Shown here in pieces: positions 1 through 64,000 of a stretch of DNA of 64,000 bases. Position numbers and translations under genes: made by a program. The stretch is from an uncultured Candidatus Saccharibacteria bacterium (lineage in GTDB: Bacteria; Patescibacteriota; Saccharimonadia; Saccharimonadales; CAZDQS01). Every line of letters starts with the position of its first letter. Position 1 is the first letter of the stretch. The DNA is taken from contig CAZDQS010000004.1 in the NCBI GenBank assembly GCA_964507855.1, forward strand, positions 14,888 to 78,887. Reading direction: 5' to 3'. The notes beneath the pieces are model-generated. The model made no database searches. It had not been told where the DNA came from and saw nothing but the letters and a program-made list of their open reading frames with translations.

Positions 1-12
1 ATAACGTTCAGT

Positions 13-252
13 ATGGGGCTCTTGCAGCTCGTGGACGCACTACACCAGCTCACCAGCGAGCACCCCGCACACCTCATTATCAAACATCACGACACCATAT
101 ATGTTGCATCCGGCGGGGATGTCAGCACCACCAAGCTAGCAGAAGATAAAGAAATCTGGCGGGTCGAAACCGCCGCCAAGACGGCCGTCTGGTGGCTGCA
201 AAACCCAAGCAAACCGTTCGAAGCACTCACAACAGCGATAACCTCATCCTAG
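13..252 (+). CDS. hypothetical protein (79 aa)
   Basis: ORF only; no recognisable motif. Confidence 0.3.
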   Translation: MGLLQLVDALHQLTSEHPAHLIIKHHDTIYVASGGDVSTTKLAEDKEIWRVETAAKTAVWWLQNPSKPFEALTTAITSS

Positions 253-293
253 CGGTATTTAAAATAGACCAAATTTAGTTCATAATATAAAAA

Positions 294-1409
294 ATGGATT
301 CTGAGGCTTATCTTCATCGCGCTGGCCTGCTACGTACCGTAAACGCTTCGCTAGATAGGGAACTGGCGCGTGATAGCGACCCCGAAAGGCTCGACAGGCT
401 CATGCAGCTTGGCGCTGAGGCGGTAATTGCGGCTACTTTAGCGCGTGATAGCGAGCTGGTAACTACGCTTGCTGACTCGTTCAGGATAGTTGCCCGATCT
501 GAAATCTCGATTTTTAATCGGCTTACACCAAAGCAGAGAAACTCACTGCAAGCGATGACTTTTGCCAAAGAAAGCTCTGTTGATAGGATTGTCCAGTCCT
601 TGAGGGCTCAGGCGCCCATACGAGAAGAAGCCATGAAGTTCATGGACGACAGCCGCCGAGATATACGCCGCACGCAAGGAGAACTGTTTGCTTCTTTTAT
701 GAGTAATCGGTTGCAGAATCCTGGCCAAGGGGAAGATACACGCAGCTTCAACAAACGCCTGCTCAAAACCGCGACGCTCAGCGAGCTGGGGCTTAGACTA
801 CTACCGATCACCCGATGTGGAAATTCTGAACCATACAGCTTTCAGGTAGCAGGTGAAACCTTCTCGGATTTAGGCAACTCGGACCACGGCTGTCTCGTCA
901 ACGTACATGCCCTGCAGACAGAATATGACGCGCTCGTGGCGCTCCAGTTTATTGCCGCCAAATATGATTTTGGATTTATACCCCTTCTCGCAACTCCTAA
1001 TATCGACAGGATACGTAACTCGCATCAAAAATCACCACGGCTAAACGCGGATATTCTGCTCGTTAAGGACGATGGCACCGAAACCTTGCCCGTGCAGATA
1101 AAGGTTGATTGGCACGAACCGAAAAACGGCGCACGACAAAAAGAACCGCCATATGATGAGGAAGTGTTGATTATCGACTCCAAGACGCTCGGCACATGGT
1201 CATACGAAAATACAACCACAAAAACAAAATCCGGCAAGACCAGAACAAAGCCGCATGTACAATTCCTGGCCGGCGGCATCACGGCTGCCTTTGCCCGCAG
1301 ACAGGCAAAACGGGCGCCACTCCCTAAGTCCTTACAAACAATTACCAAGAACAGCCAGACAGAGCAAAGTATCGTAGAGGCACTACGATCAAAAGGCTTC
1401 GCAGCATAA
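294..1409 (+). CDS. hypothetical protein (371 aa)
   Basis: Long ORF with AT-rich upstream region. C-terminal half has E...D(ILLV)...QIK spacing loosely reminiscent of PD-(D/E)xK nucleases; not diagnostic. Confidence 0.55.
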   Translation: MDSEAYLHRAGLLRTVNASLDRELARDSDPERLDRLMQLGAEAVIAATLARDSELVTTLADSFRIVARSEISIFNRLTPKQRNSLQAMTFAKESSVDRIVQSLRAQAPIREEAMKFMDDSRRDIRRTQGELFASFMSNRLQNPGQGEDTRSFNKRLLKTATLSELGLRLLPITRCGNSEPYSFQVAGETFSDLGNSDHGCLVNVHALQTEYDALVALQFIAAKYDFGFIPLLATPNIDRIRNSHQKSPRLNADILLVKDDGTETLPVQIKVDWHEPKNGARQKEPPYDEEVLIIDSKTLGTWSYENTTTKTKSGKTRTKPHVQFLAGGITAAFARRQAKRAPLPKSLQTITKNSQTEQSIVEALRSKGFAA

Positions 1410-1410
1410 A

Positions 1411-1460
1411 GTTTGAGCGAGGCTACGAAGTAGAATCCTTTCGGAACACGATTTTGTTCG
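1411..1460 (-). pseudogene. decayed tRNA-Leu 3'-half fragment
   Basis: Contains an exact 23-nt copy (1434-1456) of the anticodon-stem/variable-arm segment of the adjacent tRNA-Leu (1534-1556). It is followed by a degenerate T-arm/acceptor-like CCTCGC tail; no 5' half. Confidence 0.5.
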
Positions 1461-1505
1461 TCTCCAACGGCGCACCTTAAGATGCGCGCCCGTGCGACTG
1501 GGATT

Positions 1506-1590
1506 TGGTGGGCGAGGAGGGAATCGAACCCTCAATCCTTTCGGAACACGATTTTGAGTCGTGCGCGTATACCAATTCCGCCACTCGCCC
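1506..1590 (-). tRNA. tRNA-Leu (anticodon CAA)
   Basis: Manual cloverleaf: acceptor GGGCGAG/CTCGCCC, D arm GCG-GAATTGGTATA-CGC, anticodon arm CACGA-CTCAAAA-TCGTG, long variable arm TTCCGAAAGGATT, T arm GAGGG-TTCGATT-CCCTC, encoded ACCA. Confidence 0.92.
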
Positions 1591-1783
1591 AACAAATTCC
1601 AGGGAAAAGCTTCGCTTTTCCGTATACCAGTTCCGCCTTGAGCGGCATAGGCTAAATTTAAAAAGTGCGCATGTACCGCTTTACGGACTGTTCCACTCTT
1701 TAGATTTATCTTGACAATCTTACCGTTTTTAACGCCGCAAGACAATATCTGCCAACTTATATTATACTTGATGACAAGAGGTA

Positions 1784-3019
1784 ATGCCTCTTATTATCGC
1801 TATGGCTACACACGACACCGACCACCAATCTCACTCTCCATCACCTTCTGGAAGCAAGAAGGTGATTAGCCCACTGCCCGGTGCCGACAGCATAAACGCC
1901 GCGGCAGAACTTGTGCGCAAACGGATTAACGAGATCTTCGGCCCGGAACCGGACGCCAAAGAAGAAATTGCCGAGGCCAAAGCTGCCGGCACTCATCGCT
2001 CTAAGCACCAGGAATTTATGTACCGTTTAAGCACATCCGGAAAATCCCTGGCCCAAATCCAGACTGAGTGGCATGAATATTACGTCAACTTGCCCGACCA
2101 TGAGAAGCACGAGGTCTGGCAAGAATTTTACGCGGCACACGACCAAACCAAGCGCCCCTCCGAAACTACTCCCGAAACACCTAGGCCCCTGCCAAAGTCT
2201 AAGCGTACGTCCCTCAAGCGCCCCGCCCCCCAAGCACCTGCCCAAGTCGTAAACGTTGCCGACCTCAAACAAGAATTGCTGCAGAAAGTCAGCAGCCGCT
2301 CACGCAAAGCCACGCACCACATACAGTCACTCCTCTTTGGCCTCGGCATGGGCTCGCTCGTCATGCTCATCCTGATGTTCGGCTTCTTCAATCAGCGCTT
2401 TATTGCGCCGTTCATGACTCCGAGCCGCGTCATCAGCAATACACCGATCATCCTTAATCCGAACGACACCACCGCCGGTCCCGAGCCGCGAATCATCATC
2501 CCAAAAATAAATGTCGACGTACCGGCTGTCTATGACGAATCGTCCATTGAAGAGGCGGCGGTCCAGCGCGCGCTAGAACGCGGTGTGCTCCATTACGCCA
2601 CCACGCCGAATCCGGGCGAGAAGGGCAATGCAGTCTTCTTCGGCCACTCCAGCAATAATATTTTCAATAGGGGACAGTACAAGTTTGCCTTCCTACTGCT
2701 CAAATCGCTTGAGCCGGGCGATACGTTCATCATCCACTACGACAGTGTCCGATACGTCTATAAAGTCTTCGAGAAGCGCATCGTGGCCCCGACAGAAGTT
2801 TCGGTTCTTAACCCCATAGCTGGCAAGGCCGCGACCGCAACACTCATTACGTGCGACCCACCAGGGCGCGACACTAACCGCCTCGTTGTCGTCGGCGAGC
2901 AAATATCACCCGATCCGTCAGGCAATGCAGAGAGTTCTGCGCTCAAGCCCGAACGCATGCCGGAAGTCGTCCCCAGCAACGCGCCAAGCCTGTGGTCACG
3001 TTTGACCGACTGGTTCTAA
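1784..3019 (+). CDS. sortase family transpeptidase with Pro-rich N-terminal region and TM anchor
   Basis: C-terminal domain carries the TLITC catalytic signature (ATLITCDPPG) and HSSN His motif; hydrophobic segment LLFGLGMGSLVMLILMFGFF. Confidence 0.85.
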   Translation: MPLIIAMATHDTDHQSHSPSPSGSKKVISPLPGADSINAAAELVRKRINEIFGPEPDAKEEIAEAKAAGTHRSKHQEFMYRLSTSGKSLAQIQTEWHEYYVNLPDHEKHEVWQEFYAAHDQTKRPSETTPETPRPLPKSKRTSLKRPAPQAPAQVVNVADLKQELLQKVSSRSRKATHHIQSLLFGLGMGSLVMLILMFGFFNQRFIAPFMTPSRVISNTPIILNPNDTTAGPEPRIIIPKINVDVPAVYDESSIEEAAVQRALERGVLHYATTPNPGEKGNAVFFGHSSNNIFNRGQYKFAFLLLKSLEPGDTFIIHYDSVRYVYKVFEKRIVAPTEVSVLNPIAGKAATATLITCDPPGRDTNRLVVVGEQISPDPSGNAESSALKPERMPEVVPSNAPSLWSRLTDWF

Positions 3020-3096
3020 CATACGCTTCGTACCAACCAGCCCATGAATAGAGCTCATAGCCCGTTGGCTTCTTGGCCATGTTTCAGCCTCTAACT

Positions 3097-4578
3097 TTAT
3101 TCCTCGACTATCAAAGATGTGCGGGTCACAGCGCTTCGCGCGCTATCCGTAACCGACGGTGCGATATTGAACACAGCATTGTAATCCCGGTTGAAGAAGA
3201 TGCCTTCGGCCAGGCTGGTTGGTGCCAATGTCCTGAGATTAATACCGTCATAATCAAACACAATCGTCTTGCCTTCGCTGACCGCAACCAGCCTGTGTCC
3301 GTCCATCCACATCGCGCGCTGTGCTCCGTCCAGCGGCTTCTCGAGTTCATAGCGGTAGCTGCGCTCCGTCTCCATATCAAACACGGCGAAGCGATTACCT
3401 CCCTGGGCAACAGCAAAGCGGGCATTGTGCGAGAAGCTAACAAAGCTTGCCTCGTCGACACGTAAAATCGCAGTCGCATACGGTACCTTAGGCTCAGACT
3501 GCTTTATGAGTGGGAACGGATCCCGATAGAGGTAAGCTCTGTTGTCAGCCTTTGAGCCCGCAATGATATACCACTTGTTCTCAAAGCGCGCCATATCAAG
3601 CAAGTACGTGTCGCTCGGCGACAATGTCCTGAGCTGGAACGAGCCGTCGTTGTCACGCACCTTTACGCTCACTTTGCCCTCGGGCGCGTCCTTCTCCGTC
3701 ACATACACGACATACTGCTCATCATGCGACTTAAAGTCCAAAACACCTGTCAAAAACGGCTCGATTGACCGATCGCGCAGCTCGGCAGCTTCGAGAACGC
3801 CGGTCTCTTGATTATAGAAGTAATAGCGGTCATAGCGCTTGTCACGCAAAACCAGCTCCGTCGGTGTGCGGCCAAACGCTTGCGAAAGATTTATGCTCTC
3901 CTCTGGCTTGTCGCGGTCGATCAAGATATACTCGCGGCCACCCTCAAAAGCGTGCTCCAACACAAGATGTCTGTTATCCGTAGACCACTCAACCACCTTC
4001 AGCGAACGGCCAGCCTTATCTGTCGTCATGAGGTCGGCGGGGAGGGTTATCCGCTGCGGCTCCACATCTTCCTCGTTCATATCATAGACATCAAAATCTA
4101 CGAAGTTACCCGGCACCTGCACCAGCAACCACTGCCGGTTGGGGCTAGCGGTAGCAAGTGAAGGCGTAGTTGAATATTGGCCCACGTCTGCTGTCTTTAG
4201 ATCAACAGGAAAGAGGAAGGGATACACAAACCGCTCAATACTGCCGCCGATAAGCGTAAAATCGCGCGTCCACCAATGGTAACCTTCGCGCTGCAGCTCC
4301 AAACTATACCGCCCCTCGGGCAGGTTAATGCGTGTATCGGTCCGCGACGAATGCCGCTCGCCATTCAAGAAAATATCCGCGGCCTGCGGCTGGGCGGCAA
4401 TATATACCAACCCGTTCCGGGTAATCTGGCCATCCTTGCCAAGACTGTAGCCAAACGTCAGCGCAGCGAGCACCATTGACCCCAACCCAATCGCAACCCC
4501 GATAAGCACATAGCCCACCATCAATCGGTTGCGGTGCGCACGCTTTTTCTTCGGGTCAAGAAAATCCATTAGCATCAT
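3097..4578 (-). CDS. PEGA domain-containing membrane-anchored protein
   Basis: N-terminal TM helix followed by a PEGA-type motif (FLNGERHSSRTDTRINLPEGRYSLELQREGY) and a long beta-rich C-terminal region. Confidence 0.7.
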   Translation of the reverse strand: MMLMDFLDPKKKRAHRNRLMVGYVLIGVAIGLGSMVLAALTFGYSLGKDGQITRNGLVYIAAQPQAADIFLNGERHSSRTDTRINLPEGRYSLELQREGYHWWTRDFTLIGGSIERFVYPFLFPVDLKTADVGQYSTTPSLATASPNRQWLLVQVPGNFVDFDVYDMNEEDVEPQRITLPADLMTTDKAGRSLKVVEWSTDNRHLVLEHAFEGGREYILIDRDKPEESINLSQAFGRTPTELVLRDKRYDRYYFYNQETGVLEAAELRDRSIEPFLTGVLDFKSHDEQYVVYVTEKDAPEGKVSVKVRDNDGSFQLRTLSPSDTYLLDMARFENKWYIIAGSKADNRAYLYRDPFPLIKQSEPKVPYATAILRVDEASFVSFSHNARFAVAQGGNRFAVFDMETERSYRYELEKPLDGAQRAMWMDGHRLVAVSEGKTIVFDYDGINLRTLAPTSLAEGIFFNRDYNAVFNIAPSVTDSARSAVTRTSLIVEE

Positions 4579-4706
4579 TATAAATCATCGCGCGCGGAAA
4601 CAAATGGGCTACTGGAGACAAATTCACCATAAGCGGGTATTGCGAGCTTTAGACACTAGCGGTACTATACATAGTAGAACCGAACAAAAGAGGGTAACAA
4701 AAAACA

Positions 4707-5996
4707 GTGGGACAGGGAAAAACATTTGTGGAGCTGAATGGCAAACGGTACGACACCCGGACCGGACGTGTGCTTGATATTGTCGCGCCAAAAAGCGCAG
4801 CAGTAGCCAAAAAGCCGCTTCACATCCGTAAGGCCAAACCCTCAACCGGCAAGCATGTTGACGGGTTCGTGCGCGCACATGCCAGCAAAGTCGCCGTAGC
4901 CGCACCAAAGCCGGCACCCAAGCCAGCCGCACCCGCTCCTGTCGCAGTTAAGACGGAGGAACCGAAGCCCAAGAAGCAAGTCGACCGCAACGTCAAGCAC
5001 CTTCGCCGTCGTTCACCGCAAAAGGCAAAAACGCTCATGCGTACCGCTGTCAAAAAGCCGAACAAGACACCTGTCCAGGCGATTGCCTCTCCGGTACAGT
5101 CATCACCGTATCTCTCATTCTTGAGCGAGCCGGCAAACATCATCACCGCACGTGTGGCTTCAGAGCGAGCAACCCGCGCTATCAAGACCCAGAAAAGCGC
5201 GCTCATCAGCCGCTTTGGCGAGCTTGAACAAGCCATTATCAAAAAATCAGAGCAGATAAATGTCCGTGTTGCGCCGTCAAGCCAATCATTCAAGCCCATA
5301 CCGCAGAACGTTCCCGTAACCCAGCCGGCCAAAAAGCCAGCCGTAGCGCAATCAGCCGCGCCGGCGCGCCCACAAAAACCAAGCACCCACAATGCTGCCA
5401 AGCCTCAGCACGCCAAACCCGCCCCGTCGAAGAAAGCCGACGAACTTTTCGCCAAGGCGCTTGAGTCCGCCACCAGCCACCAGCACAAACCCGCCCCCAA
5501 GCCGAAAGCCCGCCAACGGCTCGCCCACAGCTTAGGGATGAGCACGCGAAGCGTCAGCCTCAGCGCAGCGGCCTTGAGCGTCTTGCTGTTAGCTGGCTTT
5601 TTCGCGTACCAGAACGTACCAAATTTCGCTATGCGCCTGGCAGCCTCGAAGGCCGGTTTCGCTGCCTCAATGCCTGGCTACCACCCTGCCGGCTTTACCA
5701 TGGACGGGCCGATTGCTTACGGCCCAGGGCACATCACCCTCAACTTCAAGTCCACGACCGACGAACGCTACTACAAGATCACCCAGCGGCCCTCCAACTG
5801 GAACAGCGAAACATTACTTGACCAGTATGTCGCAGCCGAGCGCCGGTCTTACCAGACCTACCAAAACCAAGGCAAAACCGTCTACATATACGATGGCGCG
5901 AACGCGACCTGGGTAGACGGCGGCGTCTGGTTCCACATCGAAGCTAGCGACAGCCTCAATAGCGACCAGCTACTCAAAGTCGCCAGCAGCTTGTAA
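4707..5996 (+). CDS. Lys/Ala/Pro-rich membrane protein with DUF4367-like C-terminal domain (anti-sigma-factor-like architecture)
   Basis: GTG start; low-complexity N-terminal half, one TM (LSAAALSVLLLAGFFAY). C-terminus ends ...SDSLNSDQLLKVASSL, typical of DUF4367. Confidence 0.6.
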   Translation: MGQGKTFVELNGKRYDTRTGRVLDIVAPKSAAVAKKPLHIRKAKPSTGKHVDGFVRAHASKVAVAAPKPAPKPAAPAPVAVKTEEPKPKKQVDRNVKHLRRRSPQKAKTLMRTAVKKPNKTPVQAIASPVQSSPYLSFLSEPANIITARVASERATRAIKTQKSALISRFGELEQAIIKKSEQINVRVAPSSQSFKPIPQNVPVTQPAKKPAVAQSAAPARPQKPSTHNAAKPQHAKPAPSKKADELFAKALESATSHQHKPAPKPKARQRLAHSLGMSTRSVSLSAAALSVLLLAGFFAYQNVPNFAMRLAASKAGFAASMPGYHPAGFTMDGPIAYGPGHITLNFKSTTDERYYKITQRPSNWNSETLLDQYVAAERRSYQTYQNQGKTVYIYDGANATWVDGGVWFHIEASDSLNSDQLLKVASSL

Positions 5997-6024
5997 TATA
6001 TTTGCTACGTTGTAAAATATATTT

Positions 6025-6267
6025 ATGACAAACCGTGGACTACGTAATACTGTAGCAGCCGCCGCTCTTGTGGCTGGCACGTATGCTGGCGTTTCGGCAG
6101 CTTCGCACGAAGTAGCGCCCGGCACAGAATTTGCAACCATACATTTTGGCGAAACTAGCATACCCCTTAATGAACAACGGCTCGCACAAGCCGTGCTGGC
6201 AGTCGGTAACTTCGCCCTGGCCGGCGTTGCCGTAGCGGTGACAGATAAGCAAGCCCGGACTGAATAA
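6025..6267 (+). CDS. small hypothetical protein, signal-peptide-like N-terminus
   Basis: 80-aa ORF with AAAALVAGTYAGVSAAS hydrophobic N-terminus. Confidence 0.35.
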   Translation: MTNRGLRNTVAAAALVAGTYAGVSAASHEVAPGTEFATIHFGETSIPLNEQRLAQAVLAVGNFALAGVAVAVTDKQARTE

Positions 6268-6307
6268 ATTTCTACCTGAGCCACCCCTTAAGGTACAATA
6301 AGCCCTG

Positions 6308-7735
6308 ATGAATACTGTTCGCACCCGATTTGCACCGAGCCCGACGGGATATTTGCACGTTGGCGGTATCCGTACCGCGTTGTTTGCCTGGCTGGTCGCA
6401 CGCCAGGCAGGCGGCCAGTTTATCTTGCGCTTTGAGGATACTGACAAGAAGCGGGAAGTCGAAGGCGCCCGTGAACACCTTATAAAAAGCCTCCGTACCC
6501 TCGGTATGGAATATGACGAAGGTCCCGACAAGGGCGGCCCGTTTGCACCCTATGTCCAAAGCGAACGCCTGGACAGTTACAAGGTCTGGGCACAGAAGCT
6601 GATTGATGCCGGCCGCGCCTATGCCGACCCGTACACGCCTGAGGAAGTGCAGAAGTTCCGCGAACAGGCGCAAGCAGCAAAACGACCGTTCCTGTACCGC
6701 AACCACCGCCCCGAAAACCCGCCTGCGTGGGATGGCACACGACCCTTGCGTTTTAAGTCCGACCCGAAGCCTTACCGTTGGCACGACGAAGTCATGGGCG
6801 ATCTTTCAACCGGCCCAGAAGTCATTGACGACTTTATCCTTATCAAATCCGACGGTTACCCGACGTACAACTTCGCGCATATTATCGATGACGCAGAGAT
6901 GGAGATAACTCATGTCATCCGGGGCCAGGAGTTCCTGGCAAGCGTACCGAATTACCTCAACCTCTATGAAGCACTTGGCCTAACACCGCCTATCATGGCG
7001 ACCATGCCACACGTACTCGGCCCCGACGGCAAGAAAAAGCTCTCCAAGCGTGACGGCGCCAAGGATGTACTGGATTATGTCCGGGAAGGCTACTTGCCGG
7101 AAGCGCTTGTAAGCTTTATTGCAACCTTAGGCTGGAACGACGGCACCGAGCAAGAAGTCTTTACCGTCGAGGAACTGATTAAAAAATTCAGCCTCGACCG
7201 TGTCCAGAAGAGCGGCGCGCGCTTTGATGAGCGCCGCCTGCTGTGGGTAAACGGCCACTTTATCCGCGAGCTGCCGCTCGACGAATTGTACATCCGGGTT
7301 AAGGAGTACTGGCCGGAAGAATCTGCCAGCTTTGATGATGCATATAAAAAGAGTGTGCTGGCTCTCGTACAGGAACGCCTCAAATTCTTTGCCGAACTGC
7401 CTGAACTGACCCGGTTTTTCTTTACCGACTTGCCGCTAAACCCCGAGCTTATAGGCACTCACAAGCAGCTGAAAAAGCTGTCCGGCGAGGAGCTGAAATC
7501 ACTGCTTGAGCAAGCACGCGGGATTATTGCTGATAGCGACTTCAGCGCTGAAGAACTACAAAAAGACCTGAACGAACTACTGGAATCCACCGGCCAGAAG
7601 CCAGCCGTATTGTTCAGCCTTATCCGCATAGCCACCACTCAAAGCCCAGCTAGCCCCGGCCTCGCCGAAACGCTTGCAATCTTGGGTAAAGAAACCACGC
7701 TCCGCCGCATCGACGAGCAACTAGCTCAGCTCTAG
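6308..7735 (+). CDS. gltX: glutamate--tRNA ligase
   Basis: RFAPSPTGYLHVGG (HIGH-type) and KLSKRDG (KMSKS-type) class I signatures; full-length 475 aa. Confidence 0.95.
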   Translation: MNTVRTRFAPSPTGYLHVGGIRTALFAWLVARQAGGQFILRFEDTDKKREVEGAREHLIKSLRTLGMEYDEGPDKGGPFAPYVQSERLDSYKVWAQKLIDAGRAYADPYTPEEVQKFREQAQAAKRPFLYRNHRPENPPAWDGTRPLRFKSDPKPYRWHDEVMGDLSTGPEVIDDFILIKSDGYPTYNFAHIIDDAEMEITHVIRGQEFLASVPNYLNLYEALGLTPPIMATMPHVLGPDGKKKLSKRDGAKDVLDYVREGYLPEALVSFIATLGWNDGTEQEVFTVEELIKKFSLDRVQKSGARFDERRLLWVNGHFIRELPLDELYIRVKEYWPEESASFDDAYKKSVLALVQERLKFFAELPELTRFFFTDLPLNPELIGTHKQLKKLSGEELKSLLEQARGIIADSDFSAEELQKDLNELLESTGQKPAVLFSLIRIATTQSPASPGLAETLAILGKETTLRRIDEQLAQL

Positions 7736-7888
7736 CGCCTCGGTGGCAGCCTTAACGTCTGCTTGCAGCTCAGCAACCTGGATAGCAACAACCTCCAGTG
7801 CATCTTCAATGCCTGCAACTTTACCGAGCGCAAGGCAGGTGAGTTCATTAAGTTCCGGCAGCCGCCGGTATTTCAAATTCTCTTTCAT
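7721..7888 (-). CDS. possible small coiled-coil protein (55 aa from internal ATG MKENLKYRR...)
   Basis: ORF only; convergent 15-nt overlap with gltX stop; the longer 87-aa version runs into a GC-rich segment and is unlikely. Confidence 0.2.
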   Translation of the reverse strand: MKENLKYRRLPELNELTCLALGKVAGIEDALEVVAIQVAELQADVKAATEALELS

Positions 7889-8050
7889 AATAATCAGTTT
7901 GTTAGGTTGAGCATGAGGGTGGGGGACGAGTCGGGAAGGGGTAGCCAGATGGCGACCATCATCTTCCGCGAGCCGTCCGCCCACACCTCATGTGCCGGGA
8001 TTTCCGGCGCAGTAGCAGACTTGGCCGAAGCCGAGCCTTGATCGTGCAGG

Positions 8051-8995
8051 TCAGAGGTCGAGAGACAGAAGCGCAACAGCGCCGATCGCTCCCGCCTTCT
8101 CTCCGAACTGCGACAACTTGACGCTGGGCTTCTGTGCCATGGTCAGTTCGTCGCGAAGCCGAGCCTCCAGCTCCTCGAGGAGCCACGGCTGCTTGGCAGC
8201 GATGCCGCCGCTAAAGGTTACCAGCGGGACATCGAGGAGCATCAAGGCGTTCCGGATCCCCATAGTCATGAGGCCCAGAATCTCCTTCCACTCACGACCG
8301 CCAGGCTTCAGCGCCTCAGCCGGCTGTCCGTAAGTTGCCCTGATGCCGTTGCCGCCAACGGAGGCCTCGAGACACCCGTACTGGCCGCACTTACACTGAC
8401 GCTTGCCACCGAAGAAGACTCGCTGGTGTCCGATCTCCGTCGGCCAGACCTTCGGCCGCCCTTCGATGTGCCGAACGATCGCGCCGCCGACGCCGGTTCC
8501 CCAGATCATGCCGAGGAAGTCGTCTTCCTGACCAAAGCCGTAGACGGCGTCTGCGAGTGCGGCCGCTTCGGCATCGTTGCCGAACACCACGGGACACTGG
8601 TTGGCGTCGCGGAAATATTCCACGATTTGCACGCCGACCCAATGGGGCAGGTTGGCCGACCCAGCAAGGTGGGTTCGCTCCGGGCTAACCTTGCCGGCGA
8701 CGGCCAGGCCGATGCCCTCGACGGGTCCATAAAGGTCCGCGAGGTCATAGATGGCCCGCTGAATAGCCCAGAGGTCATTCATGCAGCCAATCTCGCCCTT
8801 GTCGAGCGTCCGCTCTCGGACTTCTCTGCGGTCCACCTCCACGCCTTTGTCACGCGAAGGGAAGACACCGATCTTGGCGCTCGTGCCGCCAACGTCAATT
8901 CCAAGGTACAAGGTATTCTCCTTGCTCGGGGGGTCAATGACCCATGAACCTGCACGTGAACGATCGACCTTGAGCTCCTCGGTAACGAGGGTCAA
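8051..8995 (-). CDS. ROK family sugar kinase (glucokinase-like)
   Basis: LGIDVGGTSAKIG ATP-binding motif and CKCGQYGCLEA zinc/ROK signature. GC3-rich codon usage unlike its neighbours. Confidence 0.85.
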   Translation of the reverse strand: MTLVTEELKVDRSRAGSWVIDPPSKENTLYLGIDVGGTSAKIGVFPSRDKGVEVDRREVRERTLDKGEIGCMNDLWAIQRAIYDLADLYGPVEGIGLAVAGKVSPERTHLAGSANLPHWVGVQIVEYFRDANQCPVVFGNDAEAAALADAVYGFGQEDDFLGMIWGTGVGGAIVRHIEGRPKVWPTEIGHQRVFFGGKRQCKCGQYGCLEASVGGNGIRATYGQPAEALKPGGREWKEILGLMTMGIRNALMLLDVPLVTFSGGIAAKQPWLLEELEARLRDELTMAQKPSVKLSQFGEKAGAIGAVALLSLDL

Positions 8996-9182
8996 AGTAT
9001 GATTATTTTATAATAATGTAAGCTTTTTATCAAGATTGGTGCAGTCCGCTACCAGCTTTGTACAACATAATAAAATGAGGTATTGCATGAAGAGAGCGGG
9101 GCCGGGAGGCGGAGAGGTGAAGGCTGGCGCGTGATGGCCAATCTTCAGCGCTCTCCGCCGCCGGCTCATCTCCCTGAAGCAG

Positions 9183-9920
9183 CTAGCGCTGCTTCTTGTT
9201 CTTGCCCTTGCCCTTCTTCGGCGCCTCGGCTGCCTCCTCGGAGGAAACCTCCTTCGGCACCCGGCGCCTCCGCGACTTCTTGGACCGCGGCTTGCGGGCC
9301 GGCGTGACGTCGATGCCGAGACGGCGGACCGCCGCGGTGTCGCGTACCCAGTCCCAGAAGTCGTCGATGAGCTCGACCATCTTCAGGGCGTTGTCGCCGG
9401 TGTCCAGGGGCTGGCCGAGGACGTAGTGACAGTCGGGCTGGGTGGTGCCGCGGAACTGGCCGTAGAGCTTGTGCCCCACGACCTGGAGTCGCTGCCTCTC
9501 CAGCCACTGGGACCGGAGTTGCAGGTCCTGCTTGGTCCGCCGCAGGAGACTGAACCACAGGTAGTTCAGGTCATCCTGCGTCTTCGGCTCCACGTCGGCG
9601 TACGACATGAGGTCGTCGCGGCGCTCCTGCGAGAGCAGGGGATAGTGCGGGTCGGCCACCACGTCCGCGAAGGCCTCCAGGGTCTCCATGAGGCGGGCGT
9701 GGATACGGGTGAGCAGCGACTCGATGAAGTCGAGCCGCCGGGAGAGAGAACCCGGGGTGTACCCTCGGGCCCTGAGCTTGCCGATGCCACCGGAGCGGTA
9801 GTCGGCGAGGATCTTGGCCGGCTTGCCGTAGAGCCACGTACTGAGCGGGTGCTCGCACAGGCTGTTGAGGCGGGCCGTGAGCGGGCTGCTGACGGGACGG
9901 TCGACGAGCTGGGTACCCAT
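9183..9920 (-). CDS. hypothetical protein (245 aa) with Lys/Arg-rich C-terminal tail, high-GC
   Basis: Long ORF preceded by GGAGG 9 nt upstream of the ATG. The very high G+C generates spurious ORFs in all other frames. Confidence 0.6.
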   Translation of the reverse strand: MGTQLVDRPVSSPLTARLNSLCEHPLSTWLYGKPAKILADYRSGGIGKLRARGYTPGSLSRRLDFIESLLTRIHARLMETLEAFADVVADPHYPLLSQERRDDLMSYADVEPKTQDDLNYLWFSLLRRTKQDLQLRSQWLERQRLQVVGHKLYGQFRGTTQPDCHYVLGQPLDTGDNALKMVELIDDFWDWVRDTAAVRRLGIDVTPARKPRSKKSRRRRVPKEVSSEEAAEAPKKGKGKNKKQR

Positions 9921-10199
9921 GATCGGGCCCTCCTCTTCCTGATATCGGTTAGGATCAATGACCCAGGTTACACCCGAAACAGGATAGCTACGCTCGCTAT
10001 ATCGTTACAAGCATAGGTAACCTGTTTCGGTGGCAGCTACAGCCGACCGTCACACTCTCTTCATGCATTAATGTGCTAGCCTTACCGCGATAGCAGCAAA
10101 GCCTTGGCTCAAGATTGAGCTTGCGCAGCATTATACAATTTTTATGTTTTTTTGTCAATAATGCGTGTTGTACCCTGTGTCCTTGCTGAAGAAACGAGG

Positions 10200-12782
10200 T
10201 TAGCGAAGCCGGAGGATGCCGTCTTCTTCAGGGCTTATAAACTCTTGGGGCTTTGGAGAAGGTGCTTCCGGGCTTGGCTGCTGGGGCTGATCGGGTGAAG
10301 CTTGGTCTGTCTTTTTCTTGCGTTTGCGGGTGCGCTTGCGCTTTTTCTTTGGCTGCGCCTCTTCATCGAGTGGGCCGATCTCGCCACCAGCCGCACTGCC
10401 TACGGAAGGCTGGGGGAGCGGTTCGTGGGATGTCTCAGTCGGCATAACCGGCTGGGCTTCACGCTTCACTCGCGGTTTCTCACTCATCTGCCGAAAGGCT
10501 TGTTCTGGCGTCATGTAGCGGCCACGGACGTAATCTTCGATATCTTCGCGACGGTACGCATACCGCTGGCGACTACGCTGGACAATCTCACCCACAAAGT
10601 CTTCGCCAAACGGCGGCAAATCAAGCGATGTTGCCGAAAACGCCTGGGCCTTTTCGCCGTATATTGTCATGCTGATAACAAAGTGCCGGTTATGCATGTG
10701 CACCAGGTCGTACTCCAGGAATTTTGGTTCAAAATACCGCTGCATGACCCGCGCATCATCCGCGCCCATGCGAAAAGCGATAATTGAACCGACGTTGCCG
10801 AAGACCGCGTCTTTGACCTCCATAGACATCTGAGCAATGTACTGGTTAGCGACAGTGAGGTTCAGGCCGTACTTGCGGGCTTCAGACAAGATAGTCGCGA
10901 ACGATTCTGTGGCAAAGTTCTGGAACTCGTCAACATAGAGATAAAACGGCGACCGCTGGTCCTGAGGAATATCCGCCCGACTCATGGCGCCAAGCTGAAT
11001 TTTGGTCACCAAAAGCGCACCAAGCAGCGCAGCATTGTCCTCGCCGATAAGGCCACGCGAGAGGTTCACGACGAGAATTTTCCGCTCGTCCATAATCTGA
11101 CGAATATTGAAGCTGCTCTTGGGCTGGCCGATGATATTGCGCACAATCGGGTTGGCCGTAAAGGCGCCGACTTTGTTCAGCACCGGCGCAACCGCCTCGG
11201 CCTGGAATTTGTCATTCCAGCTGGCGAACTCCACCGTCCAGAAATTGCGCACCACCGGATCCTCGACGTATTTCAACACATCTTGGCGGAACTTTTTATC
11301 CGTCAGCATACGGGTGATATCGAGCATAGTCGAATCAGGGTAGTCAAGCAGCGCGAGCAAGCAATACCGCAGGATATATTCCAAACGCGGGCCCCACGAC
11401 TCGAACATGCGCTTCAAGACACCAATAAGCTCTGAAGCGGTGTGGGTCTTGAGCTTCGGGTCGTTCACCTCCATTGGGTTAAAGGCAATCGGGAAATCCG
11501 TATCCGCCGGGTTGAAGTAAATAACATCACTGACGCGTTCTTCCGGAATGCGACGCAGGATGTTCAGCGCGTAGTCGCCGTGTGGATCAATAACAGCAAA
11601 GCCGTACGGGCTGTAGATGTCAGATATCGTCAACAGCTCCAACATACCGGACTTACCAACACCGGTCTGTCCAATAATATAGAGGTGTCGTCCGCGGTCG
11701 GACCGCGGCAAGCCAAAAGCAGTGTTGTGGCCGCGGAAGTTGGTGATTGCGGCCGGGCTTATATCCGGCTGCTCCTGTCCGCTGAGGATGGGCAGATTAG
11801 CCGGCGGCTCGGCTGTGTTCGAGCTCGCCCAAAGAATAAATGGTGTTTCCACGTTGGTATGCGGCAAATGGTAGAGCGTAGCGATTTCTTCGATATTGCA
11901 GATAAAGCCCTTATTGAGAATTCGCTGACGGTAGACCTCAAGCGCGGCCGGGTTGTCCGTCAGCCGCCGTCCCGCGAAACCGTTCAAGTACGTGGTGTTG
12001 AACTGTTTGTAGCTGGCAATAATAGCCTGCATCCGCAACTTGGCCTGCGACGGGGGAAGGTTGCCGCGATAGACAATCCGAATTGCCGTCTCATATGCCA
12101 GCTTCTGGCTCTTTGTCTCAGCGCCCGTAATCCGAGCCTGCTGGTATTCCGTCAGCTTCACCGGTGCGGCGTCCTTGCCGTCAGGCGGTGTCCAGAGTGC
12201 AGTCATAGCCTTGGTAAAACCAAGACCGCCGCCGCTCCGCATGTTGGCGATGTAGCTTTCGCTCTTGCGATGCCAGTTGTCGGCTGCCGGCCGGACGACG
12301 TGCTGCAGCCACGCCTCCTCATTGTCCTCGAACTTCGCAAGCGCCGCTGTAATGGCCGCCAGCGGGTCAACCTCGAAGCTCTGGAAAGTCTTGATTGGCA
12401 AAGCTTCGTGACCAGTCAGCTTCAGTTCGGACATAAGGTTCGTCTCGTAGTGACCGCCTTCTTCTGTCGTGTAGTCTTGCACTTCAGAAATCTGCACGGT
12501 CGGATACTGGGCGTAGATTTGCTCCTCAACGAAGTCCTTCAGCTCCTCAGGCACCCAGACATAAAACGCAATGCGCTTCTTTCGTACTGCAATCTCGAGA
12601 CTGATCCGCTCCCGGACACTGGAAGAGAAGTAACCCGCCCGAGGACTCATCAACAGCCCATGCAGACTGGCAAACAGCTGCTCGGCGGCAAGCTCTTTCT
12701 TGTCATTCGTCCGCGGCACTTGCAGGAGCAGCACAACGCCGTTTTGAGACAGGGGAGAGGACTTATGGCGTTTCAGTATCAT
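10200..12782 (-). CDS. VirD4/TraG/TraD-like P-loop ATPase (type IV coupling-protein-like, FtsK/HerA superfamily) with Pro/Lys-rich tail
   Basis: Walker A GQTGVGKSG, Walker B LYVDEFQNF, TraG/TraD-type C-terminal region; no N-terminal TM helices evident. Confidence 0.8.
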   Translation of the reverse strand: MILKRHKSSPLSQNGVVLLLQVPRTNDKKELAAEQLFASLHGLLMSPRAGYFSSSVRERISLEIAVRKKRIAFYVWVPEELKDFVEEQIYAQYPTVQISEVQDYTTEEGGHYETNLMSELKLTGHEALPIKTFQSFEVDPLAAITAALAKFEDNEEAWLQHVVRPAADNWHRKSESYIANMRSGGGLGFTKAMTALWTPPDGKDAAPVKLTEYQQARITGAETKSQKLAYETAIRIVYRGNLPPSQAKLRMQAIIASYKQFNTTYLNGFAGRRLTDNPAALEVYRQRILNKGFICNIEEIATLYHLPHTNVETPFILWASSNTAEPPANLPILSGQEQPDISPAAITNFRGHNTAFGLPRSDRGRHLYIIGQTGVGKSGMLELLTISDIYSPYGFAVIDPHGDYALNILRRIPEERVSDVIYFNPADTDFPIAFNPMEVNDPKLKTHTASELIGVLKRMFESWGPRLEYILRYCLLALLDYPDSTMLDITRMLTDKKFRQDVLKYVEDPVVRNFWTVEFASWNDKFQAEAVAPVLNKVGAFTANPIVRNIIGQPKSSFNIRQIMDERKILVVNLSRGLIGEDNAALLGALLVTKIQLGAMSRADIPQDQRSPFYLYVDEFQNFATESFATILSEARKYGLNLTVANQYIAQMSMEVKDAVFGNVGSIIAFRMGADDARVMQRYFEPKFLEYDLVHMHNRHFVISMTIYGEKAQAFSATSLDLPPFGEDFVGEIVQRSRQRYAYRREDIEDYVRGRYMTPEQAFRQMSEKPRVKREAQPVMPTETSHEPLPQPSVGSAAGGEIGPLDEEAQPKKKRKRTRKRKKKTDQASPDQPQQPSPEAPSPKPQEFISPEEDGILRLR

Positions 12783-12935
12783 ATCTTATTATTATACAAC
12801 TTTTAGCAAGTTTATTCAAGAATAAGCACCTTTACTGCTTCTCACTATACACCGAATATACGCTTGCTAGAAGCCTGGAATAAAGAGACTGTTTTTGTTT
12901 TTCCAAAGCACAAGCTTTGTTACAATACCTAGGAT

Positions 12936-14195
12936 ATGTTAGATGATTTCCGCCCGCGCCGGAAACCGGCGCCAGTTGAACCTCGGCCAATGCCTGAGCC
13001 CGTCACGCCTGACGAGCCCACGGAGCTCGACACCGTCGACCCGCCAGACCCTCCACTTGCAGCACCCGCAGCTGAACCTGTCGTAGACGACACCACGAAA
13101 AAGAAAAACAATTTCATCCAGAAGCTCCGCAGCCGCATTCGTAGGCCCCGCAATAAAAAAGAATGGGCCATTCTTGTTGCGACTGTACTCATCGTTATCG
13201 GTGGCTTGAGCGGCGGCGCCTACGCACTATACAAAAGCCTGCAGCCAGAGCCGGTCCAGCAAGTCGTGGAACCCCCACCGCCAGCACCGGAGCCGCCACC
13301 TGAGCCAACCACCGTTGCCGCCAAATTAACAGGCTTGCAGGTAGAGCCGGAACTCAATAAGCGGCCAATTACCGGCATTATGATAGAGAACAGCCCGTCG
13401 GCACGTCCGCAGTCCGGCCTCAAGGACGCCGAAGTCGTCTTCGAAGCAGTTGCCGAAGGCGGCATTACCCGCTTCCTCGCGCTCTTCCACATTAACCGCC
13501 CGCAAGAGATTGGACCGGTCCGCAGTGCTCGACCATACTACGTGGACTGGGTAGCAGGCTTCGACGCCGGCTACGGCCACGTCGGTGGCAGCCCGGAAGG
13601 CTTGGCACACTTGCGTAACATTGGGGTCAAAGACCTCGACCAGTTTGGCAACCCAGGCGCCTACTGGCGTTCGAGCGCCCGCTACGCGCCACACAACATG
13701 TACACCAGCATGGATCGGCTCGATGAACTCAACAAGAGCAAAGGCTACACTTCAAGCAACTTCGCCGGTTTTGCCCGCTACGAAGACGAAGCGCCTGCCG
13801 AAACACCAACCGCCAAGACTATCGACATCGCTCTCTCGAGCTATCTCTACAACGTCCACTACGATTATGACCCCGCCAGCAACAGCTATAAGCGAGTCCT
13901 CGGCGGCCAACCTCATGTTGACGCACCAACAGGCCAGCAGATCGCCCCGAAAGTAATCGTCGCCATGGTCATGGCCAAGGGACGCAACGGTATCTACAGC
14001 ACCTACAACACCATCGGCAGCGGCGAGGCCATCATCTTCCACAATGGCGAATACGCGAGCGCCCGGTGGGAAAAAACCAGCAGCAAAGAACCCCTCAAGT
14101 TTACGAACGCCGAAGGCAAACCGTTCAAGCTCGCCCCGGGGCAAACCTGGATTACCGCCGTCGGCAGCCCAGCGGAAGTTACCCACGCCCCATAA
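12936..14195 (+). CDS. DUF3048 (YerB-like) domain protein, membrane anchored
   Basis: Pro-rich N-terminus, TM (ILVATVLIVIGGLSGGAYALY), then RPITGIMIENSPSARPQSGLKDAEVVFEAVAEGGITRFLALF, typical of DUF3048. Confidence 0.8.
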   Translation: MLDDFRPRRKPAPVEPRPMPEPVTPDEPTELDTVDPPDPPLAAPAAEPVVDDTTKKKNNFIQKLRSRIRRPRNKKEWAILVATVLIVIGGLSGGAYALYKSLQPEPVQQVVEPPPPAPEPPPEPTTVAAKLTGLQVEPELNKRPITGIMIENSPSARPQSGLKDAEVVFEAVAEGGITRFLALFHINRPQEIGPVRSARPYYVDWVAGFDAGYGHVGGSPEGLAHLRNIGVKDLDQFGNPGAYWRSSARYAPHNMYTSMDRLDELNKSKGYTSSNFAGFARYEDEAPAETPTAKTIDIALSSYLYNVHYDYDPASNSYKRVLGGQPHVDAPTGQQIAPKVIVAMVMAKGRNGIYSTYNTIGSGEAIIFHNGEYASARWEKTSSKEPLKFTNAEGKPFKLAPGQTWITAVGSPAEVTHAP

Positions 14196-14513
14196 AGTCC
14201 CGACTCTCGGCGTAATACATACAACAACCCTTGCTTTCGATTAGTTCAGCGGGTGTAGAATAGATAGGCTATGTGAGCACTGGGAGGCCCCTTTAGCACA
14301 CAAGCTTTATAACGATTCAGGATGGTATGCTTCGGCCCCTGCCAATCCTCTCATACGAACAAGCTCCGGCTTCCTGTCACGATAGAGCATTGAACGGTCT
14401 GCTTTATCTACCAGGCAGCTCCACTGAGCCTCTTTGGCTCTCAAATCCGTTCGCCGCTAGATGGTAATCTTGACGGCTTTTTTGCGTTTAACCCCATAAA
14501 AGGAGCTTGGATT

Positions 14514-14768
14514 ATGAAAACAGCACAGTTGATCAACAAGGCAGTAGAAGTTAACTCTTTTTACTTCACCCAAGGAAAACAATTTAAGTCATTTCCGGCA
14601 CGCATTACTGTCGACAACCGTCAGTACGCGTTCCAGTCGGGCCTGCAAATGCTCATAGAGAAAGGCCAGCAGGCCATCCGGCTGTTCCAGATGACCGACG
14701 GCAGCGCGACTTACCGGATCAAGCAAGAGGGCGGCCAATGGGTGCTGCTCAGCATAGCAAGGGGGTAA
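14514..14768 (+). CDS. hypothetical protein (84 aa)
   Basis: ORF with strong SD (AAAGGAG) 8 nt upstream of the ATG. Confidence 0.5.
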   Translation: MKTAQLINKAVEVNSFYFTQGKQFKSFPARITVDNRQYAFQSGLQMLIEKGQQAIRLFQMTDGSATYRIKQEGGQWVLLSIARG

Positions 14769-14773
14769 TTCAT

Positions 14774-15172
14774 ATGGAAACGACTATGGATCCAAGACCG
14801 GTCAAACCGACCAAAAACAGTTGGGCTTTCGCGGTTGATTTAGGCCGCACAGTCGGGAGAAACAGCTCTCGATTCGGGCGTGCCGGACGCTCTCGCTTGA
14901 GCCGAGTTTCGGTGCGGCGGCGAGAAACGCAAGGGAGCCGTACAGGGAAGTACGGTGACCGCGTATCGAAGCCGACAAGCCGGAAATCGGCCAAGAGGAC
15001 AGCGGGGTCTCCGGCTTTGCCAGAGAGCAGACCGTCCGGCGAGAGTGTCCGGCGATGTGTCATTACGGCCTGTTCCAAGGAAGCCAAGGCTTTTGGCATC
15101 AAAGCCGGGATGCGCTACGAAGAAGCAAAAAGGCTCATCCCAGAACTGCGAATATTAATCTATAACCGCTAG
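14774..15172 (+). pseudogene. Y-family DNA polymerase N-terminal fragment carrying a palindromic insertion
   Basis: C-terminal 38 aa (RCVITACSKEAKAFGIKAGMRYEEAKRLIPELRILIYN) resemble the conserved N-terminal finger region of DinB/UmuC. The ORF stops after it, lacks the DxxxFF catalytic motif and contains family-1 element copy A. Confidence 0.35.
14883..15052 (+). repeat. family-1 GC-rich palindromic insertion element, copy A (170 nt)
   Basis: Terminal helix 14883-14896/15039-15052 (14 bp, one G.U); inner helix 14901-14912/14980-14991; core alignable to 17045-17185. Confidence 0.7.
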
Positions 15173-15188
15173 ATGTTGAGGTACGAAA

Positions 15189-15536
15189 ATGGACTACGAA
15201 TTAGAACCAGTCGACGAGAGCGTCGGCACTTCAGTACACATGGGCTTCCCCAATGCTGCTGTAGACACACGCCTGACCGGCCTGGACATCAGCCAGCTGC
15301 TCATCAAGCGGCCGCACAGCACGTTCTTTATGCGCATATCGGGTAACCAGTGGAGCCGCGACGGCATATTTGACGGCGACATCGCTATCATCGACCGGGC
15401 GCTGAACCCGCAGGTGACCGACCTGGTCGTCTGGTGGCAGGAAGACAACGAGTTTGCTATCTCGCTCTTCAGCCGCGTGCGCAAAGGATGCCCGGTATGG
15501 GGGGTTGTCACGAACATAATCCACCAGTTCCGATGA
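15189..15536 (+). CDS. UmuD-like S24 peptidase-fold protein, catalytic residues substituted
   Basis: Aligns by eye to UmuD (GFPNAA..., DGDIAIIDR). The GDSM serine motif reads GNQW and the TVKK lysine position reads AISL. ATGA overlap with umuC. Confidence 0.75.
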   Translation: MDYELEPVDESVGTSVHMGFPNAAVDTRLTGLDISQLLIKRPHSTFFMRISGNQWSRDGIFDGDIAIIDRALNPQVTDLVVWWQEDNEFAISLFSRVRKGCPVWGVVTNIIHQFR

Positions 15537-16810
15537 AAACCCGCGTATTTGCACTCATAGATTGCAACAATTTTTTCGTCTCATGCGAAAGGATCTTCCG
15601 GCCAGACCTCGAAGGCAGGCCCGTTGTCGTACTGTCCAGCAACGACGGCTGTGCTGTCGCCAGGTCGAACGAAGCCAAGCGCCTCGGCATCCCCATGGGC
15701 GCACCCGCTTTCAAGTACCGGCAGCTGTTCGAGCGGGAAAGGGTCGTACGGTTCAGCGCCAACTTTGAGCTCTACAGCGATATCTCCCGGCGGATAACCC
15801 ATATACTTACTGAAGTTACGCCGCGTATTGAGATCTATTCTATTGATGAATCATTCCTAGACCTTTCGACGCTCGACATCCGTGATTATGAGGCATGGGG
15901 CAGGGCAGTGCGGACACGCATCCAGAAGGAGGTTGGCGTACCGGTTTCTGTCGGCATCGCACCCACCAAGACGCTCGCCAAGCTCGCCACCGAGTACGCC
16001 AAGCAGCATCCGGACTCCGGCGGCGCTACGTCATTCATAGACAAAGACCTGAAGCCCTACCGGCAGCATATTGCCCTGGAAGACATCTGGGGTATTGGCT
16101 GGCGCCTCGCGCCTCGCCTGCGGGCGCTTGGCCTCGCCACGGCCGATGACGTAGCCGGATTACGTCCACAGCTTGCCCAAAAGCTCATGGGTATCCACGG
16201 CCGCCAGCTGGTGTACGAGCTGAACGGCACGGCATGTTTTCCCATGGAACTCCTGCATCAAAAACCCAAGAGCATCGCCCGCACCCGTACCTTTGGCGAA
16301 GACACCCGGGAGTTTTATGTACTGGAGGCAGCTGTCGCTAACTTCGTCACCCAGGCCGCCTTCCGGCTGCGCCAGTCCGCCCAGCTGGCCCGCCGCTTAG
16401 GCCTATTCCTCTGCAGCAATAAACACAAACCCAATTACCAGATATGGAACCAAGAGGCGGTGTTCCAGGTACCGACAGCCGACACAGGACAGCTCATTTC
16501 CGCCGGCATCGCCTTGCTAACCGACATGTACGAGCCTACCACCGAATATCATCGGGCAGGGGTGTGGCTGCATGACTTTGTCCCTGCTGATCAACTTCAA
16601 ACCGACCTACTCGGCACCGTCGACGTGCGTGAACACGCCCGCGCCATGAGCCGCATGCAGGCCATCGACGGCATCAATAACCGCTACGGCCGCCGCACCA
16701 TCCGCTTCGCCGCCGAAGACCTCGCTCAGGCCTGGCAACCCAAACACGGCTTGCGCAGCCCCCGCTACGTTTCCACTTGGGAAGAGCTGCCACTCGCGCG
16801 TATAGTATAA
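15533..16810 (+). CDS. umuC: Y-family DNA polymerase (UmuC-type, Pol V catalytic subunit)
   Basis: FALIDCNNFFVSCERIF..., VLSSNDGCAVARSNEAKRLGI, SIDESFLD motifs. Start moved to the MKTRVF ATG overlapping the upstream stop. Confidence 0.9.
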   Translation: MKTRVFALIDCNNFFVSCERIFRPDLEGRPVVVLSSNDGCAVARSNEAKRLGIPMGAPAFKYRQLFERERVVRFSANFELYSDISRRITHILTEVTPRIEIYSIDESFLDLSTLDIRDYEAWGRAVRTRIQKEVGVPVSVGIAPTKTLAKLATEYAKQHPDSGGATSFIDKDLKPYRQHIALEDIWGIGWRLAPRLRALGLATADDVAGLRPQLAQKLMGIHGRQLVYELNGTACFPMELLHQKPKSIARTRTFGEDTREFYVLEAAVANFVTQAAFRLRQSAQLARRLGLFLCSNKHKPNYQIWNQEAVFQVPTADTGQLISAGIALLTDMYEPTTEYHRAGVWLHDFVPADQLQTDLLGTVDVREHARAMSRMQAIDGINNRYGRRTIRFAAEDLAQAWQPKHGLRSPRYVSTWEELPLARIV

Positions 16811-16821
16811 TCACCTCTGTT

Positions 16822-17622
16822 ATGAAAGCCACCGACCAGCTACTGGCAAAATATCCGCTTATTTCCGACCAAATTAGCCGGGAAGAGTTGGGCGTGGTTT
16901 TGCGGGAGTTGGAAACAACACTGCAGCAAAGTGTTCCTGGAACAGTGGTAGAGTTCGGCTGCTACAAGGGCACAACCAGTCTGTTTATCCGCCGACTGCT
17001 AGATTACTACAAGGATTCACACCGTACGGTCGGAGTACCTGCACTTGAGCCAAGTTTCGGTGCGGCGGCGAGGAACGCAAGCGAGGCGTACATGTCGTAC
17101 GGTGAGCGCGTACCGGAGCCGCCCAGCCGAAAATTGGCCAAGAGACCGGCAGAGTCTCTGGCTTTGCCAGAGAGCAGGCCGGACGGTGCAGGTACTCCGA
17201 GGGAGTTCCATGCGTATGATTCTTTCGAAGGCTTGCCACCCAAGAGCAGGGAAGACCAGAGTGCCGCCGGCGTGGATTTCACAGCTGGCGAACTCGCGAT
17301 CAGTAAAAAGCAATTTCTGAAAGAATTCCACAAAGCAGGATTGCAACCACCTATCACGCATAAGGGCTGGTTCAATGAGCTTTCCGATAAGGATATCCCA
17401 GAAGAAATTGCCTTTGCGTTCCTCGATGGGGATTTTTATGGTTCCATCAGGGATTCGTTGCAGCTCGTTTGGCCGCGGCTGCACGAGCAGGGGGTGATAT
17501 TGATTCATGACTACAAGCGTGAGACGCTGCCCGGGGTAGAGAAGGCGGTGCACGAGTTTCTGCAGGACAAACCGCACCGCCTGAGGTACGAACACAATAT
17601 TGCGATTGTGGCGCAATCTTAA
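16822..17622 (+). CDS. TylF/MycF-type class I SAM-dependent methyltransferase with a 59-codon in-frame insertion
   Basis: VEFGCYKGTTS (SAM-binding loop), DSFEGLP, LDGDFYGS, ILIHDY motifs; insertion between ...KDSHR and EFHAYDSFEG. Confidence 0.8.
   Translation: MKATDQLLAKYPLISDQISREELGVVLRELETTLQQSVPGTVVEFGCYKGTTSLFIRRLLDYYKDSHRTVGVPALEPSFGAAARNASEAYMSYGERVPEPPSRKLAKRPAESLALPESRPDGAGTPREFHAYDSFEGLPPKSREDQSAAGVDFTAGELAISKKQFLKEFHKAGLQPPITHKGWFNELSDKDIPEEIAFAFLDGDFYGSIRDSLQLVWPRLHEQGVILIHDYKRETLPGVEKAVHEFLQDKPHRLRYEHNIAIVAQS
17030..17200 (+). repeat. family-1 GC-rich palindromic insertion element, copy B (171 nt)
   Basis: Perfect 15-bp terminal helix 17030-17044/17186-17200; inner helix 17049-17060/17127-17138; central CGTAC hairpin. 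Confidence 0.75.
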
Positions 17623-17641
17623 GCGTTGCTATAATAGGCGC

Positions 17642-18097
17642 ATGGCGCTGCGGCAGCTGATTGACAAGATAAAACACCGCGAGCGAAAGCCACTGAGTCC
17701 TCGCGCACTCAACTTCATTGCGCTCCTGCTCGGCCTGGCCGTCATTGTGACATTGGCGATTGCCAGCCCGTACGTGCTCAGGATTTTTGATAAGCCAGAA
17801 GTAGCCACCGCAGAGGAAGTGACAATTCCGCATCTTGACCTCGCACCCATAGAAGAAGCTCAGCCTGTTCCGGTACCAGAAACTCCTCAGCCCCCGCAGC
17901 ATGAGACCCCTCAAGTCAGCGGCCTCCAGACAAAAGATGACTCACAGGAATTTCGTAAGCGAGATAAAAAGCGCCGCCGGACACACCAAGCCAAACCAGA
18001 ATCAACGCAACACAAGCACCAGCGTCTTGATCAAACCGTCAAAAGCACACTCGAAGCACTGCGCCGCCAGTTTTATTTCCAGAGGAAAAACGACTGA
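17642..18097 (+). CDS. hypothetical membrane protein (151 aa)
   Basis: ORF from MALRQL...; one TM (FIALLLGLAVIVTLAIASPYVL); basic C-terminus. Confidence 0.45.
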   Translation: MALRQLIDKIKHRERKPLSPRALNFIALLLGLAVIVTLAIASPYVLRIFDKPEVATAEEVTIPHLDLAPIEEAQPVPVPETPQPPQHETPQVSGLQTKDDSQEFRKRDKKRRRTHQAKPESTQHKHQRLDQTVKSTLEALRRQFYFQRKND

Positions 18098-18144
18098 TTG
18101 AAAGTACCAAAGTAAAAACCGGAGGCTAGCTCCGGTCATTACTT

Positions 18145-18299
18145 TGGTGACCTCACGGGGAATACAGGTATAATCCGCCCGTTTGCCAGCACGCTGGCGG
18201 GGGATTATCGAACCACCTGGGATTCGATTCCGTTTCTCGGCGAGAAACTACCAATGAAAAACACCCACCAAAAGAGTGGGTGCCTTTCATTGGTGACCC
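18145..18299 (-). repeat. 155-bp direct repeat, distal copy (starts with the 3'-terminal 19 nt of tRNA-Glu)
   Basis: 150 of 155 positions identical to 19168-19322. On the minus strand it reads terminator hairpin, three further hairpins, then ATTCCCCGTGAGGTCACCA. Confidence 0.85.
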
Positions 18300-18514
18300 T
18301 AACCAAAGAGACTGATGCCAGCAATTGTTAGTGTTTGTATCAAATATAAATAGCGTGAAACGCTGCTATACTTGCTCTTGCGGAAGTGCCTACTCTCCCA
18401 GGAAGACTGAGTAGCTCTACAGCTTATATAGCCCCTATCCCATATTCTTAGTGGTGACAGTTATTAGCCTGCTTATCTATGCAGTCAAGGCAGCAGCTAT
18501 CAAATCAGTCGTTT

Positions 18515-19090
18515 CTAATTGGTCGGTGATAGAGTTTTAATAGAGTCGTCCACTGATTTTCGGTAGGTGCCACTGAAGAAACCATCGCCCGCATGCGTGG
18601 GGTCATAGTAATAGAAGTAATCACCGACAGTCTTGTGAGACCAATTGTTTTGTGTTGCACAATCTTCGTTAGTATCACACCTAGCTAAACCTGATTTTGT
18701 ACCTGTCTTCGCTCGATACAGCAGACCCATCTTTTCCTGTGTCTCAGGACCACCACTTAGCTTACCCTCAGCTTCGAGCGAAGGACTGGTTAGACGAACC
18801 GATTCTATCCCCCTATAGTTTTGGTAGTTCTCGTAGGTGAGATCTTGAATCTCATTCGGTACACTAATTTGCACACCCCATTCTTTAATATCGAGGTATT
18901 TACTATTGCTTGCTTCTTTATTTGCTTGATTTGTTGCTGATGACTGTTCGAATTGAGCAGTGCTGGTAGTCTCTTTATTCTTGTTGCTCTGGCGGTCGTA
19001 TACGAGCCAACCCACAGCTCCAAGTAGTCCAACTACAACTACTACGATAAGTATTTCAACGACACTAAAACCTTTTTGATTAGCTTTCAT
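18515..19090 (-). CDS. type IV pilin-like protein (prepilin-type N-terminal cleavage/methylation domain)
   Basis: MKANQKG/FSVVEILIVVVVVGLLGAVGWLVY: G-F cleavage site, Glu at +5, hydrophobic helix. AAGGAG SD upstream of this ATG. Confidence 0.8.
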   Translation of the reverse strand: MKANQKGFSVVEILIVVVVVGLLGAVGWLVYDRQSNKNKETTSTAQFEQSSATNQANKEASNSKYLDIKEWGVQISVPNEIQDLTYENYQNYRGIESVRLTSPSLEAEGKLSGGPETQEKMGLLYRAKTGTKSGLARCDTNEDCATQNNWSHKTVGDYFYYYDPTHAGDGFFSGTYRKSVDDSIKTLSPTN

Positions 19091-19167
19091 ATATTCTCCT
19101 TTATTCTCCTTATGCTCGTTTATAACATGAATGAAATAAAAAAGCACTTGTTAAAGTACTCAATCAT

Positions 19168-19322
19168 TGGTGACCTCACGGGGAATACAGGTATAATCCG
19201 CCCGTTTGCCAGCACGCTGGCGGGGGATTATCGAACCGCCTGGGGTTCGATTCCGTTTCTCGGTGAGAAACTACCAATGAAAAACACCCACCTGAAGAGT
19301 GGGTGCCTTTCATTGGTGACCT
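19168..19322 (-). repeat. 155-bp direct repeat, tRNA-proximal copy
   Basis: See 18145-18299. Its last 9 nt (19314-19322) are the real 3' end of tRNA-Glu. Confidence 0.85.
19276..19313 (-). terminator. Rho-independent terminator directly after tRNA-Glu
   Basis: Minus strand: GGCACCCAC-TCTTCAG-GTGGGTG followed by TTTTTC. Confidence 0.7.
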
Positions 19323-19388
19323 CACGGGGAATCGAACCCCGATTGCCAGGATGAGAACCTGGTGTCCTAACCGTTAGACGATGAGGCC
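19314..19388 (-). tRNA. tRNA-Glu (anticodon CTC)
   Basis: Manual cloverleaf: GGCCTCA/TGAGGTC acceptor (one G.U), D arm GTCT-AACGGTTA-GGAC, anticodon arm CCAGG-TTCTCAT-CCTGG, T arm CGGGG-TTCGATT-CCCCG, encoded ACCA. Confidence 0.92.
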
Positions 19389-19645
19389 ACAGCTTGCGGC
19401 AGATATTATCTCCTGCATGACAATCTATTGCAAAAAGTACGGACGGTCTTGGTGTCCTAGTCACGTTCCGCGCCCCCGAAACTTTCATACTACAAACAAG
19501 TTTGTAATCTGAAAGGTTTCCTTGCATACCGCCACTGGCGGTATTCACACCAGACGATGGGGCCGGATCGGCATAAGCCCGAGGCAATGTATCGTCGCAA
19601 AAGACCAACAAATCGTACCACAACAGGGGCGAATTGTCTACCTAG

Positions 19646-19681
19646 CCAAATAAAACCGGTCGGTACAAGCGTACCGGCCGG
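19646..19681 (-). terminator. Rho-independent terminator-like hairpin (minus strand)
   Basis: Minus strand: CCGGCCGGTAC-GCTT-GTACCGACCGG followed by TTTTATTT; no annotated gene upstream of it. Confidence 0.5.
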
Positions 19682-19879
19682 ATGCGCGCATACTTAGATG
19701 TTTCGCCAAAACAACTAAGGGAGGGGGTTTGTTGTTTTTGGTTTATGCCCACCTAAATAGCAACTTCATGGTAGCAATGTAATTCCAAGCTTGTCAATAT
19801 GCTAATGCTTTATACAATACTAGTTTAGGCCGCAACAAAAACGTATACTTCTAGGTAAGCATAATGCTTATGTAAAACC

Positions 19880-21646
19880 ATGCAAACCGTAAAACCATAT
19901 TGGTACCGCCTCTATTACGGCTGGATGCTCCTCTATAGCATCGGGCTGCTTGCTGGCTTTTTTGCGGTTAAATACTTCCCGTCGCTTGAGTCACTCGGCC
20001 AACATTTTGAGCTTACAACCACAACGGCACTCTTGTCCGGGCTATACCTCTTTTACGCACTAACTGTTTTCTGGTTTATACGCAAACGCAATGAGCAGTT
20101 AGCATTATTTGCGGGACTGTGGATCTTCGCCATGATTCTCCTTAATGGACTGGGGCAGACCAACCCGCACTTCAGCAACCTCCTCTATGCGCTCCCCTGG
20201 ATTGCCATGGCGGCATTCAACGGCATGTTCGGCGCGCCTATCGCACTTGGCTCGGTGTGTCTCACGGGCGTGTATATCGTACTCGAACACGAGTTTGACT
20301 TCATGAGCTTGAGCGGTGTTTCCGTGTTCCTGTTTGTTGCCGATGCCATTGCTGCCTACGGCTGCTACCGCTTATGGCGACGCGTCTATATCAACGTCAA
20401 CGAGGCACGCATTCAGCAACTGACCGGAATGATTGTCAACAAAGACGTGCAGTCCCAGATACTCATTGAGTCCATTAACGAAGGTGTCATCGGCTTTGAC
20501 CACGAAGGTGTTGTGCGCATCATCAACCCGGCTGCCGCCAAGCTTACCGGCTGGGACACCAAAGACGCCCAGAACCTCGATGTCAACGCCGTCATGATGC
20601 TCGCACAAGAAGACAGCACCCCGCTCGAGAGGGAAGAAAACCCAATTTCCTTGGCAATTACCAGCAAGCAACACGTCAATAAAACTTTGCAGTTAACAAG
20701 CAAGACCGGCAACAAAACAATTATTTCACTCTCTGTATCGCCAGTCATCGTGCCTGATATCGACCAGCCAGTCGGAGGCGTAGCGGTGTTCCGCGATATC
20801 AGCGCCGACAGGGAAGAGGAACAGCGTCGGGCAGAGTTCATCAGCACTGCCAGCCACGAAATGCGCACACCGGTAGCAGCAATCGAAGGCTACCTAGCGC
20901 TCGCCATGAACGACCGCGTTAGCCGGATTGACAGCAAGGCCCGGTCATACCTCGAAAAAGCCCACTCCTCCACGCAACACCTCGGCAAACTTTTCCAAGA
21001 CCTGCTCACCAGTGCGCGGGCAGAGGATGGACGCCTGGCAAGCCATCCGGTCGTGGTCGAGATGGGCGAGTTCCTTGAGAGGCTAGCAGAAGATTTGCGC
21101 TTCGCGGCACAAAAGAAGGGCCTGCAAATGGAGTTTGTCATGAGCAGCGGCGCTGCCGATCAAGTCTCAATCGACGCAACCGCCAGCAACAACAAAATCG
21201 TCCGCCCCCTCTACTACGTTCACGTCGACCCTGACCGCATCCGAGAGGTAGTTACGAACCTCTTTGATAACGCCGTCAAGTACACCGAGAGCGGCAAGGT
21301 CAGCCTCGGCCTCACGGGCGACCAAGCAGTTGTCCAGGTATACGTCCGCGACACCGGCGCTGGCATTCCTGCCGAAGACATCCCGCACCTTTTCCAGAAA
21401 TTCTACCGGGTCGACAGCTCCGCCACCCGCACAGTAGGCGGCACGGGCCTCGGCCTCTTTATTTGCCGCAAGATTGTTGAGTTGTATCAAGGTCGTATCT
21501 GGGTTGAGAGCGAACCAGGCAAGGGCAGCACCTTCTACATTAACTTGCCGCGCCTCGGTACTGCCCGGGCAGAAGAATTACGCGCAAAAGAAGCCTCCCA
21601 CCACTTATCTTCTGTTCCTGGGCATGGTACAATACGGACAACATAA
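19880..21646 (+). CDS. membrane sensor histidine kinase (multi-TM, PAS, HisKA, HATPase_c)
   Basis: H-box STASHEMRTP; N/G boxes NLFDNAVKYT, DTGAGIP, GGTGLGLFICRKIV; N-terminal hydrophobic helices. A TTGTCA-16-TACAAT promoter-like site lies about 80 nt upstream. Confidence 0.9.
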   Translation: MQTVKPYWYRLYYGWMLLYSIGLLAGFFAVKYFPSLESLGQHFELTTTTALLSGLYLFYALTVFWFIRKRNEQLALFAGLWIFAMILLNGLGQTNPHFSNLLYALPWIAMAAFNGMFGAPIALGSVCLTGVYIVLEHEFDFMSLSGVSVFLFVADAIAAYGCYRLWRRVYINVNEARIQQLTGMIVNKDVQSQILIESINEGVIGFDHEGVVRIINPAAAKLTGWDTKDAQNLDVNAVMMLAQEDSTPLEREENPISLAITSKQHVNKTLQLTSKTGNKTIISLSVSPVIVPDIDQPVGGVAVFRDISADREEEQRRAEFISTASHEMRTPVAAIEGYLALAMNDRVSRIDSKARSYLEKAHSSTQHLGKLFQDLLTSARAEDGRLASHPVVVEMGEFLERLAEDLRFAAQKKGLQMEFVMSSGAADQVSIDATASNNKIVRPLYYVHVDPDRIREVVTNLFDNAVKYTESGKVSLGLTGDQAVVQVYVRDTGAGIPAEDIPHLFQKFYRVDSSATRTVGGTGLGLFICRKIVELYQGRIWVESEPGKGSTFYINLPRLGTARAEELRAKEASHHLSSVPGHGTIRTT

Positions 21647-21678
21647 GCGATATAAAAGCCTAAGCAAGGGTATCAAAG

Positions 21679-23238
21679 ATGGCAAAAATAATGCTGGTCG
21701 AAGACGACAACAACCTGCGCGAGATCTACGAAGCTCGACTAGCCGCAGAGGGATATGAAATTATTTCCGCCGCGGACGGCGAAGAAGCCTTGGCGTTGGC
21801 GGTTAAAGAACGTCCGGACCTCATCATCTCCGATATTATGATGCCGAAAATCAGCGGCTTTGACATGCTTGACCTGCTCCGCAGCACCCCTGCAACCCGC
21901 GATTCAAAAGTCATCATGATGACTGCCCTAAGCCAGGCCGAGGACAAGACTCGCGCCACCAACCTTGGCGCCGACAGATACCTGGTTAAGTCACAGGTTA
22001 CCTTAGAGGACGTGGCCCGCGTCGCACGCGAAATGCTCGAGGAAGACGCCTCCAGTCAACCGCCGCCAATCAATAGCACGTCGGACTCCCCACAGACTGA
22101 AGGCACGACGCCACAGCCCGCACCGACTGCCGCTCCTACGCCTGATCCAGCAGCCACAGGAACTGCGCAACCAGCCCCGCAGCCAAGCGATGACTCTAAT
22201 AATGATCCGACACAAACTCCGCCGCCCCAACCGCCTGCGGACCCTCCAGTCGCGCCGCAGGATACGCCACCACCGGCAGCACCGCCTCCCACTGAAAACA
22301 ACGCTGCCGCAACCGTCTCAAACGAGCCTGCAGCCAACCAGGCCGTTTTTAATACGAGCCCCGATCAAGCGACTGCACAGACCACAGAAACCGAAGCAGC
22401 TGCCGTCGAATCTCAAATACAAGATTTTATCAACAACCTCAAGGTGAGCAACGACACCCCCGTAGCTCCCGAGGGTGTACCAGGTACAGCACCCGCCCCA
22501 GCAGAGACAACGATTCCAGCCGAGCAGCCGTCACCAGTGCCCGACCAACCAGCAGAAACACCAGCCCCGGCACCTGACGACCCAACCAAGGGCGTAATCC
22601 CAGATACGATACCACCTGCTGAGACGCAAGAAGTTGTCCCAGAGACACCAGTGCCAGCTCCGGCAGCACCCGCCGCTACTCCCGCACAAGAGCCAGCCCA
22701 GCAAGCTCCAGCGCAGACCATATCCGTCAGCCAACCCCCTGAGCCGGCTACTCCAGCACCGACACCGGCTCCTACACCGCAAGAGCCCGCTGCACCAGTC
22801 CCGCCACCGGCCGCACCAACCCCAGAGCCCGTACCTGCGCCCCAGACGCCCACGAGTCCGGCTCCTGCCGCCGATACAACCATCATTCCAGTCATCACCC
22901 CCGAGGCAAAACCACCGCAACCCGCTCCGGCAGAAACGCAAGAATCAACAGTACAAGTTGCCCATCCCGCTCACCAAAAAGTCATCCAACCCATCAACGA
23001 CATTACGAAAGGTTCGGTAGACCTTAACGCACTGCTCGCCGAAGAACAGGCAAGAGAACAGGCCACCGCTGGCGCCACGGCGCCCCAGGTAACAGCCGTC
23101 GTTAGCCCAGACCCCGTGGCTACGCCAGCCGATAATCCAGCTCAACCCACGGCGCCCGCCCCCGTCCCGGACTTGCCTGCCAACCAAAATATTGCCCCGC
23201 CCGGCACCACCTTTGACCCCAATAGTGTTTCGCTGTAA
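21679..23238 (+). CDS. response regulator receiver domain fused to a ~390-aa Pro/Ala/Thr/Gln-rich low-complexity tail
   Basis: REC motifs: MLVEDD, DLIISDIMMPKISGF, MMTAL, K in YLVKS. No DNA-binding or enzymatic output domain recognisable. Confidence 0.85.
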   Translation: MAKIMLVEDDNNLREIYEARLAAEGYEIISAADGEEALALAVKERPDLIISDIMMPKISGFDMLDLLRSTPATRDSKVIMMTALSQAEDKTRATNLGADRYLVKSQVTLEDVARVAREMLEEDASSQPPPINSTSDSPQTEGTTPQPAPTAAPTPDPAATGTAQPAPQPSDDSNNDPTQTPPPQPPADPPVAPQDTPPPAAPPPTENNAAATVSNEPAANQAVFNTSPDQATAQTTETEAAAVESQIQDFINNLKVSNDTPVAPEGVPGTAPAPAETTIPAEQPSPVPDQPAETPAPAPDDPTKGVIPDTIPPAETQEVVPETPVPAPAAPAATPAQEPAQQAPAQTISVSQPPEPATPAPTPAPTPQEPAAPVPPPAAPTPEPVPAPQTPTSPAPAADTTIIPVITPEAKPPQPAPAETQESTVQVAHPAHQKVIQPINDITKGSVDLNALLAEEQAREQATAGATAPQVTAVVSPDPVATPADNPAQPTAPAPVPDLPANQNIAPPGTTFDPNSVSL

Positions 23239-23262
23239 GGCCCTACACTGTAAGCTACCTGT

Positions 23263-23925
23263 ATGAGGTTAAACCGATACATTGCGCTCGCCACCGGCAT
23301 GAGCCGCCGGGCTGCTGATAAGGCAATTACAGCCGGCCAAGTGCTTGTAAATGGCCGACGGCCCGATCTTGGTCAGGACGTAACAGATACGGACCAGATA
23401 ACGCTCGGCGGCCAAAAACTAACAAACCATGTCAATATATTGACATACTTGCTCCATAAACCCATCGGTTACGTCAGCTCACGAGACGGACAGGGAAATA
23501 AGACTATCTACGATTTGCTTCCACCAGAGCTTCACCACCTCAAGCCGGTCGGGCGTCTGGACAAGAACTCTTCTGGCCTGCTTCTTCTCACCAATGACGG
23601 CACGCTCGCCTACGAGTTGACCCATCCAAGCTTCCAAAAAACCAAAGTATACAAGATTGCCCTCAATCGGCCGCTAGAGAGCGCAGACAAGTCAGCAATC
23701 TTAAGCGGCAAGGTCATGCTGGACGGTCTGCCGAGCAAGCTCCGTCTTGAACCTATCAACGACCGGGACACGACTAACTGGAAAGTTATCATGCAAGAAG
23801 GCCGCAACCGTCAAATCCGCCGAACCTTCGAAGCTGTTGGCTATAACGTCGTCAAACTCCACCGCACACACTTCGGTCAGTACTCATTGGGTGGTTTAAA
23901 CGAAGGTCAATTTACTGTTGTATAA
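23263..23925 (+). CDS. pseudouridine synthase, RsuA/RluB family (S4 domain + catalytic domain)
   Basis: MRLNRYIALATGMSRRAADKAI (S4) and GRLDKNSSGLLLLTNDG catalytic Asp motif. Confidence 0.85.
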   Translation: MRLNRYIALATGMSRRAADKAITAGQVLVNGRRPDLGQDVTDTDQITLGGQKLTNHVNILTYLLHKPIGYVSSRDGQGNKTIYDLLPPELHHLKPVGRLDKNSSGLLLLTNDGTLAYELTHPSFQKTKVYKIALNRPLESADKSAILSGKVMLDGLPSKLRLEPINDRDTTNWKVIMQEGRNRQIRRTFEAVGYNVVKLHRTHFGQYSLGGLNEGQFTVV

Positions 23926-24794
23926 GAAGCTATCCCTAAAGTTCCCAGCCCGGCCTGGCCGATAGCTTCAACAATTCTGGGATTAGGATAAAAAGAATCG
24001 TGCAATGAGGCATACTCTTGCCGTATTTGTTCTACAATACAGTCTGGCACGCCAGCAAATACATCTCCATCACTGGTGCGCAATGCTTGATAATTGGCGC
24101 CGACATGGTAAGCCTCTAACTCTTTACGCCATTGAACTTGGAGATATTCATCTGTATTAAATGGCATAATAGGATTGCTAAGAGCTTGCACAACATGTTG
24201 TAGCTCATGGGCGAGCACAGCCTCCCCCTTAAGCCGGCTGCATGGCGTGTCGTCGCTCATAGAGAGCATAGCAATAGGTTTCCCGGTAAAAATGCGGGTG
24301 TTGTCTCCCCCTAGATTTGGGTACAAGAATGTACTAAGTGTTGAACTGGCGGCCGGATACGTAACTCGTCCGTTATATCCATCAATCGACCATGCGTACT
24401 CCCATCTCTTAAATGCCTTTTCGATACATTCGACTACATCCCATCCCGCGAACCCTTTGGCTTCATCAATAGCCCATGCTTCTGCAGTTTCAGCTACGCG
24501 CAACCGTTGTTCGGGGCTCATGGTTTTCAATGAAGCATCCAGCCGCAGCGTCTCCCCTGGCTTCATAGCTATCACAGGAGTAGTATTCGCATCTCTGTGC
24601 TTCTTAGGAGCACTCACCGTTCCGTCTTTGATATTTGGCACATACAGAGCCTCGGCAGCACACAAGAGGTCCACTGCAAACTTCCCTAAGACCGCCTGCG
24701 TTTCTTCCCAGCTTAGTACCTCGATAACTTCTTTTTGGACGCGCTCCACAAACCTTGAGCGACGACGGGCTTCAAAAGAGACAAACTGCATCAT
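23907..24794 (-). CDS. hypothetical protein with HExxH metallopeptidase-like motif
   Basis: VLAHELQHVVQAL motif; otherwise no recognisable family; 19-nt convergent overlap with the preceding gene. Confidence 0.55.
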   Translation of the reverse strand: MMQFVSFEARRRSRFVERVQKEVIEVLSWEETQAVLGKFAVDLLCAAEALYVPNIKDGTVSAPKKHRDANTTPVIAMKPGETLRLDASLKTMSPEQRLRVAETAEAWAIDEAKGFAGWDVVECIEKAFKRWEYAWSIDGYNGRVTYPAASSTLSTFLYPNLGGDNTRIFTGKPIAMLSMSDDTPCSRLKGEAVLAHELQHVVQALSNPIMPFNTDEYLQVQWRKELEAYHVGANYQALRTSDGDVFAGVPDCIVEQIRQEYASLHDSFYPNPRIVEAIGQAGLGTLGIASYTTVN

Positions 24795-24856
24795 ACTTTA
24801 ATACCATTATTTTATACTGTCGTCAACGTCGCTTATCTGTTATAATGTATCCTTGA

Positions 24857-26377
24857 ATGAAAAAATTACCCATCGTAGCCATCGTCGGACGAGCGAATGT
24901 TGGCAAGTCCAGCTTGTTTAACGCCATCCTGGAGCGGCGTGAGGCAATTGTTGCCGACGAGCCAGGCACGACCCGCGATGCCATCACCGCCAAAGCAACT
25001 ATCTGGAGTCGAGAAAGCGAGACGAAATCCTCGCCGCATTTGGATGGAGCGCAAGGCGAAGGCGAGCAGCGGACCGAGGCGTATACGAAATACGACGAGG
25101 GAGCAGCACAGCCTTCCACGCAGCGATCCGCCAAAAATGCCAGCAGGGTTGACGGCTCTGCAGGCAAGCAGGCTGGTATGGTGCGGCAGGATTTCTGGCT
25201 CGTGGATACGGCCGGTATGAAAACGGCCGAAGATGACTTCGAGCTCACTATCCAAGAGCAGATTATGGAAGCGGCCGCAGCAGCCGATATCATCTTGGTC
25301 GTTATCGAAGCACACGTGACAATCACTGAAGAGGACCGCCGGGTCGCCAAGCTAGCCTTAAAGAGCAAAAAGCCGGTAATTCTCGTCGTCAATAAGGCCG
25401 ACAAGTCTCGCGGTGCTGCTCCAGAAGACTACCTTCGCCTCGGCATCAAAGAAATCTATCTCACCAGCACGACACAACGCGATGGTATCGATGACCTGCT
25501 TGAGGGTTTAAGTGATCAATTGCCCCAAGCTACCCTCCAGGAGGCCAGCGACCGCCTGCACATTGCAATCCTGGGCCGTCCGAACGTCGGCAAATCCCGG
25601 CTCTTCAACACGCTTGCCAAGAAACAGCAGGCAATCGTCGCCGACCGTGCCGGCACAACCCGCGACATTAACCGCACGACGGTGCGCTATCACGGCAGGG
25701 AAATCGAAATTATGGATACCGCCGGTATTCGCCGCAGCGGCAAAATCGAGCAGGGCGTGGAGCGGTTCAGTGTCATCCGGTCCTTAAGCGCCATCGAACA
25801 AGCCGACATCTGCCTCTTGCTCCTCGACGTTAATGAGCTAAGCACAGCGCTTGATCAAAAAATCGCCGGCATGATCAAAGAAGCCGGCAGAGGTCTGGTC
25901 CTCGTCGTCAGCAAGTGGGACTCGCTTGAAGAAAAGACACCCTTTAGTCGCGACCAAATCGCCCCCGAAATACAAGCCAGCTTTGAGTTCGTACCGTGGG
26001 CACCGCTCGTATTTACAAGCTCTGTCACCGGCCAAAACGTCACCAAGCTCTTCGAACTTGCGCTCGAAATAGACGAACGTCGCAAGCAACAGATAAAGAC
26101 CACCGAATTAAACCGCTGGCTTCGCCAGGTAGTAGACAAGCATCCGCCGGCCGGCCTCAAGAACCGCCAGCCCAAACTCAACTACATGGTACAAGAGGAC
26201 AATCCCATCCCGTCATTCCGCGTCTACGGCGCGCACACGAAGTTCCTCCACTGGTCATACAAGCGTTTTATGGAGCGAGACTTCCGCGAGCACTATGACT
26301 ACATTGGCTCACCGGTCAAATTCTGGTTCATCGAAAAACACGAAACGCACAAGCACGGCCAAGCGCCTCGCAAATAG
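24857..26377 (+). CDS. der: ribosome-associated GTPase Der (EngA) with a ~58-codon in-frame insertion in GTPase domain 1
   Basis: Two G domains (GRANVGKSSLFN ... DTAG ... NKAD; GRPNVGKSRLFN ... DTAGIR ... SKWD) plus KH-like C-terminus. Extra segment between ATIW and FWLVDTAG. Confidence 0.92.
   Translation: MKKLPIVAIVGRANVGKSSLFNAILERREAIVADEPGTTRDAITAKATIWSRESETKSSPHLDGAQGEGEQRTEAYTKYDEGAAQPSTQRSAKNASRVDGSAGKQAGMVRQDFWLVDTAGMKTAEDDFELTIQEQIMEAAAAADIILVVIEAHVTITEEDRRVAKLALKSKKPVILVVNKADKSRGAAPEDYLRLGIKEIYLTSTTQRDGIDDLLEGLSDQLPQATLQEASDRLHIAILGRPNVGKSRLFNTLAKKQQAIVADRAGTTRDINRTTVRYHGREIEIMDTAGIRRSGKIEQGVERFSVIRSLSAIEQADICLLLLDVNELSTALDQKIAGMIKEAGRGLVLVVSKWDSLEEKTPFSRDQIAPEIQASFEFVPWAPLVFTSSVTGQNVTKLFELALEIDERRKQQIKTTELNRWLRQVVDKHPPAGLKNRQPKLNYMVQEDNPIPSFRVYGAHTKFLHWSYKRFMERDFREHYDYIGSPVKFWFIEKHETHKHGQAPRK
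25024..25195 (+). repeat. family-1 palindromic insertion element, diverged copy C (172 nt)
   Basis: Terminal helix 25024-25038/25182-25195 (14 bp, one bulge). Core shares CGCAAG, GAGGCGTA-hairpin-TACG, GCCAA and GCCAG..AGCAGG..GACGG blocks with copies A and B. Confidence 0.6.
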
Positions 26378-26422
26378 CCGTTTTCCTTGCTCTCGCTTGC
26401 TCGATACGGGATACTATCTGCC

Positions 26423-27076
26423 ATGGGACTATTCCTCCGACACAGAGATGAAAACACCGGCCAACACCTAGCGCCAGCCTATACCATCGGCTCAGAGAAG
26501 TCGCTGGTTATCGTGGGACTCGGCAATCACGAAAAAGAATACGACAGTACCCGACACAACATCGGTTTTGCCGCACTCGATACTTTCGCCGAACTCAATG
26601 ACATGCCGGCCTGGGCGACCAAGAAAGACCTGAAGTGCCTCTTGAGCCAGCATACTCTTGGCGACACGCGGGTTATCCTTATTAAGCCGACTACCTTTAT
26701 GAACCGCAGTGGCGAAGCTGTGCAGGCGGTACTGAAGTTTTATAAAATCCCTGTCCAAAACACCATCATCGTCCACGACGAGCTCGATCTGCCGTTTGGG
26801 CTTATCCGCACCCAGAAGGGCGGGGGAGCCGCCGGCCACAACGGCGTGAAATCAGTTATCGAACACTGTGGCGATGAGTTCGGCCGCGTACGGATCGGCA
26901 TCAAGAACGAGCTTCGCAGCCGGATGGATGGCGCGGATTTTGTCCTTGGCAAATTTACAGCCGAAGAACAAGCCCACATGAAAGCCCTCACTCAAGAGGT
27001 AAGTGCCATTCTATCAGAGGCAATATTCGGCAACGGCCTCGTCCCCGAAACCCGCCAGTTCCTCGTCGAGACATAA
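26423..27076 (+). CDS. pth: peptidyl-tRNA hydrolase
   Basis: VIVGLGNHEKEYDSTRHNIGF, MNRSGEAV, HDELDLPFG, GHNGVKS motifs. Start set at the first ATG (the ORF-track start is TTG). Confidence 0.9.
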   Translation: MGLFLRHRDENTGQHLAPAYTIGSEKSLVIVGLGNHEKEYDSTRHNIGFAALDTFAELNDMPAWATKKDLKCLLSQHTLGDTRVILIKPTTFMNRSGEAVQAVLKFYKIPVQNTIIVHDELDLPFGLIRTQKGGGAAGHNGVKSVIEHCGDEFGRVRIGIKNELRSRMDGADFVLGKFTAEEQAHMKALTQEVSAILSEAIFGNGLVPETRQFLVET

Positions 27077-27215
27077 GACAAAAAAGAGCCTGCAGAAGGC
27101 AAAAATGCCCAGTGGACATTTTTGTAGGCACGAGCGAAGCGTCATAGTGTTAAAAGCATTAAGCTCTCAGTTAAAAACAGGATGGGGCACCGCTCTCGCG
27201 CGAATCAACAAAAAA

Positions 27216-27257
27216 GAGCCTGCAGAGGGGGTGGGCACCGCTGCAGGCTCATTTTTA
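27216..27257 (+). terminator. Rho-independent terminator-like hairpin
   Basis: GAGCCTGCAG-15 nt-CTGCAGGCTC followed by ATTTTT; lies 140 nt after the pth stop. Confidence 0.6.
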
Positions 27258-27650
27258 GGCTCGAAAAACTCAAGCCCAGACTACTCCCTTCAACCCACCC
27301 CAGTGAAGCGTCATATACCATAATCAATAATAAGGTTATGCGCCTCCGCGAATGCGGAATCCGTCAAGACTCACTGGCCCACATTGAAGCCCAAGGGGGC
27401 CCTGAAAATTGCGAGAACTTCCAGAGTACTAGTTAAAGGGATTAGTCTGTTTTAGAGCGTTGGTCTAGAAGACCACGCCTGATAAGTGGAGGGTAACAAC
27501 TTACTGGCACGCTCTAAAACAATCTAACAATTTGTTAGAATTGGGGGTATAAGGTACGTTAAGCTCGCATATACGAACTTACGAATTGCAATTCTAGCAA
27601 AAAGATGTCTTTGTGTCAATACCTTTCAATAAATTTGTACATATTACAAA

Positions 27651-28511
27651 ATGAGTATAACAACGCTTAAGCTTGTAAATAAAGACATCCCTGAACCGCT
27701 CAGGCATATCCCTACGCCCCCGAAACAACTCTGGGTTCTCGGCAATCTCACCCCACTGCTGGATAAACCAAAAGTGGCCGTTATTGGTAGCCGCAAAGCA
27801 TCGCCTTACGGGACCCATACCACCGAGAAGCTGGCTGGCGAGCTAGCGGGGAAGGGTATTGTCATCATCAGCGGGCTGGCGCTCGGGATAGACGGTATCG
27901 CCCACCGGGCAGCGCTCGGCAGTGGTGGGCACACTATTGCAGTGCTGCCATGCGGTCTGGAGCGCGTCTATCCCTCTTCACACCGGGAACTGGCGAAACG
28001 CATTCTGGATGGCGGCGGCGCACTTATCAGCGAGTACCCCGAGGGTACTGAGCCGCGCCGCGAGAACTTCATTGCCCGCAACCGCCTCATATCAGGCTTG
28101 GCCGACGGCGTGCTAATACCCGAAGCAGCCGAGAAGAGCGGCAGCCTGCATACCGCCAACTTTGCCCTGGAGCAGGGAAGGACGGTCATGGCCGTACCCG
28201 GCAATATCACCAGCCCGACGAGTAAGGGGACAAACAACCTTATTAAAAGCGGTGCTACACCGGTCACCGAGGCTGCCGACGTGCTGCACGCGCTTGGCCT
28301 GGAAGGGATCACACCAGAGCAGACTGAATTACTCGGCCAGAACAGGGAGGAGCAAATTGTGCTAGACCTACTAGGCGACGGTGTTACCGATGCCGCCGAG
28401 CTGCTGGCGCGCAGCGAACTGACCGCGCCCGCATTCAACCAAACTCTCACTATGCTGGAGATTACCGGCCGCATTAAACCAGTGGGCGCCGGGCATTGGA
28501 CACTTCGGTAG
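27651..28511 (+). CDS. dprA: DNA processing protein DprA
   Basis: GSRKASPYG, ISGLALGIDGIAHRAAL, NRLISGL motifs of the DprA Rossmann fold. Confidence 0.9.
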   Translation: MSITTLKLVNKDIPEPLRHIPTPPKQLWVLGNLTPLLDKPKVAVIGSRKASPYGTHTTEKLAGELAGKGIVIISGLALGIDGIAHRAALGSGGHTIAVLPCGLERVYPSSHRELAKRILDGGGALISEYPEGTEPRRENFIARNRLISGLADGVLIPEAAEKSGSLHTANFALEQGRTVMAVPGNITSPTSKGTNNLIKSGATPVTEAADVLHALGLEGITPEQTELLGQNREEQIVLDLLGDGVTDAAELLARSELTAPAFNQTLTMLEITGRIKPVGAGHWTLR

Positions 28512-28515
28512 AGTA

Positions 28516-28544
28516 TTGACATTTTTTAATTTTTATGGTAAATT
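28516..28544 (+). promoter_or_regulatory. sigma-70-like promoter candidate
   Basis: TTGACA - 17 nt - TAAATT, about 85 nt upstream of the 28628 ATG. Confidence 0.4.
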
Positions 28545-28627
28545 CATTCAATCCTGGCAATTGCCTGGATACCACCGTTCTCACCTGAAAAGGTTTTGAG
28601 AACCCGCACCTGAGGAGAATAGACAGA

Positions 28628-28939
28628 ATGACCAACGAGGCAGTCCTGGACCTCGACCACACCGACGACAACGCTCCGGTGTACATCGCCGACATCCCCG
28701 TAGAAATCACTCTTCATGCCTTAGGGCATGTGGATCGGCTGAACGATTCGGCCATCATCGACTGCTTCACCTGCACTGGTGAGAAGACGTTCCTCGTGCA
28801 GCAGCACCAGTTCCTGGATGGGACGCACCACGTCAGTGGTGTCTTCGACCCGTTCGGGGACTCCATCGACGCCCGTTTCACCTGCACGCTCGACTTCCAG
28901 TCGGACATGGAGACGTGCATCATCAAGCGTGTCCGCTGA
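28628..28939 (+). CDS. hypothetical acidic protein (103 aa), GC3-rich
   Basis: ORF with GAGGAG SD and an upstream promoter candidate. Codon third positions are strongly G/C, unlike the flanking genes. Confidence 0.6.
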   Translation: MTNEAVLDLDHTDDNAPVYIADIPVEITLHALGHVDRLNDSAIIDCFTCTGEKTFLVQQHQFLDGTHHVSGVFDPFGDSIDARFTCTLDFQSDMETCIIKRVR

Positions 28940-29260
28940 GGCGGATACCAAGAGAGGCGCCGGGGAAGGCAGAAGAGCGACCACAAGTCGCGTCCTTCCT
29001 CGGCAGGGGTTTTGGTTATTTCTATTTCTCCTCAGGTTTTTCTCTTATTGTTTATGATCATGCTGATATTCGAGCGTTCAGCGAGAATATATGCCGAACC
29101 CAAGAAAACAATTCCTTTATGAAAAATAAGTTTTCTTAGCGTGAAGCTATATGAGTCCAAAAGGACGAAAACGAAAAAACTTGCCAAAACCCCTGCTAAT
29201 GCGGTAGGGTGAAGTGCTGTTGCATTGTGCCAATGCCTTTCGCAACGTAAGATACTACTT

Positions 29261-31555
29261 ATGGCAAAAAACTTAGTTATCGTAGAGAGCCCGGCAAAAG
29301 CCAAGACGATTGAGAAGTACCTGGGCAAAGATTTTGTGGTCAAAAGCAGTTTTGGCCATATCCGGGATTTGCCCAAAAAAGGCCTCGCGATTGATAAAGA
29401 AAAAGGCTTCGAACCGTCTTATGAGATTTCCGCCGACAAGAAGAAGGTCGTCGCCGAACTCCGCAAAGCCGCCAAGAGCGCCGAGACCGTCTGGCTGGCA
29501 AGTGATGAAGACCGCGAAGGAGAGGCGATTGCCTGGCACCTCTGCCACGCCCTGAAGCTTGACCCCAAGAAGACCAAGCGGATTGTCTTTCACGAAATCA
29601 CCAAGCCCGCCATCCTGCACGCTATTGAAAACCCACGCACCGTTGACCAGCACCTCGTTGATGCCCAGCAGGCCCGCCGCGTCCTCGACCGGCTTGTCGG
29701 GTATGAACTCTCACCAGTACTCTGGAAAAAAGTCCGCACCGGCTTAAGCGCCGGCCGCGTACAATCCGTCGCCGTCCGGCTCATCGTTGAGCGCGAGCGT
29801 GAGATTAAAGAATTCGAGGCCGAAAGCAGCTTCAAGGTCACGGCTATCTTTACAATAGGCAAAGAAGAGCTCAAAGCTGAACTCAGCACTAAGTTCCCGG
29901 ACATTGCCGCTGCCCGGAAGTTCCTCGAAGCCTGCATTAATGACACTTTTACTGTCCAAGACGTTGCCACCAAGCCTGGCTCGCGCAACCCGGGGCCGCC
30001 ATTTACGACCAGCTCACTCCAGCAGGAAGCCGCCCGCCGGCTCGGTTACAGCGTCCGCCAGACCATGACGCTCGCCCAGCGCCTGTACGAGAGCGGTCAC
30101 ATTACCTATATGCGTACCGACAGCACCAACTTGGCTGGCCAGGCAATCAAAGCAGCCGAGGATTACATCAAGAAGTCCTATGGTGACAAGTATCACCAGG
30201 TACGCCAGTACAAGACCAAATCCGCCGGCGCCCAGGAAGCCCACGAAGCCATCAGGCCGACCGATTTCACTAAGACAAGCGCCGGCAGTGATGCTCAACA
30301 AAAGAAGTTATACGAGCTTATCTGGCGCCGCGCCCTCGCCAGCCAGATGGCACCTGCCGCCATTGACCGCACCGAGATCACTATTGCGCCGTCGAAATCA
30401 AAGGAGACGTTTATCGCCAAGGGCGAAGTACTTATATTTGACGGTTTCCTCAAGGTGTACGGCGGCGGCAAAGATGATGTGATTTTGCCTAAAGTTGAAA
30501 AAGGCCAACGTCTTGACCTGTCCACGATGACCGCTGCGGAGGTATTCAGCCGTCCGCCGGCCCGCTACTCTGAAGCCAGCCTCGTCAAGAAGCTCGAGGA
30601 GCTTGGCATCGGCCGGCCAAGTACCTACGCGCCGACCATCAGCACTATCCAATCTCGCGGCTACGTTGAGAAACGCGACCTTGAGGGCGTAGAACGTGAA
30701 GTACAGACACTCACGCTAGAGAAGGGAAGCGTAACCGAAGCCACCACCACCGAAGTGACAGGAGCTGACCGCGGCAAACTCCTGCCGACCGACATCGCCA
30801 TGATGACGACCGACTTCTTGACCAAACACTTTAGTGACATCGTAGACTTTGACTTCACCGCCCGGGCAGAGGAGGAGTTTGATGAAATCGCCGACGGCAA
30901 GCAGACCTGGAACAAGATGATCAAAGAGTTCTATACCGGTTTCCAGCCGCTCATCGGCAAGGCGGAAGACATCAGCCGCGAGGAAACCAGCCAAGCCCGC
31001 GTGCTTGGGCAAGACCCCAAGAGCGGCAAGCCTGTGATAGCCCGTTATGGCCGCTACGGTGCTATGTTACAGATTGGCGAGGTAGAAGACGACGAAAAGC
31101 CTCGGTTTGCGCCGCTGCCGCAAGGAACGACACTCGAGACCGTCACATTCGAGCAGGCTATGGAGATGTTCAAGCTGCCGCGCGACGTCGGCACCACCAA
31201 AGACGGCGAAGTTATCAAAGCCAACATCGGCCGCTTTGGCCCATACATCCAGATCAACAAGACGTACGTCTCGATCAAGCCCCTCGACCCGCTGACTATC
31301 ACCGAAGCGGAAGCCCGCAAACTTTACGAAGAAAAGCTGGAAAAAGAAGCCAACAAGTACATCAACCGCTTCCCAGGCGGCATAGATGTTGTCAACGGCC
31401 CATACGGCCCATACATTACCAACGGCAAGAAGAATGCCAAAATCCCGAAAGACGCCGATCCCAAGAGCATCACCGAAGCCCAAGCTAAAGAGCTGCTTGA
31501 GAAGGCCCCTGCAAAAGGTCGCCGCTTCCCCCGCCGCAAATCCCGCGCCAAATAG
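29261..31555 (+). CDS. topA: DNA topoisomerase I
   Basis: MAKNLVIVESPAKAKTIEKYLG (Toprim), ITYMRTDS active-site Tyr motif; C-terminal Lys-rich repeats. Start moved to the MAKN ATG. Confidence 0.95.
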   Translation: MAKNLVIVESPAKAKTIEKYLGKDFVVKSSFGHIRDLPKKGLAIDKEKGFEPSYEISADKKKVVAELRKAAKSAETVWLASDEDREGEAIAWHLCHALKLDPKKTKRIVFHEITKPAILHAIENPRTVDQHLVDAQQARRVLDRLVGYELSPVLWKKVRTGLSAGRVQSVAVRLIVEREREIKEFEAESSFKVTAIFTIGKEELKAELSTKFPDIAAARKFLEACINDTFTVQDVATKPGSRNPGPPFTTSSLQQEAARRLGYSVRQTMTLAQRLYESGHITYMRTDSTNLAGQAIKAAEDYIKKSYGDKYHQVRQYKTKSAGAQEAHEAIRPTDFTKTSAGSDAQQKKLYELIWRRALASQMAPAAIDRTEITIAPSKSKETFIAKGEVLIFDGFLKVYGGGKDDVILPKVEKGQRLDLSTMTAAEVFSRPPARYSEASLVKKLEELGIGRPSTYAPTISTIQSRGYVEKRDLEGVEREVQTLTLEKGSVTEATTTEVTGADRGKLLPTDIAMMTTDFLTKHFSDIVDFDFTARAEEEFDEIADGKQTWNKMIKEFYTGFQPLIGKAEDISREETSQARVLGQDPKSGKPVIARYGRYGAMLQIGEVEDDEKPRFAPLPQGTTLETVTFEQAMEMFKLPRDVGTTKDGEVIKANIGRFGPYIQINKTYVSIKPLDPLTITEAEARKLYEEKLEKEANKYINRFPGGIDVVNGPYGPYITNGKKNAKIPKDADPKSITEAQAKELLEKAPAKGRRFPRRKSRAK

Positions 31556-31574
31556 CCTAAGTGTCCGATTGGTA

Positions 31575-31603
31575 TTGAAAAAGTTTGTATATTGTGTTAT
31601 TAT
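31575..31603 (+). promoter_or_regulatory. sigma-70-like promoter candidate
   Basis: TTGAAA - 17 nt - TATTAT immediately after the topA stop. Confidence 0.45.
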
Positions 31604-31662
31604 ATAGATATCTCCGTTGAGCAATAAGCTCCAGAGATGCTCTTCAAGCAGACAGACAGCTC

Positions 31663-31911
31663 ATGATTGCTGGGCAGCACAGCTACCGCCTGTGCCCCAC
31701 AATCTTCCCGCACAACGAAAGGACCACTGTGTCAGCAGCCATCCCCGGCATCGCATCTATTGTGACGGCAATCTTCTGTGGTTTATGCACAGCTACTGCC
31801 GTAGACAACAAGAAGGCCTCCTTCTACGGAATGGCAGCCTTCACTGGTCTCATGGCCATCCTAACTGGGATGCTTGCCGCAAGCCAGCTCATCATCGAGA
31901 ACATGGGATAA
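31663..31911 (+). CDS. small two-TM membrane protein (82 aa; possibly 60 aa from the GTG at 31729)
   Basis: Two hydrophobic helices (AAIPGIASIVTAIFCGLC; MAAFTGLMAILTGMLAA). AAAGGA lies 7 nt before the internal GTG. Confidence 0.4.
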   Translation: MIAGQHSYRLCPTIFPHNERTTVSAAIPGIASIVTAIFCGLCTATAVDNKKASFYGMAAFTGLMAILTGMLAASQLIIENMG

Positions 31912-32035
31912 CTCCTTTTGACATCAGCCGTTCCGGCCACCAGAAGCAAGCAGAGAGAAGGGTGTGGAGACACACAAAGGATCTGCTCGCCAACTGGCTT
32001 GCACCTCTTTTGTCTCTACATTGTTCTGTCTGCTT

Positions 32036-32092
32036 GGTTCGCTTCACGAATGTGTGTTTGTGCTGATGAGCCGAAAACGGCGAAAGCGAGCC
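32036..32092 (+). ncRNA. type III hammerhead ribozyme
   Basis: Read 5' to 3': GGUUCGCU-U (cleavage after 32044), stem I hairpin CACGAA-UGUGUG-UUUGUG, core CUGAUGA, stem II GCCG-AAAA-CGGC, then GAAA-GCGAGCC. All conserved core nucleotides are present and all three stems pair. Confidence 0.85.
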
Positions 32093-32276
32093 TAAAGTTA
32101 GTAAATAAGCATAAGAATGTACCTTTGGCACATATTTTTCCACAGCTCACATCTATTACTTAGTAATATTGCTATGCAAAATATGGGCGAGAACGTCCAC
32201 TACGTGCTACAATAATTACGCACAACACATTCGCCGCAACACCGCGAACGAAAAGAGAAAAAAGCGGCCGTAAGTG

Positions 32277-32305
32277 TTGACTTTAACAAACTAACGTTAT
32301 ATAAT
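32277..32305 (+). promoter_or_regulatory. sigma-70-like promoter
   Basis: TTGACT - 17 nt - TATAAT, about 120 nt upstream of the 32424 ATG. Confidence 0.55.
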
Positions 32306-32423
32306 TAGTTAATTCATGCTGGTGGATTGACGGCGACCGTAGGCATGCAGGGTAGGGAACTACAGCCGATCCCCCTCACATCTAAAAGTACGACTAAAAC
32401 AGCAAATAACAGATAGGAAGTAT

Positions 32424-33464
32424 ATGCCTGACACTGAAGTACAAGCCAAGACGTTGAACATCGAAGTCATTGTTAATGACGTCCTGGAGACTATTGAACG
32501 AGAGCGTGAGCGTGAAATTGTTGCTCGACGCTTTGGCTTGTTTGATCGCAAGGAAACACTGGAGCAAATCGGTGAACTCCTTGGTATTACCCGTGAGCGT
32601 GTCCGCCAGCTTGAGAAGGCTGTCGTCGCCCGCCTCAAGGCCGCTGCCGGCAATGACCTGCCGCACATCGGTGAAATCGAAGAGACATTCGTCACCCACC
32701 TGCGCGAACTCGGCGGCGTCAGTCGTATCAGCAACCTCAGTGAGCGTTTGACGGCTGAGAACAGCCGGGTAGACCAGGCACGTGTATCCTTCCTCGCCCA
32801 GCTCTGCCCGCAACTCGTCGTTATTGATGAAAACGACCACTTTTACCACTCTGCCGGTTTGGCCGAACTCCATGACGAGAAGGCCCTTAAGGCTCAGGTA
32901 GCCAAGATTATTGACGCCATCAAGAAGATCGGTGAACCGACCCAGATAGACAAGATTGCAGAAGCCGTCGGCGATGCCGATCCGGCACATACCGAAGCAC
33001 TCGCCAGCACCTCGAAGCACCTCGCGACTCTCAACGGCCGCTGGGGCCTCGTCAAGTGGCCGATGGTCAACCCCAAGAACATCCGCGACAAGATCTACGT
33101 CATCCTGCACGACAACAAAAAGCCGCTGCACTTCAATGAAATTGCCGACGCTATTAAGAAATCCAGCTTCAAGCGCAAGGATGTTACCACCCAGGCTATC
33201 CATAACGAGCTCATCAAAGATAAGCGCTTTGTCCTCATTGGTCGTGGTATCTACGCCCTCAAGGAATGGGGTTATGAGCGCGGCACCGTTGCCGATATCA
33301 TCGCCGATGTCCTCAAGAAGGCCGGTGAACCGCTACACCGCGACGAGATCGTCAAGCGCGTGCTGAAGAGCCGCCAGGTTAAGGAGACGACTATTCTCCT
33401 GAACCTCCAGGGTAAGCCGCAGTTCAAGCGTGTCGCCAAGGCCACCTACGCGCTCGCTGAATAG
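32424..33464 (+). CDS. sigma-70 region 4-like HTH plus HARE-HTH (RpoE-delta-like) domain protein
   Basis: REREIVARRFGLFDRKETLEQIGELLGITRERVRQLEKAVVARLK (region 4). C-terminal LHFNEIADAIKK...RFVLIGRGIYALKEWGYERG repeated HARE-HTH-like modules. Confidence 0.75.
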   Translation: MPDTEVQAKTLNIEVIVNDVLETIEREREREIVARRFGLFDRKETLEQIGELLGITRERVRQLEKAVVARLKAAAGNDLPHIGEIEETFVTHLRELGGVSRISNLSERLTAENSRVDQARVSFLAQLCPQLVVIDENDHFYHSAGLAELHDEKALKAQVAKIIDAIKKIGEPTQIDKIAEAVGDADPAHTEALASTSKHLATLNGRWGLVKWPMVNPKNIRDKIYVILHDNKKPLHFNEIADAIKKSSFKRKDVTTQAIHNELIKDKRFVLIGRGIYALKEWGYERGTVADIIADVLKKAGEPLHRDEIVKRVLKSRQVKETTILLNLQGKPQFKRVAKATYALAE

Positions 33465-33489
33465 CGAATTTTCTTAATGCATAAAACCT

Positions 33490-33526
33490 GCCCTCCTGTT
33501 ATTGATTAAAAACAGGAGGGCTTTTA
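33490..33526 (+). terminator. Rho-independent terminator
   Basis: GCCCTCCTGTT-10 nt-AACAGGAGGGC followed by TTTTAT. The 3' arm doubles as the SD of the next ORF. Confidence 0.7.
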
Positions 33527-33527
33527 T

Positions 33528-33773
33528 ATGGGCAAGAAGGACGAAATAGGGCAGGCAGACGTACCACTTGTGTCAATGCAGCCGCTATGGGAGCTGGGCA
33601 TCACAGAAGTCACAGGGCATAATCTGGAAACCCAGGGAAGGAAAGAAGTAAACCGGCTACTCAAAGAAGGATGGCTGCTTTTGCACGTCTATACGTTAAA
33701 ATATCAAGAGGACAACATCTGGCGTGAGCGTCCTATGGCAATCCTTGGCCTCCCCGGCAAACACTCGGACTAG
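33528..33773 (+). CDS. hypothetical protein (81 aa)
   Basis: ORF with AGGAGG SD. Confidence 0.45.
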   Translation: MGKKDEIGQADVPLVSMQPLWELGITEVTGHNLETQGRKEVNRLLKEGWLLLHVYTLKYQEDNIWRERPMAILGLPGKHSD

Positions 33774-33819
33774 CACGACGTTTCGCTCCCTTACGCAAAC
33801 ATAACCAAAAGGAGGAACA

Positions 33820-34095
33820 ATGACGAGCGAGGTACAGAAAGATACCTTCGCTAATGATGCATGGCTTAATGATGCCATGAAGAAAGCGGCCGCGATTGCG
33901 GAACAACAAGGAAGAACAACCGAAGATGTGCTGCATAGCGCTCTCAGGCTGGGCCTGGAGGGTATACAGCTTGGCGAAGATGTCGTCGCGGTCATAGGAT
34001 TAGGCAGACAAGTGGCCGCCCGTACAGAAAGCTGGGCTGACGCGCTCGGTCTTTCCCCAGAAGCCTACGTCGAGAGACGACTTATGAACTCATGA
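33820..34095 (+). CDS. hypothetical protein (91 aa)
   Basis: ORF with AAAGGAGG SD 5 nt upstream of the ATG. Confidence 0.5.
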   Translation: MTSEVQKDTFANDAWLNDAMKKAAAIAEQQGRTTEDVLHSALRLGLEGIQLGEDVVAVIGLGRQVAARTESWADALGLSPEAYVERRLMNS

Positions 34096-34157
34096 CAACT
34101 GTACAAAATACGAACAGTCATTGTGCCTAAACTCATGGCTCGAAAATTACATAAAGG

Positions 34158-34182
34158 CACGGCACCACAGCCGTGTTTTTAT
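34158..34182 (+). terminator. Rho-independent terminator
   Basis: CACGGC-ACCACA-GCCGTG followed by TTTTTAT. Confidence 0.65.
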
Positions 34183-34851
34183 ATGGATGACAGTGAGTAG
34201 GCAAGCATGGAAAAAATTACGCAGAGCATGTAGGAAAAACTATAAAAATAGCAGCCCAGACCGGCAGCAGAGCACATGAAAGCAAATATAGACTATATGT
34301 CGCACAATGTATATTTTGCGACTCTATATTGTAGATTAAAGATGATAACTCATACGTCCCCTGCAGGGGAGTAATCCGCCGTTTGCGCGTATTATCGCGC
34401 ATAACTCGCTCCTCGCAGTGTACGCGTCATGTTTGCATTACCACTCCATGATGCCGCCATCAAGTACTTGTGCATTGGCGTCCAGTACGCACTGTGAGAA
34501 TTGCAACATTGCCAGAGTTTTCCACATGTGAAAACTTGCATTATTTGACTTTTCACGTTTTTGTAACTTTATTATATATTTCCCCTGCCTCTCACTCTTT
34601 TCCCCGTTTTTGACTTTTGCCCTATTGCATATTGTTATATAGTTTTTTGCCACCCGACCCTGTACTTCCGTATATGAACAATTTACGAACATCTAGGGGA
34701 GAAGCGGGGACGAAAGAGCTTAGCGTGGCTTTGTTGGTACAGACGTTGATACAGCCTTATCGCAGCAAACTATATGGTTACCAAAGGCACGAGCACTATT
34801 GCCGCAAACAGAAAGCAGAGCTGGCTTGCCCTTCCCTCGCCGAGAGATAGG

Positions 34852-35763
34852 CTACTTATAGTAAGCGCGTTCATGGACGCGCACGTCGATATATTCAGCT
34901 GGCAGTTTGCCTTCAGCTTGCAGCCGCTGCTGGACCGCAAAGAGAGTGCCTGCCTGCTGGCGAGCATCGCCAAGCATGTCGAACTTTATGTAGTACTGCA
35001 GCCCTTCAAGTTTGACATGCAGCTCGCTAGCAACAGCGGGTAAGGAAAGTGAGCTGATTGTTAAACCCTTATTACTAAACTGTCTGCTAATCTCACGGAT
35101 AAATTTTACGTCGCTAGCTGGCAACACAGCCCGGCCGGCCTCAAGCTCAACACCGGTGACGTCCTCTACGATCGGCAGGTTACTTTTATCAAGCCGCACG
35201 ATTTTGGAGACATCCGCAATAGCCACGCCTTGTTCATCCACCACAAAGCCGCCTTGCTGGCTGGTCAGGATTAATGCGGGCGCTTTTGGTGCAATATGTA
35301 TCACTGGCCGACGGCCCATGAGAGGCAAAGACACTTCCGCGGTCGCAAGTTCCGGAAACTGCCCCTTGAGCTCACGCGCTACCTTCTGCCGATCAATCGT
35401 TAGCTTATTGTAGTTGAGAAGCGACCCAGAAATTATCGTGCGGGCCGCCTCTTGGTAAACTCCGGCCTCACGATACAGTGGCACTACTGACGTACTGCTG
35501 ACTTGGATAACTTTAGGGCTGGGATCAACGCCAAGCACATACAGGAAACAGATAGCGATAGCCGCTGCAGCGAGAATCGACGGCGTGTGGCGCACCCACC
35601 AGCCGCGTGGGCGACGCTTCTGCGCGAATGCTTCAGTATTGCGCGCTCCCCTTCCTTCACCATCCAGACCGCTTGAGTAGTACGAGAATACATTACTCGG
35701 CCGCTGTGGAATAACCGGCCGACTGCGGGCGGACTGCTTGTTACCCTTCCCCCATCTCATCAC
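34852..35763 (-). CDS. ftsQ: cell division protein FtsQ/DivIB (POTRA domain)
   Basis: Basic N-terminus, single TM (ILAAAAIAICFLYVLGV), POTRA-like region; position directly after murG in the dcw cluster. Confidence 0.8.
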   Translation of the reverse strand: MMRWGKGNKQSARSRPVIPQRPSNVFSYYSSGLDGEGRGARNTEAFAQKRRPRGWWVRHTPSILAAAAIAICFLYVLGVDPSPKVIQVSSTSVVPLYREAGVYQEAARTIISGSLLNYNKLTIDRQKVARELKGQFPELATAEVSLPLMGRRPVIHIAPKAPALILTSQQGGFVVDEQGVAIADVSKIVRLDKSNLPIVEDVTGVELEAGRAVLPASDVKFIREISRQFSNKGLTISSLSLPAVASELHVKLEGLQYYIKFDMLGDARQQAGTLFAVQQRLQAEGKLPAEYIDVRVHERAYYK

Positions 35764-36971
35764 TTCCCTGCTTCCCTACCCCTGGCGACCTCGACAAGCA
35801 AGGTGGCGAGACGAGCTGTAGCGTCTGGCACTGTGAGCACTCTGAGCTTTTGCCCCAGAGCCTGTCGAGCTGCGGTATCCTGTAGAAGATTGCGGATGGC
35901 ACGGTCGAGCGCCTCTCCACCCTGCCGAAATGTTGCTTCATCAACCATAACCACCGCTCCTTGGGCCGCCCAGCCTTCAGCATTCTTTGTCTGATGACCA
36001 CCCGTTAGTTGCGGGTTCGGCACGACGATACAAGCTTTGCCCTGTACGCCAAACTCAGCGATGGTATTAGCACCAGCACGCGTGACAATAACGTCCGCCG
36101 CCCCACTGTAACGATACATCCCCTGGACAAAGTCCAGCACTTGCAAGCGTTCATGCGCGTAATCACCATACGTGCCTTCGTTGCCTTTGCCGACTTGGTG
36201 AATGATGTGTAGATCTGAAAATTCACTAAGCAGCGCCGGTACAATCCCACGCATGGCTTCATTGAGCCGGCGCGCACCGAGACTACCACCAGTCACAAAC
36301 AACAACCTTGCCTCGTCGGGCAGTCCTAGCTCTTGCTTGAACTTGTCTTGGTTTTCCTGTGTTACTGGCTGGTATTCACGAGCGACCAGCACCCCAACAT
36401 ACTTCGTTTTATCAGGCGGATATGCGTAGAGTTCTGCTGGCATGCCCGTCGCATGATAGGCGGCCCACTTGCTTACGAGGCGGTTGGCCAGGCCGGGCAA
36501 CACATCCGAGTCGTGCGTCACAAAAGGCCGCCCTTTAAGCGCCGCCGCCAAGCCTACCGGAACTCCCACGAACCCGCCTTTGAGCAGAATGACATCGGGC
36601 TGAATGTGCTTGAGCAGACGCAAACTCTGCAAAAATCCGAGAGCAATAAACACCACATCCCGAATATTCTGGAAATTTGTCTTAACGTCCAGGAGCCGTT
36701 TCAGCCAGGATTCACCGTGGTAGCGGCGGAACTTGCCGGCGAAAATCGTATATTTTTTATCAAAAACTTGCTCGTCCTCAATCATATGGGCAAATTTGCC
36801 GCGACGCTCACCGATGTAAACGATTTCGCACTGCGGATAACGCGCCTTTAATTCTCGCGCAACCACAATCAATGGCGTAATATGGCCACCTGTTCCGCCA
36901 CCAGTCAAAACAACAGTAAAACGACTATCATCGCCGGGAGGCGCGTCTGATTGAGTAGGCTGATCCTGCAT
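35760..36971 (-). CDS. murG: undecaprenyldiphospho-muramoylpentapeptide beta-N-acetylglucosaminyltransferase
   Basis: LTGGGTGGHITP glycine-rich loop, GGSLGA and TRAGANTIAE motifs. Confidence 0.93.
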   Translation of the reverse strand: MQDQPTQSDAPPGDDSRFTVVLTGGGTGGHITPLIVVARELKARYPQCEIVYIGERRGKFAHMIEDEQVFDKKYTIFAGKFRRYHGESWLKRLLDVKTNFQNIRDVVFIALGFLQSLRLLKHIQPDVILLKGGFVGVPVGLAAALKGRPFVTHDSDVLPGLANRLVSKWAAYHATGMPAELYAYPPDKTKYVGVLVAREYQPVTQENQDKFKQELGLPDEARLLFVTGGSLGARRLNEAMRGIVPALLSEFSDLHIIHQVGKGNEGTYGDYAHERLQVLDFVQGMYRYSGAADVIVTRAGANTIAEFGVQGKACIVVPNPQLTGGHQTKNAEGWAAQGAVVMVDEATFRQGGEALDRAIRNLLQDTAARQALGQKLRVLTVPDATARLATLLVEVARGREAGK

Positions 36972-38160
36972 ACGAAGTAATTCTCGTTTGTGTTAGTGGT
37001 TCGCTTGCGCTATACGTAGTATACCGTGAAATTTGGAATACAAGACCGACTGCCCCTGTCACAAACAGCACGCTCGTACCGCCATAGCTAATAAACGGCA
37101 ACGTAATGCCTTTCAGCGGCAACAGCCCCAGCATTGCACCAATATTAATAATTGCCTGCGTGCTCAGCCAGGCCAAGATACCGACCACCACCAGCCGGCT
37201 GAAGTTATCCGGCGCCCGCTCGGCAATTGCCTTCATCCTGCTGAAAAACATTGCGAATATACCGAGTAGGACCGACACGCCGAAAAAGCCGAATTTTTCG
37301 GCGAAGATTGCAAATATCGAGTCGTTTGCAGCCTCTGGCAAGTAGCCATATGCCTGCACGCTTCGCGCAAGACCAAGCCCAAACACCCCGCCGGAGCCGA
37401 CCGCAATCAGGGCTTGGCATGCCTGGTAGCCCTCATTCTGACAATCACTCGTTGGGTTCAAAAAGGTCGATAAACGGTCCCGCCGGTAGCCTACGGACGC
37501 CACGGCCAACACCAGCCCGATGACAATTATCCCGCCAAACATCGCGATACGCTTCAGCGGCAGACCGGCCACAAACGACATGATGCCAATCATCGCCACC
37601 ATAACGCCAGTCGATCCCAAATCGCTCTGGATACCGGCCACCACGACGCCAATGATGCCTGTCGCAATAAGAATTGGCCGTAGGGTTAATTTCTCATTGC
37701 CTAGACTGCCGCGCGCCATAGCATCCGCCAGGAAGCCAGCCAGCCAGATAAGAAGTGCGAACTTAATCAGCTCCACCGCCTGGAATGACAGCCCGCCGAC
37801 TTGTATCCACCGCTTAGCGCCATACACTTCCTCGCCAAACAACAACACACCCAAGGCCGCCAAGCCTGCGGCAATAATCAGCGGCTTCTGTACCCGCCGC
37901 CAGAACGTCAACGGTATGTTCGCCATAGCCACAAACGCCGCAACGCCAAGACCAATCGCAATCAGCTGCTTTGTGACGTAGTAGTTCTCCCCTACCCCCT
38001 TCTGGGCAGCCAGGCCGGGACTAATCGCATAAATAACTATCAGCCCAACAGTAAGGAGTATCGCGCTTACAATAACCAGCCAATAATCGGGCCGATGTCG
38101 TCGCTGGCCTGTCTGGCCATGCATACTTGCTCGCCGCGTACCACCATAGCGTCGGTCCAT
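36928..38160 (-). CDS. ftsW: SEDS family peptidoglycan polymerase FtsW
   Basis: About 10 TM helices, GLLPLKGITLPFISYGGTS signature; dcw context. Confidence 0.9.
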   Translation of the reverse strand: MDRRYGGTRRASMHGQTGQRRHRPDYWLVIVSAILLTVGLIVIYAISPGLAAQKGVGENYYVTKQLIAIGLGVAAFVAMANIPLTFWRRVQKPLIIAAGLAALGVLLFGEEVYGAKRWIQVGGLSFQAVELIKFALLIWLAGFLADAMARGSLGNEKLTLRPILIATGIIGVVVAGIQSDLGSTGVMVAMIGIMSFVAGLPLKRIAMFGGIIVIGLVLAVASVGYRRDRLSTFLNPTSDCQNEGYQACQALIAVGSGGVFGLGLARSVQAYGYLPEAANDSIFAIFAEKFGFFGVSVLLGIFAMFFSRMKAIAERAPDNFSRLVVVGILAWLSTQAIINIGAMLGLLPLKGITLPFISYGGTSVLFVTGAVGLVFQISRYTTYSASEPLTQTRITSYAGSAYSIRRASRR

Positions 38161-39201
38161 CTAGAGCCACCTTAGAAGATACAGAATCAGCCCCAGCACG
38201 CCGAACACCTGGCCCATAACCCAGAACCGCATCGTTATCTTGGTCTCGGGCCAGCCAAGCGCCTCGAAATGATGATGGATAGGCGATGAGAGAAAGATTT
38301 TCTTGCCGTTACGGAGCTTGCGTGAGAGGCGGTTAATAATAACCGAGCCGGTTTCGGCTACGTACACGGCACCGATGACCGGCAATACGAATATCGTTCC
38401 AGTCTGAAGCGCAATAATACCGAGTGCCGTACCAAGCGCAAACGAACCCACGTCACCCATGAAGAACCGAGCCGGATAAATGTTAAACCACGTGTAGCTG
38501 AGCAGCGCTCCGACCACCGTCAAACAAAAGCCCGCCAGCGCGTACTGGCCTTGGATAGCACAGATAACTGAATAAGCTGCAAATGACGATACGAGCAGAC
38601 CGCCCGCCAATCCATCTAGGCCGTCGGTAATATTGACGGCATTTGCCGTTGCCACGACGACAAACCAAAAGATAAAAATGATAAGGAACCCAACCTGCAG
38701 TTCGCCCACTCCGGGCACATGGATGCTTGAGACATCCAGGCGATCGAAGAACCACCAGCCACCAGCTAGTGCCACCAAGCTGTGAAGCGCGAACTTAATC
38801 TTGGCGCGCATGCCAGCGATACCACCCTTGCCGCCGCGGATATTAATCCAGTCATCAACCAGACCAATAACGCCCGAACCAACCATACCGGCCAGCGGCA
38901 GCCACGTCTGCCCACGTTCGAGGTTAAAGAACAGTGTTACGAGTGCCGTCGAAACAACGAATATGATACCTGCCATGGTCGGGATGTTGCGCTTGTGCTT
39001 CTCGGCATGCAGCTTCTTGTACACGGTCGCCTTGCCACCAGCCCAGGCATCTGCGCGCTGCTGCTTCCACCACTTGCCCCGGTAGGCCAGGGTCGTATAG
39101 ATGGGTGTAATCAGCATACTGAGCGCGAAACTCACGAACGCCAGCAAAAATACTCGTATGATGGTCCCGGTCTGAACTGCAATGGTTATTGTTTCTGTCA
39201 T
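38161..39201 (-). CDS. mraY: phospho-N-acetylmuramoyl-pentapeptide transferase
   Basis: NAVNITDGLDGLA, MGDVGS, HHHFE motifs. Confidence 0.95.
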   Translation of the reverse strand: MTETITIAVQTGTIIRVFLLAFVSFALSMLITPIYTTLAYRGKWWKQQRADAWAGGKATVYKKLHAEKHKRNIPTMAGIIFVVSTALVTLFFNLERGQTWLPLAGMVGSGVIGLVDDWINIRGGKGGIAGMRAKIKFALHSLVALAGGWWFFDRLDVSSIHVPGVGELQVGFLIIFIFWFVVVATANAVNITDGLDGLAGGLLVSSFAAYSVICAIQGQYALAGFCLTVVGALLSYTWFNIYPARFFMGDVGSFALGTALGIIALQTGTIFVLPVIGAVYVAETGSVIINRLSRKLRNGKKIFLSSPIHHHFEALGWPETKITMRFWVMGQVFGVLGLILYLLRWL

Positions 39202-39222
39202 AGTACGTTGCTCCTCATTATA

Positions 39223-40998
39223 CTACTGGCGCTTCGGTGTGACCCCGAAATTATCAATTAACGTTTTTGCTATGGTGCCGAACAGCGGTGCAGCTGCCTG
39301 CGAACCGGCATAACCGCCTAGTTTCGGCTCGTTTACCTGGACAACAATCACATACTCTGGTGTATCGCCACCAACAAACCCGATAAATGTACCATTAAAT
39401 CTATCCTCATAATACCCTCCCTCGGGCCTGGCTATCTCAGCCGTACCCGTCTTGCCGCCGATACTAAACTCTGGCCCTGGCATCGGAATCGAGTAAATGG
39501 CGTGGTTTTGCTGCACGACATATTCCATCAGCTCCGTAACCGCGCGCCCTGTTTCAGGCTTCACCACGTCTTTCCGGATAACGGCAGGCTCCCTATTCTC
39601 TTCTCCGAGACGAGAAATCAAGTGCGGCTGGTAGTACGTGCCGCCATTCAGCACGCTCGACATAGCCGCCGCCATCTGGAGTGTCGTTGCCGTCATACCT
39701 TGCCCAAACGCGGTGTTTGCGTAACGGATATTAAGCCCGAAGCCTTCATGCGGGTCAGGCACCATACCAGGCGCCTCATACCCCTGCTCGATACCGACAG
39801 GTTTACCAAACCGAAAGCGCTCCGCCATGTAGTCGTGCCAAATTGTACGGGCCTTTTCATTGACTTCGCCGCCACCCATTTGCATCAAAAGCCATGTCGC
39901 GCCTGTGTTCAGTGACAATTGCAAAATGTCAGCGACACTTCTTGTACCGGCACCGCTGCTTTCCTCGATGTTCTTCACAGTACTGTTATCAATCTCGTAC
40001 TGGCCTGGGTCCGCATACGTTGTGTTCTTGCCGACTGCGCCGACATCTATCGCCGCGGCGACTGTGAGCGGTTTCATAATCGAGCCTACTTCAAAAGGCG
40101 CACTCACCGTCGGATTCTGGAACACTTCAATATCCTCTTGTGCGACCTTAAAGAACTCTGCCGGATTATACGTAGGATAGTTCGCCATTGCCTTAACAGC
40201 CCCGCTATTCACATCCAAGACAAGCGCGCTGCCAGAATCCGACTTAGCCCGCTCCAGGCCTGCTTTCAGCAAATCCTCGACCTGCCGTTGCAACGAAATA
40301 TCTATGGTCAGCACCGCCCGCTTGCCGGGCTCCGGCTCCTCTACGATGTTGTCTTTGTTGGCCGCCAGGGGCACGCCGCTGGCGTCGGTGATAGCCTTGA
40401 GCTGGCCAGGTTTGCCAGTCAGCTCTTCGTTGAGGTACTGTTCAACACCATACGTGCCCTTCCCCTCGTCATTTACAAAACCAAGCAGTTGTGCGGCTAA
40501 CGTCCCTTGCGGATAGGTCCGGATGGATTCCTCCCGCGTTCCAACACCCTTGATACCGAGTTCACGGATGGCCTTCTGCTGGTCCTCGGTTAGTTTTTTG
40601 GCCAATATTGCGTAGCGCCCTTCCCCGCGCATCTGATCCTCGTATTTGGCCGCGTCACCGCCGGTTATCGCAGCTAATTCTTTCGCGGCTTTGGTTGCGT
40701 CTTCAACATAGCGCGGATCATTTGTATACAGCGGATCGGCATACAGCGTATAGCGCTTCTCGTTGAGCACAATCGGAACGATATTCTCACCGTCATGCGC
40801 CTCAATAACACCGCGCTCCGCTTCTATTTCATACTGTTTGAGCTGGCTGCTGCTTGCTGCCTTGGCATAAAAATCATGTCGAATTACCTGGAGATAAAAT
40901 GCCCTGACAGCAAACACGCTCAAAACAGCTAAAAGCACCCCGTACCACACACGGATACGAAGGAGCGGGTTGCTATGCGAAGCAGGTTCTGGAAACAT
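39223..40998 (-). CDS. ftsI: class B penicillin-binding protein (FtsI-type transpeptidase)
   Basis: SIMK (SxxK), SLN (SxN) and KTGTA motifs; N-terminal TM anchor; dcw context. Confidence 0.9.
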   Translation of the reverse strand: MFPEPASHSNPLLRIRVWYGVLLAVLSVFAVRAFYLQVIRHDFYAKAASSSQLKQYEIEAERGVIEAHDGENIVPIVLNEKRYTLYADPLYTNDPRYVEDATKAAKELAAITGGDAAKYEDQMRGEGRYAILAKKLTEDQQKAIRELGIKGVGTREESIRTYPQGTLAAQLLGFVNDEGKGTYGVEQYLNEELTGKPGQLKAITDASGVPLAANKDNIVEEPEPGKRAVLTIDISLQRQVEDLLKAGLERAKSDSGSALVLDVNSGAVKAMANYPTYNPAEFFKVAQEDIEVFQNPTVSAPFEVGSIMKPLTVAAAIDVGAVGKNTTYADPGQYEIDNSTVKNIEESSGAGTRSVADILQLSLNTGATWLLMQMGGGEVNEKARTIWHDYMAERFRFGKPVGIEQGYEAPGMVPDPHEGFGLNIRYANTAFGQGMTATTLQMAAAMSSVLNGGTYYQPHLISRLGEENREPAVIRKDVVKPETGRAVTELMEYVVQQNHAIYSIPMPGPEFSIGGKTGTAEIARPEGGYYEDRFNGTFIGFVGGDTPEYVIVVQVNEPKLGGYAGSQAAAPLFGTIAKTLIDNFGVTPKRQ

Positions 40999-41077
40999 AA
41001 GCCGTTACACTATACCATTCTTAGCGAAAATCTGAGGTAATATGCGTGAGTTCAGAGGAAGCTCTGCCATCTGTCGA

Positions 41078-41425
41078 TCAGTTCTGTACTGTGCCGCTTG
41101 GTGCGACGGACACAAGGTTCTTGGCGGCCTCGCTCTCCTTAACCCTATCCAGCGCCTGCAAGCGCGCCGCGGTCACTTCCAATTCATCATGCTCTTCTTT
41201 GAGCGTCGCTTGCTGGTTCTGCAGCTCGCTGATGCGGTAACCATACGCATTGGTCTTCGTCACTTGCGTGAGATACAAAAGACCAAGCAGACATGCCAAA
41301 ATAATAAGGAGTACCGTGTTGCTGATAGGGCCAAGTGTCCGTTCGTGCGTCCGGAAGCTTGTCGTGTTCTGGTTACGCGCTGCGTAGCGCTGGCGGTTCA
41401 ATGCCATTGAACTAGAGTATGTCAT
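41078..41425 (-). CDS. FtsL/septum-formation-initiator-like small bitopic protein
   Basis: TM (ISNTVLLIILACLLGLLYL) followed by a coiled coil (ELQNQQATLKEEHDELE); lies between rsmH and ftsI. Start set at MTYSS because the longer ORF merely translates a CAAAAA repeat. Confidence 0.6.
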   Translation of the reverse strand: MTYSSSMALNRQRYAARNQNTTSFRTHERTLGPISNTVLLIILACLLGLLYLTQVTKTNAYGYRISELQNQQATLKEEHDELEVTAARLQALDRVKESEAAKNLVSVAPSGTVQN

Positions 41426-41745
41426 AGATGCCTTTTGTTTTTGTTTTTGTTTTGGTCCAGTGGTGAGCTTTTGATGGCTCACCACTGGGCTGGTCGCATA
41501 CTACAGTACTTTTACTCGTACCTTGTATGCCCGGGAGCTGCTTTTTACCTGGATAGGCATGGAGCTCTCCTTTGTTTTTTAGTTCTTAGCAATGCAGCTG
41601 GATGCGATACAAGGAAGAAGCGAAGCCCGCACCGAGCTGTACATGAGGTACAGCGAGGGAGGACTAGAGCTTCTGACGCAGTAGCGCGCCAGCAGTCCTG
41701 GCAAGCTTTCGGGCTTTGCCCGAAAATTGACAGGACGGTGCATTG

Positions 41746-42648
41746 TTAAGGTTTTTGTTTTGCTGCGGCCCGAAGCTTAGCGCTCCGTGCTCGCGGATTA
41801 AAAACTATTTCCTTACTATCGCCGCTGACAGGACTCTTAGTGAGTATCCGAAGCTCGGCATCATAGCGGTCCCCGCCGTGCTCGGCAAAGAACTGTTTGA
41901 CAATACGATCTTCCAAGCTATGGAAGCTGATTATTGCCAACCTGCCCCCTGGCGCAAGCAATTCAAGCCACAGTGGCAATGCCTGCTCCAACTGGCCCAG
42001 CTCGTCGTTGACGGCAATCCGAAGCGCCTGGAAGACACGGGTCGCTGGATGAATCTTGTGCTTCCCTGTCCTTGGCGGCCGGACGGCTGCAGCGATAATA
42101 TGCGCAAGTTCCGTGGTCGTAGATATTGGTCGGTGCTCAATAATTGCAGCGGCAATACGTTTCGCGTGAGGATCTTCGCCGTAGCGGCGGAATATGTCCA
42201 CCAGTTCGGCTTCACCATACGTGTTGACGATGTGCTCGGCAGTCAATTGCTGCCGGTTATCCATCCGCATATCGAGCGGCCCTTCCTGGGAAAAGGAAAA
42301 ACCACGGTCTGCATTGTCAAGGTGCGGTGACGACACGCCCAAATCGGCCAGGATAAGATCGAAGCGGTTCCCTTCTCCGACAAGTTGCTTGGCAGCATCC
42401 AGATAATGCATATGCACTATCCGCACGCCAGTGCCCGCGAACTTATCGGCCAACACTTTGACCGCTTGCTCGTCCCGATCAACCAGGACAGCGCCTTCGC
42501 TGTTTTTTGTACGCGCCAACACTTCAGAAGCGTGCCCACCGTAACCGGCCGTCGCATCGAGGTACGTTTCACCTCTTTGCGGGTCCAGGTACTGTAACAC
42601 TTCTTCTAGTAGTACCGGCACATGATATGGTTGTGACTGGTTTACCAT
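41746..42648 (-). CDS. rsmH: 16S rRNA (cytosine1402-N4)-methyltransferase
   Basis: HVPVLLEEV, DATAGYGGHA, DLGVSSPHLD, SFHSLEDRIVK motifs. Confidence 0.93.
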   Translation of the reverse strand: MVNQSQPYHVPVLLEEVLQYLDPQRGETYLDATAGYGGHASEVLARTKNSEGAVLVDRDEQAVKVLADKFAGTGVRIVHMHYLDAAKQLVGEGNRFDLILADLGVSSPHLDNADRGFSFSQEGPLDMRMDNRQQLTAEHIVNTYGEAELVDIFRRYGEDPHAKRIAAAIIEHRPISTTTELAHIIAAAVRPPRTGKHKIHPATRVFQALRIAVNDELGQLEQALPLWLELLAPGGRLAIISFHSLEDRIVKQFFAEHGGDRYDAELRILTKSPVSGDSKEIVFNPRARSAKLRAAAKQKP

Positions 42649-43168
42649 CCTACTAAGGATAGCAAACCCTTTCTTTTTGTTTTGGTGAATCTTGCTTTTT
42701 GTTTTTGTTTTTGTTTTGGCAAGGTCACCTAACCAGCAGTCAACTTTTTGTTTTTTGGAATGTTTTTGTTTTTGTTTATATCCGGTGAGGCGCCGGATAT
42801 GGATATCCTAGGGGCGAATGGTGAAGATCTTACGAGAGGCTTAATGATAAGCCTAATCTTCGCCGGCCCGCAGGATAAAAGTTTGAGAGACTTTGTGTGA
42901 GGTGGAGTTTTGGGAGGTGTTTTGTAGTGGAAGGTACAAAGGTGTTTTTATGTGGTGACTTCGATCCACATGTTGACTGCCGATTAGCTAACCTCGCATG
43001 GCTTACGAGACACCCATTCTGGGTTTCTCGTCGCGCCGGGCAGTCGACTGAATCGTCTGCTCGGGCTGCTCTTCCCGGCCTGTGGACGGGGAAAGCTTCA
43101 CCCGTTCCGGGCACAAATCGTGCCTTGTGGTGCTAATCGGTTTTGCTTGATTGTTAAAGAACTGCCCG

Positions 43169-43531
43169 TTATGCCAGTTCGGCTGCCATAATACGCCAGT
43201 ACTTGCCGGCACGAACTGCCACGATATCGCGGTCAATGCCAGCATGGTCCAGCAGATGCTGTTCCAGCGTAATGCGGCCCTGCTTCTGGTCTAACTCACT
43301 GTCACACTTCCCCATGCGGAACTGAACGTTGAGGTCGGCCACGCGCTCGTCTAGGATACTTCCCTTCAGCTGCGGCTCTACCTCGCCATCCCAAATATCT
43401 TTCGGGTACATGTGCAGGTAGTTTTGGAAGCCTCGAGTAATCACGACACCTGATGCAAACTCAGCGCGAAGCTCGGCCGGTATGGTTAACCGCCGCTTGT
43501 CGTCAAGCTTGCGTTCGAAGTAATCGGTCAC
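43169..43531 (-). CDS. mraZ: transcriptional regulator MraZ
   Basis: Two SpoVT/AbrB-like repeats with LDDKRRLTIPAELR and LDQKQGRITL; GTG start; first gene of the dcw cluster. Confidence 0.85.
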   Translation of the reverse strand: MTDYFERKLDDKRRLTIPAELRAEFASGVVITRGFQNYLHMYPKDIWDGEVEPQLKGSILDERVADLNVQFRMGKCDSELDQKQGRITLEQHLLDHAGIDRDIVAVRAGKYWRIMAAELA

Positions 43532-43611
43532 CCTGGCTCCAGTTTTGTTAATTTTGTAGTGGTGTTTTTGTTTTGCGGCTAACCTTTGAAGCTGGTCTAC
43601 TTCTTTTAGGG

Positions 43612-43660
43612 TTACCCACGATTACCCACTGACATGAGTTTACTACCCACCCTTACCCAC
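43612..43660 (-). promoter_or_regulatory. MraZ operator-like array overlapping a promoter candidate
   Basis: On the mraZ sense strand there are four GTGGGTA(A/G) boxes arranged as two pairs with 10-bp spacing (43612, 43622, 43643, 43653). TTGCAA...TAAACT overlaps them. Confidence 0.6.
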
Positions 43661-43718
43661 TTGCAAGCCTTTTATGCTGTTTTATTCACTTTCTTTCACC
43701 ACTTATCCACAATCTGGC

Positions 43719-43753
43719 CGAAATAAAAAACCCACCACAACATGTGGTGGGTT
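43719..43753 (-). terminator. Rho-independent terminator after the LysM gene
   Basis: Minus strand: AACCCACCAC-ATGTT-GTGGTGGGTT followed by TTTTTTATTT. Confidence 0.7.
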
Positions 43754-43777
43754 AGCTGTGGAAGACCACACTAGATA

Positions 43778-44161
43778 CTATTCACCGTCCGGCCCGCGAA
43801 CAACGAGACGATCACCCGGCTGCAGGCCATCCTGTGCATCCGGCTGTGCTTGCAGAGTATCAACAACAGCACGGATATCCTCACCCTGAAGCTTGGTGTC
43901 ATTTGCAATCCCCCAAAGGGTATCGCCATGCTGAACCACATGCACGCGGGTTCCTGGATCTCCCTCTTCTAACACCGGAGGCCGCTGACCCCAAATTCGT
44001 TCAAGGCCATCACCGACGGCTTCTATGGCTCTTGGCACTGCTACTGCCGCACCGGCAACGGCTGCGCCAGCAAGCATAACAGCTCCAATCCGCCGCGCTA
44101 AGTATTTTGGCCGAGGAGTTGGAAGTGTATTTCTGTTTTCTATTGAGCTTATTGCTGTCAT
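43778..44161 (-). CDS. LysM peptidoglycan-binding domain protein, membrane anchored
   Basis: TM (IGAVMLAGAAVAGAAVAV) and LysM motif VHVVQHGDTLWGIAN...LQPGDRLVV. Confidence 0.75.
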   Translation of the reverse strand: MTAISSIENRNTLPTPRPKYLARRIGAVMLAGAAVAGAAVAVPRAIEAVGDGLERIWGQRPPVLEEGDPGTRVHVVQHGDTLWGIANDTKLQGEDIRAVVDTLQAQPDAQDGLQPGDRLVVRGPDGE

Positions 44162-44225
44162 AGTATTTTTAATTATATCAAATAGTTACATTTTTGTCAA
44201 TGTTATATCTTAAGCTACCCTGTTT

Positions 44226-44744
44226 TCATCTGGCTTGGCTAAGGGCTGTCATGAGGCTCTCACACTCCGTAGGCTCAAGTTGATACGTATACCCCCCGTC
44301 TTGCAATTGCCTGATCATCTCATATTGCTCAGCCTGCAACTTCCCTTCTCTTTCCGCCACGGCAAACAGCACTTCATTGCTTAAGAGAACTGGCGGCATT
44401 TCAGTGGAGGCATACACATAGAAAGCGTTTGATAAAGGTATGTGCAGCCCGTCCATGATATCCGCCTGCGACTCTGGCACATACGGCGAGTTGTCCCTAT
44501 AGAGCTCAGTGAGCAGGCGAATAAACGGCGACCCCTCCACGGGTGGATCGATCGCCGAAAACGCTACTTCATCACTGCCCGCGATTGAACAGGCATAGCG
44601 CCGACGCCGCTCCATATCAATAGAAGCTCGAGGGTCATTGATGCCATCCGCCTCCCTGAGTCCTGGGATCATATTATCGAGCAGCCTGTAGAGACGTTGG
44701 CCAGCAGGCCATCGGCCCTCCATTCCATCCGGGATGTTGTCCAT
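44226..44744 (-). CDS. hypothetical protein (172 aa)
   Basis: ORF only. Confidence 0.5.
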   Translation of the reverse strand: MDNIPDGMEGRWPAGQRLYRLLDNMIPGLREADGINDPRASIDMERRRRYACSIAGSDEVAFSAIDPPVEGSPFIRLLTELYRDNSPYVPESQADIMDGLHIPLSNAFYVYASTEMPPVLLSNEVLFAVAEREGKLQAEQYEMIRQLQDGGYTYQLEPTECESLMTALSQAR

Positions 44745-44780
44745 ACCGGTATTAAATACTTTAGCAGCTAAAGCGTCAAA

Positions 44781-46064
44781 CTAGTCTTTATCCTGACGTC
44801 GCGCAGCTATCTCTTTCGCGAACCATTTGGCGCTATCGCGCACCCGCCGCTTCATAGTCTTGCGGTCCACTTCAACTAAGCCAAATTTCGGCCACCAGCC
44901 TTCGGCCCATTCAAAGTTGTCTAGCAAGCTCCAGTAGAGGTAGCCTTTCACATTGGCGCCTTCTTTTATAGCGTCTTCAAGAGAAGCAATTGTTTTTTCG
45001 ATCCACCATTTGCGGTGCTTGTCACGACCGTCAGCGACGCCGTTCTCGGTCACCATAATTGGCACGCCGGGGTATTTCTTGTGAATCATCATAATCACTT
45101 CGCCGACGGCCTCCGGCTCCATGTACCACCCCAGGTCGTTCACTGGTGTCTTCGGATTAGCAAAGTTACTTGTGCCTATTCCCTTCACGTAATTCTTGAA
45201 ATAGTTATTGAAGCCGATGAAATCAACATGCTTGCGTGTGAGCATCAGCCACAGGCCGTTGTTGCCGAAATTGGCCGTCCACGCACCAATACGGTGCAAC
45301 AAATTGCTTTCGTCCCGCGGTACATTAATGACCAGCTGCGGCGCGGACGAAACCTGCAATTCAGGCTTGATACTCTTGATAATCTTATACGCCCGGCGGT
45401 GTGCCAGCAGCAGGTGTGTATATGACCGCACAAACTCAAGCGGTGAGCTATACGGCGCTGGCCACTTGCCCTCAAAGAAGCTGAACCAGGTGTAGATATT
45501 CGGCTCATTGAGAATTATCACGTACTTAACTTCGTCGCCCAGCTCCTCGATGACCTTGGCACAAAAGCGCAAGAAGTAGCCGATATTGCCATAGCGCATA
45601 AAGCCGCCGCGCTCCTCGAACCACACCGGATTCGTCCAGTGCCAGAGGTTGAGCATCGGCTCCAGGCCGCGCTTTTTCATGGCACGGATGTATTCACGAT
45701 AGTGCCGGAATTCACGCGCATCCCACTTACCCTCTTCCGGCTCCAGGCGTGACCACTCAATACTAAAGCGAAACGCGTTGAAATTAAGCGCTTTTGCAAG
45801 GTCAAAATCATGCTCGTAGCGCTCATAGTGCTCCATGCCGGTGCCGGATACGTAATTATTCGGGTCTTCGGCCTCGGCACGAATCTCTTTCCAGCGCGGC
45901 AGCCAACTGTACCGCTGCTCGGCCGTCTTCGCCAGCCGGGCGGCGTTCTCCAGTTCCCATACTGTCCATTGGTTATAATTACCACCCTCTACCTGGTGGC
46001 TGCTCGTACTGGCGCCCCACAGGAAATCTTCGGGAAAAATGCTTCTATCCTTTTTGTCCACCAT
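44781..46064 (-). CDS. glycoside hydrolase family 1 beta-glucosidase
   Basis: FLWGASTSSHQVEGG N-terminal signature, acid/base ILNEPN, nucleophile VTENG. Confidence 0.92.
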   Translation of the reverse strand: MVDKKDRSIFPEDFLWGASTSSHQVEGGNYNQWTVWELENAARLAKTAEQRYSWLPRWKEIRAEAEDPNNYVSGTGMEHYERYEHDFDLAKALNFNAFRFSIEWSRLEPEEGKWDAREFRHYREYIRAMKKRGLEPMLNLWHWTNPVWFEERGGFMRYGNIGYFLRFCAKVIEELGDEVKYVIILNEPNIYTWFSFFEGKWPAPYSSPLEFVRSYTHLLLAHRRAYKIIKSIKPELQVSSAPQLVINVPRDESNLLHRIGAWTANFGNNGLWLMLTRKHVDFIGFNNYFKNYVKGIGTSNFANPKTPVNDLGWYMEPEAVGEVIMMIHKKYPGVPIMVTENGVADGRDKHRKWWIEKTIASLEDAIKEGANVKGYLYWSLLDNFEWAEGWWPKFGLVEVDRKTMKRRVRDSAKWFAKEIAARRQDKD

Positions 46065-46108
46065 CGCTTGTTTATTATACAGGCAATTTCGCGCTTATGG
46101 TCCACAAC

Positions 46109-46909
46109 TTACGGCGCCTGGCTTAAATCATTTATGCCCTGCATTTCTTCTCCGGTCAGCTCAAAGGTGAATATGTCTATGTTCTCCTTCATGCGCTCTG
46201 GATTGGACGACTTCGGGATCGGCACGGTACCGTGCTGGACACACCAGCGCAGCATAACCTGGGCCGGGGTTTTGCCATATGCGGCGGCAATTTCCTGAAT
46301 GGCCGGGTTCTTCATGTCCGTAGCTTGGGCGAGCGGGCTGTATGCCTGCACGACAATGCCCTGCTCATGACAATACGCGAGCACTTCCCGCTGTTCGTGG
46401 TAGTTAAAAGCATGAAGCTCTATCTGGTTGACCGCCGGTACAATATCGGACTGCGCCCGCACTTCCTCGAGGTGACGTATTTCATAATTTGAGACGCCTA
46501 TCGCCTTGGCCCGACCATCCCGGTAGATTTCCTCCAGCGCCCGCCAGGCGTCAGCCCGTGCATCGATACCTGGCCAGTGGATAAGATAGAGATCTACATA
46601 CTCCAGCCCCAGGCGCTCAAGCGACTCCTTGAATGCCCGATGCGCGCTTTCATAACCAAGGTCACCGCTCCACAACTTGGTCGTCACAAATATTTCTTCG
46701 CGCGGGATGTCGCTTGCCCGGATCGCCTCACCCACGCTGCGCTCATTGCCGTATAGCTTCGCCGTGTCAATGAGCCGATACCCTGCTTGCAAAGCTGCAA
46801 CAATAGCCTCTGTGGCCTCTGTTCCGTCGCGCAATTGCCACGTACCGTAACCAATGGCCGGCATGCTCGCGCCAGTGTTTAGTGTTCGTGTTTGCATCTT
46901 CTCCTGCAC
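46109..46909 (-). CDS. aldo/keto reductase (2,5-diketo-D-gluconate reductase-like)
   Basis: GYGTWQL, GYRLIDTAKLYGNE, LIHWP, IPKSSNPERMKEN signatures. Confidence 0.92.
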   Translation of the reverse strand: MQEKMQTRTLNTGASMPAIGYGTWQLRDGTEATEAIVAALQAGYRLIDTAKLYGNERSVGEAIRASDIPREEIFVTTKLWSGDLGYESAHRAFKESLERLGLEYVDLYLIHWPGIDARADAWRALEEIYRDGRAKAIGVSNYEIRHLEEVRAQSDIVPAVNQIELHAFNYHEQREVLAYCHEQGIVVQAYSPLAQATDMKNPAIQEIAAAYGKTPAQVMLRWCVQHGTVPIPKSSNPERMKENIDIFTFELTGEEMQGINDLSQAP

Positions 46910-46995
46910 GGCTTCTATTCTACGGATTTATGGGGAAGATTTTATAGAATATCTAACAGCAGATATAATTTATATGTTGTCAATTTTAGGAGATT

Positions 46996-48237
46996 ATGAG
47001 GCATAGCGAGACGCAAGTTGAATTTGAGCCATACTATTATGATTTGTCTTCCGGCTCATTATTGACCACGGAAAATAATATCCAAAGAATTGAACTCGGA
47101 AACTCTCCCCGTAACCTCGAGCAACTACTATCTCTTGGGCGTATAGCATTGTTGAGCGAAACCTTCTCGCCGTCCATCACTGACGAAGATCCGCAGATAC
47201 ACAAGCTTGCTTCTTTGTTAACTTACCCCTTGCCAGATATCAAAATAGATGCTTACCAACATCTCAACACTCGCCAGTGGTCGGTCGAAGATTTCAAAGA
47301 TTACGGAAGGTGGTTAGCAATGTTGTGTCATCAGAAAGATAAAAAATTAAACAAACAAGTAGTGACTAGAGCCTTTCGACTGGGGATTGGCCCCAGCATA
47401 AGAAGCATCACCTACGGGCGGTTTTCGTCTATGAGTGAGTTTTATAGTGCATCGGGTGCGGAAACAGCACATAGAGTCTATACCATCGCAGATTGGTCAC
47501 TTGAAGATTGTGTCGATTATATCCGAGAAGCTCTAGCACCAATCGAAAAGGTCGGCAAAATATATGCTCAGGATTATTTGAACGAATTCGCTCAAAAGAC
47601 GAAAGGACCTACTGCCACAGTATTGTGTAGGCATACCTCACTTACGGTTAGAGAACTTATGGATCTTGCGGGATACCCTAATGTCAGAAAATGGAAAGAA
47701 GCTGATTTCGTTTCGTGGGGCGTTAAGTTCATGTTTGCAAATAATGGCACTCTACCGACTACCCCGGCTCTAAGAAACCTGGCCCTTCAGGGACGGGGAC
47801 CATCCGTAAAAGCAGTACAAGTTCAATTTTCAACTATTCCCGACTTTCAAAAGAAAACAGCAAGACGGTTTGAAGAAGCGAGCTCTGAATTCACAGAACG
47901 CTTATTACAACTCGGCTCGCATCTGTCATCTCGCTGTGATGCTGAACCGCTACTTCGCACAGCTACCCCCCTACCGGCACGCGTACGCAGACTAGCGCAA
48001 TATTACTTACTGGAAACAACACATGTAAATATGCAGCCCTGGCTGAAAGTAATAGTCGCCAGAATTGATTCCGCGGAAAAGTTTATATCCGCCATCCAAC
48101 AACACTCTCCCTCAACAACCAAGGGACACATGCAAATAGCAGCTCGGCGTATTGGGGTTTTCGGAGATATCTGGGAAACCGATCTGTCTTACCTCGACTA
48201 CCTACGTGTCCTGCCAAAAGATGAAGACGATTACTAA
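46996..48237 (+). CDS. hypothetical protein (413 aa), visibly lower G+C than neighbours
   Basis: Long ORF with AGGAG SD; no recognisable domain. Confidence 0.6.
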   Translation: MRHSETQVEFEPYYYDLSSGSLLTTENNIQRIELGNSPRNLEQLLSLGRIALLSETFSPSITDEDPQIHKLASLLTYPLPDIKIDAYQHLNTRQWSVEDFKDYGRWLAMLCHQKDKKLNKQVVTRAFRLGIGPSIRSITYGRFSSMSEFYSASGAETAHRVYTIADWSLEDCVDYIREALAPIEKVGKIYAQDYLNEFAQKTKGPTATVLCRHTSLTVRELMDLAGYPNVRKWKEADFVSWGVKFMFANNGTLPTTPALRNLALQGRGPSVKAVQVQFSTIPDFQKKTARRFEEASSEFTERLLQLGSHLSSRCDAEPLLRTATPLPARVRRLAQYYLLETTHVNMQPWLKVIVARIDSAEKFISAIQQHSPSTTKGHMQIAARRIGVFGDIWETDLSYLDYLRVLPKDEDDY

Positions 48238-48848
48238 CGCTCTTTCTTAGGCGGCATGTAGGTGCCTTCTTGAAGTTCTTCGAGCATTTTGTCCTTACGT
48301 TTTTGGCGTGTTTCTTCTTGTTTGGCCTGCTCTATCCATTGCACCCAACCTTTCTGCTGGTAGTACGGCCGGGCCTTGTAGGCTTCCAATTGGCCATTTT
48401 CCCTGAGGAATGACTCATATTCGTGCGGGACGTCGAATGTCCGCGAACCGGGCTTTGGCGCCCCAAAGTCCACCTTCTTGCCGGTCTTATTGTTAGCAAC
48501 CGCCTGCTTAACCAGCCTGATAATTAGCTCCTCGGGAATCTCCTGCCCTTCGCGGAACTTCATCGTACGCTTGGCTTTGCTCTCTGTATCTGGCCCCTCC
48601 TCCCACGTCCCCTTTGGGACGTCAAGCAGCACCCCTTGCGGGAAGCTGAAGTGCACCCATTCTGTGGCGCAAAATAACCATGTCACGCCACCGTTGTGTT
48701 CAAAATACGGCGTGCCCCACTTTATTTCCTCGGTGATGTCCGGATCGGCCTTGTGCACAAGCTCGCGCAATTTCCGCACCACGGCCGCCTGCCACGGCTT
48801 ATCCAAACCTTTGATATAATCGTCTACTTTCGGGTTCATGAACCTCAT
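48234..48848 (-). CDS. DUF1801 (YdhG-like) plus YdeI/OmpD-associated domain protein
   Basis: VDDYIKGLDKPWQAAVVRKLRELV...IKWGTPYF (DUF1801). C-terminal FLRENGQLEAYKARPYYQQKGWVQWI (YdeI-like). Start trimmed so it does not run into repeat R1. Confidence 0.75.
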   Translation of the reverse strand: MRFMNPKVDDYIKGLDKPWQAAVVRKLRELVHKADPDITEEIKWGTPYFEHNGGVTWLFCATEWVHFSFPQGVLLDVPKGTWEEGPDTESKAKRTMKFREGQEIPEELIIRLVKQAVANNKTGKKVDFGAPKPGSRTFDVPHEYESFLRENGQLEAYKARPYYQQKGWVQWIEQAKQEETRQKRKDKMLEELQEGTYMPPKKER

Positions 48849-48877
48849 AATACACCGCTTGGCTAGGCGATATCCAT

Positions 48878-49116
48878 CCATGGCTAGCTTGCCCAGGCTC
48901 TGCCGGCTCCTGATACGGCGAGTGTCAAAACCACAATTTCTGCGAAGGACGTGTTTGACGGCTTTTCCTTCCTTGAAGAATTAAGAAAGAAAAGCCGGAG
49001 TTGTCCGAAGCATTGTGGCTTTTGACGACGAGCGTATCAAGAGCTGGTAGCTGCCTGCCATTTCTTTGCCTCCTTTCTTGTTGGCACAAGAAAGGAGGTC
49101 GCTCCAGCCGGAACGG
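48878..49116 (+). repeat. family-2 structured intergenic repeat, copy R1 (239 nt)
   Basis: Aligns end to end with 56129-56367. Nested helices include CTGCCGGCTC/GAGCTGGTAG, GTCAAAACCACAAT/ATTGTGGCTTTTGAC and CCTCCTTTCTTG/CAAGAAAGGAGG. Confidence 0.8.
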
Positions 49117-49136
49117 CTGAGTGAACAGTGACTTCT

Positions 49137-50666
49137 TTATTTTTTTCTCGTAACCAATGCGTCTTCACCGAAATGCTTCTTAATCCGGGCGCGGATCGAG
49201 CCTGGGTGCCGGCCAAACTTTTCGGTGAGCTCCTTAACCGTGACACTCTTACCGTCACTAAATAGCCGCACCAGCCGGGCGTCCTCTTCTTCTTTCCATG
49301 GCCGGTAGGCGTTTGGGTACTTTTCGCGCATCTTTTCCAGTTTTTCGTTCCATGTACCTGCTGACTTCTTGGATGGCTTTTCTTTGGCTCGTTTCTCAGC
49401 AAGCTCACGCAAATGCGCAAATTTCTTGCTGGCTGCTCCTGAACGTGCCCTCAACTGTTCATCAATCAGAAGCGCATCCGGGCTGACGCGCAACGCCATT
49501 TGGTTGATGCCTGCCAAGCTGAGCGTATCAAGGCTACGCACTCGGCTCAGCGCCACGTAGCCCATGCCCTCGACGAACGCCCGGCGCAGGTCTATCCGCG
49601 CAGCATCCAACGTCATTCCCTGGCTTTTGTGCACGGTAATAGCCCATGCCAACCGGAGCGGAATTTGCGTAAGACCTGCGCGCTTTTTGTCACCGTCACG
49701 CAGCTCCCAGGTCTCAGGTGTTATGACAATTTTGCGGCCGTTTTTAAGCTCAACTATCGGATAGTCGGTCGCCTTCTCGAACCCAACCACAACACCCAAA
49801 GAGCCGTTCACATACTTTTTCTCGGGATTATTGCGGATACACATCACCAGTGCGCCTTCTTTCAGCACCAACACATCTTGCGCCAAGCAAGACCGACTCA
49901 AACTCTCGACATAATTCGCCTGGCCGGTGGTTGCCATCTCGTACACGTGCTCTTTGCCTTTCAGTTGCGTCAGGCGCTGATTGTTGATGGCGTCAACATC
50001 CACGTTTGTTGTGTGGAGCTCTGTTACATCCTCGAACGGATCATGCGCCTGCTGGCGCGACAATAGCAACTCGGCATGACGGCGGCGCACATCCCCTGCC
50101 CGCAATGCATTCAAGATATCAAGATACGCATCGTCATTCTGCCGGTGCTGCTCGCTCAAGTAGCACACGACCGGATCCAGCTCCTGCCACACCGATGAGC
50201 CAACCACAAAGCCACCCTGTTTGCCTTCGCTTCTATTAATGGGAGGTAATTGAAAAAAATCGCCGCACAAGATAACTTGCATACCCCCGAATGGCGCGCC
50301 CCCACCACGCACCCTGCGCGCAACTTCGTCCACCATATCCAAGCGGTAATCGTGCAGCATAGAGATCTCATCGATGATAAGTACGTCTGTTTTTTCGATA
50401 GTTTCCCGCCGGCCTTTCTGCATATCATCATGGAAATACTTCGGCAGCGAATCATGGATGCCGATACCGCTCCAGGAATGGATAGTATTGCCGCCCAGGT
50501 GTGTCGCGGCCAGACCGGTCGTGGCCGTCACAGAGACGTGCTTGCCCGACCGCTTGGCGCGGCGGATAAACTCGTTGAGAACGTACGTCTTGCCCGAACC
50601 GGCCGGCCCGGTCAACAGCACGCTTTCCCCTGCCCCCATGATTTCTAACGCCAGCGCTTGGTCCAT
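49137..50666 (-). CDS. PIF1/RecD-like AAA ATPase DNA helicase with C-terminal HTH-like tail
   Basis: LTGPAGSGKTYVL (Walker A), IIDEISML (Walker B), AITVHKSQG helicase motif. Confidence 0.85.
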   Translation of the reverse strand: MDQALALEIMGAGESVLLTGPAGSGKTYVLNEFIRRAKRSGKHVSVTATTGLAATHLGGNTIHSWSGIGIHDSLPKYFHDDMQKGRRETIEKTDVLIIDEISMLHDYRLDMVDEVARRVRGGGAPFGGMQVILCGDFFQLPPINRSEGKQGGFVVGSSVWQELDPVVCYLSEQHRQNDDAYLDILNALRAGDVRRRHAELLLSRQQAHDPFEDVTELHTTNVDVDAINNQRLTQLKGKEHVYEMATTGQANYVESLSRSCLAQDVLVLKEGALVMCIRNNPEKKYVNGSLGVVVGFEKATDYPIVELKNGRKIVITPETWELRDGDKKRAGLTQIPLRLAWAITVHKSQGMTLDAARIDLRRAFVEGMGYVALSRVRSLDTLSLAGINQMALRVSPDALLIDEQLRARSGAASKKFAHLRELAEKRAKEKPSKKSAGTWNEKLEKMREKYPNAYRPWKEEEDARLVRLFSDGKSVTVKELTEKFGRHPGSIRARIKKHFGEDALVTRKK

Positions 50667-50733
50667 AAGTAGTATTAGTATAGCGAATTACGCCTAATAA
50701 TGATTTTTAGAGTTAGCAAAAAATTCAGACTTT

Positions 50734-51315
50734 CTAGCCGGCCTTCGGCCGGACCTGCTTGCCCGTGGCGGGGTTGGTCAGGGCCAGCTCTTTCTTCTTG
50801 AGGTCCAGGCGTACAATGTATTCCTCGAACTGCTTCAATAGGCCAGAATATTGCCAGTTTGGCGTCATGATGTGCAGCAGCTTCCCCTCCTGCTCCAGGT
50901 ATTCGGCCAAGCTGTAAAAGTCCCCGTCACCTGAGATAATAATCGCTTTGTCATAATTTGGCATCTCTTTGACAGCCCAAAGGACCAGTTCAGCGTCCAC
51001 ATTGCCTTTGATCAACTTCTTTTCTTCTGGCTTTTCAGGCTGCTCATCAGCCTCACTCTCTGGTTGCGGCACCTTGACGCTATCTGCCGTCGGCTTGAGC
51101 ACAATCAGATAGCCCGCGTCATGCAGCTTGATATACATGTCCTCGTATTCCGGCACATGGCCGATAAACATATAGGCATGCGTTACGTTGTAGTGGTCTT
51201 TTAAAAATTTGCGAAACTTGCGCCAGTCCATCTTCCAGCCCATCTTTTGGATGCCGAGGTTCAGGTTCTGGTTGTCAATGAAGGCATAGTTGCCCTTCTT
51301 TTTGCGATATCTCAT
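50734..51315 (-). CDS. NYN (LabA-like) domain protein
   Basis: YAFIDNQNLNLG N-terminus and IISGDGDF motif typical of the NYN/LabA fold. Confidence 0.8.
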   Translation of the reverse strand: MRYRKKKGNYAFIDNQNLNLGIQKMGWKMDWRKFRKFLKDHYNVTHAYMFIGHVPEYEDMYIKLHDAGYLIVLKPTADSVKVPQPESEADEQPEKPEEKKLIKGNVDAELVLWAVKEMPNYDKAIIISGDGDFYSLAEYLEQEGKLLHIMTPNWQYSGLLKQFEEYIVRLDLKKKELALTNPATGKQVRPKAG

Positions 51316-51613
51316 TGGTTAATCATATCACCTACGCGCTGCTCCTGAGGATGTAAAAAATTGGGGGCGCTACATGTGGCGGCTACACCGTAGGACTTGA
51401 CACCATTTTACATAAGCGATAAGCTAGTCTTTGTGTGTTTTTTCCGAGGTGGAGAATCCGCACATTTTACCCCTGTAACCAATTAACAGAATTAATCGAG
51501 GGCTTCGCCCGGATCACGAGGCGCATTTCCGAAAAATCGGAAATGCCGGTCATTCGCGAAGCCCTTATATAATTAATTACCCGGCAGGGGGGTATAAGGA
51601 GGTGTAACCCAGT

Positions 51614-52255
51614 ATGCGATTAGTCGCTGCAGTGGCGGCAGTATTTGCTGTTGCCGCAATTTCGGTAGGCGGTACGCAAACCGCTCATGCCGAATCTCAA
51701 CAAACATCAGATAAAGAACCGGTCATGGTCACCGTTGAGCGGGGGGATTCGCTCAGCAAAATTGGCAAGCGATATGACACTACATACCAAAGAATTTTCT
51801 ACGCAAATACCGAGATCGAGAACCCGGACTTGATTTTTCCGGGACAAGAATTACGAATACCTGACGCAGAAGAAGAGCTAGAAGAACGCCCGATACCTTC
51901 AAGCGCTCAAGCTCCAACCCGCGTAACCAAGGCGACCGCGCCACGTCGCGCCACAGCACCAAGAGCTACCACACGAGTACGCACACCAGCTCCCGCCCCG
52001 GCAGCGACCGTGCCGAGCGGTGGTGTCTGGGACAGCCTGGCACAGTGTGAATCTGGCGGAAACTGGTCAATCAGCACCGGCAACGGCTACTACGGCGGCC
52101 TGCAATTCAGCTTGTCTAGCTGGCGTGCCGTTGGCGGCCAAGGCTACCCACACCAGGCAAGCAAGGCCGAGCAGATTGCCCGCGCCCAAGCACTCCAAGC
52201 CATCCAGGGCTGGGGCGCATGGCCTGCCTGTACAGCCAAACTTGGCATTCGGTAA
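51614..52255 (+). CDS. secreted LysM + resuscitation-promoting-factor (Rpf) transglycosylase-like protein
   Basis: Signal peptide; LysM (VTVERGDSLSKIGKRY...FPGQELRIP); Rpf core WDSLAQCESGGNWSISTGNGYYGGLQFSLSSW...GWGAWPAC. Confidence 0.88.
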   Translation: MRLVAAVAAVFAVAAISVGGTQTAHAESQQTSDKEPVMVTVERGDSLSKIGKRYDTTYQRIFYANTEIENPDLIFPGQELRIPDAEEELEERPIPSSAQAPTRVTKATAPRRATAPRATTRVRTPAPAPAATVPSGGVWDSLAQCESGGNWSISTGNGYYGGLQFSLSSWRAVGGQGYPHQASKAEQIARAQALQAIQGWGAWPACTAKLGIR

Positions 52256-52305
52256 GTTTACCGGAGCGTAAAACAAAGACCCCGGAGCGTCCCCCGCCCC
52301 GGGGT

Positions 52306-52917
52306 TTATTTAATGCCCTCGATCCTCCGGAGCAGACGTGCATTTCGTTCTAAGAATGCTTGGATATCTGCTGCCAAGGGCGTGGTATCTCCGTCATGAT
52401 AGGCATCAGCAGCTCGTGAAATATAAATAGTGTCCCTGTGCAGCTCAAAATCATACGCTTGGCAAAAGTCCACAAAATATGCCATGTCCGCCGGGTCAAA
52501 AATCTGCAGCAATTCCTGTTCCTGCTTCGGCCCGCAGTACATCTGGAAGTAATTTGGAAAATCCCCTTCCAGATCAAGCTTTCTCAACCCCTGCATGGAA
52601 ATAAGCGGACCGAGCTTGCTCTTACTGCCGATTGCCACAAGATGCAGCCGCGTGTCATGGTGCAATTGCACGTAAATTATTACCCGCCCGTCACCAGCCG
52701 CAATGAGGTTATACGGGAAGCCAGCGCTCTCACCTTTGTGCAAGCTTGTCAGCTTGCCGGAAGTTAATAACCCCCTAGAAGATATGATGGGCCCGGGCCT
52801 TTCGTGCTTTGCTCCCCTCGGCAAGATGCCTTTGTGCCTCGCCACACCATAAAGCACTGCCCCAATCAGAAAAACAAAATATAACTTGCTAAACATAGGT
52901 AAATCATAACACTGCAT
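52306..52917 (-). CDS. hypothetical membrane-anchored protein (203 aa)
   Basis: ORF; N-terminal hydrophobic helix; abuts the upstream ORF with no gap. Confidence 0.5.
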   Translation of the reverse strand: MQCYDLPMFSKLYFVFLIGAVLYGVARHKGILPRGAKHERPGPIISSRGLLTSGKLTSLHKGESAGFPYNLIAAGDGRVIIYVQLHHDTRLHLVAIGSKSKLGPLISMQGLRKLDLEGDFPNYFQMYCGPKQEQELLQIFDPADMAYFVDFCQAYDFELHRDTIYISRAADAYHDGDTTPLAADIQAFLERNARLLRRIEGIK

Positions 52918-53367
52918 CTACTGGAGAAGAAAAGCCACCCGGTCGAATAGCAAGCCACAGTCGCCGGCACTAGCCTCCAACTGATTGCCTGTCTCGCGCT
53001 TCAAAAGGCGCGTTCCCCGCTCAACCTGATCCATGAACTCATCAGAGACTGCCACCTCTTGTCGTGGCTCTGGAATGGATGGGCATGCTCGTATACTTTG
53101 CCCAAACTCGACCAGCTGCTCGTCACTTGTTCTGAATATGTAATCATGGTTGACTGATGAATTCACCGTCGAATCATTATGCGCAAGCTCACGATACCGA
53201 AGCACCATCTTATTTCCGCCCGGGAAATACCTAAGCATACCCGATAAGCAGATTGTCAGCGGGGGCCATTCCAAGAAATCAAGATCCACGTATATCCGCT
53301 CAATCTTCGCGTATAGACGCGAACCGTTATCCAGCACACGGACACGCGCGTCAGGCTCTTCGGCCAA
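52918..53367 (-). CDS. hypothetical protein (149 aa)
   Basis: ORF contiguous with 52306-52917 (operon-like). Confidence 0.5.
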   Translation of the reverse strand: MAEEPDARVRVLDNGSRLYAKIERIYVDLDFLEWPPLTICLSGMLRYFPGGNKMVLRYRELAHNDSTVNSSVNHDYIFRTSDEQLVEFGQSIRACPSIPEPRQEVAVSDEFMDQVERGTRLLKRETGNQLEASAGDCGLLFDRVAFLLQ

Positions 53368-53473
53368 ACCCAGAAACCCAGAAATGCTTCTTTCAAGACA
53401 TCAAAATCATCATATGTCGGCAGGCCCATGTCAGGACGCTCGATTTGTCTCATATTAATTTCAATAGTAACAG

Positions 53474-53704
53474 TTATTTTACAAACTGAATAACTTTTGT
53501 TCTCGTAGTGTGGCCGCGGATGATTGTTATGCACGATTTTGGCACGTCGAAATACTCTGCCAAAAGCTTAATGACAGCCGCGTTCGCCACACCGTCAATT
53601 GCTCGTTCGCGTACGTAAATAACCACCTCCCCATCCGGCTGCAGCTCAACAAGCGGGCCCTTCTTGCTCCCCGGTTTTACCCGTACCGACACACGCTGTT
53701 TCAT
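53474..53704 (-). CDS. DUF167 (YggU) family protein
   Basis: VRVKPGSKKGPL...YVRERAIDGVANAAVIKLLAEYFDVPKSCITIIRGHTTRTK matches the YggU pattern. Confidence 0.8.
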   Translation of the reverse strand: MKQRVSVRVKPGSKKGPLVELQPDGEVVIYVRERAIDGVANAAVIKLLAEYFDVPKSCITIIRGHTTRTKVIQFVK

Positions 53705-53744
53705 GCCATTATCATAGCAGTCCGATTACGGTAGAATTAAGCAT

Positions 53745-54035
53745 ATGAGTAAGGACAACAAATACTGGTTCAAGCGTCGCCGCTACGGCTGGGGCTACAT
53801 CCCCGTCACCTGGCAAGGCTGGGCGCTCATCATCTTCTTTATCATCTCAACTATCGCGGCCACGCGCCTACTGCCACCGGAATCCGAAGATCCAACAAGG
53901 AGCGAAATCATCCGCTTTAGCCTAGCCATGGCAGGGCTTGCTGTGGTACTGGTATTCGCGAGTATCGCCAAAGGCCCCAAACCCCGCTGGCGCTGGGGCA
54001 AAAAACCAACCGACAACCCAGAAGAAGATTTCTAG
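53745..54035 (+). CDS. small membrane protein (96 aa)
   Basis: Two hydrophobic helices; ORF only. Confidence 0.45.
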   Translation: MSKDNKYWFKRRRYGWGYIPVTWQGWALIIFFIISTIAATRLLPPESEDPTRSEIIRFSLAMAGLAVVLVFASIAKGPKPRWRWGKKPTDNPEEDF

Positions 54036-54081
54036 CCACCCCTATCTCGAGGCTACGAAAGGCCTATGTGTTCTCGGTAAT

Positions 54082-54645
54082 TTAACGCTTGCCGACCAAG
54101 CGGCCCATCAGGCCTTTGACGAGATTTTCACTATCTAATTGCGGGTCGTAAATACTAACCGGTTGCCCTGCAGCTATCAATTTGTCCTGAAAAGGCCGTA
54201 CGAAAGACCAGCCAGGATCGGGATAAACCTCTTCGTCAACCGTCACCACGCCACTTTTTCTGATAGTCTCGAAACTATGCCCTTTACCGTATTCCGCAAA
54301 TATACCATCAATTACCCACCCTTCGGTATGTTTGATGATCTCCAGCGACCTTCTTTTGCTGCGAGCTGCCCTCAGTTCTCCTTGCTGTGTGTAAGTGTAT
54401 TTTGTAGGACGTACCACTGAATCTGGCTCAACGCCACACAGAATGTCTAAACGCCTCATTATACGGACGACATCAACCGCTCTCCTGCCCGTGTGTTCTG
54501 CCTCTGTCAAACGAGGCCACAGTAAAGCCAACAAGTCTCTTGCCTCGCCCTGTCTTAGCGCAGCTTGTTCTTGCAGTAGGGCGGTTCTTTCTTCCTCCTG
54601 TCCACCTGCACCAAGTCGCCTCTCACCGGGTGTCGCGTACATCAT
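54082..54645 (-). CDS. hypothetical protein (187 aa)
   Basis: ORF only. Confidence 0.5.
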   Translation of the reverse strand: MMYATPGERRLGAGGQEEERTALLQEQAALRQGEARDLLALLWPRLTEAEHTGRRAVDVVRIMRRLDILCGVEPDSVVRPTKYTYTQQGELRAARSKRRSLEIIKHTEGWVIDGIFAEYGKGHSFETIRKSGVVTVDEEVYPDPGWSFVRPFQDKLIAAGQPVSIYDPQLDSENLVKGLMGRLVGKR

Positions 54646-54718
54646 AGGAGTCTCCTTCGTTTTATATTGAAGACTATATACCTATTTTGACATAAATACC
54701 AAATCGCCTTATAACAAT

Positions 54719-55624
54719 TTACTCGTTATTGTAGGCGGCTTCGAGTTCGGCGATGTTCATCTTTTTCATTGGTAAGAATGCCTTGACCAGGCGGGCTATT
54801 TGCTCAGGCGTTCCGTTACTCATCATGTCGTTGAACGAAGTCGGCGAAACCTGCCACGACACGCCGTACTTGTCCTTGAGCCAACCACACTGTTCGGCCT
54901 CGGGCACGGCTGAAAGCTTCTCCCAATAGTAATCAATTTCTTCTTGCGTATCGCAATTAATGAGCAACGATATCGCCTCGTTAAAGGTAAACGGCTGCTC
55001 CACGCCGGAATCCATGGCCGCAAGCCACTGCCCCTCGAGCATAAAGTCAGCAAACATCAGCGACCCCTTCTTGGCCGGGCCGGTGTCTTCCGGATACTTC
55101 GCAACAGTGCCGAGCTTTGCATCCTTGAATACAGAAAGATAGAAGTTTATCGCTTCTTCGGCTTGATTGGTATGCTCACCGGCAAACATGAGGGATGGAA
55201 TGATAAACGGCCGCTCTTCACCCTCCGGGTCAGTCAGCATCAGCTGCCATGTCACACCATACTTGTCCTTGACCCAGCCATAGCGTTTGCTGAAAGGATA
55301 CTCCTGCAGTGGCATCAGCGTCTCGCCGCCCTCGCTCAATGTGCCCCACAGCTCGTCCAGATGCTCCCTTGCTTGATCGTCACGTGACGGGTCAAAGTTC
55401 AGGATGAAGGATATTGAAGGATTGAGTTTAAACACCGGCCCGGCACTGATTGCCATAAAGTCATGGCCGCTGAGATTAAATGTCACCACGTCGCTGTCAC
55501 CGCCCGGTGTATCAGACAGCGTCACTACGCTATCAATCTTAGAATCTGGAAACGCCGAGACATAAAACTCCGCCGCTTCCTTAGCTTCCTTATCAAACCA
55601 CAAATGCGGAACAATCTTTTGCAT
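54719..55624 (-). CDS. tandem VOC/PhnB-like (3-demethylubiquinone-9 3-methyltransferase domain) protein
   Basis: MQKIVPHLWFDKEAKEAAEFYVSAFP plus repeated DKYGVxWQ motifs, indicating two PhnB-like halves. Confidence 0.85.
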   Translation of the reverse strand: MQKIVPHLWFDKEAKEAAEFYVSAFPDSKIDSVVTLSDTPGGDSDVVTFNLSGHDFMAISAGPVFKLNPSISFILNFDPSRDDQAREHLDELWGTLSEGGETLMPLQEYPFSKRYGWVKDKYGVTWQLMLTDPEGEERPFIIPSLMFAGEHTNQAEEAINFYLSVFKDAKLGTVAKYPEDTGPAKKGSLMFADFMLEGQWLAAMDSGVEQPFTFNEAISLLINCDTQEEIDYYWEKLSAVPEAEQCGWLKDKYGVSWQVSPTSFNDMMSNGTPEQIARLVKAFLPMKKMNIAELEAAYNNE

Positions 55625-55638
55625 GACACCCCCTAAAG

Positions 55639-56094
55639 TTACGTTTCTACTCGCCCCTCAATAATAGCACTGAGTTGGGTTGCTAATTTTTCTGGATTTT
55701 CGTAGCTCAAATGCCGAGCAAGATTATTACCCACTACACCTTGATTAAAATAAGAAAGTCTTCCGTCACCTTCCGTTGCAATAAACACGTGCTTTCCCTT
55801 CCCGAGCGCATACCCGATTTCAAACTGAACTCCGGCCGAGGGCTGGTCATGGACGAGCGCGAGCAAAATATCGGAGTTGTCTATTTCTTCCAAATCTTTC
55901 TTCACGCCAATATCCGGCGGTGAGTTAGTAATAATCCAACCTTCGTGCTCCACCGCACAAAAGACTTCTAGATGCCCTGACTTTCTTAGAGCTTCCAGTA
56001 TTTCTTCGATAACTTTGCGAAATACCGGCTTAACTTCGCCCGTATCGTAATCCACTTGATTCGAAAAAGATGTCGCTAAGAATACTTTACTCAT
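55639..56094 (-). CDS. nucleoside 2-deoxyribosyltransferase-like protein
   Basis: SDILLALVHDQPSAGVQFEIGYALGKGKHV matches the family core. Start set at MSKVF because the longer ORF reads through repeat R2. Confidence 0.65.
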   Translation of the reverse strand: MSKVFLATSFSNQVDYDTGEVKPVFRKVIEEILEALRKSGHLEVFCAVEHEGWIITNSPPDIGVKKDLEEIDNSDILLALVHDQPSAGVQFEIGYALGKGKHVFIATEGDGRLSYFNQGVVGNNLARHLSYENPEKLATQLSAIIEGRVET

Positions 56095-56128
56095 ATCCCT
56101 CAATAATAGCATTAACAGCTGCGGAGTT

Positions 56129-56367
56129 CCTTGGCTGATTTGGCCAGGCTCTTCCAGCTCCTGATGGACGAGTGTCAAAGCGACAATTTCTGCGCAGGAC
56201 GTGTTTGACGGCTTTTCCTTCATTAGAAAATTAGAAAAGAAAAGCCGGAGTTGTCCGGAGCATTGTCGCCTTTGACGACGAGGCCATAACGAGCTGGAAG
56301 CTGCCTGTTGCTTCTTTGCATACTTTCTTGTCAACACAAGAAAGTATGTTGGGACAAGCCGGAACGG
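56129..56367 (+). repeat. family-2 structured intergenic repeat, copy R2 (239 nt)
   Basis: Helices CTTCCAGCTC/GAGCTGGAAG, GTCAAAGCGACAAT/ATTGTCGCCTTTGAC, GGCTTTTC/GAAAAGCC and CATACTTTCTTG/CAAGAAAGTATG. Confidence 0.8.
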
Positions 56368-56378
56368 ATTGGCCGAAA

Positions 56379-57686
56379 CTATAAAGCTATCTTGCTTTTG
56401 AGTTCTTCAACCTTCACACGCTCTTGCTCAGTAGTATCGCGATTACGAACCGTAACCGTTCCGTCTTCCAAAGTATCAAAATCAATCGTCACGCAATACG
56501 GCGTGCCGATTTCGTCCTGTCGGCGATATCTTTTACCTATGTTGCCATTGTCATCCCACATGACCGCGCCAAACTCGTCCTTCAGCATCTTGTAGACTTC
56601 TCTGGCCTTTTCCACCAGCTCGGGCTTGTTCTTCAGCAGCGGCGAAACCGCAACTTTAACTGGGGCTAGGTGCGCGGGCAACTTGAGATACACGCGCTTT
56701 TCGCCATTAACTTCATCTTCCGTGTAGGCGCTGACCAGTACGGCCATGAGAGCGCGCTCCACGCCGAATGACGGCTCGATGACATGCGGCACAAACGGCT
56801 CGCCGCCGTCCTTAGGCCTATACTCCATGTTTTTGCCGGATGACTTCTGGATGTTCATAAGATCAAAGTCCGTGCGGTACGCCAGGCCCAAGAGTTCCTT
56901 GCGGCCGATTGGATAATCAAACTCAAAGTCAATTGTGCGCTTGCTGTAATGCGCGCGCTCCTCGTCCGGCACTTCCAGCTCGTGAACCTTGTCCTTTGGA
57001 AGCCCGATGGCTTCCAGGTAGGCGTAAATATCCTTTACCCAACTCTCAAAAGATTCTTTCCACTTGTCCGGATGGACAAAGTACTCGATCTCCATCTGCT
57101 CGAACTCGCGTGAGCGGAAGACAAAATCCCGCGGAGAGATTTCGTTACGGAAGGCCTTACCAATCTGGGCGATACCAAACGGCATGTCAGGATAAAAGCT
57201 ATCTACGACGTTCTTGAAGTTCGTAAAAATACCCTGTGCAGTCTCCGGCCGTAGATAACTAACCGAAGCTTCGTCATCAACCGGCCCGACATTTGTCTTG
57301 AACATCATATTGAACTGGCGGGCTTCGCTAAACGTATCGGTCTTGCCGCACGTTGGACATTTGCTGGTGTCAATTTGGTCTTCGCGGAAGCGGGATTTGC
57401 AGTTGGAGCACTCCACCAGCGGATCGGTGAACGTATCCACGTGGCCGCTGGCCTGCCAGACTTTCTGATTCATCAAAATTGCCGCGTCCACGCCATACAT
57501 GTCTTCCCTGTCGTCAACAAACATCTTCCACCACAGGTCCATGATGTTGCGCTTCAAGGCAACGCCAAGCGGGCCGTAGTCCCACGTACCACTTAAGCCG
57601 CCGTAAATCTCGGAGCCTTGGTAAATAAACCCGCGCCGCTTACACAAGCTAACAATATCTTCTAGAGAAACTTCATCTTTTGCCAT
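56379..57686 (-). CDS. glyQS: glycine--tRNA ligase (homodimeric class II type)
   Basis: RGFIYQGSEIYGGLSGTWDYGPLG, FRNEISPR (motif 2), EPSFGVERA (motif 3); C-terminal anticodon-binding domain. Confidence 0.95.
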   Translation of the reverse strand: MAKDEVSLEDIVSLCKRRGFIYQGSEIYGGLSGTWDYGPLGVALKRNIMDLWWKMFVDDREDMYGVDAAILMNQKVWQASGHVDTFTDPLVECSNCKSRFREDQIDTSKCPTCGKTDTFSEARQFNMMFKTNVGPVDDEASVSYLRPETAQGIFTNFKNVVDSFYPDMPFGIAQIGKAFRNEISPRDFVFRSREFEQMEIEYFVHPDKWKESFESWVKDIYAYLEAIGLPKDKVHELEVPDEERAHYSKRTIDFEFDYPIGRKELLGLAYRTDFDLMNIQKSSGKNMEYRPKDGGEPFVPHVIEPSFGVERALMAVLVSAYTEDEVNGEKRVYLKLPAHLAPVKVAVSPLLKNKPELVEKAREVYKMLKDEFGAVMWDDNGNIGKRYRRQDEIGTPYCVTIDFDTLEDGTVTVRNRDTTEQERVKVEELKSKIAL

Positions 57687-57886
57687 ATATGACCTTACTT
57701 ACTGTATCTGTTTCAGCTTACACTAGCCACCTTCGGCCTGCAAATGCCATACCGCTCATTCATCGTACCTTTCAGGTACGCCTCACTCACCTGATAGCAT
57801 TTTCGGCTCGAACTTTGGCTAGTTCACTAATAAAACCGATACAGGAAGCAAGGACTGCAAATTATATCTGGAATTGATACAAAAAC

Positions 57887-58579
57887 CTAGGCTCGCAAAA
57901 ACTGCTGGGCCATGGACCGCACCAGCTGGCTTCCCCGCTGGAGCACGCTGTCGATATCCTTCACCTGGCCCAAAACTTCCGGCGAATCAATCCCGAACAC
58001 CAGGCGCAGGAACTTTATGTGATTGGCGGTGTACATCCCCTGCTCATGCGGAATGAACGCCATGTTCTCCAGATCAAACGTGTATAACGTACCGACATCG
58101 AGCTTCTGACCCGTAGCGTCGGTGCGGAGGTTCGGCTGGTGTCCAGCAAGTTTGAGCAGCTGCGCGTCAAACCAAGCAGTCAAAAGTTCCGGCGGTAAAT
58201 TGCTATCATCAAGCCCCTCAAACGTAGCGCTGAGCAGATCAAAATATTCCCGGCCGGCAGCATCTTCCGTTGATTTGTTGAGGCGCTTGATAAGCTCATA
58301 GCCGAGCATCGTCCGGCTAATATCTTTCACAATGTTGCCGAAGTGACGGTGCAGTCTCGTAGATACGAGCGTACCAATCTCGCCCTTGCCCGGGATAAAG
58401 CTTAGTTCCGAAATGCTGAATAATTCAATCCCGCCCGCCAGCTTGCTTGTGCTCTTTCGCACACCCTTGGCCATAAGCCGCAGCTTGCCGTGGTCGGGCG
58501 TTAAGACGGTCAAAATACGGTCCGCCTCGCCGAAGTCCGTGCGGAACAGGATGATACCGTGGGTAAGGATTTGTTTCAT
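57887..58579 (-). CDS. recO: DNA repair protein RecO
   Basis: GIILFRTDFGEADRILTVLTPDHGKLRLMAKGVRKSTSKL (OB-fold N-terminus). Start at MKQIL, with a 4-nt overlap on the upstream regulator stop. Confidence 0.88.
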   Translation of the reverse strand: MKQILTHGIILFRTDFGEADRILTVLTPDHGKLRLMAKGVRKSTSKLAGGIELFSISELSFIPGKGEIGTLVSTRLHRHFGNIVKDISRTMLGYELIKRLNKSTEDAAGREYFDLLSATFEGLDDSNLPPELLTAWFDAQLLKLAGHQPNLRTDATGQKLDVGTLYTFDLENMAFIPHEQGMYTANHIKFLRLVFGIDSPEVLGQVKDIDSVLQRGSQLVRSMAQQFLRA

Positions 58580-58962
58580 TGTGACGCTGGAGCCAACACA
58601 CTTTCGACGCACTGCACCAGCCGCCGCAACTTCGTGGTGGGCTTGTATAAATACTGCTTTACCCCGAGTTCATGCCACAACGTCGTATCAAGCCCGGGGT
58701 TGCTGGCGGGCAAACCGGTCAGTAGGATGACTGGAACCTCTTGCCAGTCAGCATAGGAGCGAAACTCATAGAGGAACTCGATGCCATTATGCCCAGGAAG
58801 CTGCATTTCCAGCACCACCACGTCCGGTGTGGCACTATCAGCAACATGAATAGCAGCTTGCGCTGACGCAGCGTGCATCACCTCGTGGCCCCCACCCTCT
58901 AAAGCGGCTGTATACGTATGCGCTAGTACAGGATCCGGTTCAACTAACAACACCCTCGTCAT
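58576..58962 (-). CDS. single-domain response regulator (CheY-like receiver)
   Basis: VLLVEPD, DVVVLEMQLPGHNGIEF, LLTG and K in LYKP receiver motifs. Confidence 0.85.
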   Translation of the reverse strand: MTRVLLVEPDPVLAHTYTAALEGGGHEVMHAASAQAAIHVADSATPDVVVLEMQLPGHNGIEFLYEFRSYADWQEVPVILLTGLPASNPGLDTTLWHELGVKQYLYKPTTKLRRLVQCVESVLAPASQ

Positions 58963-59004
58963 ATACCTCTAACTTTACCATGCGCTTCATTATTTCACCG
59001 CCGC

Positions 59005-59242
59005 GCTTCGCTTGGCCGGTGACCTACTTTCTTGTGTCAACAAGAAAGCTAGGCAAAGAAATGACGGGCAGCTGCAGCCACGTAATGCATCTGTTGGTAA
59101 AAAAGTAGCTTGCCTCGGCAACTCACCACCTATTGTGCCACCGGCACAATAGGTGCCTCAGACACTCCGAGGAAGCCAAGCGCGCTACTTTATTACAACA
59201 TCTGCTCAGGTGGCTCGCAGAGCCCGAACAAACCAGCCATGG
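59005..59242 (-). repeat. family-2 structured repeat, copy R3 (238 nt, inverted orientation, diverged interior)
   Basis: Reverse complement starts CCATGGCTGGTTTGTTCGGGCTCTGCGAGCC and ends with the hairpin CCTAGCTTTCTTG/CAAGAAAGTAGG. It keeps the family helices with different sequences (CTGCGAGCC/GGCTGCAG). Confidence 0.7.
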
Positions 59243-59289
59243 AGTGCCTAGCAACACAGCTTCTATAGGATTAGCCGTCTTGGCGGCAT

Positions 59290-59526
59290 CCTTGGCTGGT
59301 TCCCCAGGCTCTGAAAAATCGATGCTAAAAGCCGCTGTTTGGGCGAATCAAGCCGGCACGCGGTCCTGCCCACTCATATAGAAAATTTGGGCGGGGCCGA
59401 CAGGATGGAGTTGTGCCAGCGCGCCTCAAACAGCGAGATTTTGGCAATCGTGCTTTTTCAGTTGCCTGTCGTTTTTTGTCCAACTTTTTGTCGACACAAA
59501 AAGTTGTGCGGGGCTGGCCCGAAGGG
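59290..59526 (+). repeat. family-2 structured repeat, copy R4 (237 nt, diverged)
   Basis: Starts CCTTGGCTGGTTCCCCAGGCTCTG. Helices CTGAAAAA/TTTTTCAG, GCTGTTTGGGCG/CGCCTCAAACAGC and CAACTTTTTGTC/GACACAAAAAGTTG; same length and architecture as R1 and R2. Confidence 0.7.
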
Positions 59527-59543
59527 ACAGACCGAAAAATGCT

Positions 59544-60260
59544 CTAGACTAAAGCCAACTGCTGGCTCGGCACAAACGTCGCTGCAAGACCACTGCGTCG
59601 GTGATGTTTGGCCACCCTCAATTGCGCCGACATGCTGGACAGAATTGACTCGGCGATGAACAGCCCGGCGCCGCTGCTTGCTACCACGTCGCTTAATGGA
59701 TGACGTGCCTTGCCATGCAATGCCCGTGCCCGGTTGAGTGCGTTAGCATTCAAGCCCTCAACATCAGCATAGACTCCCGCTACGATTCCGCCCCGCCGGC
59801 GGTGCGCACCCATGACTAGTCGCTGGGATTTTGCAGCCTGGTGACTCTGCGCCTCAATCAGCACCTGGCCAATATTGGCAAGTGCGTACTCCAGGCCTTC
59901 CCGATTAGCCATCACCGGCTCGTAGCGCCCGCCAATCTCCAGCTCCAGCTGGCTGCCATACTGTTTTGCCAAGCCATCAAGTCGGTGGGCAGTGTCATAC
60001 AAAACCGAGGCAAGCGACACAGGCTCAAGCTGCAAAGAGACCTGCCGTTGTATCAAATTATTACTCAGCAAATAACTATCAATAAAATGCAAGGCCCTGT
60101 CAGCGGCCACTTCAATGTGGGGCAATAGGTCAGTAACGTCCCGCCCGGACCTGGCCAACTCACTGAAAGTTGATATATGCAGCAGCGGTACTTTGAGCTG
60201 CTCAGCCAATGCCTCAAGCAGCTTCTCGCTATCGTTCGTTGGTGCGAAATCGCGCGCCAA
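59544..60260 (-). CDS. cytoplasmic histidine-kinase-like protein (DHp-like helix + HATPase_c-like domain)
   Basis: Possible H-box PLLHISTFSELAR, N-box-like LEYALANIGQVLIEA, G-box-like SSGAGLFIAESIL; no TM segments. Confidence 0.6.
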   Translation of the reverse strand: MARDFAPTNDSEKLLEALAEQLKVPLLHISTFSELARSGRDVTDLLPHIEVAADRALHFIDSYLLSNNLIQRQVSLQLEPVSLASVLYDTAHRLDGLAKQYGSQLELEIGGRYEPVMANREGLEYALANIGQVLIEAQSHQAAKSQRLVMGAHRRRGGIVAGVYADVEGLNANALNRARALHGKARHPLSDVVASSGAGLFIAESILSSMSAQLRVAKHHRRSGLAATFVPSQQLALV

Positions 60261-60313
60261 GCTGTTACCCCCGCTTAGTTTGTTCGCATTATACTCTAAT
60301 GAATCGGGCGAAT

Positions 60314-61045
60314 CTACGGGACAAAGCTAAGATTGGCAAGAATGATATCGTTGAAGTCCTTCACCTTATCTTCTGACTCGGTCCAGACCTTCAGCGTCTT
60401 GTCACGCAACGGAATCAACACCATGCTGCCGCGTTTCTTGGGCACAACTTCACCATCTATCCGAGAGCCCAGAACATCCGGAACTTGTGCCGCCCGGTAA
60501 GGGCTGACCTGCACACTACCCTGCTTGATATACGCGTCAAACTGCTGCAGTTCCGCTTCGTATGCTTTATTAATAACCTGGAATCGCAATGCAATCGAAT
60601 ACGACGGATCGACACCCGGCACAAAATCAGGGTGCAAATAGCCATCAAGGTTGGTCGCACCTGAAGGCTTCTCATTAATATAAGCGCCCCAAGTCTTTGG
60701 GTATTTCACGGCCAGGCTGCCAAACTGTGATGGCCCACGGTATGACTTAAGCGGCTCTTTCTCGCGCTCGACAAATTCGGCGTCTTTGGCGGAAGCTGTC
60801 TCTTGCTTGGCTACCTCCACAGCGGCGGCAATCTTTTGGTCCACGTCATATTTGTAGCTCTGCCGCTCACCCCACGCCCATACGAACAAACCGATAAATA
60901 CGACGGCTAGGAGCGATGCGAGTATGGTCGCGACAAGCCAGACATTGATCCGAAACTTGTGCGGTTTCGGCTGTCCAGCTGCTTGATATGGTGCCTGTGG
61001 CCCGGGCGGATACGCGCCCTGCTGATAAGGATTGTTTGGTGGCAT
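60314..61045 (-). CDS. hypothetical bitopic membrane protein with Pro/Gln-rich N-terminus
   Basis: ORF; TM (VWLVATILASLLAVVFIGLFVWAW). Confidence 0.5.
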   Translation of the reverse strand: MPPNNPYQQGAYPPGPQAPYQAAGQPKPHKFRINVWLVATILASLLAVVFIGLFVWAWGERQSYKYDVDQKIAAAVEVAKQETASAKDAEFVEREKEPLKSYRGPSQFGSLAVKYPKTWGAYINEKPSGATNLDGYLHPDFVPGVDPSYSIALRFQVINKAYEAELQQFDAYIKQGSVQVSPYRAAQVPDVLGSRIDGEVVPKKRGSMVLIPLRDKTLKVWTESEDKVKDFNDIILANLSFVP

Positions 61046-61069
61046 ATTGGTTTTATCATACCATAAGCA

Positions 61070-61567
61070 CTAACGAGCTTTGGCATGATATTTGTAGAGG
61101 TAGACTCCCTCTCTTTCGTTATCGATATGACGGCTTGGTATTTGAAATGCGTAGCTCACAAGCTTGACAGATTTGCTAAATCTTTGGATAATTTTTTTAT
61201 CCAATTGCTCCATATATTTTGGCAAGAGAAACACAAAGATACCGTCGGCATCGGGCCACGACTTTGTCCAGTAATTGCCCCACACGACCTTGACTTGGCC
61301 GCGGTAGCGAAGCGTATTCAGCCAGGCTATGAGCGCCAGCATCGGATTCAGCTCATAGCCCACCGCTTTCCAGCCACGACGGGCGGCTGCCTTCAAGACA
61401 CGACCGTCGCCACAACCCAGTTCGAGCATTGTCTGCCCTGGCTTAAGATCCAATAGATCAAGCGCTGCCTCCTGCTGCGATTTCAGCGTCGGCACCCATG
61501 GCGCACCCACAAAAACCACAAGCCCAAACATCAGGAGAATAACCAAGAGGACCCATAAAAGAACCAC
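61070..61567 (-). CDS. class I SAM-dependent methyltransferase, membrane anchored
   Basis: MLELGCGDGRVL motif I; N-terminal hydrophobic helix. Confidence 0.8.
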   Translation of the reverse strand: MVLLWVLLVILLMFGLVVFVGAPWVPTLKSQQEAALDLLDLKPGQTMLELGCGDGRVLKAAARRGWKAVGYELNPMLALIAWLNTLRYRGQVKVVWGNYWTKSWPDADGIFVFLLPKYMEQLDKKIIQRFSKSVKLVSYAFQIPSRHIDNEREGVYLYKYHAKAR

Positions 61568-61574
61568 GCTTTCG

Positions 61575-61790
61575 CTACTCCTCCAGCCGCTTGTCCCAAG
61601 CAGCCTTGACCTTGGACACCTTGTTCTCGGCCGTCTTTAGGTACGCCTCCAGCTGCTCCACCACCTCCATGCCGCGTTGGTATAATTTGAGCGCCTCGTC
61701 GATGTCCAGGTCGGATGACTCTAGCCGTGCCAGTATCTCATCCAACTCTCCGCTAAGCTTCCGGTAGTCAATCTCTTTGCTGTTTGCCAT
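61575..61790 (-). CDS. xseB: exodeoxyribonuclease VII small subunit
   Basis: 71 aa; LDEILARLESSDLDIDEALKLYQRGMEVV pattern; adjacent to xseA. Confidence 0.88.
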   Translation of the reverse strand: MANSKEIDYRKLSGELDEILARLESSDLDIDEALKLYQRGMEVVEQLEAYLKTAENKVSKVKAAWDKRLEE

Positions 61791-61794
61791 ATCG

Positions 61795-62910
61795 TTATTG
61801 TACCTCCTTGATTGTTGCCTCGGCAGTCGTGTCCTTAAACTGCAGACTCACGTCCTCGCCTTGTCGTAGTTCCTTGCCACTTCGGATAATTCTCTCGCCC
61901 GAGCGAACAATGACAAAGCCGCGCGCCAGTGCCGCTTCTGGGTTAAGCGCACGCAGCAAGTGGCTCCGCGATGCCAGCTGCTGGCGATCAAACCGAATCT
62001 GTGCCCGTATCCGCTCGTACAACGCGGCTGACTTAGTTGCAAGCGCTTGCCTGCCGGACTGGATGAAAGCGCTTAATGAGTACCCGAGCGCGCCGCGCGC
62101 TGCTGCCAACCGTTCAGCCACCTGCTGGCGGTCGGGCACCAGGAACTGGGCGGCGTTGCTCGGTGTACTCGCCCGCCGGTCCGCTGCCATCTCAGCAAGC
62201 GAAATGTCGACCTCATGCCCGATGGCAACAAGCGTAGGGATACGACTGGCCGCGACCGCCCGCGTTACCTGCTCGGTGCTAAAAGCCGCCAGATCTTCCG
62301 GGCTCCCACCGCCGCGGGTAATCACCAGCACCTCCGGCGGCGCTGCCTGTTGGTTGAAATATTCAATAGCCGCTACAATCTGCCCAACAGCCGCCTCTCC
62401 CTGCACCTGCACGTCAGCTAACCGGACATCAAGCCCGCCCCAGCGCTCGTTTAATATCTTCATAAAGTCGTGGTACGCCGCGGATTCGCTCGACGTAATC
62501 AAACCTACCGTTGCCGGTGGATATGGCAGTGCCCGCTTGCGGGATTCGTCAAACAGCCCTTCAGCTTCCAGCTTGGCCTGCAGCAGCGCCGCGGCACGCT
62601 TGATGCTTCCCTCGCCCACTGGCATCATCGCCTGCACCGTCACGCTGAACCCGTACTGTGGATGCAGGCGCGGATTGCCCCTCACTTGCAGCAACATCCC
62701 ATCCTCAAGCGGCCCTGGCAATTGGTACACGGTCCCGAAAAACCGCACACTCGCCAACTCGTCCTTGAGATCAAAGTACACCCATCGGTTCTTGCTCACC
62801 CGGAAATTAGCCAATTCACCAGTAATTGTCACGCTTGGATAGGCGTACTCTAACGTCTGGTTTAAGGCCGCGACAAATTCACTGACCGTGAGTGTTACTT
62901 CACCGTTCAT
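61795..62910 (-). CDS. xseA: exodeoxyribonuclease VII large subunit
   Basis: LTVSEFVAALNQTLEYAYPSVTITGELANFRVSKNRWVYFDLKD (OB fold), ITRGGGSPEDL, VAIGHEVD motifs. Start set at MNGEV. Confidence 0.9.
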   Translation of the reverse strand: MNGEVTLTVSEFVAALNQTLEYAYPSVTITGELANFRVSKNRWVYFDLKDELASVRFFGTVYQLPGPLEDGMLLQVRGNPRLHPQYGFSVTVQAMMPVGEGSIKRAAALLQAKLEAEGLFDESRKRALPYPPATVGLITSSESAAYHDFMKILNERWGGLDVRLADVQVQGEAAVGQIVAAIEYFNQQAAPPEVLVITRGGGSPEDLAAFSTEQVTRAVAASRIPTLVAIGHEVDISLAEMAADRRASTPSNAAQFLVPDRQQVAERLAAARGALGYSLSAFIQSGRQALATKSAALYERIRAQIRFDRQQLASRSHLLRALNPEAALARGFVIVRSGERIIRSGKELRQGEDVSLQFKDTTAEATIKEVQ

Positions 62911-63973
62911 GTGACAGCTCTTGTGGGGCGTCTTTGGCGTGAATAGTTTTTTCATACAGCACGTAGCCAAGCGGCAACTGTATGAGCATACTCAAGATCC
63001 GATACATGACAGTCACCGGGATACTAACGCCCGGCGGTATGCCTGCCGCTGCCAATACACCGGTCATGAGTGCCTCATATATGCCCACCCCGCCGGGTAG
63101 TACCGAGAAGAATCCAGCAAAGTTCGCGATAGCATACGCGATGATGACCGCGCCCGGGTTGACTAGCTCGCCAAACGCCACATAGATGACGTAGATCGCC
63201 AAGATCTCACTCAAGTTCACCAGCATGGCGTACACCATCGGCCACTTCAGCCGCCACAAATCATCCTTGATGAGCATATAGTTCTCGTGCAGCTCGTTAA
63301 ACATATTCTGCACTCGCTCAACGCTAATTGTCTCCGGCACGTTCCGCCGCACGATACCAATAAGCCGGTTGAGCGTGTGCGTAATGTACGTAAAAAATGC
63401 ATTAATGCGCTTCTTACTCCCAATAATAAAAGCAAACGCCAACGTAGAGATAATCAGCAGCGTGGACAGTGAACCCGCCACGAGCATGATGAAGTTGCTG
63501 GCCTTGCCGCCAATAGCCAGGATAATGAGCCCAATGACAAGAAAAGCCTGGAACGAAACAAAGATGAGAATAAACCGCATAAACTGCACGAGTGTCGCCT
63601 TGCCCGCGCTCACTCCCTCTTTGCGCATCCGGACACCAAAGAAAGAAAAGCCTGACACGCCGCCACTCGGAAACACGTTATTCACAAATGTCAACTCGGC
63701 ATGCACCCGCATCATCCGCTTGTAATTAACCTTCTCGCCTAAGATTTTGAAAAACTCCTGGTACAAGCGCGTGTAGACGTGATAGTTGTAGGCGCGCACT
63801 GGCAGCAGCAGAAGTATCGCCATGGTGTTTACCCGGCCCAAGTTGCGGAAACTATCTATGATTTGGTGACGCACCGCATAAATCAACACAGCAAAAGCAA
63901 CGAACGTAACAACCGTCAACACAAGCTTCCATCGCTGTTGGTGCTTTTCTTTTTCAGACATTCTGAATTGCAT
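62900..63973 (-). CDS. UPF0104/lysylphosphatidylglycerol-synthase-TM-region (flippase-like) membrane protein
   Basis: About 8 TM helices; GAVIIAYAIANFAGFFSVLPGGVGIYEALMTGVLAAAG signature region. Confidence 0.8.
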   Translation of the reverse strand: MQFRMSEKEKHQQRWKLVLTVVTFVAFAVLIYAVRHQIIDSFRNLGRVNTMAILLLLPVRAYNYHVYTRLYQEFFKILGEKVNYKRMMRVHAELTFVNNVFPSGGVSGFSFFGVRMRKEGVSAGKATLVQFMRFILIFVSFQAFLVIGLIILAIGGKASNFIMLVAGSLSTLLIISTLAFAFIIGSKKRINAFFTYITHTLNRLIGIVRRNVPETISVERVQNMFNELHENYMLIKDDLWRLKWPMVYAMLVNLSEILAIYVIYVAFGELVNPGAVIIAYAIANFAGFFSVLPGGVGIYEALMTGVLAAAGIPPGVSIPVTVMYRILSMLIQLPLGYVLYEKTIHAKDAPQELSHER

Positions 63974-64000
63974 TATAACAACGTAGTACGTATACCGTAT

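Follow-up and report, generated by a model that had tools for sequence, protein, structure and literature searches.

The question raised by this locus is whether two neighbouring GC-rich genes, one coding for a ROK-family sugar kinase and the other for a 245-aa protein (below, the orphan), reached a Saccharimonadales genome together from a foreign donor. An earlier note on this DNA regarded both as recent horizontal acquisitions. For the orphan, this view agrees with its composition and with its absence from the corresponding slot of relatives; for ROK it fails, as the kinase belongs to a CPR clade and is syntenic in a related genome (L010). The features discussed are given below in coordinates of the window, i.e. 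the whole 64-kb stretch of DNA analysed.

7736-12935, genes all on minus strand: variable segment between gltX (6308-7735, plus strand) and the DUF3048 gene (12936-14195, plus strand)
7721-7886, minus strand: candidate helical small ORF of 55 aa (MKENLKYRRLPELNELTCLALGK...), read from sequence, with a 15-nt overlap with the gltX stop
7887-8050, no strand: GC-rich stretch 3' of ROK, apparently non-coding, GC 0.60-0.67
8051-8911, minus strand: ROK-family sugar kinase (PF00480), 286 aa, TTG start at 8911, AAGGAG at 8918-8923
9005-9033, minus strand: promoter-like site upstream of ROK, TTGATA-17-TAAAAT, 10/12 in the consensus scan
9081-9096, no strand: left one of two 16-nt inverted-repeat arms (15/16) lying around the orphan cassette, at the exact onset of the GC-rich block
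9097-9182, no strand: GC-rich non-coding 3' flank of the orphan, GC 0.58-0.70
9183-9920, minus strand: the orphan, 245 aa, its body predicted to be helical and soluble (pI 7), followed by a polybasic tail of 40 residues (pI 11.7)
9921-10129, minus strand: structured 5' leader of the orphan, about 210 nt, from RNA folding, with a hairpin at 9974-10030
10055-10070, no strand: right arm of the 16-nt inverted repeat, partner of 9081-9096
10130-10158, minus strand: perfect sigma-70 consensus promoter-like site upstream of the orphan, TTGACA-17-TATAAT, 12/12
10200-12782, minus strand: VirD4/TraD-like (T4CP-like) P-loop ATPase, 860 aa (Pfam TrwB_AAD_bind, DUF87, TraG-D_C; NCBIfam TraD)

The jump in composition noticed previously between about 7900 and 10000 is real. 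In a fine-scale profile, GC rises to 0.61-0.69 across ~7900-8950 and 9070-9920, compared with 0.532 for the window, and the ORF list does contain the dense, overlapping spurious ORFs which had been described over both genes in six frames. The description of the spacer, the flanks and the whole window as AT-rich was only partly borne out: the 187-nt spacer between ROK and the orphan is AT-rich at 8950-9070 (GC 0.30-0.47), but its remaining part, 9070-9182, is GC-rich, the outer flanks of the region have 52-58% GC, and the window, at 53%, is not AT-rich overall. What was taken for AT-rich native surroundings is no more than ordinary promoters of the sigma-70-like type in a genome of 53% GC. Background genes of the window also favour C-ending codons, the mean GC3 of its 47 ORFs being 0.61 (sd 0.09).

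The orphan departs strongly from this background. Its GC1/GC2/GC3 values are 0.66/0.44/0.93, and the highest GC3 of any 245-codon stretch elsewhere in the window is 0.73, or 0.78 within ROK. Its codon usage is all C/G-ending, with GTC preferred over GTG, GCC over GCG and ACC over ACG. The GC-normalised dinucleotide signature (delta* of 212-221 versus 80±27 in 850-nt windows) is the maximum of the window, about 5 sd out. Foreign-type GC runs about 90 nt beyond the stop codon and ends sharply at the start codon, and strong three-base periodicity indicates that the orphan evolved as a coding sequence in its present frame. ROK, with GC of 0.62 and GC3 of 0.75-0.78, lies about 1.6 sd over the gene mean, and its dinucleotide signature is unexceptional (79th-95th percentile of the window); almost exclusive use of G/C-ending codons, previously ascribed to both genes, is thus a property of the orphan and not of the kinase. 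The GC3 value, the dinucleotide signature, the GC-rich non-coding 3' flank and the absence of the gene from the slot of relatives together argue for acquisition, and the orphan would most likely be a recent horizontal acquisition from a donor of ~70% GC. The word "recent" is drawn from lack of amelioration alone, the relatives compared having GltX up to 82% identical.

The junction between gltX and the DUF3048 gene is a 5.2-kb slot containing the VirD4-like ATPase, the orphan, ROK and the 55-aa ORF. GltX is 76-82% identical to many proteins, some of them labelled Ca. Saccharimonadales, and comparison with relatives revealed different contents of the slot. It is empty in three loci with GltX 80% identical (L014, L015 and L016), where the gltX-DUF3048 gap is merely 35-50 nt. 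In L010, from Saccharimonadales, ROK stands alone, in the same convergent gltX/ROK/DUF3048 order as in the window. In L039, the gene of the VirD4-like ATPase is followed directly by a 66-aa ORF, and the slot also holds an unrelated domain-less ORFan of 414 aa with GC3 of 0.82. The 55-aa ORF of the window matches the 66-aa one weakly (35% identity over 46 aa, tblastn E 0.004), and their kinship is suggested mainly by the common position. No ORF in 7887-8050 gave a Pfam match, and the leader, spacer and flanks do not resemble the intergenic DNA of any of 96 related loci. Genes neighbouring the orphan carry no mobility-related Pfam domains, target duplications were not found, and the nearest tRNA genes (1506-1590 and 19314-19388) are several kb off. 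In its GC3 and dinucleotide anomaly, syntenic absence, lack of homologues and location in a variable slot, the orphan resembles HGT ORFan islets of the Lawrence-Ochman type; it differs from them in being a single-gene cassette with a marginal 16-nt inverted repeat and with no integrase, tRNA or direct repeats. The slot with the orphan looks like an ordinary gene-acquisition islet, rather than a place where two genes arrived from an actinobacterial host.

The identity of the kinase is clear. Coordinates 8051-8995, given for it previously, correspond to the maximal ORF, and the supported start is TTG at 8911, 6 nt downstream of AAGGAG; this start matches the public gene call (286 aa) and all homologues. 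The protein opens directly with MYLGIDVGGT and has no N-terminal HTH, as expected of a kinase and not of a repressor. It scores 110.1 bits against Pfam PF00480 (cut-off 22.9), over profile positions 1-291 of 294. The DxGGT, GNDAEAAA, ExGH and CxCGxxGCxE motifs are kept across the alignment of an 11-member clade, in which D6, G8, G9, C173, C175, C180 and E182 are invariant. Thus, the full-length domain, the zinc motif and the lack of a DNA-binding domain are shared with ROK kinases of the GlcK/NagK type, whereas the window protein is shorter than typical GlcK, falls in a CPR-specific clade, and is only ~30% identical to characterised ROK families. Among NCBIfam equivalogs, it lies far below every cut-off (best TIGR00744, 89 bits versus 260).

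The top matches of ROK, with 41-48% identity, are on contigs of ~50-54% GC; taxon-labelled relatives (115-165 bits) come from Saccharimonadales, Peri-, Woese- and Shapirobacteria, and one further relative, L012 (127 bits), from a MAG labelled Pseudomonadales. Beyond this close clade, the best matches reach 86-93 bits, and the first taxon-labelled one is a Chloroflexi protein (86 bits). Taxon-labelled Actinomycetota ROKs are just 30-35% identical to the window protein, over partial length, and in a rough neighbour-joining tree with no support values the latter was placed apart from Janibacter, Saccharopolyspora, Capillimicrobium and an Actinomycetota MAG. The homologue at the same junction in L010 is 37% identical to it. 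The protein search and tree therefore gave ROK a CPR placement, the outcome which the earlier note had itself named as contrary to its proposal. Judged by these comparisons, ROK is among the genes typical of this CPR lineage and was not recently imported from Actinobacteria. Simple vertical descent does not account for its GC3 excess or for the GC-rich 3' flank; in L004 and L005, ROK is also the GC3-richest gene (z 2.4 and 7.2, respectively).

In agreement with the previous description, the orphan has no recognisable domain, as Pfam, NCBIfam, PHROGs and fold searches gave no passing match. A word-indexed search of 5.8 billion clusters returned only the orphan itself, and a full phmmer search of 1.84 billion representative proteins returned it together with P0126. 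The latter was rejected as an artefact, because its E-value is the sum of nine near-identical, repeat-based 28-bit matches, and the matched stretch is 34 aa of a beta-rich repeat protein, while the orphan is helical. Nothing was found in NCBIfam, PADLOC or, by sequence, PDB, in phage and plasmid collections by tblastn, in an IMG/VR scan, or by tblastn in the 96 related loci; the single PHROGs match (E 0.011) had no passing stretch. Pfam detected nothing either in the orphan or in six alternative-frame ORFs of the same DNA, which excludes that some known gene has been translated in the wrong frame here. Other Saccharimonadales loci sporadically contain ORFs without domains whose GC3 is at least 0.80; these were considered as kin of the orphan and dismissed, as no similarity was found. 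A homologue from the donor is absent from ~15 billion public proteins, which is odd for a donor belonging to a well-sampled group.

AF2 modelled the whole orphan poorly (pLDDT 50), as an all-helical protein, and its N-terminal 91 aa better (pLDDT 82); Foldseek of the model against PDB and BFVD gave nothing with E < 1. The basic C-terminal tail described previously is present, with 17 K/R among the last 40 residues. On the basis of these predictions, the product is probably, with low certainty, helical and soluble, and may bind nucleic acid or another polyanion through its polybasic C-terminal tail. The intact ORF is weak evidence of function, because GC-rich DNA keeps long ORFs easily.

A separate problem is how the orphan might be expressed. 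A consensus promoter scan of the region gave two sites, versus 0.7 expected; the promoter-like site of ROK lies within the sole truly AT-rich part of the spacer (8980-9069, GC 0.30-0.43). The orphan ATG is preceded, 8 nt upstream, by the Shine-Dalgarno sequence GAGGAGGG at 9928-9935. The 10-bp inverted repeat reported in the leader is present at 9974-9983 and 10021-10030, and extends to 21-nt arms (9974-9994 and 10010-10030, 86% complementary). The predicted leader fold has -77.9 kcal/mol (z -3.2), equalled by 2 of 200 shuffles; hairpins with at least 10 perfect pairs are in six-fold excess in the window in general (19 versus 3.1 expected). Rfam gave no match to the leader at gathering score nor at E up to 5. 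An integron attC-like site was considered for the hairpin and rejected, as CCGAAAC/GTTTCGG misfits RYYYAAC/GTTRRRY by eye and no integrase is nearby. Taken together, the orphan is probably expressed, at low certainty, from the consensus sigma-70-type promoter, through a structured leader and a strong Shine-Dalgarno sequence.

The 16-nt inverted repeat has, allowing up to 3 mismatches, one other match in the window (28708-28723, two mismatches), and its 13-nt core was not present in other fetched loci. About 7% of simulated 2.8-kb regions hold such a repeat by chance; as a cassette boundary, it is suggestive only.

The position of the orphan directly downstream of a VirD4/TraD-like ATPase gene is reminiscent of T4SS coupling protein and substrate genes, and the positively charged tail adds to this likeness. 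Positively charged C-terminal tails act as signals in some T4SS substrates. Such coupling-protein systems differ from the present locus, where a relaxase and a nearby virB4 are lacking (neither was found by a Pfam scan of ~300-41000 of the window) and where the ATPase belongs to a gene usually located in unrelated contexts. No recognised secretion motif was found in the orphan. Homologues of the ATPase, 53-74% identical, were found at 80 metagenome loci, almost always in other surroundings; since the ATPase gene usually lies beside those of TopA, a sigma-r4/HARE-HTH protein and dcw proteins, the neighbourhood was rejected as a T4SS cluster. We also rejected a systematic tendency to high GC3 or basic tails in the genes that follow the ATPase, as the 80 loci did not bear it out. 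One common slot of the ATPase, from the sigma-r4/HARE-HTH gene to the dcw cluster, is empty here (33465-34851). With its native composition (GC3 0.67), the ATPase is a core Saccharimonadales gene at an unusual position. In CPR, the genes of T4CP homologues mostly lie apart from virB4, and in Southlakia one of these homologues was dispensable (bioRxiv 10.1101/2025.01.22.634366).

Several other explanations of the locus may be weighed against a CPR-lineage kinase next to a captured orphan. If the episymbiont had taken both genes from its host, a high-GC Gram-positive actinobacterium, this would explain why both are GC-richer than their surroundings, and the C-ending preference of the orphan is presumably compatible with the codon usage of high-GC Actinomycetota. 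The source of the window is Saccharimonadales, and cultivated Saccharibacteria grow on Actinobacteria, according to PMC10633639. Nevertheless, we consider it quite unlikely that both genes came from such a host, given the CPR relatives of ROK, the distance of Actinomycetota ROKs in identity and in the rough tree, the synteny in L010, and the lack of any orphan homologue, actinobacterial or other, in protein searches. Naming Actinobacteria, or the host, as donor of the orphan follows from the inferred donor GC only. Another explanation would leave the orphan native and ascribe its extreme GC3 to a local process, such as translational selection for C/G-ending codons, or GC-biased gene conversion at a site of frequent recombination. 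The gene could then be an exaggerated form of the background C-ending preference, in a slot which is recombination-active, with four states among relatives, and the sporadic GC3-rich domain-less ORFs elsewhere in Saccharimonadales would fit. Such an origin is improbable, since high GC also covers the non-coding 3' flank, the dinucleotide signature is the extreme of the window even after GC normalisation, and the neighbouring ATPase gene of this slot is ordinary in composition. Moreover, GC3 of GroES/GroEL in L029 is no higher than that of their neighbours, which argues against GC3 selection in highly expressed genes.

The orphan could also be an incidental foreign insertion, not (yet) a functional gene, its ORF being merely the frame of the donor. 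Lack of homologues, domains and fold matches is in line with this, long ORFs arise by chance in GC-rich DNA (an antisense ORF of 196 aa lies over the orphan), and import of DNA by Saccharibacteria is described in PMC10633639. We regard this as unlikely: the ORF fills the entire GC-rich block in the GC3 frame, it is preceded by ATG, GAGGAGGG and the 12/12 promoter, and the undisrupted sequence is identical in four assemblies. The latter fact also bears on an assembly or binning artefact, in which DNA of a high-GC co-occurring organism was misjoined to a CPR contig. The contig is metagenome-assembled and the switch in composition is abrupt; yet three Logan contigs, from separate runs, are 100% identical to the window over 8093-11682 (L001, SRR7082984), 8585-10938 (L002, SRR7082976) and 9039-10383 (L003, SRR7082966), and every one of them carries the orphan with native-type sequence on either side. 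The probability of such a misjoin is very low.

The history which we favour, and hold to be reasonably probable, combines a CPR-lineage kinase with a recent capture of the orphan from a donor of ~70% GC, both within a variable slot. ROK would be a glucokinase-like, Zn-motif kinase without HTH, belonging to a Saccharimonadales/CPR clade and with a counterpart at this junction in one or more other Saccharimonadales genomes; the likeliest cause of its raised GC3, common to clade members elsewhere, would be transfer within CPR from a GC-richer relative. The orphan, with ~90 nt of 3' flank, would be foreign coding DNA that entered between the genes for the VirD4-like ATPase and for ROK. Its route may have been natural competence, as Saccharibacteria are reported to be naturally competent (PMC10633639).

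A bolder version, which we put forward as doubtful speculation, is that the orphan is the founding member of an unsampled family, captured by a competent Saccharibacterium from its (possibly actinobacterial) host or the mobile elements of the latter. Domestication beside the VirD4-like ATPase would have followed, with a native promoter and a structured leader in front of the gene, and the product, with its polybasic tail, would bind nucleic acid or be secreted and so play a part between epibiont and host. If this were true, the gltX/DUF3048 slot would be a recurrent landing pad for GC-rich cargo in Saccharimonadales. A hint of such a landing pad is the GC3-rich ORFan, unrelated to the orphan, which L039 has at this place.

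In its present state, the locus consists of one uncharacterised ORFan and an ordinary kinase, and the attractive inference of host import for ROK is corrected to a gene of CPR lineage. It provides a clean, small case of a foreign gene captured by a reduced epibiont genome, and the gltX/DUF3048 junction is a variable slot of Saccharimonadales that could be mined for host-derived cargo across MAGs. If the donor of the orphan were found among co-occurring organisms, the gene would offer a rare clue, from the genome itself, to the host of an uncultivated Saccharimonadales bacterium.

Codon-position GC content, computed for 47 long ORFs of the window, gave a mean GC3 of 0.61 (sd 0.09), and values above 0.70 occurred only in the orphan, a 245-aa ORF (9183-9920, minus strand), and in the neighbouring gene of a ROK-family sugar kinase; the best 245-codon stretch elsewhere reached 0.73 in other genes and 0.78 inside ROK. 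The composition jump described in the earlier note was recovered as two blocks with GC of 0.61-0.69 (~7900-8950 and ~9070-9920), and both GC-rich genes do show the accumulation of spurious, overlapping ORFs. The genome is not AT-rich, as had been assumed, since the window has 53.2% GC overall and 0.45-0.63 in 1-kb bins. Truly AT-rich are only short stretches, such as 8950-9070 (GC 0.30-0.47), which separates both blocks, and a similar one at 10090-10150, upstream of the orphan.

GC3 is unusually low (0.38-0.45 vs the mean of 0.61) at 18515-19147 (-), 46996-48237 (+), 23907-24794 (-) and 55639-56337 (-). The first of these genes bears a type IV pilin N-methylation motif, and the dinucleotide signature of 18100-19100 is deviant too. 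The second most deviant signature in the window (delta* 150-164) was found at 4700-5700; the gene at 4707-5996 (+) encodes a 429-aa domain-less protein with a K/R-rich stretch, its synteny conserved and its identity only 32-35%. Two long ORFs on opposite strands, 61784-62842 (+) and 61795-62970 (-), overlap nearly completely, and the latter is probably the real gene, because the GC1/GC2 pattern of the plus-strand ORF (0.46/0.66) is atypical.

Recent import of ROK from Actinobacteria, as proposed previously, is contradicted by its relatives, a rough tree, its synteny and its plain dinucleotide signature (79th-95th percentile). Its codons are not almost all G/C-ending, GC3 being just 0.75, ~1.6 sd above the mean of the 47 ORFs, and the extent of 8051-8995 represents the maximal ORF, which is too long. 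The public gene call gives 286 aa from a TTG at 8911, with AAGGAG 6 nt upstream, and every member of the ROK clade begins MYLGIDxGGT. The ROK domain is complete, including ATP and zinc motifs. The best relatives (database proteins P0003-P0012) are 41-48% identical and lie on contigs of ~50-54% GC, beyond which identity falls to at most 30%. Among species-representative genomes, six loci were recovered, four of them in named CPR (Saccharimonadales, Peribacteria, Woesebacteria, Shapirobacteria), one in an unclassified bacterium and one in a MAG labelled Pseudomonadales. In a rough NJ tree, built without support values, the window ROK groups with its close clade and a Saccharimonadales sequence, with other CPR as sister; Janibacter, Saccharopolyspora, Capillimicrobium and an Actinomycetota MAG fall into distant clades. 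Moreover, the Saccharimonadales contig L010, whose GltX is 80% identical, carries a ROK homologue (37% identity) convergent with gltX and adjoining the DUF3048 gene, matching the window in site and orientation. A resident CPR-lineage kinase is the best-supported reading of this gene.

Members of the ROK clade are also the GC3-richest genes on two comparison contigs, L004 (10001-10870; 0.72 vs a mean of 0.56, z 2.4) and L005 (29-877; 0.75 vs 0.50, z 7.2), in unrelated gene contexts, and GC3 is mildly raised in further clade loci too. The 3' flank of ROK in the window (7887-8050) is GC-rich as well. Both this flank and the GC3 excess may be explained if the kinase has moved between CPR genomes, starting from a GC-richer one.

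The orphan, with GC1/GC2/GC3 of 0.66/0.44/0.93, lies 3.5 sd out among the 47 ORFs, and its two-fold codon families are 88-100% C/G-ending, two Cys codons excepted. In dinucleotide relative abundance it lies 212-221 (x10^-3) away from the window, vs 80±27, and no other 850-nt window lies farther out; the anomaly therefore goes beyond GC alone. The GC-rich composition runs ~90 nt past the stop codon and breaks off sharply at the start codon. Both junctions recur with 100% identity in three Logan contigs, each assembled from a different run, which rules out an assembly chimera. From the GC3 value, the Muto-Osawa and Lawrence-Ochman regressions would presumably place the donor genome at ~70-74% GC.

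No homologue of the orphan was found among 5.8 billion clusters or 1.84 billion representative proteins, a single extra match among the latter being a repeat-summed artefact. Searches for family, structure, phage, plasmid or viral-contig matches, for matches to alternative frames of its DNA, and with its predicted structure in Foldseek were all negative. Predictions make the product a soluble, all-helical protein with a neutral 205-residue body; the basic C-terminal tail noticed earlier is real (17 K/R in 40 residues). Judging only from this tail and the helical body, we infer that the protein would bind nucleic acid or another polyanion. That it would be a substrate of the adjoining VirD4-like ATPase is a speculative possibility. 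Two elements accompany the gene:

9081-9096 (TATTGCATGAAGAGAG) and 10055-10070 (CTCTCTTCATGCATTA): 16-nt inverted repeat, 15/16, bracketing the orphan cassette
10130-10158, upstream of the orphan: sigma-70 consensus site, 12/12 matches

The leader of ~210 nt contains a long hairpin, and its fold is more stable than those of shuffled sequences (z -3.2). The inverted repeat reported there was confirmed, its arms being longer, 21 nt (9974-9994 / 10010-10030, 86% complementary); it lacks a U-tract, and the leader matched no Rfam family. The hairpin is probably functional, since the window has six times as many hairpins of at least 10 perfect base pairs and 3-60-nt loops as expected (19 vs 3.1 in Markov-1 simulations; for example 18106-18149, 27216-27251, 33490-33522 and 51499-51566). 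The 16-nt repeat sits exactly where the GC-rich block begins and might mark the termini of an inserted element; such a repeat arises by chance in ~7% of simulated regions, and the reading of the locus does not depend on it. Within three mismatches, its sole other match in the window is 28708-28723, at two mismatches.

The premise of a CPR episymbiont holds, because GltX (6308-7735) shares 76-82% identity with hundreds of proteins, among them several named Candidatus Saccharimonadales. On contigs L014, L015 and L016 the gene order is sortase, PEGA, a 400-aa gene, gltX and DUF3048, with 35-50 nt between the last two. In the window this slot spans 5.2 kb (7736-12935) and holds minus-strand genes for a VirD4/TraD-like ATPase (860 aa), the orphan, ROK and possibly a 55-aa ORF; on L010 it holds ROK alone, and on L039 the ATPase is joined by a 66-aa ORF and by a domain-less ORF of 414 aa that is unrelated to the orphan. 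Related features, the last at another site of the window, are:

7721-7886, minus strand: candidate 55-aa helical ORF, overlapping the gltX stop codon
L039 9298-10542, plus strand: 414-aa domain-less ORF, GC3 0.82 vs ~0.60 in neighbours
32424-33464: sigma-r4/HARE-HTH gene, bordering the window slot 33465-34851

The 55-aa ORF shows weak similarity (35% over 46 aa) with the 66-aa ORF directly after the ATPase gene of L039. The 414-aa ORF, for which hydrophobic segments are predicted and whose C-terminus is Arg-rich, occupies the position of the orphan and is unrelated in sequence. The junction thus occurs in four states in Saccharimonadales: empty (L014/L016 8001-10775), ROK only (L010 1-3746), ATPase with small ORF and GC3-rich ORFan (L039 1455-12155), and ATPase with orphan, ROK and small ORF (window 7736-12935). 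It looks like a recurrent hot spot of insertion or rearrangement.

Saccharimonadales carry the ATPase as a core gene, with 53-74% identity across 80 metagenome loci, and its composition in the window is native. Many of these loci have TopA and a sigma-r4/HARE-HTH gene upstream and dcw genes downstream, and the closest relatives of the window gene lie in another conserved block. The TopA/dcw slot of the window contains only small ORFs and no ATPase gene, which is 21 kb away. CPR VirD4 homologues are mostly encoded apart from virB4 (bioRxiv 10.1101/2025.01.22.634366).

Of the proposed horizontal acquisition of both genes, the foreignness of the orphan stands and that of ROK does not. A resident CPR kinase next to a recently acquired foreign fragment is best supported. 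The orphan would be a coding fragment from a donor of ~70% GC, inserted into a recombination-active slot and now placed behind a native-type promoter. Origin from the host is plausible, because natural competence is known in Saccharibacteria and their cultivated members grow on Actinobacteria (PMC10633639); within the present data, only the inferred donor GC points that way. Any well-sampled donor would be hard to reconcile with the total absence of homologues. The locus is best regarded as an acquired ORFan islet adjoining an ordinary kinase.

ORFs with GC3 of at least 0.80, unrelated to one another and lacking a significant Pfam domain (a single TPR match fell below threshold), occur sporadically in Saccharimonadales contigs of 45-56% GC (L008 5908-6474; L016 15875-16651; L043 1336-1884; L073 1374-1868; L085 930-1391; L090 5009-5428; L094 1367-1903). 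Saccharimonadales may carry GC-rich ORFans as a general trait.

Follow-up and report, generated by a model that had tools for sequence, protein, structure and literature searches.

A structured insert carried in frame by unrelated genes of Candidatus Saccharibacteria, and the case for a family of non-autonomous mobile elements

Rickettsia palindromic elements (RPEs) are palindromic repeats of ~150 bp that occur between genes and also in frame within unrelated housekeeping genes, where the encoded peptide fits the fold of its host protein (PMC10969869). The element described here resembles RPEs in three ways: it is a palindromic repeat present in multiple copies (four intact and one decayed in 64 kb, the whole stretch of DNA that was analysed and hereafter "the window"), it sits in frame, unusually often, in unrelated housekeeping genes (~20 families), and it inhabits, as RPEs do, the reduced genomes of host-dependent bacteria. 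The likeness had been pointed out in an earlier reading made from the letters of the window without database searches (the sequence-only reading), and it held up. It is an analogy, however: the phylum is different, and the insert-peptide searches showed no sequence or peptide relationship. Unlike RPEs, which are simple palindromes, the element has a conserved core that folds into a Y with a three-way junction, covaries very strongly and is strand-asymmetric; it also has a closing helix of fixed length whose sequence is locus-specific, and its structure is kept up at an orthologous site.

Several other systems offer partial parallels. ERIC, Correia/NEMIS and BOX sequences are also small non-autonomous repeats whose RNA or DNA folds into hairpins, and they sometimes lie within genes. 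Hairpin MITEs have conserved terminal inverted repeats for a DDE transposase and are flanked by a direct target duplication of fixed length. The present element lacks conserved terminal inverted repeats: conservation is lowest at the termini and resides in the interior. Nor are its units flanked by a direct repeat in any consistent way. IS200/IS605 elements with PATEs, and REP/REPIN sequences with RAYTs, are recognised as folded single-strand DNA on one strand only, without terminal inverted repeats or direct target duplication. The strand-specific fold found here (G-U/A-C asymmetry; z = -9.3 for copy B folded as DNA) is similar, and the same-strand orientation of the window's four intact copies would fit. 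However, no Y1/HUH transposase gene was found near copies (39 loci), the core architecture is unrelated, and those systems are not known to build a locus-specific closing helix.

The substrate of integron attC recombination is likewise defined by a folded single DNA strand whose sequence is free if pairing is kept, but the ends of attC (R/L boxes) are conserved and its centre is variable, which is the reverse of the arrangement here; an integrase/cassette context was not found around the copies, and their hosts are housekeeping genes. Mobile GC clusters and byps of yeast mitochondria are GC-rich palindromic inserts that land in protein-coding genes. They are far shorter, and byps are skipped by the ribosome with no frame required, whereas the present inserts keep both the reading frame and their freedom from stops. 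Inteins are protein-splicing domains that carry conserved blocks and span ~130 residues or more, in contrast to an insert of 57-59 residues that is read in a frame differing by locus and is predicted to be disordered. Group I and II introns have known sizes exceeding 171 nt, and neither these, nor self-cleaving ribozymes, nor any other family in Rfam 15 matched the element (window at the gathering threshold; copies B, D and L008 at the E-value threshold). A literature search found no published description either, and the sequence-only reading, which knew of no described equivalent in CPR-type genomes, held up on this point.

The insert that started this analysis had been placed at 17026-17202 of the window and is present there, as a closed unit at 17030-17200. 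This unit (copy B), its parts and the other copies in the window are as follows; bit scores are from the covariance model (CM) described below.

17030..17200, + strand: copy B, 171-nt unit, in frame in the TylF/MycF-type O-methyltransferase gene 16822-17622; CM 158.5 bits
17030..17043, + strand: 5' arm of the copy B closing helix, TCGGAGTACCTGCA; 14 ungapped pairs with 17187-17200, no pairing beyond
17044..17186, + strand: conserved core of copy B, 143 nt; 83% identity to the copy A core
17187..17200, + strand: 3' arm of the copy B closing helix, TGCAGGTACTCCGA; perfect complement of the 5' arm
14882..15053, + strand: copy A, 172-nt unit, inside a 144-aa ORF (14738-15172) upstream of umuD/umuC-like genes; CM 145.7 bits
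25025..25195, + strand: copy C, 171-nt unit, in frame in der (24857-26377), directly before FWLVDTAG; CM 142.3 bits
41583..41752, + strand: copy D, intergenic between an ftsL-like gene (41078-41485, - strand) and rsmH (41746-42648, - strand), antisense to both; CM 148.9 bits
57682..57834, - strand: decayed fifth copy in the glyQS 5' leader, with a shared motif; CM 14.4 bits, E = 0.15; fold z = -6.6

Folded as RNA, copy B reaches -106.6 kcal/mol against a shuffle mean of -67.2 (z = -8.3, 0/200 shuffles equal). The fold is a Y: the closing helix leads into a long arm of ~95 nt with internal loops and a short arm of ~40 nt. Within the core, the long arm carries the apical CGAG-GCGTACA...GTACGG-TGAG motif, the junction is GCCAAGAG, and the short arm has a GGCTTTGCC loop. 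The final bases of the 3' arm overlap the codons immediately preceding the conserved REFHAYDSFEG of the host protein. With the insert, that protein has 266 aa; the 119 other homologues listed, of 2666 at E <= 1e-10, have 195-239 aa, and copy B is present in none of them. Alignment with the closest homologues shows 58 extra residues between the helix end ...LLDYYKDS and REFHAYDSFEG. The in-frame insert claimed by the sequence-only reading is therefore real, and its figure of 59 extra codons differs from 58 in which Arg of a pair is counted as native. AlphaFold2 predicts these 58 residues to be a disordered loop: residues 70-123, between the helix at 51-66 and the strand at 129-133, have pLDDT < 50, and the remainder of the model is confident.

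Copies A, B and C had already been recognised as a set of three, and all three stand, but the window's total is four intact copies (A-D), all on the + strand, plus the decayed one on the - strand. The A/B core homology was recovered independently by repeat search, blastn and nhmmer; copy D, whose 3' arm contains the rsmH stop codon, was first seen by nhmmer. Copies A and C adopt the same fold as B (z = -7.7 and -3.7, respectively), and the peptide blocks said to be common to B and C were seen. Copy A had been described as shifted in frame, which says little because its ORF is a mere N-terminal fragment of a Y-family polymerase.

Beyond the window, many copies were found. A degenerate pattern built from copies B, C and D matched 23 metagenome contigs and 19 species-representative genomes, nearly all of the latter Candidatus Saccharibacteria and the remaining ones labelled Peribacteria, Kaiserbacteria, "Patescibacteria group" and, in one case, a "Gammaproteobacteria" bin. 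A CM trained on 19 copies yielded 43 full-length copies at ~35 loci, almost all of them in Candidatus Saccharibacteria or other Patescibacteria, and copies occur in many independent assemblies (NCBI, JGI, ENA and Logan). At the peptide level, the copy B peptide had no match when 5.8 billion proteins were searched by word index, whereas the 57-residue copy C peptide gave 51 cluster representatives in an exhaustive HMMER search; the insert-peptide searches returned copies of this element alone and no relatives outside the family. The closest pair of copies is 83% identical and, with no near-identical copies among those recovered, nothing points to recent bursts. Looking up exact proteins for strain-level polymorphism returned the same strain only. 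Around the copies (39 loci), no gene family recurs, be it a transposase, reverse transcriptase or HUH gene.

The family is strongly structured. In the first 26 CM matches, 92.8% of cells are paired, compared with 34-39% in controls whose partners were shifted by 1-3 columns; both sides have changed at 42/50 pairs, and 0/500 shuffles reach the observed values. Among paired cells, G-U/U-G combinations outnumber A-C/C-A combinations by 77 to 23, and the apical motif holds a conserved G.U. This asymmetry indicates that it is the strand given here that folds, either in RNA or in single-stranded DNA.

The geometry of the copies is uniform: a core of 143 +/- 2 nt is enclosed by a closing helix of 14 +/- 1 ungapped pairs, beyond which pairing drops to the background level. 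The consensus of the closing helix is weak, at ~0-1 bit per position, and is strongest beside the core (..YTYGCA / TGCRAR..). Pairwise identities of the two parts are as follows.

Orthologous Der copies: core 0.71-0.78, closing helix 0.64-0.89
Paralogous copies: core 0.68-0.83, closing helix 0.18-0.54
Copy A versus copy B: core 0.83, closing helix 0.32

On these alignments the closing helix is shown to be locus-specific in sequence, i.e., kept between orthologues and unrelated between paralogues of equal core identity, which is what the sequence-only reading meant by a conserved core with a copy-specific terminal helix. The limits of A/B homology coincide exactly with the core boundaries. The identity contrast leans mainly on this one clearly unsaturated pair, which lies 2.1 kb apart and whose cores might have been homogenised by gene conversion.

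The host/insert junctions appear, from alignments, to lie inside the closing helix, and protein alignments do not place them more closely. In GlmS, the 3' arm encodes the S-V-G-V-G of the conserved GxGHTRW motif, preceding HTRW, and in Der, a conserved D-F is encoded within the 3' arm. For copy D, an empty site is available: the related genome L014 has a copy at another place but an rsmH-ftsL spacer without the unit, and the 3' arm of copy D resembles the sequence of this empty site, although in a T-rich tract. These overlaps suggest that the 3' arm derives at least in part from the host and that the 5' arm is an inverted copy of it. If this is taken to hold for the whole 3' arm, the resulting simple model fits GlmS, and possibly Der and copy D, but is poor for L030, Xth and Tgt: L030 fits insertion of the whole 171-nt unit without a host-derived arm, and the units in Xth and Tgt overlap little with host codons. 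Conversely, a model of whole-unit insertion fits L030 and the modal gain of 57 aa but not GlmS.

The surroundings of the units were also compared. Copy D and the L014 empty site allow a direct duplication of ~8 nt, but the tract is T-rich and of low complexity. The idea that units enter a palindrome or terminator already present at the target was discarded, as there is none in the empty Der sites (L024 and L025) or at the L014 rsmH-ftsL site. A T-run after the units is not consistent, and the 10-20 nt between host sequence and 5' arm contain no consistent copy of either flank (direct or inverted) or shared motif.

The Der site allows the same insertion to be followed across species. Among 120 Der homologues, 92 are empty, with a 16-residue loop, and nine carry a full, homologous insert and have 72-80 residues there. 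The other 19 have insertions of 17-50 and 99 residues, most of which look like remnants. The unit is thus polymorphic in presence and absence. Orthologues of copy C at this site are L023 and L027-L030, and a second copy at the start of Der occurs in L029 only. The closing helix of L030 is displaced by two codons and its copy is nearer to non-Der copies, so this copy probably arose by a separate insertion into that loop. Six copies at this site in different species have 94% of cells paired (33-38% in slid controls) and double changes at 32/50 pairs, affecting both the closing helix and the internal helices; some of these compensatory changes replace amino acids, e.g., CGG -> CAA paired with GCC -> GTT. 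Selection on nucleotide structure, as proposed in the sequence-only reading, is thus visible even among orthologous copies. The Der proteins themselves are star-like, at 0.67-0.74 identity, when compared with the element tree for congruence. Such upkeep of the fold is not predicted for a purely selfish, decaying insert. It could reflect in situ selection on the fold, repeated re-invasion, or arm-to-arm correction by template switching.

Copies examined as DNA lie in coding sequence for TylF, Der and a UmuC fragment (all in the window), GlmS, Dus (three loci), Xth, LigA and TruB. The Tgt copy is antisense to its gene, yet its frame is open. Long proteins from the HMMER search add PrmC, FolD, Ogt (two representatives), DHFR, MsrA, NrdR, an RluA-type synthase, a TsaB/D-like protein, an S1-domain protein and the C-terminal region of UmuC, for a total of ~20 host protein families with in-frame copies. 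The unit is 171 or 174 nt long in all eight independent coding insertions (8/8), and it is always open. The 27 non-coding copies have units of 168-177 nt with remainders of 0, 1 and 2 in 13, 6 and 8 copies, and they are open in 4/81 sense frames and 25/81 antisense frames. Coding units that are multiples of three and stop-free argue that length and stop codons are under selection and that the inserts are translated, in line with the selection on an open frame that the sequence-only reading had proposed. Eight coding copies are in sense and one is in antisense, despite antisense frames being more often open; the reason is either better tolerance of the hydrophilic sense peptide or a directional mechanism.

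The size of the insert can also be estimated from the host proteins. Net gains are +47 aa in FolD, +51 in MsrA, +53 in GlmS, +56 in DHFR, +61 in Tgt and +70 in Xth relative to solved homologues, and +57 for Der in L030, +58 for TylF and +59 for Der relative to close orthologues. They scatter over 47-70 aa against the reference proteins and centre on 57 aa, i.e., 171 nt. In every sense-oriented host examined as DNA, the 3' end of the unit is 0-2 codons from a highly conserved motif; the adjoining motifs are GHTRW, KVGHTGTLDP, FWLVDTAG, FFMDIKMDG, KPVVYCGD, PLIAQIWG and EFHAYDSFEG.

We read the element as a non-autonomous, structure-dependent mobile element of an undescribed family found in Saccharibacteria and other Patescibacteria, and we give this reading a probability of about 0.5. 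TylF and Der homologues without the unit, together with the empty D site in L014, identify the segment as an insert and not a native loop, and the mobile character given to it in the sequence-only reading is supported. As a single strand, the 143-nt core folds into a Y whose three arms meet at a junction and whose apical and internal-loop motifs are conserved, and in each genomic copy a 14-bp helix of locus sequence closes the core to give the 171-nt unit. The core may be the recognition scaffold for a hypothetical trans-acting enzyme, the element may be copied or moved as single-stranded nucleic acid, and the closing helix may be rebuilt, at least partly, from local sequence on each integration. 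One possible route is that the core is joined as a loop to one end of a broken target duplex and that an offset nick is made at a fixed distance of 14 bp, which would produce an inverted duplication of target sequence. Copies persist between genes and at gene ends; intragenic copies persist only if they are a multiple of three, stop-free and in a surface loop, and a surviving unit would be translated as a disordered, hydrophilic stretch of ~57 residues.

A more specific version of this reading is that only the 143-nt core is copied, single-stranded, that the 14-bp helix is an inverted target duplication made via a hairpin-capped intermediate, and that the fold is then selected at the locus. 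We regard this version, which would make the element a new kind of structure-guided mobile unit, as doubtful; selection on the folded unit at its locus, if true, would imply that the fold has a function beyond transposition.

The same evidence bears on other explanations. If the closing helix simply travelled with an ordinary hairpin of the MITE/RPE type and drifted fast, its locus specificity would be a product of saturation plus gene conversion limited to the A/B cores. The weak consensus, strongest beside the core, is what a decayed ancestral stem would leave, most paralogous core identities (0.68-0.75) are near the constraint plateau, and both L030, which fits entry of the entire 171-nt unit, and the centring of net insert sizes on 57 aa agree with a travelling helix. 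However, A/B homology is confined exactly to the core (0.32 identity in the helix against 0.83), the internal helices of A and B, equally free to vary, are nearly identical, host-conserved codons fall within the 3' arm in GlmS and Der, and a direct target duplication is not consistently visible, and we consider a travelling helix unlikely. We are no more inclined towards a functional structured RNA module (protein-binding or regulatory) that is selected by the host and whose copies have come to lie in many transcripts, with old mobility and a present role at the RNA level. Its motifs have been conserved between MAGs of Saccharibacteria and of other Patescibacteria, the variants being peripheral as in true RNA families, and the G-U/A-C asymmetry, the compensatory evolution of orthologous Der copies and a derived copy that forms the glyQS leader all suit an RNA. 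Such a role is at odds with the orientation of the copies, which is mixed with respect to neighbouring genes (antisense copies include the one in Tgt and at least seven intergenic ones), and with copy D, beside which no promoter was found. In addition, the Der copy is reduced to 1-34 extra residues in many lineages, and most orthologous genes do without the unit.

Far less probable than either is a small intron-like element that is cut out of RNA, the closing helix aligning the exon ends for cleavage and ligation. A helix that juxtaposes the flanks and takes in exon bases at some loci, a 3' end 0-2 codons from conserved motifs (as is often seen with homing introns and inteins) and a structure upheld in situ would all be expected of it. 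An element that is excised has no need for a length in multiples of three or for purged stops, yet 8/8 coding insertions show both; furthermore, the antisense Tgt copy is still open, many copies are intergenic and no Rfam ribozyme or intron family matched. That the segment is a native loop or domain of its hosts, or an assembly artefact, has practically no chance of being true. The peptide is conserved among several Der orthologues, as a native loop would be, but the nucleotide unit is read in at least two reading frames across loci and also occurs in antisense and between genes, it covaries at the base-pair level, and AlphaFold2 gives the insert no fold; copies in so many independent assemblies speak against an artefact. 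Orthologues bearing the segment, which the sequence-only reading would have taken as a sign of a native loop had they come from unrelated lineages, were found in Saccharibacteria Der alone and are homologous at the level of nucleotide structure. The alignments of TylF and Der orthologues instead confirmed an insertion in both.

As a mobile element, the family would be the first described CPR counterpart of the in-frame palindromic elements of Rickettsia, and in-frame colonisation of essential genes would then recur across reduced, host-dependent genomes. Inserts tolerated beside catalytic motifs in ~20 housekeeping families (Der, GlmS, LigA, TruB, Xth, DHFR, FolD, MsrA and others) affect gene calling, protein-length statistics and structure prediction in these organisms. 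A fixed-length, locus-specific helix combined with RNA-like covariation of the core offers a handle on the integration chemistry, which is possibly new, and compensatory evolution at Der raises the question of whether a mobile insert can gain a fold-dependent role within a coding sequence. Whether through its integration chemistry or an in situ function, the element may prove to be something new, a suggestion that we make tentatively.

The decayed copy upstream of glyQS forms the 5' leader of that gene. Interpreting this leader as a T-box is unsupported, as Rfam has no matching family for it. Its long arm has been kept and its short arm is gone, and the Shine-Dalgarno sequence appears to be paired with the base of the structure.

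The 5' leader of glyQS looks like a decayed copy of the element, the Y-shaped hairpin unit of about 171 nt. The leader forms a long hairpin (folding z = -6.6), which carries the element motif GAG-GCGUAC...GUACG-AUGA at its apex and the base of which appears to be paired with the Shine-Dalgarno sequence. Neither a T-box nor any other family was matched when the leader was compared with Rfam. The decayed copy may have been co-opted as the glyQS leader. This leader and the features discussed below are as follows.

Window 57687-57886, minus strand: glyQS 5' leader, between a recO-like gene (57887-58612) and glyQS (56379-57686)
Window 14738-15172, plus strand: 144-aa ORF into which copy A of the element is inserted; it covers no more than the N-terminal portion of a Y-family polymerase
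Window 41429-41455, 41737-41763 and 42693-42719: recurring T-rich motif TTTTGTTTTTGTTTTTGTTTTGG in dcw cluster spacers
L029 7336-7513, plus strand: second element copy on this locus, overlapping the start of der (7495-9021)
L038 1217-1389 (minus) and 1492-1661 (plus): oppositely oriented copies sharing a contig, with about 100 nt between them
L047 1703-1875 (minus) and 4076-4248 (plus): oppositely oriented copies on one contig

An element copy also supplies a gene start in L029, where the start codon of der is an ATG inside the 3' end of the element core (..ATGG), and the Der N-terminus reads MARKSK in place of MSKK. Among all coding copies, eight insertions are in sense orientation versus one in antisense, even though antisense open frames are six times as frequent as sense ones in the non-coding copies. 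A variant class of the element, found in Peribacteria and other bins (L010, L011, L013, L045 and L053), has a shorter long arm and an additional small hairpin (GCCCGAAGGGGC) at the junction, and it scores just 38-54 bits with the covariance model.

Within the window, the ORF interrupted by copy A is probably a gene remnant, and an intact umuD-like (15189-15536) and umuC-like (15533-16810) pair lies directly downstream. For copy D, the comparison of filled and empty sites is ambiguous because the T-rich motif, which reads A-rich on the gene strand, recurs in the dcw spacers.

The window also contains other repeats. A 155-nt direct repeat (18144-18298 and 19167-19321, plus strand; 97% identity, 1023 nt apart) sits in a low-GC stretch (0.45), its second copy terminating within tRNA-Glu (19314-19388, minus strand); the repeat could be the sign of a small segment that has integrated here. 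A 181-nt direct repeat (48919-49099 and 56169-56349, plus strand; 84% identity) has at its end a palindromic motif, CTTTCTTGT..ACAAGAAAG, that recurs inverted at 59021-59048.

Follow-up and report, generated by a model that had tools for sequence, protein, structure and literature searches.

How does a pilin gene come to lie between two long, nearly identical direct repeats directly behind a tRNA gene, and what could move it? The question is raised by a tRNA-Glu(CUC) locus of an uncultured Candidatus Saccharibacteria bacterium, which an earlier note had read as a mobile or exchangeable pilin cassette, bracketed by repeats that mark integrase-mediated insertion at the tRNA. Saccharibacteria are epibionts with ~1-Mb genomes whose type IV pili have been implicated in attaching to the host, in motility and in DNA uptake; to our knowledge, gene exchange among them is little described. 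Surface variation could arise in a simple way if small cassettes, a pilin among them, were stacked and shed at a hotspot. Here we follow the locus through the window, the whole 64-kb stretch of DNA that was analysed, and through related loci (numbered with the prefix L).

Anatomy of the tRNA-Glu locus

Read along the minus strand, the features of the locus are as follows.

19450..19564, minus strand, upstream 5' module (covariance model R2, 87.8 bits, E = 7e-23)
19405..19433, minus strand, promoter-like site TTGCAA-17-GATAAT just upstream of tRNA-Glu (consensus scan alone)
19314..19388, minus strand, tRNA-Glu(CUC), intact and with CCA encoded (ARAGORN; Rfam RF00005, 60.9 bits)
19168..19313, minus strand, M copy 1, unit 1 of 146 bp (repeat, fold and covariance-model evidence)
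18291..19167, minus strand, pilin islet, unit 2 of 877 bp and 41.5% GC (composition and junction identities)
18515..19090, minus strand, type IV pilin or pseudopilin-like gene, 191 aa (PF07963, TIGR02532; class III signal KGF|SVVE)
18352..18364, minus strand, terminator-like hairpin downstream of the pilin gene (consensus scan)
18145..18290, minus strand, M copy 2, unit 3 of 146 bp (five differences from M copy 1)
18106..18148, minus strand, terminator hairpin t0, ACCAAAGTAATGACCGGAG...CTCCGGTTTTTACTTTGGT (inverted repeat and terminator scan)

Much of the earlier description holds. The tRNA gene is called where it had been placed, and the repeat finder returns two 155-nt direct repeats of 97% identity (18144-18298 and 19167-19321, one base away from the coordinates of the earlier note) that show exactly the five differences reported for them in a pairwise alignment. 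The last 19 nt of the tRNA gene (ATTCCCCGTGAGGTCACCA), beginning at A58 of the T-loop, likewise occur as exact copies, at 18145, 19168 and 19314, all on the minus strand and against a chance expectation of 0.02; the tRNA-Leu gene in the 64-kb window shows no such tRNA-end duplications. A terminator hairpin opens each of the three units, as seen with both the repeat finder and the terminator scan, M copy 2 terminates in the 19-nt tRNA end (18163-18145), and t0 comes after the last unit. The 3' end of tRNA-Glu(CUC) is the anchor of this array, an attB-like site, and t0 is probably the tRNA's original terminator, today found behind the array, which has histidine kinase and dinB genes as its neighbours in the window.

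The repeats themselves call for a different reading from the one first given. Ahead of the distal 155-bp repeat stand no more than the final 8 nt of the tRNA (GGTCACCA), and a 12-nt identity, GGTCACCAATGA, flanks the pilin segment at 19175-19164 and 18298-18287, marking both junctions. An att duplication of the pilin islet is thus not what the 155-bp repeats represent, the islet having just 8-12 nt in common with the end of the tRNA; each repeat is a copy of an independent non-coding mini-element of 146 bp, which we term M. The direct repeat of the tRNA 3' end that marks the distal boundary of tRNA-gene genomic islands is present here as three 19-nt copies, and at the islet as the 8-12-nt core.

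The pilin islet

The bracketed segment carries, as had been claimed, a pilin gene alone, with a single ORF of at least 60 aa besides a nested out-of-frame ORF of 75 aa. This ORF matches PF07963, the prepilin N-terminal methylation motif (E = 3.5e-5, 23.6 bits against a cut-off of 21.2), and TIGR02532 (19.5 bits, cut-off 16.3), and has an N-terminal class III signal, G|F-x-x-x-E, together with a hydrophobic helix. Judged from its sequence, the islet gene is one that encodes a type IV pilin or pseudopilin-like protein. Its 181 homologues belong to Saccharibacteria wherever the sources name an organism, and an exact-protein search with the pilin and the downstream ORF found no other assembly of the strain on record. 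The sole close homologue, in L002 (79% amino acid identity), lies in a different genomic context and adjoins a C-terminal fragment of a large serine recombinase (LSR), a remnant of the gene; homology between the islet and L002 is confined to 19101-18465.

The islet has a GC content of 41.5%, against 53.2% for the window, begins with a weak terminator-like hairpin and ends in ...GGTTAG followed by GGTCACCA. Its deviant composition goes together with variable presence in relatives, in which the gap between tRNA-Glu and the end of the dinB orthologue ranges from 13 nt (L041) to ~5 kb; it is 2.5 kb in the window. Low GC, terminator-like hairpins of its own, short junction repeats, the context in L002 and the hypervariable interval together support the reading that the pilin gene was acquired horizontally and inserted at a hotspot of integration into a tRNA gene. 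The idea of a cassette inserted at the tRNA therefore survives, without the 155-bp repeats as its att sites. By eye, the dyad symmetry of a reconstructed pilin-islet attP was unconvincing.

The tRNA-Glu site in related Saccharibacteria

The synteny of a histidine kinase gene and tRNA-Glu(CUC) is retained in 66 of 80 related loci, and one further locus (L054) has tRNA-Glu(UUC) at the corresponding position. The interval beyond the tRNA contains modules similar to M, small cargo islets (toxin-antitoxin, Fic, peptidase, RidA-like) or LSR islands that abut the tRNA. Comparison with relatives for alternative cassettes, as the earlier note had proposed, thus finds a hypervariable interval with different modules and cargo, across other Saccharibacteria species, and the tRNA-Glu site is an insertion hotspot across the phylum.

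Relatives of M occur behind tRNA-Glu in many Saccharibacteria, usually without cargo. Nine species have a second copy of the last 16 nt of tRNA-Glu 79-189 nt downstream and a tenth has one at 987 nt, in every case matching the tRNA-Glu of the species concerned. Allowing mismatches, taking 9-nt cores or turning to metagenomes brings up more tRNA-end duplications. Arrays are present in the window, L011, L040, L056 and L084, with more degenerate distal tRNA-end copies in L040 and L056. L084, an independent metagenome contig, has the window's layout with an unrelated module and, as cargo, a peptidase S51 and a hypothetical protein. In other islets the cargo is ParE/Phd, Fic or a RidA-like ORF identified by eye, and a recombinase gene is absent from all of them. 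Most units are either non-coding and 135-190 bp long or, at 0.5-1.3 kb, contain one or two genes.

Putative assembly of the array

We consider it probable that the locus is an accretion array, in which three units were added one by one between tRNA-Glu(CUC) and its old terminator by site-specific recombination, with a recombinase, likely an LSR, acting in trans. M, the pilin islet and M would have been inserted successively between the tRNA and its original terminator. Because all units end with the tRNA 3' end, each insertion would have kept tRNA-Glu intact and provided a fresh copy of the target, at which more units could be stacked by site-specific recombination. The recombinase would most likely be an LSR of the family lying against tRNA-Glu in related Saccharibacteria, and the pilin cargo could be lost again through recombination between the M copies or between the 12-nt cores. 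Which recombinase acted, in what order the units arrived and whether any of them moves today are points that we infer.

The closest analogues are the staphylococcal SCC composite islands and the ssrA islands of Dehalococcoides. SCC and pseudo-SCC elements at rlmH (orfX) in staphylococci, and the Enterococcus cassette chromosome, use Ccr serine recombinases and restore the 3' end of their target; they are bounded by 15-20-bp direct repeats and stack into composite arrays, some of whose members lack ccr and are mobilised in trans. Their target is protein-coding, their elements are kilobases long and structured non-coding modules are not described for them. The Dehalococcoides ssrA islands, alongside which SCC has been discussed (PMC3146451), carry a CcrB-like serine integrase of ~540 aa (DsiB) by attL on the reverse strand, insert in the mid T-loop with 20-bp direct repeats and form tandem islands, and those lacking an integrase are treated as cis-mobilizable (PMC3146451). 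Both they and the array studied here target the 3' part of a single-copy tRNA-like gene and stack in tandem downstream of it. The present array differs in its tRNA-Glu target, its units of mostly 135-190 bp (non-coding) or 0.5-1.3 kb, its structured inserts and inverted T-arm copies, and the lack of a recombinase with the window array. Of the traits of such LSR composite islands, the ~20-bp repeats from the mid T-loop, the tandem stacking and the recombinase-less members are all found here; a reverse-strand LSR at attL is found in L028, L029, L044, L051, L095 and L096, and is absent from the window.

Recombinases at tRNA-Glu

No recombinase was found among the 65 ORFs of the 64-kb window, either by reading the translations, by Pfam searches of the 10 unassigned ORFs or with a home-made tyrosine-recombinase profile, in agreement with the earlier note. 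An integrase in or beside the element, expected of a tRNA-gene island, is seen in relatives, in the form of LSRs with the domain set Resolvase, Recombinase and Zn_ribbon_recom. These LSR genes converge on tRNA-Glu and overlap its last 38 nt in L028, L029, L044 and L051, and lie directly against it in L095 and L096; a further LSR is carried by L033, in which the tRNA lies outside the locus sequence examined, and one LSR relative lies against tRNA-Arg. The proposal of integrase-mediated insertion at the tRNA is upheld as regards the insertion hotspot, while a classical tyrosine integrase is not required, LSRs being the genes that abut tRNA-Glu in relatives.

The LSR islands show no long tRNA-end duplicate within 6-12 kb. 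That of L033 closes with a degenerate tRNA end, after which come a module and a full tRNA-end copy. M was considered as the right end of LSR islands and set aside, since covariance-model searches of the LSR loci L094-L096 gave no type-A or type-B module (the two families described below) and L033 alone has an LSR island beside a module. The module models found only the loci's own tRNA in L028, L029 and L044, and L051 has a type-B module upstream of its tRNA. The rarity with which modules accompany LSRs counts against the LSR account, as do the absence of a recombinase from the window, the lack of long tRNA-end duplicates in LSR islands and the use of tRNA-Glu by tyrosine-integrase phages as well.

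Such phages lead to an alternative that we regard as unlikely, in which the units go back to elements or prophages that a tyrosine integrase had placed in the T-loop or 3' end of tRNA-Glu and that then decayed, the integrase genes having been deleted later. Textbooks give a duplication that extends between T-loop and 3' end as the mark of this kind of integration, for which Williams is reported to have distinguished, in 2002, sublocation classes within tRNA genes. Three IMG/VR sequences, L090-L092, indeed have the C-terminus of a tyrosine integrase followed by an attP corresponding to the last ~50 nt of tRNA-Glu(CUC), and L051 holds a weak Phage_integrase fragment. However, these phages are AT-rich, share a 50-nt identity block that starts from the anticodon stem, and have no module. 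No tyrosine integrase adjoins a module or islet in ~90 loci, as searched with a home-made profile of low sensitivity, and the genes that abut tRNA-Glu in genomes encode LSRs rather than tyrosine integrases. Cis-mobilizable elements (CIMEs), att-bounded elements without an integrase of their own that are built by tandem site-specific integration, resemble the array in their att-type boundaries, missing integrase and tandem accretion at tRNA genes. They are, in contrast, kilobase remnants of tyrosine-integrase elements, and have neither 146-bp structured modules nor host-matched inverted repeats.

Structure of the mini-elements

The 146 bp of M hold neither a recombinase nor any other gene, and run from a terminator hairpin through a structured body to a copy of the 19-nt tRNA end. 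In M copy 1 the terminator hairpin (arms 19317-19299 and 19291-19273) pairs with the ACCA of the tRNA, and is followed by h1, an inverted T-arm copy (GGAATCGAACCCC), a direct T-arm copy (GGTTCGAT), the structured hairpin I and the 19-nt tRNA end (19186-19168). The 127-nt part that the earlier note had called structured has folding energies of -59.7 and -56.6 kcal/mol in the two copies (z = -5.8 and -4.7). Its predicted minimum-energy fold, a terminator plus a four-way junction, is identical in both, and the five differences fall in loops of this fold or, in one case, turn a C-G pair into U-G. M copy 1 matches the type-A covariance model R1 with 45 bits (E = 2e-8). Within type A, 81-83% of cells are paired, compared with 26-44% after sliding of the partners; both sides change in 11 of 16 pairs, and none of 500 shuffles reaches the observed covariation score. 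The inverted and direct T-arm copies match the tRNA-Glu of each host, the flanking repeats of modules (8-26 nt) are tRNA-derived, and for most modules the tRNA-sense strand gives the better fold.

The module upstream of the tRNA gene is a pseudo D-arm with an insert in its loop, in which copies of tRNA positions 1-13 (19564-19552, one mismatch) and 20-29 (19459-19450) enclose a type-B structured insert (19551-19460). It aligns with the type-B modules of L030, L040, L057 and L077, and the fold covaries, with compensatory changes in 18 of 37 pairs and some conserved G-U pairs; the closing GGG/CCC helix is predicted but invariant. Type B has 21 matches in 1.1 Mb, and is found in the T-loops of 3' copies, the D-loops of 5' copies, non-tRNA sites and, in L020 and L043, both loops of near-full-length pseudo-tRNAs. 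The insertion point is invariably G-GT-T. A plain att model leaves the covarying hairpins, the host-matched inverted and direct T-arm copies and the mirror-image modules upstream of the tRNA all unexplained, which counts against the accretion account.

The modules are thus structure-conserved, matched to the host tRNA, and present on both sides of the tRNA-Glu gene. Rfam 15 covariance models found only the tRNA at positions 17000-20500 of the window (E <= 1), as did Rfam covariance models in five module-rich loci (E <= 0.01); a search of IMG/VR with module core sequences gave no match, and the whole locus matched GenBank phages and PLSDB plasmids at tRNA-Glu only. Published group I introns in Patescibacteria tRNAs concern the anticodon loop and do not cover these elements, and M-type mini-elements appear to be undescribed so far.

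Several known identities were tried and set aside. An antisense small RNA was suggested by GTGACC-16-TATAAT on the plus strand of each M copy, but type-A members do not share a conserved -10 and modules mostly fold better in the tRNA sense. M plus the tRNA end is unlikely to be a T-arm with an expanded loop, as the direct copy cannot pair with the 3' strand of the T-stem in many type-A members, and a read-through 'giant tRNA' fold is a trivial consequence of the duplicated tRNA 3' end. IS200/IS605-like elements, IS110 bridge RNA, TnpB guide RNA, retrons, dif/Xer and known small ribozymes each lack their defining partner gene or motif here.

Tentatively, the modules might represent an as yet undescribed class of miniature structured elements specific to Saccharibacteria, with at least two insert families (A, the M copies; B, the upstream module), that home to D- and T-loops of tRNA-Glu-derived sequences and carry host-matched inverted and direct target copies. 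They could act as folded single-strand recombination sites, of which attC and the CTX phage attP are examples, or as intron- or guide-like RNAs, making the locus a cassette platform with its recombinase encoded elsewhere. If the modules were a new kind of recombination site or RNA, they would offer a small, tractable study system. As in integrons, there are small one-gene cassette arrays (including toxin-antitoxin), a module conserved in structure rather than sequence, and a recombinase outside the cassette. Unlike integrons, the array has no intI beside it, the neighbours being histidine kinase and dinB, is anchored at a tRNA 3' end and holds a pilin islet with its own terminator-like hairpins; by direct reading, GGTTCGA does not fit GTTRRRY, and the module is multi-hairpin rather than one long imperfect hairpin, with no R''/R' boxes.

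Another reading, which we find doubtful, is that the structured inserts are themselves mobile: a tiny new element, intron-like or dependent on RNA or ssDNA structure, would home to the D- and T-loops of tRNA-Glu and survive only in non-functional duplicates, the 155-bp repeats being its products and the pilin islet a bystander. The covariation of type A and the compensatory changes of type B are in keeping with this, as are the many contexts of type B, the constant insertion point, the better fold of most modules on the tRNA-sense strand, and the lack of an Rfam family or of anything similar in phage and plasmid collections. However, a self-insertion mechanism is not known for an element of 60-105 nt, the modules have no promoter and lie behind strong terminators, and the units have promoters or terminators and replacement tRNA ends, like ordinary integrative elements. 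Functional tRNA copies are, moreover, all insert-free, so splicing is not required. MITEs, Rickettsia palindromic elements and Correia elements, small repeats of reduced genomes, are non-coding, 60-150 bp long, highly structured and present in many copies, and may be located within RNA genes or hairpins. The modules share these traits, but are tied to tRNA-Glu-derived arms and have no terminal inverted repeats or fixed target-site duplication, the repeat finder showing internal hairpins only.

Rearrangement and assembly

The accretion array that we favour was also weighed against local rearrangement, which seems improbable. Here M would have been duplicated by unequal crossing-over or replication slippage at short tRNA-end copies, and the pilin DNA brought in by homologous or illegitimate recombination, for instance after natural transformation, with no dedicated site-specific recombinase. 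Such a course could draw on the 155 bp of homology offered by the M copies and on DprA, assigned by eye from its translation in the window (27651-28511; the matching gene of L095 has PF02481), and would fit the identical tandem units of L011. However, the arrays of L040 and L056 mix module types and so go back to separate insertions rather than duplication; islet boundaries lie exactly at the tRNA-end core in the window, L037, L065 and L066, and at 8-19 nt the cores offer little length for RecA-dependent exchange.

That M-pilin-M is a mis-join of repeat-containing contigs is hardly credible: the source is a metagenome-assembled genome and an independent assembly of the locus was looked for and not found, but the M copies differ at five positions and in their left flanks, L084 shows the same architecture and unit arrays occur in many assemblies. 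For annotation, the modules do create pseudo-tRNA fragments, and repeats able to break assemblies.

Anatomy of the tRNA-Glu array

In the window the last 19 nt of tRNA-Glu(CUC) (19388–19314, minus strand; Rfam 60.9 bits) occur three times, against 0.02 occurrences by chance, and the sequence downstream of the gene is laid out as follows:

19313–19168, minus strand: unit 1, the mini-element M, directly 3′ of the tRNA
19167–18291, minus strand: unit 2, the pilin islet
18290–18145, minus strand: unit 3, the second copy of M
18148–18106, minus strand: terminator hairpin t0, which pairs with the preceding ACCA too

M, a 146-bp non-coding element, consists in turn of a Rho-independent-type hairpin into which the ACCA of the tRNA is drawn, a small hairpin (h1), GGAATCGAACCCC (tRNA positions 49–61 in reverse complement), GGTTCGAT (a direct copy of tRNA positions 51–58), the long hairpin I and the 19-nt tRNA end. 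Two 155-nt direct repeats (18144–18298 and 19167–19321) are 97% identical, with five differing positions, and the segment between them holds one ORF of at least 60 aa, bearing a prepilin N-terminal methylation motif, besides a 75-aa ORF nested in a different frame of the pilin gene. Compared with shuffled sequence, the two copies of the 127-nt module fold with z = −5.8 and −4.7, and share an identical predicted fold, a terminator hairpin and then a four-way junction. The earlier note had described this anatomy correctly, from the tRNA, the 155-bp repeats with their five differences and the tRNA-end copies to the structured 127-nt module and the lone pilin gene.

The pilin islet as acquired cargo

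The pilin islet has a GC content of 41.5%, versus 53.2% for the window, and terminator-like hairpins of its own. It shares with the left junction only GGTCACCA, or GGTCACCAATGA if the first bases of M are counted, so that the junction repeat of the pilin insert is 8–12 nt long. The 155-bp repeats are therefore not the att duplication of this insert, which revises the reading in the earlier note, but two copies of a separate element.

The sole close homologue of the pilin (79% aa) is found in L002, a related locus, where the stretch shared with the window (19101–18465) covers the ribosome-binding site, the gene and ∼50 nt downstream only; the remaining homologues are at most ∼41% identical across most of their length. 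In L002 the pilin gene adjoins a C-terminal fragment of a large serine recombinase (LSR; iterated profile E = 5.5e-36), which matches the LSR of the related locus L051 over residues 408–495 (BLASTP, E = 6e-6). Gene orientations in L002 imply the order tRNA, LSR remnant, pilin, a polarity that agrees with that of the window. The window thus has a stack of miniature elements anchored on a tRNA, in which the pilin gene is acquired cargo.

The array itself is most likely the product of serial site-specific integration (accretion) at the tRNA 3′ end. Each unit would supply a replacement tRNA end and a terminator, each inserted unit would leave a new target copy, and the recombinase would act in trans. 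Integration of a 1023-bp circle (M plus the pilin islet) into a resident M would be equivalent, the data fitting both rotations alike. Analogous arrays are known from SCC and pseudo-SCC elements. [quoted passage not shown] The array is known in kind, in that islands at tRNA or tmRNA genes, accretion and members that lack a recombinase are all familiar. It is unusual in its miniaturisation, in the structured modules that mimic the tRNA and flank the gene on either side, and in the serine recombinase that it likely uses at a tRNA.

Recombinases at the tRNA in related loci

No recombinase gene was found among the ORFs of the 64-kb window, which bears out the integrase absence noted earlier. In the following related loci an LSR gene converges on tRNA-Glu:

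L028, 4146–5807: LSR
L029, 1545–3146: LSR
L044, 4222–5793: LSR
L051, 3899–5560: LSR
L095, 10001–11554: LSR

The LSR frame crosses the terminator and the final 38 nt of the tRNA in antisense orientation, so that the C-terminal tail (..RGIEP..PG) is encoded by the T-arm. L096 carries an LSR gene against the tRNA as well, and it and L095 have a gene order in common with the window (kinase, regulator, RluB ... Der, Pth, DprA). The structured modules include at least two families, type A, to which M belongs, and type B. In L033, with its LSR gene at the locus edge, the LSR island ends in a degenerate tRNA end, followed by a type-B module and then a complete copy of the tRNA end, the same order as the pilin islet and then M in the window.

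Tyrosine integrases also use this tRNA: in L090–L092 (AT-rich phage contigs from IMG/VR) the integrase gene is followed by an attP consisting of the last ∼50 nt of tRNA-Glu(CUC). The same downstream sequence is seen in L093, where the tRNA is intact. L094 (10001–11598) has a recombinase that shares 85% identity with the L028 LSR and abuts tRNA-Arg(CCT) rather than tRNA-Glu, on an island carrying CBASS genes (SMODS, SAVED) and a LexA-like gene. Some 5 kb from the array, the window encodes an 860-aa protein with TrwB/TraG-type coupling-protein and HerA-like domains (10200–12782, minus strand).

Units and cargo in relatives

Exact 16-nt tRNA-end copies lie 79–189 nt downstream in the related loci L011, L014, L020, L030, L040, L056, L057, L075 and L078, near-exact copies occur in L045, L048 and L077, and the pattern of tRNA end, gap and tRNA end recurs in seven metagenome contigs. 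The short non-coding units end in each host's own tRNA 3′ end, two identical ones standing in tandem in L011. Within arrays the distal tRNA-end copies are more degenerate and unit types may differ (L040, L056), as would be expected if units had been inserted one after another on the side nearest the tRNA. Islets bounded by a tRNA end were found in these loci:

L076: two islets, one with ParE/Phd and one with Fic
L043: a protein of 240 aa
L037: a RidA-like ORF, recognised by eye
L065: short ORFs on the reverse strand, read as toxin-antitoxin-like
L084: a peptidase S51 and a hypothetical protein

The architecture of L084 is that of the window (module, cargo, same module again), with a module unrelated in sequence. 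In L066 and L015 the order is cargo, partial tRNA end, terminator and type-A module.

Structured modules and host-matched tRNA copies

What is conserved in the module bodies is structure rather than sequence. In type A (M and 17 other instances) the three helices of hairpin I have 81–83% of cells paired, against 26–44% with partners slid, with changes on both sides in 11 of 16 pairs and a covariation score reached by none of 500 shuffles. Type B forms three hairpins in a junction, with compensatory changes in 18 of 37 pairs and some G-U pairs conserved. For most modules the tRNA-sense strand gives the better fold. A C-A mismatch in the middle of type-A helix P2 (alignment A4, columns 21/43), conserved in 15 of 17 sequences, would be a U-G pair on the opposite strand, so that either strand may be the functional one. 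Each M copy also contains a promoter-like GTGACC-16-TATAAT on the plus strand, antisense to the tRNA (18147–18174 and 19170–19197); its −10, within the A/T-rich stem that closes the insert, is not conserved in every type-A member.

In nearly all of the 22 units examined, of every type, the host tRNA is best matched, in both inverted and direct orientation, at positions ∼41–62 (GGCAACCGGG in L030, GGCAATCGGG in L057 and CGAACCCGCGA in L075 are examples); several include host-specific bases, and a few units have only short matches elsewhere. A simple integration model does not explain the module structure or these host-matched T-arm copies.

A further module lies on the other side of the tRNA:

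19564–19450, minus strand: upstream 5′ module (tRNA positions 1–13, a ∼92-nt type-B insert, positions 20–29)

Its insert occupies the D-loop position of a pseudo 5′ tRNA-Glu fragment, a mirror image of the downstream modules, and it sits just upstream of the tRNA's promoter-like site, an arrangement also present in L051, L057, L020 and L043. The latter two carry near-full-length tRNA-Glu copies with structured inserts in both D-loop and T-loop (positions 1–17, 20–51, then the T-loop; ∼525 to 200 nt upstream of the tRNA-Glu start), adjoined by an intact, insert-free tRNA-Glu gene. The insertion point is G-GT-T in either loop, with the insert taking the place of the GT. Type-B copies away from any tRNA are found in L071 (11605–11900) and L060 (13217–13520); these are partly tandem, in A-rich or hairpin-loop contexts, with a similar insert-free hairpin, GACCTGCAGAGGGGGTGGGCACCGCTGCAGGTC, nearby. 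Searches of the window locus and the module-rich loci returned no matching Rfam family, and the searchable literature on Patescibacteria tRNAs describes only anticodon-loop group I introns.

The mirror-image module, the two-loop inserts, the copies away from tRNAs and the lack of an Rfam match keep in play the idea that the inserts themselves move or have some other function of their own, which we consider unlikely. That the modules are something categorically new seems doubtful.

The tRNA-Glu to dinB interval

Serial integration at the tRNA, the reading we prefer, is set in a variable interval. The pilin homologues and the histidine kinase adjoining the tRNA assign the window to Saccharibacteria (TM7); the species representatives do not include the source genome, and the best kinase match among them is 55% identical. 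Of 80 related loci, 66 have tRNA-Glu(CUC) next to the kinase gene, and L054 has tRNA-Glu(UUC) there instead. On the side opposite the kinase a dinB orthologue runs toward the tRNA, across a gap that varies from 13 nt (L041) via 0.5–3 kb to ∼5 kb and measures 2.5 kb in the window. The stretch between the tRNA and dinB is a hotspot for insertions. Eight of 67 loci (L023, L025, L029, L031, L035, L068, L077 and L081) have tRNA-Glu in reversed orientation with respect to the histidine kinase gene, which suggests recombinase-mediated inversion at the tRNA site. Between the array and dinB (16777–18097) the window has a TylF-like methyltransferase gene and a 165-aa ORF; since the former occurs in just eight of the searched loci and the latter in none, both may have entered this hotspot as earlier insertions.
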